From: Eledone cirrhosa
Lineage: Eukaryota
Direction: 5' to 3'
DNA length: 64,000 nt
NCBI GenBank assembly: GCA_964016885.1
Contig: OZ024750.1
Span: 11,718,001 to 11,782,000 of the forward strand
The notes beneath the pieces are model-generated. The model was not told the DNA's origin, did not search any database, and was given only the letters and a program-made list of their open reading frames with translations. The position numbers were made by a program, and so were the translations under genes. The first letter of the stretch is position 1; the number at the start of each line of letters is the position of its first letter. This document shows, in pieces, positions 1-64,000 of this stretch.

Positions 1-1066
1 GGGGTGTAGTAGTGATAGGGATAACAATGATGATGATGATAATGATGATGAATTAAAAGAGGGAGGCTGGGTTTCTTGAAATAAATTAATATTTTGGTAC
101 AAAAGATAGGAAATTTGTTGTCAAGACCAATTATGATATTTTTCCTTTGTTTTCTTTTCTTAAAAAAAAAAATAATAATCAGAATGTGTGTGTAACTTAA
201 ATAGTATGTGTGTGTGTATGACAAGTAGAGGGAGTGTATGTATGTATGAGTAAGGGATGGAGGGAGTGTATATGTGTGTGTGTGTTTGATAGAAGGAATG
301 TGTATATGTGTGTGTGTGAAACAGAGAATGTGTGTGTGTGTATATATATGTGTTAATGTGAGTCAGAGAGATAGAATGTGTGTGAGAGAGAAAAGATGTA
401 TACATATATATATAGAGGGGGGGGGGCAGACAGATATACTGATAGATAGATAGGAGAAATATATATTTAAATATTCAAAATAGAGAAGGAAAAAAAGATA
501 GAGAGATGGAAAGAGAAAGAGAGGGACAAACAAATAGAAGTAAGAAAGAGAAGAAAGAGTACAAGTCAGATAGAGAGAGAGGGAGAGAGAAGAGAGACAA
601 ATATAGACAAGCGAGGAAAAGGTAAACACTAAGAGATAAACATATATATATATATACACACACATATATACACACACACATATATGTATATATATATATA
701 CACAATAACACACACATACATACGCACATATATATATATATATATATACACGTATATACACACACGTATATACACACACATATATATATATATATACATC
801 TCTCTCTATATATATATATACATACTCAGACATTCACACAACCATCCATACATATATACGCATACAACGATCCATGCATACATACATATACATTCATACA
901 ACGATCCATACATACATACATATACATTCATACAACGATCCATACATACATACACATACATCCATACAACCATCCATACATACATACACATACATCCATA
1001 CAACCATCCATACATACATACATATACATTCATACAAACATCCATACATACATACATATACATATA

Positions 1067-1120
1067 TGCGCCTGCGTACTTTGACCGGAAGTAAGTGCTC
1101 CGGCAATGGCGTCCGAGCTA
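1067..1120 (+). promoter_or_regulatory. Candidate housekeeping-type promoter (ETS, YY1-like and NRF1-like motifs, local CpG cluster)
   Basis: GCGCCTGCGT, CCGGAAGT and CAATGGCG occur within about 50 bp in otherwise CpG-poor DNA. Confidence 0.4.
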
Positions 1121-1504
1121 CTTTGTTGTCAATTTAGTAATAATTAGTGTAACAAGACCACTGCACACCATGGAATATTATATCTCTCTACTCCGTACTT
1201 GCATTTATACATGGGATTAAATACAAAGGTAATTATACACACAAGTAGATAGAAATGTATATTTTAAACTATTTAAATCATTTTATATCTTGTTTTTAAA
1301 TAATTTACTTCAGAAAATATATAAATATTTATTGAAAGAGAGAAATTGTTTTAAAAAAATATTGTTGTGATGTTTTCTCTGAGTTTCTCTCAAATAATTG
1401 TCTATTTATTTTTAAAAAAAGAGAGGAAAAATATATTTTTGGGGATTTTTTTTTCTATAATTAATTTAATGATTTGTTTACATTTTATAATAGTTAAATA
1501 TTAA

Positions 1505-1682
1505 CCCTTTCATGTATATAGAGGGCGTTCCCCAAAAATGTATACACACTTTGACTAGAATGATGTTGAAGTGTGTATACATTTTTTGGGGACACATCCT
1601 TTATATTTGTACATTTGTAATGTTATTTTAATTTTGTAAATTATAGACGATGTATTTTATTTAAAATATAGTAATGAAAGGG
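1505..1682. mobile_element. TTAA-flanked (piggyBac-like) MITE with a nested Tc1/mariner-like MITE (~1520-1600)
   Basis: TTAA|CCCTTTCAT...ATGAAAGGG|TTAA ends; the internal palindrome CCCCAAAAATGTATACACACTT...AAGTGTGTATACATTTTTTGGGG matches 9802-9878. Confidence 0.65.
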
Positions 1683-2149
1683 TTAATATTTATAATATTT
1701 ATGAAATCAAATGAAATATTCATTTATTCACCTTTCCTTCTAGTCTCTGTCTCTGTTTTCACTTTCGTTACACCTCAGTTTATTAGTTCTAATTTTATTC
1801 TACTTTAATTTAAATATTATTTCGACTTTAATCCTACTTTAATTCATTATTTCTTCTACTTTTATACTTCTACTGCAGTTTATTTCTACTTTTCTACCGA
1901 GATTTTATTTCTGTCTTGGATTAGATTTGATTAAGTTACCCCCAAAAATATTTCTCCCGGCTTCGATTATAAAACAAAACATAAATGTGATCAATAGGTT
2001 CTTTAAAGTTCACAAATATTGAACACTATATATATATACACACACACACACATTAAACACTATATATATTTATATACACACACACACACACATTAAACAC
2101 TATATATATTTATACACACACACACACACACTAAACACTATATATTTAT

Positions 2150-2218
<69 letters not shown>

Positions 2219-2676
2219 CAAATATTGAATACTGTATATACAATTATTGAACACTATATATTATTACAAAACATGAATGCTATCAATACGTTGATAGCAT
2301 TATTGAACACTATATATTTGATATTTGAAAATATTTTATTTTCAATTAATTAATTTTATTGTACAAAAACAATTACAACGAAACATTTCTCTCTTTCAAG
2401 TTTGTCAAAAGTCTTTCTTACCTTTTTATTATATATTTTTTTAGACATTTTTGTTTTTAGATTAAATCAAGATTTAAAGTTTATCCTAATTGTTAATTTA
2501 TCACCCCCCCCCCCCCCCCCCCCAACAGTTTCATACTGAAATATGATATCATTTTTATTGATATGAGTTGATAAATGTCTTGTACCTTTTTTAGGTTCTG
2601 TAACTAAATCTGCCATTTTCTCATTCCTCAATATATTCCTTGTTTGTTTTCATTGTCCATCCCTCTCACAACTTTT

Positions 2677-2727
<51 letters not shown>

Positions 2728-2728
2728 G

Positions 2729-2825
2729 TTCTTCCGAATGAAACAGCTCTAGTCCTGTAGAAGCCATTTCTATATTAAATATTTATACTCTATGTATTGA
2801 GTACCTTACTTACTGTGGTTACTTA
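2729..2825 (+). mobile_element. 5'-truncated copy of HHR element family B (3' half of ribozyme plus tail)
   Basis: GAATGAAACAGCTCTAGTCCTGTAGAAGCC...TATTGAGTA matches the reverse complement of 3535-3625; (TA)n lies on both sides. Confidence 0.7.
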
Positions 2826-3121
2826 TAAGGATAAAGTTATATATATATAAAATTTAGTGTAAGTCGTGTATTGTAATCGGGGGTAATGTTATCAAACGGT
2901 TATTGTTATCAAAACTCAATAAGTCTCCTCCCCCACACACACACACACTCCCAAATCCCTCTCTCGTGTTTGTCTTATATTATTAGCCGGTTATTGTTCC
3001 TGTAAAAGCTTCGCCACTTAAACATTCACAATATGCTGATTTTAAATGTATGTTTATATATATATATATATATATATATTAGAATATAAATATTAATAAA
3101 ATAGATGTTCTTTTGATCAAT

Positions 3122-3180
3122 TACATTTTATTATACATATTTCGGATGTACAACAGTACGTCCTCATCAGACAAAATATA
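3122..3180 (-). ncRNA. Type I hammerhead ribozyme motif (mirror copy)
   Basis: Exact reverse complement of 3278-3336. Confidence 0.8.
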
Positions 3181-3277
3181 ATGATACATGACATACCCTG
3201 AGATGTTAAATGGTTAAGATTTAATCAAGGTAGTTAAATCTTAACCATTTAACATCTCAGGGTATATCATGTATCAT

Positions 3278-3336
3278 TATATTTTGTCTGATGAGGACGT
3301 ACTGTTGTACATCCGAAATATGTATAATAAAATGTA
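3278..3336 (+). ncRNA. Type I hammerhead ribozyme motif
   Basis: Stem I TATATTTTGT/ATAAAATGTA; CTGATGA at 3288-3294; stem II GGACGTAC-TGTT-GTACATCC; GAAA at 3315-3318; near-palindromic stem III ATATGTAT; predicted cleavage after A3326. Confidence 0.8.
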
Positions 3337-3473
3337 ATTGATCAAAAGAACATCTATTTTATTAATATTTATATTCTATTATTAATAACTCCGGAAAAAT
3401 ATTTTTTTGTAGAGTGCTTCCAATCTACTGTAAAACTCATTGAATTTTGTTTAACTCTTCAGTATATATATAT

Positions 3474-3509
<36 letters not shown>

Positions 3510-3510
<1 letters not shown>

Positions 3511-3688
3511 GTTTATGCCGGGTTCAATCGGGGGTAACCACAGTAAGGAAGATACTCAATACATAGCAGAGTAAAAATATTTAATATAGAAATGGCTTCT
3601 ACAGGACTAGAACTGTTTCATTCGGGAGAAATCAGGGCTTCCTGATGATTTCTCCTGAATGAAACAGTTCTAGTCCTGTAGAAGCCAT
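3510..3688 (-). mobile_element. Fold-back HHR element, family B
   Basis: Inverted arms 3592-3634 and 3646-3688; the longer arm continues to ~3510 and abuts (TA)n. Confidence 0.75.
3636..3686 (+). ncRNA. Type I hammerhead ribozyme motif with U-U at the base of stem II
   Basis: GGCTTC-CTGATGA-T-TTC-TCCT-GAA-T-GAAA-CAG-TTCTAGTC-CTG-TA-GAAGCC; stems I and III pair perfectly; cleavage triplet GUA ends at 3680. Confidence 0.75.
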
Positions 3689-3761
3689 ATATGCTATAGT
3701 CACTTATATATTATGGAATACTGTTGGCTGGCTTCTTGCTACAATACTTTCTATAACTTTC

Positions 3762-3805
<44 letters not shown>

Positions 3806-4178
3806 ATCAACCCATCCTCAACATGTCAAGTGGTTGTCTTGTCAGAGAATCAATCTTACATTTGTTTATTTTTGTGGGTTCATTTTTTCATGTCAATTTT
3901 TTCGTCTTGTTGTCTCTTATATATTATTTGATGTCTTATTGCCCTGAATTCAACACCCTCTCTCTCTCTCTTTCTATAGAGAGAGAGAGAGATAAATGAA
4001 GTATTTCCGTAGGAAAGGAAAAGAGAGTGCTCTATGTAGGCTACAGATCTTTTTAGTTTATGTATTTGGATATTTATATATATTTTTCCCCTCAATTTAT
4101 GCCCGTTATTTTATTTCAGCCTCACTTTCATTTATCCTAAACTCTGTTTTCAAATCCATATCCCATTCAATAATAAAC

Positions 4179-4240
4179 TTATTCTGATGAATGAAGACAG
4201 ACATAAGTGTCAAGCTCTTCAAGAAACCATTGGTAAATGA
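4179..4240 (+). ncRNA. Type I hammerhead ribozyme motif with extended stem II
   Basis: TTATT-CTGATGA-A-TGAAGA..GACA-TAAG-TGTC..TCTTCA-A-GAAA-CCA-T-TGG-TA-AATGA; (TA)n follows about 30 nt later. Confidence 0.65.
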
Positions 4241-4267
4241 ATTAATTATCTTATGTTGTTTATTACA

Positions 4268-4317
<50 letters not shown>

Positions 4318-5317
4318 TCCATCCATCCATCCTTTGGACATATCACACCCTCCTTCGTCCAGGGGCAATCAAATCAGTATTTTAATTTAATCGTGTACCT
4401 GAAGTCGATTTAATTAACTTCATTCCTTCTGTTTCTTATAAATCTACAGTGTTGTACCTATGTATAAAACACTATATAATAATGGAAGAATTTATTGCTA
4501 AAATATAAATATTCAAACATTGTTACAAGGAAACAACACATTTTAAGGAAACGTTTCAAATTGTGCCTTTTCAGTATTTTTTAAAGGTGTTCAACTGTAA
4601 CCATCTCACATTCCAGTGGTGGCCATCCTGTCTTTAAAAAAAAAAAAATTTCAACTGTAACCATCCTACATTCCAGTGGTGGCCATCCAGTGCTTTTTTA
4701 AAAAGCATTCAGACTGTAACCACCCCCCATCATTCTTTAAATCGTTCCAACTGTGACTACCCCGGGTTTTTTTTAAAAGTAGTGTTTAGTATGTTTTCGC
4801 AGTATGTTTCGTAGGAATAACCTAACTAGTTTAGTATCAAACATCGATATTTCCATATATTCACTTATTTTATTAGAGGAATCAATTTACATAGTATATT
4901 AAAAAAAACACCTCAGGTGTGAGATAAGAGGTGGGTTTCTTGAAAACTGTGACTACCATGAGGTTTCAGGCCCTTACTAGATACACCCTTCGCCGAAATT
5001 GCAAACGTTTTCCCTCCCGCTTTTCCAAATACAATTGAAAGTCCCCTAGAAAATGCGACGGTCACGGTTGGAAGGCTGTTCTGTATGGTCACGATTGTAA
5101 AAGATACCCCTTCTCCTCCTGTTACTAATGTGAAGGACCCCCAGAAATGGTGGAAGTAATATCTTTGAATATGAAACAGAGACAGAGGTAACTGAATATT
5201 GCAAGACCCTGTCTTACATTCCACTGTTTGTCGCTTGACAACTCTTACAGTTGCTTTTAGTAAACTTAAATATTAAACAAGATATTTCATGTGCCCGACA
5301 CCTAGGATTGTTTAAAC

Positions 5318-5464
5318 CAGTCCTGGGCAAACTGCGGTCCGTTTAGCTTTCTGATTGGCACACTTTATTTCAAAATTGCCTTGAATATTTTTAGTAGCGC
5401 GGCCCACCTTATGATAAACCACATCCTATGTACCCCACTGATCGAAAAAGGTTGCCCATGTCTG
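5318..5464. mobile_element. hAT-like MITE
   Basis: TIRs CAGTCCTGGGCAA/TTGCCCATGTCTG; imperfect 8-bp TSD GTTTAAAC/GTTTAGAG; homologous copies at 13895-14041 and parts at 28625-28697 and 29230-29345. Confidence 0.75.
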
Positions 5465-5869
5465 GTTTAGAGACAAGATATAATCATATTAAACAAACGA
5501 CTCGTATAATTATTGCAGTGATCCCCCACCTTAAATATATTCATTTTGGAAACAAAATTATAAGTACTTTTGCACTTGCATAATATTTATTTTTCATATA
5601 AATAGAAATTCTGTTTGTTTTGAGGAAGGGTTTATATGTGACGCTCATATTTCTGGAAGGATTGGCATTAGTAATGTATTTAATGTAGAATGACTGTGAA
5701 ATGATTCGAAACCGGGTCTCATATTCGGCTCTATTGACTCACTGTTAATTTACCTGTCTACCTGTCTACCTACAATACTTGCTACAACTATGGTTTTAGT
5801 AATATTGACACAGACTGACTCAATTCAATATTGTAGGAGTGGAATTCTATATACTGTATATGTATGAAA

Positions 5870-5920
<51 letters not shown>

Positions 5921-6025
5921 CGAACAAAAATTTCTCCAGAGAAACTCTTTCTCAAATGGTTTTTTTTACTTTGTCGAAATTTATCAATTGAAATTTACAA
6001 ACACGTAATACACACACACACTTCT

Positions 6026-6090
6026 TTCCTGATGATTTCCTCTGAATGAAACAGTTCTAGTCCTGTAGAAGCCATTTTTATATTAAATAT
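6026..6090 (+). ncRNA. HHR family B copy (stem I 5' arm shortened)
   Basis: TTC-CTGATGATTTCCTCTGAATGAAACAGTTCTAGTCCTGTAGAAGCC, nearly identical to 3639-3688; flanked by (CA)n and (TA)n. Confidence 0.7.
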
Positions 6091-6183
6091 ATGTATATAT
6101 ATATATATATATATAAAAGAGAGAGAGACAAAAAAAAAGGAAAAAAAAAATTTTTTCTTCCTCATAATCGTCTCTTTCTCCGT

Positions 6184-6222
<39 letters not shown>

Positions 6223-6818
6223 CAGTAATTATATGATTGTATCAAATACATACAAGTACACACATGTATATATATGTGTATATTTATACACACACACACA
6301 CAATCTGAAATCGATCAGCTTCGGTCAGGAGTGTTATTTTGGACAGCCAACCATAGGTGAAACAACTGACGTTTTTGCTGATATCACATAGTTGTTACCT
6401 GCAGATTTTAGTAGAACCTTACTGTTTTTCTCATTATACTATCACCTATCTAAACGTAAGATGATCTTTAGGTGGAGTATAAAAAACAGGGTAACCCCCC
6501 CCCCCTCCATCAAATTAGCTATAAATAAATGTAGTAAGGTACTGTTGGAATTCTTCAAATATTTGGGAATATCAAAACATGAAATCTTCAAAATTACATA
6601 AGCTAGAATGAAACTCGTGGTTGTTTTAAAATATATTTAAATCTGAAAACAAACGATTGAAAATAAATAGAAATCGAAGATAAAGCTTTTATTATATATA
6701 TGTCCAGCAAGCACTCGCTAATTGGAAATAAGTGATTTATTTATCTGATTAATTAATGTTATCCTTCTGACCGTGAAGTACTTTTTAAATTAGCTTGTCT
6801 CGTCAGCATTCTGTGTTG

Positions 6819-6871
<53 letters not shown>

Positions 6872-7120
6872 CAGAATGCTGACTATATATATATATATAT
6901 AAATATAAAAAAACATGAAGAAAGAATACTGCGTGGTTGCACATGGGTTACATATGATAAAAATAGTCCTTCGTCAGTGATTTTCCAACCTTCATTGGTA
7001 TTTCATCGCTAGTGTGTGTGTGTGTGAAGTATTTCCGAAGAAAAAGCAAAGGAAAATAGAGTGCTCTATGTATAGAACAGCTATTTAATTAGAAAGTGAA
7101 AACAACACAATATATAACTA

Positions 7121-7188
7121 CTCCATTACCAAAGGTTTCAGGACCCTAAACAATATTAACATACGTCTAGTTCGCTCATCAGACAGAG
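7121..7188 (-). ncRNA. Type I hammerhead ribozyme motif with long, partly degenerate stem II
   Basis: Reverse complement reads CTCTGT-CTGATGA-G...CTAGACG..TGTTTAG...T-GAAA-CC-TTT-GG-TA-ATGGAG; its downstream tail (7026-7075) resembles 3998-4045. Confidence 0.6.
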
Positions 7189-7211
7189 ATGTTATATATA
7201 TATATATATAT

Positions 7212-7405
7212 AACGAAGGAAATGTGGTAAGGAACCAGATGGACAATAATGCACCAAAGTACTCAATACTTAGGGTAGTAGATTGGGTAATAGCAACAAG
7301 TATGACCCCGACGGCAGAGCTCAAGCCGTTTCGACGGCTAATTCTGGACGGTCCAGAATTAGCCGTCGGAACGGCTTGAGCTCTGTCGTCGGGGTCATAC
7401 TTGTT
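7212..7405 (-). mobile_element. Fold-back element carrying only the 3' half of an HHR
   Basis: Palindrome 7295-7349/7351-7405 (two mismatches); minus strand reads GAAA-CGGC-TTGAGCTCT-GCCG-TC; (TA)n on both sides; degenerate relative at ~33430-33563. Confidence 0.7.
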
Positions 7406-7735
7406 CCTATATATATATATTCTCAAATCAGATTTACCAATATCGAACTGTCTCATTTATTCTATGTTTAGAGACATGTAATTTACATTAAATGATAAAC
7501 GACACATCAAAACGGAAAACAAATAAATCTGAAATTATTCCAAATTATAACAAAATAATATTATTTGTTTTGTTTTGTAAATATTTACAGCAATCGGATT
7601 GTGTGTTAACGAGGAGTGGAAAGGAAACCAAGTTCCTGCCTGATTTAGTTGAGTCAATTGCAGCAGTTAATTTTCCCCTCTTCATTATTTTAAAGCTTAT
7701 TAAACATCGTTTATTGTGGTTGACATGTCAGTCTA

Positions 7736-7771
<36 letters not shown>

Positions 7772-7774
<3 letters not shown>

Positions 7775-8193
7775 AAAGTTTTATTTAAAATTGTTGGGTT
7801 ACAACAAGTAAATATTTTATAACTGATATAAAGCACTCGACAAGTTTTTGGAGTAGATATACGATATTAAACAAATGGAAACTATATTTATAAAACCATA
7901 TTTATTTCATTATACATATTTCGGGGATACCATATTAAAAATATGGCATGCCTTCGTCATATAAAATACAATATATAAACAGTTTTATAAATAATTTTGA
8001 CGTACCATAAATATGAGCGACCATTATGGTCGCTCATATTTATGGTACGTCAAAATTATTTATAAAACTGTTTATATATTGTATTTTATATGACGAAGGC
8101 ATGCCATATTTTTAATATGGTATCCCCGAAATATGTATAATGAAATAAATATGGTTTTATAAATATAGTTTCCATTTGTTTAATATCGTATAT
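7772..8193 (-). mobile_element. Fold-back HHR element related to family A
   Basis: Palindrome 7857-8024/8026-8193 (168-bp arms, 1-nt centre, no mismatch seen), extra tail at 7772-7856, and (TA)n on both sides. Confidence 0.85.
8082..8147 (+). ncRNA. Hammerhead-like motif with C3-to-A core variant (mirror copy at 7903-7968, minus strand)
   Basis: TATTTTAT-ATGACGA-A-GGCATGCCATATT-TTT-AATATGGTATCCC-C-GAAA-TATGTA-TA-ATGAAATA; stem III is the same as in 3278-3336. Confidence 0.65.
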
Positions 8194-8215
8194 ATATATA
8201 TATATATATATATAT

Positions 8216-8490
8216 CATCATCATCGTCGTTTAACGTCCGTATTCCACGCTTGCATGGGTTTGGACGGGAGTTTTCCCACTTGAGGCAAGAGTGGTTGTC
8301 TTGCTCGCATAGGACTGTCTGGCGGGTTTTCTACGGCTGGATGCCCTTCCTAACACCAACCACGTTTACAGTATGGAACTGGGAGGTTTTTACCGTGTTA
8401 CCTACACGGCCACATTACAGCGTGGACTGTGTGTTTTTGTCGTGACACCTACACGACCTCGTTTGTTTTGGCCTGGATGTTGTACCAACA
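8216..8490 (-). mobile_element. Non-LTR retroelement 3' part with RTE-type (GAT)n tail
   Basis: CATCATCGTCGTTTAACGTCCG..CATGGG..GGATGCCCTTCCTAACACCAACC; near-identical to 41358-41640 and inverse of 42750-43055. Confidence 0.75.
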
Positions 8491-9079
8491 TAATATATAT
8501 AATAGTAATGGTAATAGTAATGGTAATAAACATAATATATATATATATAATAGTAATGGTAATAAACATAATATATATATATATAATAGTAATGGTAATA
8601 AACGAAAGATATATATATTTTATATCATCACTATTTATTTCATTATCTGTTATTTCATTATTTCGAATCTGTTATAAACATAAATCAGTTGATTACATAT
8701 CAACTAAGTCTTTAACTCATTGTTTATATATATTTATTTATTCTGGGTTCGAATGTTAATAATACGAACTTAACTGGTCATTGAGTGAGTGTGGAAACGA
8801 CCGAGGCTGAGTCCATTCTATTCGACATGCTTCGTCTCATATATATATATACATTTTTTGGGGACACTCTGTATGAATGTATATATATATATACATACAT
8901 ACACACACACATACAAGGTGTCCCCCAAAAATGTATACACACTTCGACAGCATTCTAATAAATATTGCCTGTACAGGTAATCAAAGTATGTATACATTTT
9001 TGTGAGACACTCTGTATATAAACGAAGCACATTGTGCCAAAAGTAGAAACAATTATTTATGATAAAGCTATTAAAGCTG

Positions 9080-9255
9080 AGCAGTGGATTGGCAGTATTG
9101 GTAGAGGGTCGGACGCCATGCTTTGACGTATAGAGTTACGGCCCTTGCCATTCTGAGTTCAAATCCCGCCGAGGTTAACTTTGCCTTTCATCCTTACGGG
9201 GTCGATAAAATAAAGTACCAGTAATGCACTGAATAATTGCTGGCCTTGTGCCTAA
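9080..9255 (+). mobile_element. tRNA-derived SINE with conserved GCCTTTCATCCTT-CGGGGTCGATAAAATAAAGTACCAG central domain
   Basis: B-box GAGTTCAAATCC; multiple homologous copies in the window. Confidence 0.8.
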
Positions 9256-9801
9256 CGTATTTATGATAAAGCTAGGGAAAGACACAAACGTCATTCCTCA
9301 TATGGCCTCTTCCTCCCCTGAACAAAACCCTCCCCTATGTCTGTAATATATATTATAGCTGCAAGAAAACACACTTTAAATGTTTATCTGTCAGTCAAAT
9401 CGAGCTTTTACAGAATTCTCTTCTAAGCTCATAAACTCTTTTGCAATATCTTGTTTCGTTGTCAAAGTTGGTTCATTGTCAGAACATAATTTAGGTTTTG
9501 TTTTTCACTAATAGTCTGTGTGTTACTATATTTCATATAAAATGTTGGTATTTGGCAACTATAAAGAATAACTAACTACGTAAGGACTTGTTGTATTTAA
9601 CTTTTCAACATCTAAAGAAAAATTACTTGAGGATAGAAGAGTTTCTCTAATTTTATCTTTTAAAAATGTTTAAGCATTGTAGCAATAAATAAACAACATA
9701 TTTTTCTAAATTTAAATATTTCGTTTTGCTAAACAAGGTGAGGAAATTTCCAGATGTATACGGAAATTGCATAGATGTTTACGGTTGTTATCAACTCAAT
9801 A

Positions 9802-9878
9802 CAGGGTGTCCCCAAAAATGTATACACACTTTGATTACAATGCTGTTGAAGTGTGTATACATTTTTAGGGACACCCTG
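9802..9878. mobile_element. Tc1/mariner-like MITE
   Basis: TA|CAGGGTGTCCC...GGGACACCCTG|TA with ~30-bp TIRs; related copies at ~8913-9014 and ~1520-1600. Confidence 0.85.
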
Positions 9879-9954
9879 TATATATAAATCTACAGACAAA
9901 TATACTTATAGCTATTTAGGTTTTTTTGTGAAAAACAAACCAATAAAGTTATTC

Positions 9955-10163
9955 ATCTTCTTCACCCAGGGTCGTGGGGGAAGAGTCCTGAAACACTCCT
10001 TCTAGCAGGTCCTGTCAGAAACAACTGATCTGGTTGGATCCCCAAGCTTGACCTGCCAAGCTCATGGATGTTATCCAACCATCTTGCTTGGGGTCTACCC
10101 TCTGGTTGGTTTTTGCCCGTAAAATCTGTCCAGCGGTTCTTTCCTGAGACATTCTAACCACAT
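9955..10163 (-). mobile_element. RTE-type LINE 3' fragment
   Basis: Minus strand encodes GRPQARWLDNIHELGRSSLGI; homologous to 22628-22872. Confidence 0.75.
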
Positions 10164-10559
10164 GCCCCCCCCCCCCCACACACACACAACTCCATAGTTT
10201 CAGAGCTGTGATCTCTCAGATTCAGAGAGGTAGTGGGTGACACCTGATGATACATCTATTCCTCAATTAATACTCTTCTCTGCTGTGTTTTGACAATAGT
10301 TATCTACATTTTGTTGCTTATAGTAAGATAAGAATGTATATAGCACAACTCAAGTAAAAGCTAAGCTTTAATTATGTATGAACCGGAATCTCTTGAGGGA
10401 ATTATAGGAATGCTGTAGTGACACACAGCATTTCTTGGGACATTTTTTAAACCTGGCAAAACCCATCTCCTCTCCAGGTCTGGATACAGCCTATTTCTTC
10501 CAGAGGATAAAGTATGAGAGAAAGGAAGTGAGAAAAATATAGAAGAAGAATTGACCCCA

Positions 10560-10770
10560 GTATTAGATTGGCAGAATTGGTAGAGCTTCAGATAAAATAC
10601 CATTGTGGTATTTGTTCTGTTCTGGCTTTCGCTTCAAATCCTACCGAGTTAAACTTTGCTTTCCATCCTACCGGGATCAATAAAATAAAGTACCTGTCAA
10701 GAACTGGGGTTGATTTAATCAACTTTGCCCTTCTCCCAAATTTTCTGGCGTTGTGCCTAAATTAGAAATC
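10560..10770 (+). mobile_element. tRNA-derived SINE (same family as 9080-9255)
   Basis: TGGCAGAATTGGTAGAGC A-box, AACTTTGCTTTCCATCC core and GTGCCTAAATTAGAAA end. Confidence 0.75.
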
Positions 10771-11799
10771 AATATATTATATAGCGATGGAACTAAGATT
10801 TCTTAGCAAGAGTAACAGTGACTTCATGTATTACAGTATTAATGCCATGAGATGAACATGTTCCAGCTGGTTTGAAACTAAATTCACTTTATGACACTCA
10901 AAGACTATATTACTGTTATTGATTATTTCTAACATAGATACAAATAGGTTTACAATAGGTTTATGGGAAGAAGGCAATTTTATACTTATCATTTATTTCT
11001 AAGAGCATTCATTAAAAATAGAAGATAAAACAACACCTACCAGGAATTAGAACATTTATAGATGTGGCTAGCTTTTTTGAATCAGGTATGTCAGTTTTCA
11101 AACTTAATTGAAACACATGGGTCGTGTATTTCATTAGGAATATGGTAAGGAATGGATTTATTTTAACCCTTTAAGTAATCCTTGATAACAAGATATTTCA
11201 GGAAAACTGAATTTGTGAAAGGTTTAAGCTTAAAGGGATGATCCGACTTAGGTTTAAAATATAAATACTATGTATCAGAGAAGACTGAATTGATGTTTGC
11301 TCTGACAAAAGTAGAAAGGAGCAGAATTGTGGTTACCAATGTATTACTTCCTTAACAGCTGAGCAGAATCAAAGACTGATTTATCATTGAATCACATATT
11401 TCAGCGTGTGGCATTCAAGATATTTGAAGGAGCTGAGCCTCCGACAATGAAGGTTTTGTCATTGTTGGTGGTTCATCTTATTAAAGTATAAGGTGATGCG
11501 TATGAGGGGTATTTGGTTGTTCCAGTGCCTTAGCCTTATTATTGCTTGCAGTAATGCCACAAGTCTTTAGGGTTGCCTCAGAAATGCCACGAGTCTTTAG
11601 GGTTGTCTCAGAAATCTTTTATACACCAACACTAGCATTCTCTGCTGTAATTAAGGGAGTATGCATGTCTTATTTTTTTTTCTGACCTATTTTTATTCTT
11701 ATTGTCCACCTTTTTGTGTAATAAAATAGTTTGATTTAAAAATAAATCTAAAAAAAAATAATAAACATGAGAAAAACTTGCCATGTTAAACTATGTTAA

Positions 11800-12016
11800 C
11801 CCTTTAGCATTTGCAATATTCTCTATATACTATTGTATTTTCGTGGTGAAGGCTTTATCTTACATTATTATCTCACGTATCAAATTTATGAGATTTTGAT
11901 ATTATTCATTTTAAGAACAATACTTTAACAATGGTCTGAGTGGCCAGTTATGGCTGGTTTGGGCAGTGGAGGTGAGAGAATTCTGGCCGAATACAGTCGG
12001 TTTGAATGCTAAAGGG
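11800..12016. mobile_element. TTAA-flanked (piggyBac-like) MITE
   Basis: TTAA|CCCTTTAGCATT...AATGCTAAAGGG|TTAA; homologous copies at 15496-15659, 26079-26297 and ~50418-50637. Confidence 0.8.
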
Positions 12017-13087
12017 TTAAGATGGGAAGTATTTCACCAATATCCATGGAAATGTTTAGAAAAATGTAAGTACAATACTGTAAGTACAATATAGACATGA
12101 GTGATGTTTAGTTGCTACAAGTTTCAAGAGCTCTCTCTAGCTTTTGATCTATCTGAGGTAAATAATAATCTTACAACTTGACACACTTTACTTTATTTTT
12201 TTTTCTCTTCCTTTCTTTTTCTCTTTCTTTCTTTCTTTCTTCCTTTCTTCCTTCTTTTCTTTCTTCCTTTTCTTTCTTTCTTCCTTTCTTCCTTTCTTCT
12301 TATTTTCTCTCTCTCTACCCCCTCTCTCTCCAACAACTTGAGTACCTCTTTTCATAGACACTTTACAAATCACAAAATTACCCCCCAATTTGTTGCTAAA
12401 ACTGAATTTCACTATTCTAACCTGCTAGTTTGTAAGTTTTTATTGATTTAACAAAATGACCCCAGTAATTTCATGTTGTTGCTCTTTCCCTGAACTTTGT
12501 TCCTGTAGGTTAAATTTTTCTCTTCTAAATATATATATATTGTCTGTTACTTTTTCTTTTCTTTTCTGTCTAAATCCACTTCATTTGTCATGTTCAATGA
12601 GTACGACTATAAATTGTAGCCTCTAAGCCACACAAACCAGTCTTCACTTTAAACCCACTCCAGTTTGCCATGTTGAATAGTTTTCAACATTGTATTTTTG
12701 TTGTTGTTGTAATTTGTGTTTTTCTTTTCTTAGTATTTCTGGCTTTGTTTTCCTGTCTACCTACAGATAACTTTAGTTTTTCTTTATCTTTAGATTGGTT
12801 TGTTTAAAATAATATATATATATTTTTTTACTATTTTAGTCAGTAAAGAAAGAGCTGTGTTTATGACCCTTTTCAGGGCTCTCTTGTACTGTTGGATAGA
12901 AGGGAGGGAGGAAAGATGGAAGGTATCCTGAAAACAGGGAAACCTAGCTTGAATGCTTGCAAACACAAAGGATTTTGCTGAAGACATCTCTATCATTAAG
13001 TCCTCCCAAAGATCTCTCATGACATACAACATCATAGAAGGCAAGTTAAACACCTAAACAGGTATGAGCCATAACAACACTCTGCTG

Positions 13088-13225
13088 GAAATTGGAGTGT
13101 CTGTTCCAATGTGTCTCCCTCACTGTCCTCTGAGGCAATATATTCTCCATCCTGTTGGCCAGGACCTAGAAATGGAGGGTAAGTTAGTTGGAGATGGAGG
13201 ATACTTGTTCGGATGTCACAAATTT
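13088..13225 (+). mobile_element. Degenerate CRE-like non-LTR retrotransposon C-terminal remnant
   Basis: Translates LECLFQCVSLTVL*GNIFSIL; homologous to the reverse complement of 43965-44095. Confidence 0.55.
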
Positions 13226-13894
13226 ACATATTCTTCACATCATAAAATTATGATGGAAGTCTTCATTTAAACTCTTTCAAAATGACACATTTTGTCTCAT
13301 AGAATAGGGAGCAGGCAGCAGGCTAGTATATAAAAAGGTCTAGCAGCAAAATATAATAAGAAATTTATTTTTAGTATTTGAAATACTTGTGAGAGGGAGG
13401 GATATACTTTCAGATTTTCTCAAGTGACCATTTATAGTACTTTAGTTTAGCATCACTTTACACAGTTTTTAAGATATACCAGTGAAATGTTTAGCACTTC
13501 CTTTAAATAATACTGTTTAAATATCCCCCCCCCCCCCCCTCTCTGTATTCTTGTACTAATTTGTTATCTGGGTATCTGGGAAGTTTTCTCTCTATTGCTG
13601 AATCATAGCTCTTGTTACTGGTTGGTAACTTGACCTTGCTTAAAATGTGACTTCTACACACAGAGAAACAAATAAAAGAAGATACTTTATTGACCCTGGA
13701 ATCATATAAACTCTTCACAGACTTATTAGAATGGTGCCTTGTAATCCTGATAAACATCCAATTATTTCAAGCACTTATCAACTGTATGAGAAATTCTTCA
13801 AGTATTTTTGTTTTATCCTTTTCCTGGTGTCCTGAGATTTAGTGAAATTACAAACTTGATATTTATTTTATTTGTTCTCATCTACAGTCTAAAC

Positions 13895-14041
13895 TAGGCA
13901 TGGGTAACCTTCCTTGAGCAGTGGGCCGTATAGGATGTGGCTCACCATAAGGCGAGCCGCACTAATAAAACAATTCAAAGCAATTTTGAAATTAGGTGTG
14001 CTATTCAGAAAGCCAAAAGGACCGCAGTTTGCCCATGATGT
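13895..14041. mobile_element. hAT-like MITE (inverse orientation to 5318-5464)
   Basis: TAGGCATGGGTAACC...AGTTTGCCCATG ends; internal homology to 5318-5464. Confidence 0.7.
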
Positions 14042-14214
14042 GTTTAATTGATAAGAACTTCTTCCTTCTTTGGGGGTACCACATAATATATCTTTTTCAT
14101 TCTTTAGTATACTTAAAGCTTTACAATGTAGGTAAAAAGTCTACTCCTCTAGGTTTACTTGCTGCTGGGTAGACCATGTTATTGAACCAGGTAAAATTAC
14201 ATATTTATGACCTA

Positions 14215-14685
14215 TCACAAAACAAAACAATGCATGGATGGATGATGTTAGTGGGCATGAAGGAGTTGTGAGAAAAACTGGGTATAAGAGGAATCAGATG
14301 TAGTGTGCAAGAGAGATGATGGTTACTTGATGAAAAAGTGCCAGGAGATGCCAGATGCCTTTGGAAGGAAGCTGCAGTTAAGGAAGACTGAAGAAAAACC
14401 TGGTCAAAGGTGATTACAGGTGATCTCTCAACACTAAACATCATAGTGGAGATCTTGAAGGTCAGCACTGGGTGGTGGTCAGCTGTGTTGGTGAGGAACT
14501 GTCTGGCCTGTGAACCTCACAGAGGAGATCTCAAAGGACCGCACTAGGTGGAGGTAAGCTATGTTGGTGAGGAACTTTCTGGCCTGTGAACCTCCACGAA
14601 GGACAGCACTGGGTGGAGGTAAGCCATGTTGGAGAGGAACTGTCCAACCTATTCAAGCATGAAAAACACGGGTGATAATGATAAA
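14215..14685 (+). mobile_element. Degenerate RTE LINE 3' fragment with internal duplications
   Basis: Homologous to 31585-31884 and 41727-42030 (GAAAAACTGGGTATAAGAGGAATCAGATG; AAGAAAAACCTGG; CAAGCATGAAAAA tail). Confidence 0.65.
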
Positions 14686-15495
14686 TGAAGCAGAGTTATT
14701 TCTTTACAATCACTTATTTATCTTTAGGAAAGAAGTTATTAAAAAATACAAAATATTTGGCCATATACTGTTGGGTAGGTCATTCTGAAACTCTGGGAAT
14801 TTATCTGGATGGTCAAGTATTTTTAGCACCCAAAAGTCAATGTGGTGCTACTTATTTTTAGTTAGGACACAAATAGAACAGTATCTCTCTTATGTCTTGT
14901 TCACAGCCATGATAATGATGTCATACATTATACTTCTTTTAGATCACCTAGTCAATATGTCTCTATAGTTGCTGCTCTTTCTAAATTACTATTATTAATA
15001 TTGTTTTTATTTTTAACCATGTTATTCTAAATTAGACATGTCATTGCTCTTTAGTTTACTTTTGTCAACCTGATCAAAGCCATACTGGAGCAACACCTTC
15101 ATAGTGGATTTCATATATTTCACTAGTTATATATTTTTATCTATGTGACTATAAAAACTAAAATATGACTGGTTATCTGGTAAATATTTCAACAAATTCT
15201 AACAAATTAAAAATAACTTAATGTCTTTACTTGTAAAACCAGTTATAGTAGCTAATTTTCCAGTGTCTACCAGTATTTTTTAATAGGTTAAACAATTCCT
15301 TCACAAGACAATGATCTTTTCTCTTTCTTCTTATGATATAACTGTTATGTCCAGTACCATATAAAGTCACTCTAACATGACATTCTTGAGAAGTGCAAAA
15401 CACCACTATGATGACTGCATCACATTAGAATTTAGTCTTTACTTTAATACTAGTAAAGATATTAAAAAATATTTGAATTAACTAACTTGCCATAA

Positions 15496-15659
15496 CCCTT
15501 TAGCATTTACATCACTCTATATTTACTATTATATTTTCATGGAAAAGGCTTTACCTTACATAATATAGAATCTATGAGATTTTGACATTACTTATTTTGA
15601 GAACAATACCCTAACATCAGTATGAGTGGCTGGATACAGCTGGTTTAAATGCTAAAGGG
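15496..15659. mobile_element. piggyBac-like MITE (internally deleted copy)
   Basis: CCCTTTAGCATTT...AAATGCTAAAGGG|TTAA. Confidence 0.75.
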
Positions 15660-15792
15660 TTAAGATATTTTCAGCTAAATCGTTACAGGGTGTTAAGAGT
15701 TAAAAACAAGTTAGGTTTTTTATTATTTAGTTGTTTAAGTTGTCGTCATTTATTTATATATATTTTTTGTGTGTGTTTCTTACAATTAGTTA

Positions 15793-15959
15793 CCGTATTT
15801 CCTGGCGCCGAAGACGCTTCGTCCTCGAGGACACACCCTAATTGTGACAACCAAAAATATGAAAAAAAAAAAATAATAAACAACCTTTGGCCTCCATGAA
15901 ACAGATTTTTGAGACTTATTTTAGGAAAAAAGTAGCGTCTTCGACGCCGGGAAATACGG
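15793..15959. mobile_element. Tc1/mariner/pogo-like MITE
   Basis: TA|CCGTATTTCCTGGCGCCGAAGACGC...GCGTCTTCGACGCCGGGAAATACGG|TA; second copy inverted at 34481-34631. Confidence 0.85.
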
Positions 15960-16232
15960 TAATATTTAATATAGCATTGTTATGACAATTACCAATGAAG
16001 GTTTGTTATTTAGAATACGAGCTGTTTGTTTGGTATTGGAGACCTTTCTCTTCTTCCACTTAGAGATGTTGCTGAAATGTTAAAATATTCTCTTAGCATT
16101 TAAGCCTTATATTTTAGATAATATATATTTCATGTCATTTGTGACATATTTTCTTTCTTTTTTCTAGAACAAATTTCGTTAAATGAGAAATAGATTAAAC
16201 TGTTACATAACTAAAATATGTTTTATTAATAA

Positions 16233-16411
16233 GGGCGGTGAGCATAGAGTTACGGCTCTTTATGATCTGAGTTCAAATCCCGCCGAAGTTAACTTTGCCG
16301 TTCATCCTTCCGGGGTCGATAAAATAAAGCACCAGTAACGTACTGGGGGGTCGATTTAATCGACTTTCCCCTCCCCTCAAATTACTGGCCTTGTGCCTAT
16401 ACTAGAAATCA
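16233..16411 (+). mobile_element. tRNA-derived SINE (family of 9080-9255)
   Basis: GAGTTCAAATCCCGCCGAAGTTAACTTTGCC..CATCCTTCCGGGGTCGATAAAATAAAG. Confidence 0.8.
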
Positions 16412-16469
16412 TTAAAAGTATTGTTGTTATTATCATTAGAGAGCAGTGGTGAGTTGGCAATATATCATA

Positions 16470-16735
16470 ACCCATATTCATTCAAGACATAAAAACAATA
16501 GGAAATATGGAATTTCACATTTGAAAGTAAAAACCTGTGTAATATTCACCTCCAAAGCAAAAATATATTAGCATCTCATTTACATAGAATTTTGAAGTTG
16601 GTGAAAATTGGCAAAATATTGACACCCCCCCCCCCCCCCCCCTTATGCCATTGATTTTTTTTTTTTTCTTTGTTTTGTTTTGTTTTTTTGTCACACATAT
16701 TTCTCGGCTTCTATATGAGTATATTCAGTAAATAA
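16470..16735 (+). repeat. Unclassified dispersed repeat
   Basis: Aligns by eye with 27160-27425 (AAAAACAATAGG, GTGTAATATTCACCTCCAAAGCAAA, GCAAAATATTGAC). Confidence 0.65.
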
Positions 16736-16974
16736 AAACAGTGTAAAAAATATTTCAGCCTCTCTGGTGGAATATGGAACTCCTGTGTGGTTATGAAATA
16801 ATTTCTGTGTTGGTGGATGCCAAAATTTGTAATTTGATATTTATTATCTTTAGTGAAGTCTACCTACATATGTAATTACCTCTCAGAAGCCACTAGTGGA
16901 AAATGGTAGTTATAAAGAATTAAAGGATTTTTTCATCTTTTTTTTTTTTTTTTGTATGTGATTCTTTCTTACTC

Positions 16975-17560
16975 CCTATCTGTCTTCTTTTCTGTCTGTC
17001 TGTCTGTCTACCTTTCATCCTTCCTATCTGTCTTCTTTTCTGTCTGTCTGTCTGTCTACCTTTCTGTCTGTCTACCTTACTTACTGCCTGCCTACCTGTC
17101 TGTCTACCTTACTGCCTGCCTGCCTACCTGTCTGTCTACCTTACTTACTGCCTGCCTACCTGTCTGTCTACCTTACTTACTGCCTGCCTACCTGTCTGCC
17201 TACCTGTCTGTTTACCTTACTTACTGCCTGCCTACCTGTCTGTCTACCTTACTGCCTGCCTACCTGTCTGTCTACCTTACTTACTGCCTGCCTACCTGTC
17301 TGTCTACCTTACTTACTGCCTGCCTACCTGTCTGTCTACCTTACTTACTGCCTGCCTACCTGTCTGTCTACCTTACTTACTTACTGCCTACCTGTCTGTC
17401 TGTCTACCTTACTTACTGCCTACCTGTCTGTCTGTCTACCTTACTTACTGCCTACCTGTCTGTCTGTCTACCTTACTTACTGCCTGCCTGTCTGTCTGTC
17501 TACCTTACTTACTGCCTGCCTGTCTGTCTGTCTACCTTACTTACTGCCTGCCTGTCTGCC
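16975..17560. repeat. Compound tetranucleotide repeat (CTGT/CTAC/CTTA/CTGC)
   Basis: Seen directly in the sequence. Confidence 0.95.
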
Positions 17561-17645
17561 TTCAACAACATTCTGTTTCTAAATCATGAAATTGTCATCC
17601 ATTTTATAAGGGAATATAAATTGTAGAATCAAGTTGTCAGTATAA

Positions 17646-18131
17646 GCTAGTTAAGTATTACTGGTACACAGTTCCTCAGCTAGTTAAGTATTACTGGTAC
17701 ATAGTTTCTCAGCTGGTTAAGTATTACTGGTACACAGTTCCTCAGCTAGTTAAGTATATTTGGTACAGTTTCTCAGCTAGTTAAGTATTACTGGTACATA
17801 GTTTCTCAGCTGGTTAAGTATTACTGGTACACAGTTCCTCAGCTAGTTAAGTATTTCTGGTACACAGTTCCTCAGCTAGTTAAGTATTACTGGTACACAG
17901 TTTCTCAGCTAGTTAAGTATATTTGGTACACAGTTTCTCAGCTAGTTAAGTATTACTGGTACATAGTTTCTCAGCTGGTTAAGTATTACTGGTACATAGT
18001 TTCTCAGCTAGTTAAGTATATTTGGTACACAGTTTCTCAGCTAGTTAAGTATTACTGGTACATAGTTTCTCAGCTAGTTAAGTATTACTGGTACACAGTT
18101 TCTCAGGTAGTTAAATATTACTGGTACATAG
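17646..18131. repeat. Minisatellite, ~33-bp unit AGCTAGTTAAGTATTACTGGTACACAGTTTCTC, ~15 copies
   Basis: Direct tandem repetition with no unique spacers. Confidence 0.95.
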
Positions 18132-19186
18132 TCTGTCAGGTTTTAGAGAATGTATATCTATATATATGTGTGTATGCCTGACACTACAAAATGTCATATT
18201 GATACAGTTTATAAAAGACATCAACAGTGTCATTATTTATGCCACTGTTGATGTCTTGGCTGCAGTGTGGTGGTTCACTGAACATTGATAGTATATATAT
18301 TTACCATACTTAAAATAAAGTATGGGCTGACATCAGGAAGAGCATCTGGCTATAGAAAACTTGGTCCAAAACGTCTTGTCCCAATTTATTGCAGATGTAA
18401 AAATGGGTATGTCGAAATATTGATTCTTGTTCTTTCTTATGAACTGCAATTATTAAGTTACTGTGTTTTGAAATACATTTATCAATATCAGTATTATTTA
18501 TATGACTTTCTATTATCAATTTACTATTCACTTTGTTTTAGGAATAGACATATTCAGATGATATAGAAATAATATTAGTTGCAACAATGGTTGAGAAGAA
18601 ATAGCACTTGGATTCTGTTATTTAATCCATAAATATATAGAGGTCACCAGTACTTAGTGTAGTAATTGGATGTTTAAAGAATGCTAGACTGGTTTGACTT
18701 GGAAAGTCTTTATTTATTTAGAAACCAAAGGTAGGATGGTGTTGTAAGTAATGTACTGTATGGCAGTGAAATCAGGGCAATTCAATGTAGTTTGTTTGTA
18801 ATCTCTGGAGATGAATTCTGAATACTAGTCACTAAGAATGTAATATATACCTACAATGAGATAAATTAGATTTATGATGAGCCAAGAAAAACAACCAAGA
18901 ACGAGAAACATCAAATGTTACTGGCAAGAGACAGAAACTTAAGTGAGGATTTTTATATTTATTTCATGATAACATAAGTATTATTAGGGATTATTTTTCA
19001 TATTTAGTTGTTTTATAATGATTATCTTCTGTTTATGTTTATAAAATATTTTTACAAAATTACCGTCATAAGTTTTCCTAATCTGAATTAGAATTTGGAG
19101 GAGATTTTTTTTTTTTCCGTTTTCATTTTTATCTTATCTTATCTTGAGTTTTTGGATAAAATCCAGTTAAAATTTGCAAGTTTAAT

Positions 19187-19226
<40 letters not shown>

Positions 19227-20574
19227 ATCTCTCTATTCGTGTCACTCTCTCTATCTCTCCCTATCTATGTCTCCTCTCAATCTGTATCACTCTCTCTACC
19301 TCTGTCTCCTCTCAATCTGTATCACTCTCTCTACCTCTGTCTCTCTATGTCTCCTCTAAATCTGTATCACTCTCTCTACCTCTGTCTCTCTATCTCTCTC
19401 TATCTAACCATGTCTCTACTTATCAGTAACTGACACTGCTGTTTATAACAATCTATATAGTGAAGAGGTCAACTAACTTGATTCAGTTTCTGCTCTCTTG
19501 GATGTTCTTCACACAACAAACTAAATAAAAATATTCAACTCTATATATACCATATGTTTTATTATGTTGCGCTTTCAAATAAATTCTTGTATATTCACCT
19601 CTGCAGAATTGGCTTTCTGCCTAGTCGTAAAATATGATTATCATAGTTAAGATTTTAAATATTCAGTCATTTAAATATTTGCTATATTGTTGGAGCAATT
19701 AAGACCAGACATGGCAGAATGGTTAAAATATTGATTTTGAAATGATGTAGTTTCTTGTTCAACTCTATTATTCAAAGAAATGATAAAGAAGTTTGCTTCA
19801 TAATAATTGTCTTAGATTTTCTTCAACTGTGGCACCTTGGGCAAGTCTCTTTTATGTTAGTTTTGGATTGACCCAAGCCTTGTCAGTAAAGTTTGGTAAA
19901 TTGTGCAGAAGTCTGTTGGGTGGACAAGTTCCTGTTTTTAGGCAGTAAACATAACCTGTTGATCAGTCCAACACCATTGTCTGGGTTTGGGGTGTTTTTA
20001 GTAGAGTTCAGTTGTGTCAAAGACATGACAACCTCCCTGGTGCACTTGCTAGAACTTGGAGCCATACATAAGCAAGACAACAGATCCTTGGCTTGTCTGG
20101 GAGATGAGTAGCCACCACTTCAGTACCAACCCTTGCTAGCAGGGAAAGTGGACGTTAAAATGATGATGATCATTATACTATATGTTGGTTAAGGATCTTA
20201 TTTTTTTAAATCTCTTGAAAATTCTCTGCTATTTTTTAGTTTTATGATATGTAAGTGAATTGGCAGTCATTGGCATTCCATGTTTCTGTACTTTGGGTTG
20301 AAATCCCACTGGTCATGAGTTAGTAAATAATGTACTAGTTAGGGTTAAGGTTCAAGCCGTGTATCTATTTCAGTTCTTTACATTCTGAATTTCCCTTATA
20401 ACATCACTAGTTCCCTTGTCGTTTCCTTGGACACCATTGGTGGCATGGAGGGAACAGATTTCCATATAGGGGTGACATTTGGTCTTCCATAAAAACGACC
20501 CTTACCTAGATCTGGAACTTTCTAGATCCATGGTCCCACAATACATAGGGTGGCCTGGATAGTATATAATGCAA

Positions 20575-20735
20575 TAATTGTTTCTACTTTTTGGCACAAG
20601 GCCAGCAATTACCCCAGTGTATTACTGGTACTTTATTTTATCGACTCCGTAAGGATGAAAGGCAAATTTGAACTCGGACCATAAAGGGCCGTAATTCTAT
20701 GCTGCAAAGAATGGCGTCTGGCCTTCTACCGATAC
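20575..20735 (-). mobile_element. tRNA-derived SINE (family of 9080-9255)
   Basis: CTGGTACTTTATTTTATCGACTCCGTAAGGATGAAAGGCAAA is the reverse complement of the core. Confidence 0.75.
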
Positions 20736-21416
20736 TAGTTTCTGTAGCCATTTAATTCATTAAAACATTTAACTAACATTTCTATCATCATTGTTGCTTT
20801 AACTACATTTATTTTCATGTGATTATTGTATATTAGTATATATGTAACATTGACCAATATAGCAATAAAGCAAATATTCTAGACACTGTATCTTGGCAAG
20901 AGGAACATGGTGTATTATAAGTAGAAAATTGTATGCCAGTTATGGAAGCTGAGAATTAATTTTGGCATTAAATGGTACTTAGTTGTCTGTCCCTGGAAAT
21001 CTTCCATAGTTTTGCTATATACTTATATCTGAATATTTCTCAATAATAGGAAACTATGAGTGGGGAAGAGTGACTTGGTTTGTATTTCTCTGGTAAAATA
21101 TATTCCAATGGTGGCCAAATTAGTTTGGAAGACATATTTTAGTGGGCAATCAGCTCATGGAAAAAATGGATAATTTCGAGTTGAAGACATAATAAAGTTT
21201 ATGTTGACATAAAAATTAATTAGATAATATAAAGAGAAAGATTTGAAAGAATTGGATTGCCAGACAGTTTTATTCTAGCTTTTATTTCATCTTTAAAAGT
21301 GTTTGAGATGACTTATCTCTTATTGGAAATAAGATTAATGTAATGTAATGGTTATATGTAGTTCTCAAACTTTTGAATAGTTTTTATTCCGTTTTAGTAA
21401 GAAACATTGTTTACAT

Positions 21417-22216
21417 CAGTGGTTCCCAACCTTTTGTGCACCATGACCCTCCTCAACATCCCCAAAATTGTTATACCTCCCTCCCATTGATATAAAACTG
21501 ATGATCAACTGCAAAGTGAAAACAAATTGGTGTATAGGTGGTGCCAGAGGTATAATATGTGGAGGAGGAGGTGAAACATGAGTTACGGAGAGTAATGTGT
21601 ACCATATAGGTGGTGTCAGATACATAATGTGGAGGAGGAGGTGAGACAGGAGTTACCAAGAGTGTATCATATAGGTGGGGCCAGATACACAATAACATGT
21701 GTGGAGGAGGTGAGACAGGAGTTACGGAGAGTAATGTGTACCATATAGGTGGGGTCAGATACATAATGTGTGGAGAAGGTGAGACAGGAGTTACCAAGAG
21801 TGTATCATATAGGTGGTGCTGCCAGATACACAATAACATGTGTGGTGGAGGTGAGACAGGAGTTACGGAGAGTAATGTGTACCATATAGGTGGTGCCAGA
21901 TACACAATAACATGTGTGGTGGAGGTGAGACAGGAATTAGCAACAGTAATGTGTACCATATAGGTGGGGCCAGATACACAATATCATGTGTGGTGGAGGT
22001 GAGACAGGAATTAGCAACAGTAATGTGTACCATATAGGTGGGGCCAGATACACAATAACATATGGAGGAGGAGGTGAGACAGTATTGTGTACCAAAGTTG
22101 CCTTGATGTAAATGAAATAAAATAAAAGTTTCTTATTAATATCATTTTCAAATTACCCTCTTTAAATATTCAAATTGCTCCCCTGTGGGGCCTGAACCCC
22201 TTGCTAGAAATCACTG
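21417..22216. mobile_element. hAT-like non-autonomous transposon with internal ~60-70-bp minisatellite
   Basis: CAGTGGTTCCCAAC...GAAATCACTG ends; 8-bp TSD GTTTACAT/TTTTACAT; repeats of GGAGGTGAGACAGGAGTTA..ATAGGTGG..CAGATACA at 21530-22085. Confidence 0.75.
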
Positions 22217-22627
22217 TTTTACATTCTTGTTTCTCATGCAATATAACATGAAACTCTAATAATTAATAAATCAAGCTTTAATATGACATGAACTACTGAT
22301 ATACTGGAGAAATAGTATTAGAATAAAGTAGAGGTTAGTTTGTAATGGGATGAGTCTGTCTGTCATCCCCACTTTTGACCCCCTGATGTCAGTCAATTAA
22401 CATTATCCCTCTAATGTCTTTCAAGTTATAATGAATATATTACAATCCCAATTTCCTACTATCCTATAAAACTGATGTATTGTGTCTCTGTAAGAAATCA
22501 CTGTCAGATCAGATATAAAACATGGACCACTATTGTAATTGTTTGCTCTGGTCACAGTCGTTTAATTAATTATTTTACAGATTTGTATTATGCCAGAGAT
22601 ATGAATATTTACTACCAAATAATTAAA

Positions 22628-22872
22628 TGTCTTCTTCTTTGCCCACTTATTCCTGAGAGGGTCGTGGGGGTCAGTCCTCAAACACTCCTTCCAGTGGGTC
22701 CTGTCAGAAGCAACCATCTCCAATTGATCTAGCTGGATCCCCAAGCGAGACCAACCAAGCTCATGGATGTTATCCAACCATCTTGCTCGGGGGTCTACCC
22801 TTGTGTCACCTGTTGGTTGGTCTTGCTCGTAAAATCTCTCCAGTGATTCTTTCCTGAAACATTCTAACCACA
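22628..22872 (-). mobile_element. RTE-type LINE 3' fragment
   Basis: PRARWLDNIHELGWSRLGIQLDQLEMVASDRTHWK in ORF 22562-22873 matches the RTE C-terminal GRP..W...DR..W pattern. Confidence 0.8.
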
Positions 22873-25800
22873 ATTAAACACAATATTCATAATTAAAAAT
22901 GTAACGAGGGGTTACCCAACCTGCTAGAAATTGCTATTAAATATCTCTTAAATTATATTATAGCCTTTTAAAAAAAGAACAGATTGTCTGAATAAAAGTT
23001 AGTATAGTTATAGTTGGAATAGCTTTGATGGATCAGAGCTGATCTGGAGATTAACAACTAGCAAACTATACAGTAGCTATCAATTCTAGTTTTGTAATAC
23101 CATTGACCTTTACATCAAAGAACAGTCAGTACTTCCAGGAATATTTTCTAGTGCTGTGAATATGCATAGCCGATTGCATGCAGGATGCAAAGGAACTTAT
23201 TAAAACTATCATTGAGTCTGTGTGTTTGATCAACTTGTTAGAAAAAGTGCCCAACTCTCCCTTGAGTCATATCCTAACATATTAAACAACAAAGAAAGTA
23301 AGAATACCTTGGAGAATATAGTTTTAGATACACTGTGGTGATGGCAGGAACTTCCTTGATCATAAGTCTGTTTTATTAGAGCTGGTCTTGAGCTGAGTAG
23401 CAATAACAACAAGTAGTAACATTGCTTCAGTAGCTTAGATTTCTAGAGTATTGATAGTATTTTTTGAATTGGCAGAAGTGCTAGAGCATTAGATGAAATG
23501 TCTTGTGGTACTTATTCCATCTTCTTGCATTCAGTATTAAATCCTGCCACGGTCAGCTTTACCTTTCATCCCTCTGGGGTCAATAAATAAAGTAATTGTC
23601 TAGGATGGTGGACTGGCAGAATTATTAGAGCATCAGACAGAATATCTTGTAATATTGGTTTTGGCTCTGTGTGTTTTGAGTTCCAATCCAGTTGTGGCCT
23701 ATATGGGTGATAGACTTAATCCAGCTTCTGGTTTAACACCACCACTTGACCTTTGGGTACCTTTAGTAGAGTCCTCTCTGTTGTAAGCATATAGGCAAAG
23801 TCTCTAGTTTGAGGATACCTTCTCGATTCTCTCCCACCAATTGCAGAGGCCATGAAAGAGGTCACGGGCACTGCCCTTCCTCTTCACTAAGTGATTAAAT
23901 AAATATAAGCTAGATATAAATAGTTACATGACATAAACATAAGTGGGAAGAAATCAATAGTTTTTAGAAATAATACTCTTAGATTCTAAATGTACAACAG
24001 CTTTAAAATAAAAAAAAGTATTAAAAGTGTAATGTATAAAAAAATTAAATATTTATTATATAAAATTGAATTTGAAAATAGATTTTCAAAGCTCCCTGAA
24101 GTAATGTCATAGTTTTCTAAAAAATGTGCCAAAGAACTTTCTGTTGAGACGGGGAATCAAGAATTCCTCGAGGATTTTATAAATGGACTCATGGGTGCTG
24201 TAATTTTTATCAAGAGCAAATATGTCTTAAAGATGAGAAGGAAATTTATTAGAAACATTTTATATAAATAGTATATTTATTTTCTAATTTAATTAAAACA
24301 AAGAATTTCAATGTTTAGGTTAGAAAATAGGACTGAAATGTTTTATGCATAGTTCTGAAATGTTTTATGCATAGTTCTAACGAGTTTTATTCTTTTACTT
24401 TATTTTTTATTTGCAATTTAGAAATTCTAAATGCATAGCTATTTATCCTTATATTTGCTAAACACAAAACATGTGGGCGTATTTACATTTAGTTTTGTCA
24501 AAGTAATAAGATGTATGGCTTTTTAAATAATTTAACATTTTAAGCATTTATCAAATTTGTTGTTGAACACAGACAGGCAGTTAAAAAGAAAGGTTGACAG
24601 ACAGAAAGGTAGGCAGATAGAAAGGTAGACTAACAAAGACAGACGGACAGTAAGAAAGAAAGACTGACAGTCGGGCAGACAGCAAGAAAGACAGGCTGAC
24701 AGACTGACAGACAGACAGACAGCAAGAAAGACAGGCTGACAGACTGACAGACAGACAGAAAGATAGACTGACAAAGACAGACAGTAAGAAAGATAGATAA
24801 ACTCACAAAACAAAGTTCCTCACCAACTCTCATTTTCTACTACCTGTGCAACAGGTAAATACAGGCAGTTATTAAATACGAAAACTCAACAAAAGGACTG
24901 ATAATATTCCTCCCATTGATCTCAAAAACCACACTCATGCCTGACATGAGAACTTCCTATCTGACCAGGCTTTACTGCCTGTCAGACCGAAGATGGCCAA
25001 CTGTCAAAGTATTGGCAGCTCTCTGATAGGTTTGTGGTTGAGCCTGTGGAAAAGACCCATCCAACTCATGCAAGTATGGAAAAACATGTAAAAAAAATGG
25101 CGATTATGATGATGATGGTATCAAAAGATTTAACTTGACTCTTTCAACCCTAGTTTAGAAGAATCTGTATAAGGCATGCAAACTGTATCCCCTCCCCCAT
25201 TCTCTTCTGACTAATAAAATACACACAATGATTAAGACAGAAAACAACTACTACTTTTACTGGTTCTCCATGGAATTACAATATTGTTTTAGTATTGGTT
25301 TGTTTTTATAGTCTTACTATTTCCTTTCTTTTCAGAAAGATTATTTGATTTTATAAATATAATTAATACAAGTTGTTTGAATTTTGTTATTAATTTCAGT
25401 GTAATTTGAGTTAGTCATTCTTTTTAATATACATAGGGACACATGTTTAACATTACTGGTTGTGTGGTTGTGTCTTTAACATTACTGGTTGTGTGCTTGT
25501 GTCTTAGAAATTGAACCAGAAACTAGTCTAGTCTTGCTCTTTATTTATATGAATAGTATTTCTCTAATTTCCCCACCAAATAAGAAAAAGTTGTTCTTGT
25601 CGAATTTGTCCTCGATGTATTTTAATTTGTGTTTAAATGTTGAATTACTGTTATTTTTGTCTATTTGTAACATTTATTTTTAAAAAACTGTAAAAACTTA
25701 TTTAAAGTAAAGAAAATTAAATTAGTCCCAACTTTTGTTTGCTAGATTTAGATTTCAATATTCTTTTTTCTTTGTTGAACACATTATTATTGTAAGTAAA

Positions 25801-26078
25801 ACAATTTGCAGCTTATAGAAAAAAGAGATTAATATATATATATAGAAAGTAAAAAGAAAATTCTATTAGCTGCAGAATTTGAGCAATTGATATCGAAGTT
25901 AACCCAAAGGAATTAACTTTTTTTATATTCTTGCATATTTACTTCTAGTTAAGACAGTATAAATATTGTATTACATAACCCAGCATGAACTACAGTAGAT
26001 GGAAGATGGCTGAATACTTAAGGAATTTACTTTGGAGTCATCAGGTCTTGGTTTCAGTCCCTCAGCATAACATCTTAA

Positions 26079-26297
26079 CCATTTAGCATTTACATTACTC
26101 TATATTTACTATTGTCTTTTCACGGTAAACACTTTTTCAGATAATTATCTCACATAATGTTGAATCTGCAAGATTTTAATATTATTTATTTTTAAAACAA
26201 TACCTTAACATAAGCATGAGCAACCAGTTATGGTCAGTTTGAACAGTAAGAGGTGAGAGAATTCTGGCTGGATATAGCTGGTATAAATGCTAAAGGG
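26079..26297. mobile_element. piggyBac-like MITE
   Basis: TTAA|CCATTTAGCATTT...AAATGCTAAAGGG|TTAA. Confidence 0.8.
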
Positions 26298-28720
26298 TTA
26301 AGGAATTTACTTTCAGTCATCAGGTCTTGGCTTCAATCCCACAACATAGCATGTTAGCAGAGCTTTGGGTTGACAACATCTTTGTGCATGAATTTGGATA
26401 GGCAGAGACTATTTGGAAGCCTGTCAGGCTGCTGTACCAATAACTCACCACACCAACCTTATCACACACTATATTACTCACAATTTCCTCTATGGGTTCA
26501 CATGTCTGTGGAATACTCAGCCACATATTAATTTGCATCAATTATCCTGTATGATTAGGTATGAAAGAGATGCCTATGATTTTCAGATCATTTGGAGGGA
26601 TTTAACTTAACTTTCTCTTTATTAAGTTGGTATTAGGAACATGACATAACACAGGTTCTTACATAACTTTATGATTGACAGTTTTTAGATAAATATAAAC
26701 ACTTTAAAACAAACATGTTTATATCACAAAACTATGCCTGGTTTCAGGCAGCTTGATATCAAAAGGAATATGAATGTTTTGTGTCTATAATTCAATATCT
26801 CATTGCTTACTTTATCTAAATTCATGCCATTGGCTCACTTAAGTTATTTCCTGTTGCTCCCCTTTTGTAAATAGAGCTAGCAGTTATAACACAATGGTTG
26901 TGTTAATGAACCTGTACTGTACATATTTGAATATATATGCCCCTCCTATTTTTTGTCTGAGAAATAAGTAAAAAATCAAACCCTGTTTATAAGCCAAATG
27001 CAGCTAATCAACATGTTTAGATGGTACAGTTTTGAAATTGAGTGGAGAATATATTTATGAACTTTTAATATTTTGATATTTGAAATGTTTATAGTATAGA
27101 TTTTGTTTCACAATTCCGTTACACAATGATTTACAGCCAATTTTAGACCATTTTGAAGGTCATGTTCATATCAAAAACAATAGGTAATATGATTTTCACA
27201 TTGAAAATGAAACCAGTGTAATATTAACCTCCAAAGCAAAGCTGGTGTAATATTCACTTCCAAAACGAAAACATTTCAGCACTTCATTTATATAGAAAAT
27301 TGAATTCAGTGAAAAATCAGCAAAAATATTGACCTTGAATATAAGTTGAGGCCCCCCTCCCCCATTTTATCATCAATATTTTTTGTCATATATTCCTTGG
27401 CTTATATATGAATATATACAGTAATTACTACAGTACCTTAACATTAAAAATAAAACAACGGTAAAATAGGTTTTATATTTTGTTATATATGTCATTTGGA
27501 AGCTTAGCTAATTGATTGTTATTGAGATTTAACAAGTTCACTCTTTGAGAGTTATTAAGCTTTGCTTTTTAGCATTGCATGACAGAATTTTTAATTATAG
27601 TATTCAGTCACCTACTTTGGATTATTTCATATTTAACAAAGTTGTCCGAGAAAAGACCAACAGATCATGTACAAATGTTATCTCTTATTTAACAATATGG
27701 AATCAGCTCTATGGATTGACCTTTTATAGTTTCTTGCTGCTAATTGAAGCATTTGTAATTATTTATTTATTGGATTTGTGATTAGCTAATGCATAAATGA
27801 TTAGACTAACCAAGAGGATTATAATGAGATAACTCTGTATGAACTTGGCCGGCAATTGAAGATGATATCATTGTAGTATTGTCGTAAAGTTAGGGCTCTA
27901 ACTAATTAGGGTTTAAACTCATTGACTGGCAGGAGACCCGGGGTTAGGTCCCAAGCAAGATGGTTGGATAACATCCATGAACTTAGCTCATCATTGAAGA
28001 TGATATTGTAATATTGTCATAAAGTTAAGGCATCACTCCTTCATAGTCAGCCTATGAACTTTTCAGCCCACCCTCGTATGTAGAGGGGATAGAACCAGAA
28101 ACTATGTTAATTCTGTAGTGAACTCCTTAACCACACAGTCATGCCTGCACTTTGTATAAATATAATATATAAAAATATTTTTTCAAAGGAGAATCAAAAA
28201 TGTTGACTATTTTATTTTACATAGTTTGTAGGTGGAAGGAAGAAGTAAGAAAACAATTGTTTTGATTTATTTACTAATTGTTCAGAATTTTAAGCTGTAT
28301 CACCACTCCCAAACATACTTTCTAAACCTCTGCAACAACAAACAGGAGAGCTACTTCCAGTCCTCAACCATTTAATTGTAAATGTAATTATTTAAAATAA
28401 ACATAAATGAGAATCAATGCTGCCATTCCTATGTTCCTATCATTTAGTCTAGTGATACTACACTACACATTTTATACACTGAAACAAAATCTCAGTTTTA
28501 GTGGAATTGCTGGAGATTGTTTTAGATTTTGATTTAATAGACACAAGTCATATGTTATGTAACCCTTGACCAAAAGAAGTCAGGTTTGGGTTAGTCATTT
28601 TTATGGTGAAGAAATTAATATTTTTTAGTAGTGTGGCCACCTTATGAAGAGCTACATCTTATGTGGCACACTGCTCAAAAAAAGTTGCCCATGCCTGTTT
28701 TAGACAGTAAGATGTTGTTA

Positions 28721-28955
28721 GAGGTCCCTTAGCTCAATGGTGCACTCAGTTGCTATCTGATAGATACAAAGTTCGATTCTTCAAGGAAGACATGGTTGGA
28801 GTGCATGAAGAGTGATTTGTATAAATGGAACTTGGCCAATGTCAATAGTATGGACAGAAATTCACGGAGAGCGGCTGTGAGACATTGCCTGGTGTTGCCT
28901 ACCTCGGAGTCCGGGACAACTGCAGCACCTTAAAGACCAAAACTGGATATGGTTG
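28721..28955 (+). mobile_element. Short SINE-like element: tRNA-like head fused to an RTE 3' end
   Basis: TAGCTCAATGG A-box and GTTCGATTC B-box, followed by KTWLECMKSDLYKWNLANVNSMDRNSRRAAV (RTE C-terminal pattern). Confidence 0.6.
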
Positions 28956-29944
28956 GGTGGATGAACCATCATGTGCAAAGCTCAAACTTTCAAACTTATG
29001 AAGCGTTGAGGAAATAAACTTATAGAAGATATAGGATGTTCAAGTGCAGAAAATAACTTCAATTTCAGTTATTTGCTATGAAGTAGCTTATAAAAATAAG
29101 GTAAAGTCTCTTGGAGTCAGAAAAAAGATGTCAGCAGCCACTACGAGGAATCGAACTTTGCATCTATCAGTAGCAACTGAGTGCACTCACCATTGAGCTA
29201 AGAGACCTCTAACATCTTACTATCTAAAGCAGGCATGGGCAACTTTTTTGAGCAGTGTGCCACATAGGATGCAGCCTATGGCTCATAAGGTGAGCCATTC
29301 AGAAAACCAAATGGGTCCCATGCAGCTCATGGGCCACAGTTTGCTTAATCAAACGGCTTTTGAAAATGTAAACAAATGTCATGTGTGAAGCTCGAACTTA
29401 CAAAGCACCAAGGAAATATATTTATAGAAAATGTTGGGTCCTCAACCACAGAAAATAACTGCAATTACAGTCAGTTGATATAATATAGTTTATAAAAATT
29501 ATCGCAATTGTAATTATCTGACATATTTCTCTGGTGTTTATTTTTGGGTCTTTGCTCTTTGAAATAAGTATTTTGTTTTTAACTAGGCTCAAAGACTGTT
29601 TGTATTCTAGGGGTGAGGGACTGAAACGTTTTGACATCCGTGCCTTCTTAAAGGGCATTGAAGGGGAAACTTATGTCAATTAGCTTCAAACAAGAATTAC
29701 AACATTATTAGTATATTTGGCTTGTTTGGAGCACACCTCTTACACTATATCGTTCCTCTACTCGCCCAAATCTTTCTTTTTCATTAAATACAAACATATT
29801 TTTGAGAAATGTTCTTTTGTGACATTTATGCCCTTCACGTATAAACTGAATTTAATCAGAGTTGTGAGATTATCTCTTTGGCTTATCAAACTTCTAAATA
29901 AATGTTGGATGCTTTGTAGTCTGTTCCTTGGTTTAGTATAAAAA

Positions 29945-30372
29945 TGAGGCGTTAGTGTAGTTAACATGTAGTAATATACTCAGTAAGTATGATATAACTA
30001 ATAATGGAGCTATTACTGTAGTTGACATGTAGTGCTATGTTCAGTATGATATAATCAACAATGAGGTATTAGTGTAGTTAACATGTAGTCTTATGTTCAA
30101 TAAGTATGATACAACCATTAATGAACTATTAATGTAGTTAACATGTAGTAACATACCCAGTAAGTATAACTAATAATGGAACTATTAATATAGTTAATAT
30201 GTAGTGCTGTGTTCAGTAAGTATGATGCAACCATTAATGAACTATTAATGTAGTTTATTCTAATAATGGAATTATTAATGAAGTTAACATGTAATATATC
30301 CAGTAAGTATAATGGAACCATTCATGTAGTTAACATGTAGTAATATACCCAGTAAGTATGATATAACCAAAT
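29945..30372. repeat. Degenerate minisatellite (TGTAGTTAACATGTAG...CAGTAAGTATGAT, ~55-60-bp unit)
   Basis: Direct tandem repetition. Confidence 0.85.
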
Positions 30373-31584
30373 AATGTTCTCTGAAAGGAATATTTCTCTT
30401 TTTCATCCATTTATTTTCCAATACTTAGTTTTAAAGTTTCTCCATATCCCCCCTCTCCCAACGCTATCTCCCTCCCCCCTCCCCCAACACTACCCCCTCC
30501 CCCTCTCCCAACGCTATCCTCTCACAACGCTATCCCCCTCCCCCTCTCACAACGCTATCCCCCCCTCTCTCTCTCCCTCTCTCTCAATGATTATCTATAA
30601 TTTATTGAATATTTCACTGACATATATCTGAAGTTATAACTGTGATATAGCGTAAGAGACAATATAACATTATTTTCTTCTCTTGTCTCTTGGTCACACC
30701 TGTTGTCCATTTGGTCATCTAGTTAGAAGTACACCTGTCATTACCTGGGATATAAAACACTCAGTTGGTGACTGATATTTTCTCAGTAATTCTGTATAAA
30801 TTTATTGTCAAACACAATGTTAATAGCATTTATAACAAAGATACACATTTTTTTATACTTTAAATTTTATTTGCATTTTAATAACCGACTTTGATATAAC
30901 ACAAAAGCATTCCATCTGTGACATGTATGTCAAGATATTTATTATATATATTGAAGTTGAGCGAAATAAAGGGTTGAGAGTATTTGTCTGACATGTCAAG
31001 GACATGACATCTTCCCTAGAGCTGGTGTCCCAATAAAATACACCCAGTACACTCTGTAAAGTGGTTGACATTGGCAAAAGTATCCAACCGTAGAAACCAT
31101 GCTAAAATTGCAATGTATGTTAGCAAGATGTTGTAACTGGCTCATCAAATCCTGACTTGATCTTTAATAACCCATCCAACCCATGAGAATGATCATGAGT
31201 TTGGAAAGTCCTTTCTTCAGACCCAGTTCCTTGACTGTATTTCATATTTTCATTGTTGTAGCAATGGATGCTGTCAACTGTGAAGATAGGGTGGTCAGTC
31301 AAGCAAGCAGAGTTTGTGTGTTTATGTAAAGGACATAAAACAGTATGTGTCTTTATGACTATCTAGTCAGTAGTACAGTACTTTAATCATATTTAATATG
31401 ATAGAAAAGTCAGTTATTGTTATGGGCGTCATATAGATGCTTGACTAATAGACATTACTCCTGGGATGAATAACTTCAATTTTTTGACAGTTACCAAACT
31501 TTTCTTTTTTATTAGGGCATGACAGTTAATTATAGTATTTGGTCACCTACTTGGTTTGGTTTTATTTAATGGTGAGAAAGGCAG

Positions 31585-31884
31585 AGCTTGGACAATTTGT
31601 GGGAGAAGCTGGGTTTAAGATGAGATAGTGTGCAAGAGAGAAGACTGCATTGGTTTGGACATGTGATGTGCATGGACAATGACCGATGGGTGAAAAAGTG
31701 GAAGGAAGTTAGAGTTAGACTGAGAAAGACCTGGGCAGAGGTTTTGAGAGCTGACCTCAAATCGCTGAGATTTACAGAGGCAATGACAAAGGATTGTGAT
31801 GTATGGAGAAATGCTGTGCTGAGAAGGTCATGTCCAACCCATGCAAGCATGGAAAAACAGTCGTAAAAACGATGATGATGATGA
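31585..31884 (+). mobile_element. RTE LINE 3' fragment with (GAT)n tail
   Basis: QERRLHWFGHVMCM...RKTWAEVLRADL..DCDVWRNAV; ends CCATGCAAGCATGGAAAA..GATGATGATGAT. Confidence 0.85.
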
Positions 31885-32223
31885 AGTAAGTGCAGATATG
31901 GCTGTGTGGTTCAGAGGTTCATTTTGCAACCATCAGACTTTAGTTCTCTTCAACAAAAATAAAAATATATACACACAAAATGAAAAGTTGAATAACAAAG
32001 CATGAACTTCTATTACTCATTTCATAGTGTGTTCCCCCTTGGCTGTGTTAGACAATATCAACACCATAGAGAAATATATGAAAAATCAAAATGTTTCCCA
32101 TGAAATCAAGCATAATTTATTTTTATGTATACAAATACTACAATTTTACTGCATGTTTGTTTGTTTGTTTGTTTATTTATTTAGTTTCACTGTGGTGAAG
32201 TTAGTTATTTGTTTGGTTACATA

Positions 32224-32418
32224 CGAGGGTCAGCTGAAAGTTCGTAGGTTGACTATAAAAGAGTGATGCTAGAGCTGTGAAATCTTGCATGCATAAATTT
32301 CAACTCTTCTTTATCAATAACTGCATTGTTTCTTTCCAGAGACTATGTTGCAAAATAAACCTCATTTGGTTCCATGAGAGTATCTTAGTCAGTCTATGTA
32401 CCTTTCAGCTGACCCTTG
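32224..32418. mobile_element. mariner-like MITE
   Basis: TA|CGAGGGTCAGCTGAAAG...CTTTCAGCTGACCCTTG|TA; half-copies near 28040-28080 and 37165-37205. Confidence 0.8.
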
Positions 32419-33389
32419 TATATATATTATAGATTTTCTAATTTATTTACTTATTAATGAAAATATAAAAATAAATTACATCCTCAAATGATATTTTTTT
32501 TCCTTTTACAACAACTAGAACAAAACCAAACAAAACCCTGTAATGTCTTTCATATGTATATTGTAGTCTGTTTTTACTAAAACATTGACCTTCAGAAATA
32601 AGAATAAAACCTCGTTCCATTATTTTAAACTACTTTCTCTCGTGTCAACTAGTTATCCAAAATGCCACAAAGAGGAAGTATTTTTCGGGGTTTTTTTTGT
32701 AGTCCTTGATTTGAACTTTAGACTTTGATTGTCATTTGGAATAAGGGGTTTTAGTGAATGGAATATATATGGGTGTGTATGTGTGTGTACATGGTGACAC
32801 ACACACATATATATTCCATTCATTAGCACAAATATGGTATTTTTAATGGTGTATTTGGCATTGACATTGGTTTCTGTATATGGTGATTGATTAGTGCTTG
32901 TTCTTGTAGAGAGTATCTGGTGCTGATGCCATGAAAAATCTACCCACTACATTGTAAGGTAGCTGGCGATAGGGAGGGCATCCTGCTGTAGAAGCATGCC
33001 AGAATGAGTTGAGAGGACTCCTCAGTTTTTTCAAGGGTATGACAATCCCTATAGTGCACCTAGTACATTCTGTAAAGATTTTAGTGAAAAGAAGGGGTTC
33101 CTATCATAGAAAACCTGCCAAATAAAGGATCAGACACTCTTTAGTTTTGTCATACAACCTCCTTAATTATGGTACCATGATGAAATGTACCTAGTGCACC
33201 AGATAAAGTGCAGGAACATATGTAAGAGAAATGGTGCCCCAGCCCATATGAGAAGTGAGAAATAACTATTTACAGGAAAAAATGTTGGGTTAGAACCAAG
33301 GAACTTGTGAGAAGAAAGTGAACTTGTAGCAACATGACTGATATAGGAGATATATTGTGTGTGTTTGTGCGTGTACATTTTAAAGCTAC

Positions 33390-33432
<43 letters not shown>

Positions 33433-33561
33433 GATGGATTCAGTTTGAAACTGATTAGACCATTACTCAACAGTACTCAATACTTGGAATAGTAGAGTAT
33501 GGTTATATTATAAAGAGTTGGGACCTCAATGGCTGAGCTCATGCAGTTTTAACAGCTAGTT

Positions 33562-33599
<38 letters not shown>

Positions 33600-33929
33600 A
33601 GTGGCATATTATCATGGTTGATTGTTTGTTCTTTTGTTTCAGTTTTATTTCCATGTTTGCCTGTTTATCAGTCTATCTGTCCTCCCACCCCTACATCTCT
33701 TTTCTGTCTATAAATAAATAGAAATCTAGTTCATACATGTCCCTCTGTGATTTACCTATTATTTCCCTCCCTGCTCTGATTATCCTCTATTTTAAGAGAC
33801 ATTAACTTGTGTGTCTATTGCTGCTCTCCCTACCCTCTTTATTCCTGCCACCCCTACCATATTTATATCTGATCCCTAGTTGAATGCTACCCTTTGGCTT
33901 TTCTATTCCACCATTGAAGAACAAAAACA

Positions 33930-34310
33930 CCATCATCATTACCGTTTTACGTCCATTTCTTCCACGCTAGCATGGGTTAAATGGGTTGTCCTGTTGTGGG
34001 CAATGCCAGGTCAGGTGACCTTGCTCATACAGGAACTGATTTTGGCTTGATTTCTACAGCTGGATGCCCTTCCTAATATCAACCTCATTTACAGTAAGTA
34101 CTAGGTGCTTTTTTACCATGGCGCCTACACGACCACTTTACAGTGTCGGCTGGGTGCTTTTTTTTATCATGACACCTACATGACTACTTTACAGTGTGGA
34201 CTAGGTGCTTTTTGTCATGACACCTACACAACCACTTTGCAGTGTGGACTGGGTGCTTTTTTGTTGTGACACCTCCATGACCACCTTACAGTGGGAGAGG
34301 GTGGGGGCAT
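33930..34310 (-). mobile_element. Retroelement 3' part with RTE-type tail and amplified ~50-bp sub-repeats
   Basis: CCACGCTAGCATGGG tail; about five copies of TTTACAGTG..CTGGGTGCTTTTT..GACACCTACACGACCAC. Confidence 0.7.
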
Positions 34311-34480
34311 ATTGTTTATATTGTCTAAAACAATAATTGTAATTTCCTTTTTGATCAAATAGTTACACTTTATATTTTTTCCTTTCATTTCAGTATGTAA
34401 CTTGAATTTTATAGAAGAGGAATGCTGAACAAGGACCCCAAATGCAGTAATGTAAGTGAAATCTTATTTCTACATAATTA

Positions 34481-34631
34481 CTGTATTTCCCGGCGTCGAA
34501 GACACTACTTTTTTTCCTAAAATAAGTCTCAAAAATCTACCATACATCCTGGAGGCCAAAGGTTGTTAATTTTTTTCAAATTTTTGGTTGTCAAAATTAG
34601 GACGAAGCATCTTCGGCGCCAGGAAATATGG
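34481..34631. mobile_element. Tc1/mariner/pogo-like MITE (copy of 15793-15959)
   Basis: TA|CTGTATTTCCCGGCGTCGAAGAC...TCTTCGGCGCCAGGAAATATGG|TA. Confidence 0.8.
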
Positions 34632-35198
34632 TACATAATTTCTGAAAATTTTATTTTACTGTAATACTATAAAATGTTGATCTTATTTCACATCACCTCA
34701 CAATTGGAGGTTTGCAACAAATAGAATCGATCATGTGGATTTTAAGGTACTTTTTGATGAAATTGTAGGGCAGCTTTTTAGAACATTATATCCACATTTT
34801 AAGTCATTAGCAGGATAGGAAGGGGTTTTCATTGGTACCCTACAGTGTTGCTAAAATCCTGCCAATGTGGTATTATTTCATTGTTGTACACAAAAAGTTC
34901 TGGTAAACCATTCTCTGGCATGCTGATTTTCAGTGTTTGTGTTAAAAACGATTTTGCTAAAGGTATCAATCAGCTAAGAGTGTAGCCCCTCCTCCTCCTC
35001 TTTTTTCTCCTCCCCCTTCCTCTCATTCGTCATCTTGTTGCTCTTCTCATCCTACCATGGTTGATAAACTAAAGCCCCCAGTCTAATAATGGTGAGGTTT
35101 CAATCAATTTCCTCCTCCCACTAAAACTGTTGACCTTATTTAATGCTTAAATATGCAACGATTATTGTTACAAAAGAACCTTATTGATTTAAACCTCG

Positions 35199-36372
35199 GG
35201 TTCATCTATAACTCATGACACCGTAGATATTATATTAATACTAATATTGTCTGTATTTAACCGTTTGGTTCATCTATAACTCATGACACCGTAGATATTA
35301 TATTAATACTAATATTGTCTGTATTTAACCGTTTGGTTCATCTATAACTCAGGACACCGTAGATATTATATTAATACTAATATTGTCTGTATTTAACCGT
35401 TTGGTTCATCTATAACTCATGACATCGTATTGGATATTATATTAATACTAATATTGTCTGTATTTAACCGTTTGGTTCATCTATAACTCATGACATCGCA
35501 GATATTATATTAATACTAATATTGTCTGTATTTAACCGTTTGGTTCATCTATAACTTATGACACCGTATTGGATATTATATTAATACTAATATTGTCTGT
35601 ATTTAACCGTTTGGTTCATCTATAACTCATGACATCGTATTGGATATTATATTAATACTAATATTGTCTGTATTTAACCGTTTGGTTCATCTATAACTTA
35701 TGACACCGTAGATATTATATTAATACTAATATTGTCTATATTTAACCGTTTGGTTCATCTATAACTCATGACATCGTATTAGATATTATATTAATACTAA
35801 TATTGTCTGTATTTAACCATTTGGTTCATCTATAACTCATGACATCGTATTGGATATTATATTAATACTAATATTGTCTGTATTTAACCATTTGGTTCAT
35901 CTATAACTCATGACATCGTATTAGATATTATATTAATACTAATATTGTCTGTATTTAACCATTTGGTTCATCTATAACTCATGACATCGTATTGGATATT
36001 ATATTAATACTAATATTGTCTGTATTTAACCGTTTGGTTCATCTATAACTTATGACACCGTAGATATTATATTAATACTAATATTGTCTGTATTTAACCG
36101 TTTGGTTCATCTATAACTCATGACATCGCAGATATTATATTAATACTAATATTGTCTATATTTAACCGTTTGGTTCATCTATAACTCATGACATCGTATT
36201 GGATATTATATTAATACTAATATTGTCTGTATTTAACCGTTTGGTTCATCTATAACTCATGACATCGTATTGGATATTATATTAATACTAATATTGTCTG
36301 TATTTAACCGTTTGGTTCATCTTTAACTCATGACATCGTATTAGATACTATATTAATACTAATATTTTCTGT
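35199..36372. repeat. Minisatellite, 68/71-bp unit, ~17 copies
   Basis: Tandem GGTTCATCTATAACTCATGACACCGTAGATATTATATTAATACTAATATTGTCTGTATTTAACCGTTT. Confidence 0.95.
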
Positions 36373-39300
36373 ATTATTTTTGACCTCCATTTCCATTCTT
36401 CATTGCATAAATAGTTGAGGTATTTCTCTGATATAATTTATTCAGATTAAAGTTCATATTAAGTAGAGCGTGAAAAATGTTGTTAACTCAGGCGTCGCTA
36501 TAGATTCTTATCATAATGCAGATTGTCCGCTTAATTTCCTTTTTTTTTTAAAATAAATATTTTATTATTTAGGCTCGCAAACCAACATTTTTTTTTTAAA
36601 CCTAGACATTGTTTTGTGATTATTTAGAACGGTTTAGTACAAAGGAGGTGTATCAGACCAGTGTATTGAATTAAATATATTGAAACTCAATTGGTTGGTT
36701 ATAGTGAGGTTAAGGGTGCGTTTTCTCTTTCAGTCTAAAGGGTTGATAAAATAGAAATGTCAATGAATAAGGTATTGATTTGATCACCAGTTCATTATTT
36801 ATGAGTTTAAATCCGCTTGAGAAATTCTGTTGTGTTTAGTCACAGTACTATATTCTTGGAATACCAGGGTTTACTCATAATAGAGTTGTATCCTGTTTTG
36901 GGTGTAGAGACGAGTTAAATACCTGCTTTGAGGCCATTTTAGATTTGTGAAAAGATTAACTTTGTACACTTGGGTTAACCCATTTACTTACACTCTTCCC
37001 ATACAAATATTGCCCTGTCTATATCTAGTAAACTATTTTATTGAAGGTGTTTTAGTATAGAAATAAGGGAACAAATTGACAACCATGAGAGCATTAAATA
37101 GATTACCTCCATAGTCCCTGGAGTTAAGATTAATGCAGGCAAGATTTCGCAGCTCTAGCATAACTCCTTCATAGTTAGCCTATGAACTTTTCAGGTCGCC
37201 CTCATAGCTACAGGTGTGTCAGTTACTTCAAACGTCTTCACCTTTGTTTATATGATTCAATTTATGAGAGAAGTTAGTTTCTTATAAACCTTTCAATCTA
37301 TCCAGGAGATTTGTCTCTTATTTACATTAATGTTTTATGGGAAGACAAAGATAAGGAATAATTTCAGCTTCAAAATATAGGAATTAACTGTTTGAAAATA
37401 TATCTTTCAGTAAAAGGGCAAGGGTAAAGACTCCCTTCGGTGATGAACGACCATGGGGTTTACACCTAGAAAGTTCCCTCCGAAGCACAAGTAAACTATA
37501 AAAGAAAAACCACAATAAAAAATAAAAACAAACCAAGTAGATTGTATACTGTGTGTATGTCTGTGTGCCTTGGCCTAATTAAATTTTAAGGTTCACACTA
37601 TCCCTAGCTGAGGGTCCCTTGTGAAATGTTCATCAGATAATGGAATATCTGATTTAGAAAGCCCAAATATTTGATAACTTCATGGCAAGAAAATCATAAA
37701 CATTCAATTTCAAACCAACAGAATCTTTTTTTTCCCTGTTTTAACTATTTTTCTTCTTGGTTTTGAAACATCAACATTGTACACTGTGTATGTGTGTATA
37801 TATTTGTGTGTGTATATATTTGTGTGTGTATATATATGTGTATGTATTTATTTGTGTATGTGTTTATATTTGTGTGTGTGTGTATATATTTATGTGTGTG
37901 TATATATTTATGTGTATATATTTGTGTGTGGTTGTGTGTCCATATGTGTATATAATTTGACATTTAGTCAAATTGATAATTTCTTGTGGAGCAAATATCA
38001 AAGTTGTAGCATTAGTAAAAGTAGGTTTTACTGGATTCCTGCTGAATGTAATGTAAGCTATAGTCTCGCGTAATTCTTGAGTGGCCTTTAAGGATCATTG
38101 CTTAGTTCAGTTTTTATACCATTAAGCAGATGAGAGATATATTTCTTCCTGGATAGAACACATATCTGTTGTGGCTAACTTTCCCTAGACTTGACAGCAT
38201 GGTGAACTGAAGCAGTGTAGTATGAAGTGTTCTGCACTAAAATATAGCCAAATGTTACAGTAAATATGAAGAAGTCCAGTATCTTATCCCAGTCAACTCA
38301 ACTATACAGTAGATTTCAGTTCCCTCCTATACAGGCTTACTTCCTTTCTTTCCCTCATCTCCTTTGTGAGTTTCACCAACCTAAGAGCAACATTCATATT
38401 TCTGCCTACGTCTACCTCAGTTTTGCTATTCTTAAAAATGAGATAAACTGAGGCACTTAGTAGTATCAAGTACACAATAAAATAAGTACATTGGATTTGA
38501 ACTGAAGACTGAATAAGCTGGTTGTCCAATATCTTGAGCCTCTTGGCTATTTTGATTCTCCAGTGAAATATTGAGATTATTTTTGTCTTCAAGTTAAAAT
38601 TTCAATCAATCTGTATTGCTTCAAGGTAGAAAAAAAATTGACCTTATGAAATCTCTTAGAAAATAGAATTGAAACAATTTATAAGTGTAAAAATGAGCTG
38701 AGCTGTGTGTGCATGTGTCGGATGTATGTATTAAATACTCCTCTCTGACTGTGCGTATGTGTGTATTAAACATTCCTCTGTGACTCTGTGTGTATATGTG
38801 TGAGATATATGTATTAAAAGCTGATGTGACTGTATATTTGGACAATATGCAAGCTATATTCAAATATAGTTACAATAATGAAGGTTTTTAAAGTAATATG
38901 TGTTGCTTTTTGTTATAATTTTATTCTTAATCTGTCACATGCTATTTTTTTTGTTTTGTTCATTCATACATTCTATATATATAGTTAGAAGTATCTTTCC
39001 TCAAAAATGTTATTAGGAGTATGTGTGTGTATGTATGTGTCTGTATATGTGTGTGTGGTTAAAGAGTTTGCTTTGCAACCACATATTGTTGCGTTCAATT
39101 CCACTGCATCCTTTGTGTGTATTTAGTTATGGCCCATAATGAGTTCAAATCCAACAAAGGTCAATTTTACCTTCCATCCTTCCAAGGTCAATAAAGTACC
39201 AGTCAAGTATTGGGGGAATCTAATTGGCAGTCAATTGTCTCAAACTATAGGAAATAATAATAATAACAATAATTATTAAAAAATTGTTTATTTTTTTCCT

Positions 39301-39987
39301 AATTTCTTTCTTTCATCTAATCTTGTTCTTCAGTCTATATTGACTTGTTATTTCACATAACTTTAATGATTAAAGTTAGCCACTCCACGAAGAAAAATTA
39401 TATTTAAATCTTCACTTCAAGACATTTAAAGGTCATTGCAATTAATTTATTTAATTCTCTTTTATTTTATTTTATTGCTAACAATAAAAAAAAATTTTCA
39501 AAAGTCAGTTTCAAATTTATTTAAAAAAATTTGGGTTTGCCCTATTGCTGGTATTCAAACTAATGATATTTTCAAAGTACTTCATATAAAGAAACACCTC
39601 ACCTTCATCTTATGAGAAATTTGTTGATTTATAACTGTTTTACATCCATTTTCTTTCAATACTAATATTGGTAAAAGGATTTCTTTCTTTCAAAATTGAA
39701 ATTTTTCTGTATTATTAGAATAATCGTGTGTGTATATTTGTGTTTTAATCCTTTCATTACTGTATTTCTAATGAAATACAGTGTCTTCTTCTACACCCAC
39801 TTATTTCTGAGAGAGTCGTGGAGGCCGAGTCCTCAAACACTCCTTCCAGCTGGTTCTGTTAGAAGCAACTTCAGTCCTGTATGAGCAAGACACGGTCACC
39901 TGACCTAACATTGCCCACAACAGGACAACCTGTCTAACCCATGCTAGCGTGGAGACATCTACGTAAAACGGTGATGATAATATAAAC

Positions 39988-40196
39988 TCATTTATTTTAA
40001 GGCAAAAAAGTGAGTCTTGTTACTCTAGAGTTTTGCCTGTTTATCACTGGGTCATCAGACAAGAACACTGACGTCCCTGTGATAAACAGGTGAAACTTCA
40101 GAGTAACAAGACTCACTATTTAGCCCTAATAAAAATGAATATTAAAACTCTACTTCAGTATTGAATACTTTCTCTCAGTCGCCAGCCCCATACGGA
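39988..40196 (+). mobile_element. Older, diverged fold-back HHR element
   Basis: Imperfect arms ~39988-40058 and ~40068-40139; minus arm TCTTGT-CTGATGA-...-CTCTAGAG-TA-ACAAGA; plus arm CTGACGT-CCCTGT-GATAA-ACAGGT-GAAA-CTTCAGAG-TA-ACAAGA. Confidence 0.65.
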
Positions 40197-40201
40197 TATA
40201 T

Positions 40202-40368
40202 ATCATCATCATCATTTTACGTCCGCTTTTCCCTGCTTGCAAGGGTGGGACGGGAACTGATTCTGGCTTGATTTCTACAGCTGGATGCCCTTCCTAACAC
40301 CAACCTCATTTACAGTGAGTGCTGGGTGCTTTTTTGCCGTGGCACCTCCACGACCACTTTACAGTGGA
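40202..40368 (-). mobile_element. Retroelement 3' part with (GAT)n tail
   Basis: Homologous to 33930-34150. Confidence 0.7.
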
Positions 40369-40391
40369 ATGATAGGGAGCCCAGTCCCTAT

Positions 40392-40537
40392 CATCTCATT
40401 TCTGCAGCTGAGTAAACTGGAGCAATGTGAAATAAAGTGTCTTGCTCAAGGAAACAACACATCACCCGGTCTGAGAATTGAACTCACAACCTTTTGATTG
40501 TAAGCCCAATGCTCTAACCACTAAGCCATGTGCCTCC
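40392..40537 (-). mobile_element. tRNA-derived SINE 5' half
   Basis: Reverse complement reads GGAGGCACATGGCTTAGTGGTTAGAGC..GAGTTCAATTC..CCTTGAGCAAGACACTTTATTTCAC; homologous to 43095-43260. Confidence 0.8.
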
Positions 40538-40542
40538 ATTAA

Positions 40543-40656
40543 TGCTTACGGCACCTAAGGTTCCCAAGCGGTCACCCATCTAAGTACTAATTAGGCTCGA
40601 CGTTGCTTAACTTCGGTGATCGGACAAGAACCAGTGTTTTCAGCATGATATGGCCG

Positions 40657-40661
<5 letters not shown>
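40543..40661 (-). pseudogene. Full-length 5S rRNA-derived copy (probable pseudogene or SINE head)
   Basis: Reverse complement reads ..TTACGGCCATATCATGCTGAAAACACTGGTTCTTGTCCGATCACCGAAGTTAAGCAACGTCGAGCC..TTAGTACTTAGATGGGTGACCGCTTGGGAA..GGTGCCGTAAGCA (119 nt); several substitutions relative to typical animal 5S, and no oligo-T terminator. Confidence 0.9.
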
Positions 40662-40694
<33 letters not shown>

Positions 40695-41325
40695 CATCAT
40701 CATTTAATTGCTATCTTCCACACTAGCATAGGTTAGATGGGTCAGGTGACCTGGCCGTGTCTCGCTCAATGTATATATATGTATATTCATTTTATGTCTG
40801 TTTTTCTTTCATGTTTGCATATATAATGCACACAAAATATATACTTTTTTTATCTGATTGTTTGATTAGCAACCTGCCTTAGTGTGTGATATCATCCGAG
40901 TCATTTTCTCAAAGCTAAACTAGGTTATACACACTAAACATGAGATTCTAACACTAATAATACTACTAATAATATTTTATGAAAGAATGACATTCTAAAC
41001 ATGACATGATTATATAAAAACCCTAGCACCAGGTTGGTTAACTTGGTTGTATGTCTAAAGCTGCACCTATTTCTTTCAGCCTGTCTGATTTTTTAAAATA
41101 TTTATTTCAATTCTATTTTTTTTCTGCTATTTTATGTCTTCTTTTGCGTATATCTCTCTAGTGTTACATTATTTGTGTCAAAAAGGTGTGAAAAGGTGCG
41201 TTGAGAATATTAAATGAAGTAAAATTTCTTCCAAGTATGTGTGGCTGTCTCTCAATGTTTATCGTATGCATGAGTATGTGTTTATCACACACACACACAC
41301 ACATGTATGTGAATATGTGTATGTG

Positions 41326-41356
<31 letters not shown>

Positions 41357-41357
41357 C

Positions 41358-42035
41358 ATCATCATCATCATCACTTCACGTCCATCTTTCACGCTAGCAT
41401 GGGTTTGGACGGTAATTTTCCCACTTGAGGCAAGATTGATTGTCTTGCTCGCATAGGACTGTCTGGCGGGTTTTCTACGGCTGGATGCCCTTCCTAACAC
41501 CAACCACGTTTACAATGTGGACTGGGAGGTTTTTACCATGTTACCTACACGGCCACATTACAGCGTGGACTGTGTGTTTTTTTGTCGTGACACCTACACG
41601 ACCTCATTTATTTAGGACTGGATGTTGTGGTACCAACATAACTTTACATCGAAAGGGGGTGGGGGTAGTGGGACGGGGGTGTATTTTGGTAAGAGGTGCC
41701 TACTGACTGTAGGTTTCGCTTTACACTTAGGCAAGGTGGGTCTTCTGTATTACTGCGTAGCGCCAAAGATCTCGGTCCAGTGACATTGTCTTGGAGAGGT
41801 GTAAGTGTGTGAGGTCGGAATTTATCAAGTCGTCCCAGGTTTTTCTGGGTCTGCCTACTCCGTGGCTACCGTCTATTTTGATCACCCTGCACTTTTTTAT
41901 ACAGCTGTCCTCTTTCATGCGCATCACGTGACCATACAAACGTAGTCTTCTCTCGAGTAAACAACATCTGATCCCTCTTATTCCTAATTTCTCACTTAGT
42001 TCATGTATGCTTTGCTGTTCATGTATATTACTATT
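41358..42035 (-). mobile_element. RTE LINE 3' end (ORF C-terminus, ~370-nt 3' region and (GAT)n tail)
   Basis: LSEKLGIRGI..ERRLRLYGHVMRM..GRPRKTWDDLI..DRDLWRYAV in ORF 41727-42041. Confidence 0.9.
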
Positions 42036-42290
42036 ACACACACATATATATATATATATCCAAATTAAAGGATGAGTATTTAAACTTTATTTTATTCTGA
42101 GTTAAGATGCTATTGTTTTTTTCCCTGGATTTCACAAAATCTGTGGATAAAATTTCTGTCTTGATTTTTTTTTAAAATTGAGTTTGAATTATTTTCCCAT
42201 ATCTTACATTAAATATTTTCCATTTTGACGTTATAGTCACTTATATATTATGAAATACTGTTGGCTTCTTGCTCACATTAATTTCTCTAT

Positions 42291-42328
<38 letters not shown>

Positions 42329-42609
42329 AAAAAAAATATATATATAGTGTGTGTGAATGTGTGATTTACTCTGTTTTTAATCTTTCTCAGTAGATATAGG
42401 ACATTCACAGTAACAATGCAGTCAATCATCAGTTTTGATTGGAAATATGTGTAACACATTCACACACATTGTTTCTATATAAATATACATATATATATAT
42501 ATCATCATCATCTTCGTTTAACGTCCATTTTCCACGCTAGCATGGGTTTATATATATATATATAGCGTGGAAGATGGACGTTAAACGCAGATGATGATGA
42601 TGGTAAATA

Positions 42610-43055
42610 TAAGACAATGTCACTGGATCGAGATCAAGTAATACAGAAGACCTGCCTTCCCTACATGCAAAGTTAGCCTACAGTCAGTAGGCACCTCTTA
42701 ACCAAATATACACCCCAATGCACCACTCCTACACCACCCTTTCTCTATAAAGTTATGTTGGTACAACAGAACATCCAGTCCAAACTAAAGAGGTTGTGTA
42801 GGTGACAAAAACAAAACAAAAAAAAAACAGTCAACGCTGTAATGTGGTCGTGTAGGTAACACGGTAAAAAGCTCCCATTCCACACTGAAAATGTGGTTGG
42901 TGTTAGGAAGAGCATCCAACCATAGAAAACCTGCCGGATAGCCCTATACAAGCAAGACACAGCCACCCGACCAATCTTGCTTGCCTCAAGTGGGACAACT
43001 CCCGTCTAACCCATGCTAGAGTGGAAGATAGACGTTAAACGATGATGATAATGAT
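42610..43055 (+). mobile_element. Second, diverged copy of the same RTE 3' end in inverted orientation
   Basis: AAGACAATGTCACTGGA..CCTACAGTCAGTAGGCACCTCTTA..GACGTTAAACGATGATGAT is the reverse complement of 41358-41792. Confidence 0.8.
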
Positions 43056-43056
43056 A

Positions 43057-43094
<38 letters not shown>

Positions 43095-43097
<3 letters not shown>

Positions 43098-43440
43098 CAC
43101 ATGGCCTTGTGGTTAAAACATTGGGCCTTGCAATTGAAACATGAATGTCCCCCTCCCTACTACTAAGTTCAATTCTTGGACCGGGTGATGCGTTGTGTCC
43201 TTGAGCAGGACACTTTATTTCACGTTGCTCCAGTTCACTCAGCTGTAGAAATGAGTCACGATGTCACTGGTGCCAAGCTGTATCGGCCATTGCCTTTCCC
43301 TGGGACATCATTGGTGGCATGGAGAGAGGAGAGACTGGTATGCATGGGACACTGTTGGTCTTTCACAAACAACCTTGCCTCGGAGAGAAACTTTCTAGGT
43401 GCAAATCCCATGGTCATTCGTGACCGAAGGGGGTCTTCTC
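43095..43440 (+). mobile_element. Near full-length tRNA-derived SINE
   Basis: GCACATGGCCTTGTGGTTA head, GTGTCCTTGAGCAGGACACTT core, and 3' end CCCATGGTCATTCGTGACCGAAGGGGGTCTT; related fragments at ~20410-20540 and 37420-37490 (minus). Confidence 0.8.
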
Positions 43441-43575
43441 TTCTCTGTATATAATGTCTTTCTTTTTATTCTTTCTAATCACTAAAATTAAATTTCTGGT
43501 TTTCTTTTTTTTTTTTTTTTTTTCTGGAATAAATTTTTAAAGTATTTAAAGAACCTGATGACACTTTTAGCTTTC

Positions 43576-43609
<34 letters not shown>

Positions 43610-43771
43610 ACGTGAGTTTTTGTTTTCCATTTTGTGTGTGTGTGTATGCATGTGTGTTTGTGTGTGTTATATATATATATATATGTAAAAAGTAAACAGA
43701 AATAACAACACAATCGGTACAGTATATGGAAGGTATATATTAGGTTAACGCTTGATATAGCAGGAAGAGGG

Positions 43772-43807
43772 TCTTAACGTTTCAGACGCTAGTCCTTCAT
43801 CAGAAGA
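43772..43807 (-). ncRNA. Minimal type I hammerhead ribozyme motif
   Basis: Reverse complement reads TCTT-CTGATGA-A-GGAC-TAGC-GTCT-GAAA-CG-TT-AAGA; palindromic stem III ACGT; an ~85-nt tail and then (TA)n follow. Confidence 0.75.
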
Positions 43808-43964
43808 AAGAATGAGAAATAAAATAGATTGAGGGGACGGGCAGGATGGAATTGGAAAAAATGTCTTTAGATAAAAATAACAGGTCCATTCATGTTGACA
43901 TCTCTTAGGTAGTAGTAGGGTTGTGTGAGTTTGAGTTCAGTGCCATTGAGTGGCACTTGGGTGT

Positions 43965-44145
43965 CTTTGTGACACCCAAACTACCGCCAACTAACTTATA
44001 CTCCGCCTCTGGGTCCGGCAGTCGACATGATGGAGATTACATTACCCCAGCGGACGGTAAGGGAGACGTGCTGAAACAACCACCCCTCCTTGTGGGGCTT
44101 GCACATGCAGGCGACCAACTCCGCTGCGATAGCAGTGAGTAAGGA
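43965..44145 (-). mobile_element. CRE-like (restriction-like endonuclease) non-LTR retrotransposon C-terminal remnant
   Basis: LLTAIAAELVACMCKPHKEGWLFQHVSLTVRWGNVISIM resembles, from memory, the E..(W/F)LFQRLS.A.QRGNA.SI C-terminal motif of CRE-clade proteins; second copy at 13088-13225. Confidence 0.6.
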
Positions 44146-44523
44146 TATCATATCAGTTTGTAATTCTGGATTTGTTATTGTGGAGTAGCAGCCAGTTCTG
44201 CTTGGAAACCTGTTAATGTAATGAGGCCAGTGAAACCTAAACCTGCCACAGACTCTGACAGCCATAATTATTCTAACCTTTTTAAGGACTTATTTACTTT
44301 TCCATTGCCTACCCTACCTCTCTTCTTCAATGGTTCAGCCGTGTAGGTTTTTATTTTAGTTGTTACCAAATGATGGGTTATTATTGGTGCTAAATAAATT
44401 AAATGATGATTTAAGTTGTACAACTTGGACATGAATGTCCCCCTCCCTACTACTAATAAACTATAAAATTAGGTATATTTCTTATTTTGGAAAACTAAAC
44501 ACATAGAGAGAGAGAGAGACACA

Positions 44524-44565
<42 letters not shown>

Positions 44566-45332
44566 GACACATGCACACTGATACACACACATACAGACAC
44601 ACGTTCCATAGAGAAAGAAAGAAAAAAAAAACGCAACAGAAAACAAGCTATAATAACAATTTATCTGTAAGTGCTGTAAAATGTTTTCATATGTAATAAT
44701 TGTGTTTGAAGTCTGAACTATTATGAAAGTAGTGTTTATTATTGGTCAATGAATGACTCTGTTAGACTAAACAAATGTTCTACAACATCTGTGATGTGAG
44801 GGTACTTATACAACAAATAGAATCAATAATTTTAATCAAATGAGACCTAAAAAAAAAATAAAACATTGTAACATTATTCCTATATCTAACTCTTCAATAT
44901 GCTATCAGTTTTAGAAATCATTTGGGCTGAATATTGGTTACAGATTAGAGACCTGATAATAGAGATATATGCCATTGTACGCTTTGGTCTTGAATAATTG
45001 CCCCCCCCCCCCCCCCCCCATTAATTTTTCAGATTTTTTCCAACATCTCTCTCCCCTGCTTATTAAATGTTACTAATTTATCTGGTGAAATTTTATTTTA
45101 AGTGGTTGCATTCCCGTGACTATTTTCTTTATACATAAAAATAAACATTATTACATGACAAAAAAAAGTACATTACTAGAAATCCCATACGTTATAAAAT
45201 AAATAGGAGGGGTGGGGGAGGGTCTCAATATGTAAACTAAACGACTAATTCTGGTTTTTGAAGAAAAAAAGATCACCGGAGACAACCTAGGAAGATTACC
45301 CAAATATTTGGGACCCGAGAGTATTTCTAGTA

Positions 45333-45366
<34 letters not shown>

Positions 45367-45409
45367 CACTGGTTTCTGCAGTTTCCATCTACTAAATTTC
45401 ACCTATAAG

Positions 45410-45633
45410 GTATTGGTCAACCAGAGGCTATAGAAGATACTTGCCCAAGGTGTCACTGGTCAACGAGAGGCTATAGTAGAAGATACTTGCCTAAGGTGAC
45501 AATGGTCAGCCAGAGGCTATAGTAGAAGATACTTGCCCAAGGTGTCAATGGTCAACCAGGGGTTATAGTAAAAGATACTTGCCTAAGATGTTATTGATCA
45601 TCCAGAGGCTATAGAGACACTTGCCTAAGGTGA
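45410..45633 (-). repeat. Tandemly amplified ~42-45-bp SINE segment (5 copies)
   Basis: Repeats of GGTCAACCAGAGGCTATAGTAGAAGATACTTGCCCAAGGTG; the reverse complement resembles GCACCTTGGGCAAGT at 19832. Confidence 0.75.
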
Positions 45634-46896
45634 CATGCTGTAAACCAATTGTCTACTACAACAAAGTACCAACTTTTGAGTTTCAGGCAGTAGACCTTCA
45701 TTTATTTAAAATAGCCCACGTAATGCAACAGAAAAACATTTCTTTTTCCTTTTTCAAACCATCGAAGGGTAGAGAGTTTTTAATCTCATTTTCTCCCATA
45801 ATACGATAGTTTAAAATATATTTCGTTTTAATTCAGTTCTCGAAAGAATAAACTTTAAAAAGCATGTTGCAGGGGAGATAACCTTTTCATTACTTTGGCA
45901 AATAAGAGAAAATACTATTATGATAGAAATCTACCATGAAAAGTAAAACATATTTCAAATAACAACGCAACAGATATTTAAAAACGGGAAATGAAGGGAA
46001 GGGTAAGGGCTCTGGTGTTAGAGAAGAAGGGGAGGGGAGATGGTGATAGGCTCTATGCCTGCAGTGGGACGGTATCTGGGCTGCGCTCCGCAGACAAAAC
46101 TGCAAAGGTATTTCCGGGGATAATGGCCACCGACATCCACTGCAACAGTCACCCCCACCTCGCAAGGGCTCCTTCCTCAGACGGGCTGCTGATAGAATTA
46201 GCAGTGTGGTTTGAGCTTCAGAAAGAATACTTTGTGATATTTTTTGTTCCGACTTTTTTGGCTCTAAGTTGAAATTTCAGCTAATACTAACTTTACCTTT
46301 TATCATTTAGGGGGTTTATAAAGTACTAGTCCAAAGGGGCGATGGGTTAGTGAAATTGTTAATAAAGCGTTGGACCGTTGGATGTGATATTTTGCGATAT
46401 CACATCTAAATTGGTGTGTGATGAGTTCAGATCCCGTCTGTCACCGGAAAAACAGTAACATTCTATCAGAAACTGTTTGTGTTCTGATCTAAAAGAAAAA
46501 ACACCAGCTTCTTTCCTCTCCTTTTTTTTTTTATTTAACATGAATTATCTCCCATGTATTTCTTATATTTTAATATTTACACTTTCTTGTCAGTCTTATC
46601 TTTAAATAAAGTGTATGTAATACACTAATTCACTAGCTATCGTATGCCAATATTTTTACATTTAACACTCTTTCTTGAATTCTGTTGTTGTTTCCTGTTT
46701 TGCATGTTGCAAATAAAGTAAGAGAATTCTTTACATCTTTGTTTTTTTAATTTTTTTTTTTTTATTTCAAAGTTGAAAAATATTCCTGTTTTATTATAAT
46801 CTATGAAAGGTCGACTAAACCATTTAAACCCACGACATGTAGTTTGGAAACATTTCTTTTTTGCTTATGAGGTGTATTTAGAATAGTATTTATTTG

Positions 46897-47176
46897 ATGG
46901 GTTGGTAGAATCGTTAGAGCGTCACACAAAATACCTTTACTTAAATATTTAGGTAGAATATGGACAGTGAAATTCTCTTGTATTAATTACATTACGATGA
47001 AGGGCCGTGGAATGGTTTCCTCCCTTTATGTGTTGAGTTCAAATCCCACCGAGGTTAGCTTTGCCTTTCATCCTTACAGGGTAAAAAAATTAAAGTACCA
47101 GTAACGCAATGGGGTAGATTTAATCGACTTTCCCCTCCCCTTCAAATTGTTGACCTTGTGCCTAAATCAGAAACTA
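46897..47176 (+). mobile_element. tRNA-derived SINE (family of 9080-9255) with interrupted head
   Basis: GGTAGAATCGTTAGAGCGTC head and GAGTTCAAATCCCACCGAGGTTAGCTTTGCCTTTCATCC core. Confidence 0.75.
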
Positions 47177-47990
47177 TTAATTACATTACGATAAGTAATT
47201 ATTATTACTACAAGTCTTTCAGTATCTTGTTTCATTACTCTACATTTTATTTAGCACACTCGAGTCTCTTAATTGCTCTCCTGGATATCCTTGTAATCAT
47301 TATACACAACTGTACAGGAAATACAGTCTGGTTTTCTATGGAATATATACAGTAATACATTTATGTAAGACCGTAATCTGAAAATAGGCAGCTTCAGATT
47401 GAATAAGAAAATACTTTTTATCTACAGGACATAATCTTTAGGGGTAGAGAAGAGAAAGTTTGTGCAGTTGCTAGATTATATAATTATATTATGTTTGCAT
47501 AATATATATATTGAAAAAGGTTAGATTAGTGAGGGAGAAAAATAAGAAGAAATAAAGAAAGAAGTTGAAAATATACAACCTTACAACATCTGGAATGAAG
47601 CAGTTAGTGAACTCTGATAGATAAAAATCTTGCAGAGCTAAGAAGGTGGTTGGAAATAAGAGAGGAGCATGTGTTATCTGGAGAAGTAAGATATTTTATG
47701 GTGGTATATATAAGTGATTGGTGAGAACTAGATACATAAATGTTTGAAGCTAGTAACAGATGATTATAATAACTCGATGAAAATAAACTAAATACAAAAC
47801 AAAACTAAAAAACTTAAACTACAAAGTTTTTGAGGTAACATTCGAGGCTGGAAGATAAGAATTTTAGGAAGGTTCCTGAAGTTCTGTACAGTCTAAGATA
47901 ATAGATTAATAAGCAATGTCTCTCCTCCTTCAATGCGCTAATAAAACATTTTAAAATCTATGTTTTGAAACGTTGAGCAGATATGTATTT

Positions 47991-48180
47991 ATTGAAAATT
48001 AACCTAGAGTTAGAAGCTCCAATGCATGTATTTCTTTTACTATGAAACACAGTCTAAAAAATTGGGCATAAAAGTTACAGGTGACACTGTCAACTTTCCC
48101 TTCCAGGGGCTTTTATGCACAATTTGTCAGACTATTTTTGATAGTCCAAAAAATACATGCATTGAAGGTTAATTTTCAAT
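47991..48180. repeat. Degenerate inverted repeat (old MITE or fold-back)
   Basis: ATTGAAAATTAACCT..CAATGCATGTATTT..GCATAAAAG versus CTTTTATGC..AAATACATGCATTG..AGGTTAATTTTCAAT. Confidence 0.65.
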
Positions 48181-48249
48181 TTAAAAAAAAATAGGTAAGA
48201 AAATTTATTTTTTTAATAGTTTACAACAGGTTTTAAAAAAAATATCTTG

Positions 48250-48531
48250 TTAACAAGACACCTTCTATAGATCTGTTATCTGTTCATGTAGTTCCTCTAA
48301 CAAGGCATCTTCTCGAGATCTGTTCATGTAGTTCCTCTAACAAGGCATCTTCTCGAGATCTGTTCATGTAGTTCCTCTAACAAGACATCTTCTATAGATC
48401 TGTTGATCTGTTCATGTAGTTCCTCTAACAAGGCATCTTCTATAGATCTGTTGATAGTTCCTCTAACAAGACATCTATAGATCTGTTGATAGTTCCTCTA
48501 ACAAGACATCTTCTATAGATCTGTTCATGTA
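48250..48531. repeat. Minisatellite, ~39-bp unit GATCTGTTCATGTAGTTCCTCTAACAAGGCATCTTCTATA
   Basis: Direct tandem repetition, about 7 copies. Confidence 0.9.

Positions 48532-64000: not shown

Follow-up and report, generated by a model that had tools for sequence, protein, structure and literature searches.

Truncated ends of Penelope-like elements as the probable origin of a hammerhead-bearing palindrome cluster in (TA)n repeats of Eledone cirrhosa

Introduction

About ten pieces carrying hammerhead-type sequences, several of them palindromic, lie within 5.5 kb (2729-8193) of a 64,000-nt stretch of Eledone cirrhosa contig OZ024750.1, here called the window and used for all coordinates, which raises the question of what kind of element they derive from and how their inverted arms came about. 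A first-pass annotation had proposed 180-450 bp non-autonomous ribozyme retroelements, or extreme truncations of Penelope-like elements (PLEs), made by snap-back synthesis during insertion into (TA)n. PLE insertions are described in the available text of PMC8557442 as possessing an inverted 5'-truncated copy and a tail on one end only, with a (TA)n bias for Naiad and Hydra and a microsatellite bias for Neptune, whereby inverted-repeat formation and microsatellite choice are named there as open questions. Pairs of opposite-strand hammerheads 100-700 bp apart were ascribed to truncated PLEs (PMC4209133), and the minimal PLE hammerhead was defined by a G10.1-C11.1 pair together with a helix III that is palindromic or missing (Cervera and de la Pena 2014). 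Biochemical work with a purified PLE revealed that it cuts and extends both target strands, a dimer being predicted, and that reverse transcription in vitro begins at two sites, which define the tail (PMC11167929).

Architecture of the cluster

Letters serve as labels for the elements, and hammerhead coordinates are those of a type I scan unless stated otherwise. The cluster begins with A (2728-2837, +), a family-C copy cut inside stem II which retains the 3' half core, the cleavage site and a tail of type 1, with (TA)n runs on either side and high read depth. It is followed by palindrome B, whose tailless short arm (3080-3233, -, including a 9-nt spacer at 3225-3233) carries a hammerhead at 3120-3182(-) with palindromic stem III, and whose long arm (3234-3462, +) carries another at 3276-3338(+), an 84-nt tail with a 3' motif shared among elements, and (TA)n at its end. 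The left arm of C (3509-3634, -) is a family-C copy beginning inside the core and resembles A (92% over 97 nt), its type 1 tail included; the right arm (3635-3764, +) possesses a full hammerhead at 3636-3686(+), with 6 bp in stem I, 4 bp in stem III and a 3-bp stem II opened by U.U, and a tail of type 2, so that each arm ends in a different long tail, both closing with (TA)n.

Further along, D comprises a left part (3985-4075, -), a D/J-family tail remnant with the 3' motif, 80% like 7027-7072 and bearing no recognisable hammerhead, and a right part (4179-4271, +) with a hammerhead of long stem II (4179-4240(+)) and a short end at (TA)n. H (6025-6093, +) is a family-C copy that begins within stem I behind a (CA)n run, with its core at 6025-6071(+) and a short end at (TA)n. 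I (6696-6887, -) contains a degenerate hammerhead at 6806(-) together with the 3' motif, and has an inverted stub of 16 nt across a central (TA)n. A 5' half-core at 6977(-), its second half missing, occupies 6902-6990(-), and J (7000-7192, -), a D/J-family copy with a long tail and the 3' motif, begins 3-4 nt before stem I of a hammerhead at 7121-7188(-). Two palindromes with (TA)n on both sides complete the series: F (7213-7407), folded within stem II and left with 3' half cores and a 5-bp stem III, has a long arm at 7213-7349(-) with a 78-nt tail and a short arm at 7351-7407(+), and G (7772-8188) has identical 163-nt arms, the long one at 7772-8024(-) with a 90-nt tail and the short one at 8026-8188(+), with cores at 7903-7968(-) and 8082-8147(+).

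Related pieces occur elsewhere in the window: a degenerate F-family copy ending at (TA)n (33430-33563, -), an older fold-back at 39984-40194 with two damaged hammerheads and a one-sided tail with the 3' motif, a family-C tail of type 2 ending at (TA)n (42215-42295, +), a classical minimal hammerhead (43772-43807(-)) within 43685-43807(-) whose tail reaches (TA)n, and a fold-back at 55790-56235 with an approximately 50-nt one-sided tail and two hammerheads (55908-55946(-) and 56029-56067(+)) of U.U-opened stem II and palindromic stem III, the last two loci being devoid of the shared 3' motif. The additional cores which the first-pass annotation had placed beyond the cluster were recovered at 43.8 and 55.9-56.1 kb, and as two damaged ones at 40 kb.

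In the palindromes both arms face outward, the turns measure 1-14 nt, and arm identity amounts to 144/145 in B (3080-3378), 42/43 in C (3592-3688), 56/59 in F (7291-7409), 163/163 in G, 190/191 at 56 kb and 61/76 at 40 kb. The tail is one-sided in B, F, G and the 40- and 56-kb fold-backs. Accordingly, the fold-back architecture claimed for six elements stands as regards palindromes and turns, but C is tailed on both arms and F retains only the 3' half of a hammerhead. (TA)n runs flank B, C, F and G on each side, as had been claimed for four elements; arm 3' ends adjoin (TA)n in B, C, F, G, A, D and H, and 17 such runs were counted in 2600-8300 versus 7 in 8300-33000.

The tails, 50-90 nt in length, had been regarded as unique; this does not hold, as they are family sequence that recurs in the window (2768-2822; 33472-33563, a relative of F; 42232-42289, family-C tail type 2) and reaches high depth in reads. 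A motif of the type GA(G/A)T(A/G)CT is common to 12 of the 14 long tails against a background of 2.1% per 57-nt window, whereby the motif was picked post hoc with three variants allowed and several of the 12 matches are related copies.

Hammerhead cores and coding content

The core at 7121(-) was missed by the scan owing to its stem II, its 6-bp stem I and 3-bp stem III being present. As a control for chance, 300 second-order Markov simulations of 2729-8193 were scanned: 6 cores with a stem I of at least 5 bp were observed versus a simulated mean of 0.007 (maximum 1), and 7 with at least 4 bp versus a mean of 0.037, the observed count being attained in 0/300 simulations. All eight cores of the first-pass annotation were thus found at their places, but calling them complete was too generous, as A replaces C3 in both G cores (7903(-) and 8082(+)) and position 10.1-11.1 is A.A in 4179(+) and U.U in 3636(+) and 6026(+), and in the latter stem I is reduced to 4 bp. 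Core changes are present in the hammerhead copies of G, 40 kb and I.

As regards covariation of the stems, which the first-pass annotation had made a touchstone, stem I pairs in every family (4-12 bp) despite differing sequence. The minimal form with palindromic stem III, which the first-pass annotation had cited for PLEs, applies to B, G, 40 kb, 43 kb and 56 kb; C/H, D/J and F possess closed stems III of 3-5 bp. G-C at 10.1-11.1 is found in B only, the 43-kb copy having a bulged A followed by G-U, and several families depart from the minimal PLE consensus by U.U, C.U or A.A at this position as well as by their closed stems III.

The cores received no Rfam score: hammerhead models are absent from the 70 matches obtained for 2700-8250 (E<=10) and from the 150 of 294 matches listed for the 64-kb window. 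The matches were to microRNA models, which lay on palindromes and simple repeats and did not reach the gathering score, as well as to 5S rRNA and a tRNA-like piece. MicroRNA hairpins were rejected as an identity of the arms, the scores being far under gathering. Minimum-energy folding did not recover most of the hammerheads as monomers, which is expected given their weak stems.

As claimed earlier, no coding sequence was recognised: a reverse transcriptase (RT) or GIY-YIG domain was identified by Pfam in 0/141 stop-free frames of the 64-kb window (chosen from 410 by complexity, length and position below 50.5 kb), and the 8 weak matches on 7 frames did not reach the cut-off.

Copy number and fold-back points of families B and C

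Reads and contigs from other individuals and another species were mapped to 2729-3764, which covers A, B and C. Non-repeated bins have a summed contig depth of about 10-11, as against 3.3-3.4e5 on the B arms and approximately 1e6 on C, placing both families 1e4-1e5 times above non-repeated bins, and in raw data of two other samples 11,820 of 12.47 million and 12,063 of 12.79 million reads map to this interval. Read-end pile-ups at 3119 and 3336 fall on AATT sites and are likely RAD cut sites. Families B and C are of very high copy number, and their fold-back points are numerous and varied: of the 15 joints listed (116 more exist), 4 connect opposite strands, each at a different place. As contig depth at 3636 (18,491) is far below that at 3654 (1,021,680) and these joints are scattered, the turn of C in the window is not a family-wide feature. 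It is crossed by a contig of another species (3607-3686; 2 other letters, 3 gaps).

A contig of another species matches 3091-3234 without difference and then runs on for 134 nt upstream, hence the B arm appears to be the end of a longer sequence and the spacer to be short-arm sequence, an argument based on 2 contigs and one element. The proposal of discrete palindromic units of 180-450 bp is not supported, given the varying fold-back points and this upstream extension of family B.

Within family C, each of positions 3654-3656 in loop II is variable in 26-71% of depth, and two separate loose-end consensuses, rather than one read, suggest a subfamily with compensated stem I. Short head-to-tail hammerhead tandems were found in 59 reads (14 starts) and 24 reads (9 starts), with joints from 3683 back to 3639 inside 150-nt reads; a repeat unit of 72 nt reaches a contig depth of 3825. 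Upstream of stem I the sequence is heterogeneous, with a loose-end agreement of 0.42-0.63.

Origin of the cluster

Considering these data, the cluster probably consists of the ends (pseudo-LTR plus tail) of several PLE families, 5'-truncated and dead on arrival, which inserted again and again into one (TA)n patch. This would make it an example of an insertion type already known and not a novel element class. Of the earlier proposals, extreme PLE truncation fits best, matching the descriptions given in PMC4209133 and the available text of PMC8557442. As documented in PMC8557442, PMC4209133 and PMC11167929, endonuclease-positive PLEs (Penelope/Poseidon, Neptune, Hydra) share with the cluster a hammerhead of type I close to the end, strong 5' truncation, an inverted truncated copy at the 5' end, a one-ended tail, insertion into (TA)n or AT-rich sequence, a large number of families in one genome and opposite-strand hammerhead pairs. 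The cluster differs in its tails, which PMC8557442, where available, gives as 30-40 nt as against 50-90 nt here, in its crowding of about ten pieces into 5.5 kb, and in that no ORF is linked to it; PLE membership is thus assigned by inference, no RT-encoding parent accompanying the copies.

The outward arms ending at (TA)n match the two-strand priming and two start sites seen in vitro. The suggested mechanism assumes that a PLE RT/GIY-YIG complex would nick both (TA)n strands and prime cDNA from each, whereby one cDNA from the distal start site would become the long arm with tail, and the other, from the proximal site, the short arm, or would be copied from a second RNA as in element C. Both cDNAs would end early, often near the hammerhead, and be joined head to head. 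As every insertion would leave (TA)n on each side, new targets may be formed and the cluster may grow. The predicted hammerheads may be passengers at this cluster, as many of them are damaged. In LINE-1 twin priming, cDNAs from both target strands likewise yield an inversion, the two cDNAs mostly stemming from different RNA segments; here, by contrast, both arms represent the same segment, which results in a palindrome.

The snap-back proposal, in which the long-arm cDNA folds and is copied back into the short arm, was considered improbable. It would account for near-identical arms with common defects, as in B (144/145), at 56 kb (190/191) and in G (163/163, C3>A on either arm), and for the 1-nt turns of F and G within short self-complementary sequence, but it is contradicted in B, where the spacer is oriented as the short arm, and in C, where two subfamilies with different high-copy tails are joined; for F, G and 56 kb it may hold. 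A fold-back artefact of assembly or library preparation is a very improbable source of the palindromes: the identity of the G arms would suit such an origin, and among the listed reads and contigs there is neither one covering all of 2729-3764 nor a long read of the locus, but arm identity varies between 80 and 100%, tails and spacers are asymmetric, opposite-strand joints occur in contigs as well as in the raw reads of two further samples, and the turn of C is crossed in another species. DNA-transposon MITEs were rejected, as these arms bear hammerheads, are asymmetric and break off at the centre rather than forming terminal inverted repeats around a spacer.

With respect to family C at least, a discrete non-autonomous ribozyme retroelement (resembling a miniature retrozyme or a SINE, approximately 70-130 nt long), which would be transcribed from short tandems, processed by a possibly monomer-competent hammerhead and moved in trans by PLE protein, was weighed and judged unlikely. 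Its very high depth, the tandem joints and 72-nt unit, the heterogeneous sequence before stem I and the closed 4-bp stem III speak for it, as does the U.U pair at the base of helix II, also found in the axolotl retrozyme ribozyme (PMC7229834, available text); furthermore, animal retrozymes were argued to come from PLE pLTRs (bioRxiv 10.64898/2026.07.22.740005). Metazoan non-LTR retrozymes, as portrayed in that preprint and the accessible text of PMC7229834, are likewise non-coding, AT-rich, equipped with a type I hammerhead and presumed PLE-mobilised. However, they are head-to-tail tandems with monomers of 220-400 nt, whereas in the cluster single or head-to-head copies end at (TA)n, and tandems were encountered solely as short joints in reads; the 64-kb window holds no tandem array, partial tandems are a normal PLE insertion form as well, the same core leads into several different tails, and family B runs on upstream.

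As PLE debris the cluster is ordinary, since truncated, inverted, hammerhead-bearing ends are known from many animals. Its value is mechanistic, as a small system in which PLE integration can be examined: the orientation of spacers, chimeras of two subfamilies and the motif shared by the tails can be counted across a genome, which would allow for an in vivo test of the two-strand priming predicted from PMC11167929. A bolder joint reading, put forward with considerable reserve, takes the palindromes as in vivo footprints of a dimeric PLE priming both (TA)n strands at two RNA start sites, sometimes on two RNAs, the conserved tail hairpin and motif as a cis-signal across divergent families, and family C as a miniature retrozyme (approximately 70-105 nt) with a monomer-competent U.U-type hammerhead in thousands of copies. 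If true, family C as a self-standing tiny retrozyme would be shorter than the animal retrozymes described in the available text of PMC7229834.

Parallel hammerhead forms

Pattern scans with families B and C gave no match in metagenome contigs or prokaryote genomes, collections unsuitable for an animal repeat, and the family-C core pattern matched four viral loci. These were dismissed as copies of family C, being instead a predicted phage type III hammerhead on 4 contigs that are identical around the match, which shares stem II and core letters with family C and is unrelated beyond these. The phage hammerhead represents a parallel form of no shared origin with family C. Natural hammerheads with a U10.1-U11.1 mismatch (PMC3088659) resemble family C in their U.U, which in family C is combined with a 3-bp stem II.

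Hammerhead cores of the cluster

The stretch 2729-8193 had been described in the first-pass annotation as a cluster with eight complete hammerhead ribozyme cores. When type I hammerheads were sought by their core, stem II, GAAA, a self-complementary or closed stem III, UH and stem I in register, seven of the eight were recovered as well as three further cores at 43.8 and 55.9-56.1 kb. The eighth, 7121(-), has a mismatched base in stem II, yet pairs in stem I (6 bp) and stem III (3 bp). In 300 Markov simulations of the cluster region the mean was 0.007-0.037 cores versus 6-7 observed, and no simulation (0/300) equalled the observed count. The cores differ in quality, with a C3>A exchange in both cores of palindrome G (7772-8188); at 40 kb, both members of the hammerhead pair carry core damage. 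The 10.1-11.1 pair is G-C in palindrome B (3080-3462) only, and a U10.1-U11.1 mismatch is a known variant of natural hammerheads according to the available text of PMC3088659 and PMC7229834. A search with the Rfam hammerhead models, as the annotation had advised, matched none of the cores among the matches listed for the window and the cluster region. Four phage contigs (L001-L004), identical around the match, hold a predicted type III hammerhead with the core and stem II letters of family C, located intergenically at 2974-3030, its 3-bp stem II being opened by U.U as in that family. This match supports the family-C fold and not a common origin.

Families and palindrome anatomy

By self-comparison of the window the hammerhead-bearing pieces were grouped into family C (2728, 3509-3764 and 6025, with a tail at 42.2 kb), family B with the related G, family D/J (3985-4271; 7000-7192(-)) and family F (7213-7407, with a relative at 33.5 kb), next to single members at 6806, 40.0, 43.8 and 56 kb. 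The arms of all palindromes run outward from the centre and terminate at (TA)n, whereby one arm carries an extra 50-90 nt, the tail. Arm identity is 144/145 in B, 163/163 in G, 190/191 at 56 kb, 56/59 in F and 61/76 at 40 kb, and in C it is 42/43, beyond which the tails differ. The 5' ends lie at most about 4 nt from the stem I edge (J, the right arm of C, the left arm at 40 kb, and the family-C copy at 6025), within the core or stem II (the right arm at 40 kb, the left arm of C, the family-C copy at 2728, and F) or tens of bases upstream of the hammerhead (B, G, 56 kb). The cluster region (5.7 kb) contains 17 (TA)n runs versus 7 in the following 24.7 kb. An inverted pair at 6798-6887 departs from the common architecture, as its 44-nt (TA)n is central instead of terminal and a degenerate hammerhead begins in one arm. 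The 56-kb fold-back element is housed in a long (TA/TG) compound microsatellite block (50500-64000).

Stem I is paired in every family, with unrelated letters. In family C, three positions of loop II (3654-3656) vary, at 26-71% of depth according to position and run, and no core position occurs among the differences listed (best 40 of 133); loose ends flanking the core, though not read on a single molecule, point to a possible subfamily whose stem I is compensated. Two common variants in stem I of B change G.U to A-U, while others, at 3311 and 3337, do not restore pairing. Twelve of the 14 long tails contain a motif of the GA(G/A)T(A/G)CT type, which frequently makes up the 3' strand of a small hairpin; in uninterrupted tails it stands some 30-70 nt ahead of the end, and the 43-kb and 56-kb tails lack it. 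Per 57-nt window its background rate is 2.1%, and of its 11 matches at 88 (TA)n edges, 10 belong to these tails (8 distinct ends). Because the motif was chosen with the tails in view and several matches are relatives, it serves as a lead only.

Depth and fold-backs in reads

Reads and contigs were aligned to 2729-3764 only, comprising same-species contigs, possibly from the assembly's own sample, contigs of another species and raw RAD reads from two further samples. Summed contig depth, which is no copy number, was 10-11 in non-repeated bins, 3.3-3.4e5 in the B arms and about 1e6 in C, and about 0.095% of raw reads fall on this kilobase; assuming even sampling and a 2-3 Gb genome, copies would be on the order of 1e4 for C and 1e3 for B. 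The tails, earlier called unique, likewise reach 4e4-4e5 and hence are family sequence, not copied flank. Among the 15 joints listed (best 15 of 131), four connect opposite strands at differing positions, two of them from several read starts, and contig depth drops from 1,021,680 at 3654 to 18,491 at 3636, which argues that the fold-backs are real as a class and variable between copies; among the listed records, none spans one of the window's own palindromes end to end. Pieces of family C also form short head-to-tail repeats (joints 3577-3609 and 3639-3683): contig depth is 3825 for a 72-nt unit, and entire cores recur inside 150-nt reads.

Probable relation to Penelope-like elements and proposed origin of the palindromes

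The cluster is real and dense, and probably consists of truncated and fold-back hammerhead-bearing ends of Penelope-like elements (PLEs). The earlier reading as truncated PLE ends fits in its architecture, from which membership was inferred since no parent ORF was reached. As far as the available text of PMC4209133 goes, an animal genome contains thousands of minimal hammerheads, most of them solitary and probably derived from truncated PLEs; among them are opposite-strand pairs 100-700 bp apart. PLE insertions with an inverted truncated copy, (TA)n bias and a one-sided tail are described in the accessible part of PMC8557442, their tails measuring 30-40 nt as opposed to 50-90 nt in the palindromes of the window. 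The AT-rich, microsatellite-dense DNA of the window may resemble that of octopus genomes. If so, a report of 31 recently active PLE families in Octopus vulgaris (PMC13282606) is relevant, in whose available text the word ribozyme is absent. Literature searching, with most subscription papers outside its coverage, found no paper on PLE twin priming with inverted copies and, in titles and abstracts, none on octopus hammerhead-ribozyme elements. Tandem retrozymes and their PLE origin are treated in the accessible parts of PMC7229834 and bioRxiv 10.64898/2026.07.22.740005; family C may be a miniature retrozyme, though this is the less likely reading.

The palindromes had been attributed to snap-back synthesis, which does not suit B and C. 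Snap-back of long-arm cDNA would leave the 9-nt B spacer (3225-3233) in long-arm orientation, but it has short-arm orientation, and a contig of another species matches 3091-3234 exactly, spacer included, and then continues with 134 nt of other sequence, so that the spacer is native to the short arm, as part of what lies upstream in it. The C arms (3509-3634(-) and 3635-3764(+)) have different tails, each recurring elsewhere in the window and at high depth, wherefore two templates are likely. Both the spacer of B and the tails of C fit a process in which two cDNAs, primed from the two strands of the target, would be joined where each is truncated; each insertion would leave (TA)n on both sides, by which a cluster could build up. 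According to the available text of PMC11167929, a PLE protein in purified form cuts AT-rich DNA on both strands and extends each of them, its dimerisation is predicted, reverse transcription begins at two internal sites, which define the tail, and hammerhead cleavage is dispensable for insertion in vitro. The palindromes F, G and that at 56 kb are compatible with snap-back of cDNA, and this or later conversion may have made them; the C3>A common to the G arms is evidence of a recent shared source only.

Other elements in the window

A full 5S rRNA copy (40543-40661(-), Rfam 100.7 bits) has a (TA)n run immediately before its start and is contiguous with a tRNA-like-headed repeat of the same orientation (40261-40540(-)), for which Rfam gave a tRNA match of 32.4 bits at 40471-40528 and ARAGORN found no tRNA; 40261-40661(-) may represent retroposition of a 5S gene product or a composite SINE of 5S and tRNA parts. 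A short inverted-repeat element at 5318-5463 with a near-perfect 8-bp flanking duplication, by its features presumably a hAT-like MITE, has relatives at 13888-14047, 28617-28704 and 29223-29296 (4 copies in the window). Further short inverted-repeat elements, at 1506-1610, 8855-9020 and 9800-9882, have a common terminal sequence and are, by their features, presumably Tc1/mariner-like MITEs. A GC-richer spot at 1070-1115, which carries an ETS-type and a YY1-type motif and lies 1.6 kb from where the hammerhead cluster begins, may be a promoter. Finally, a frequent SINE-like repeat ending in (CAT)n (8215-8480, 41359-41610, 42745-43054 and shorter copies; at least 9 by self-BLAST) often adjoins (TA)n runs.
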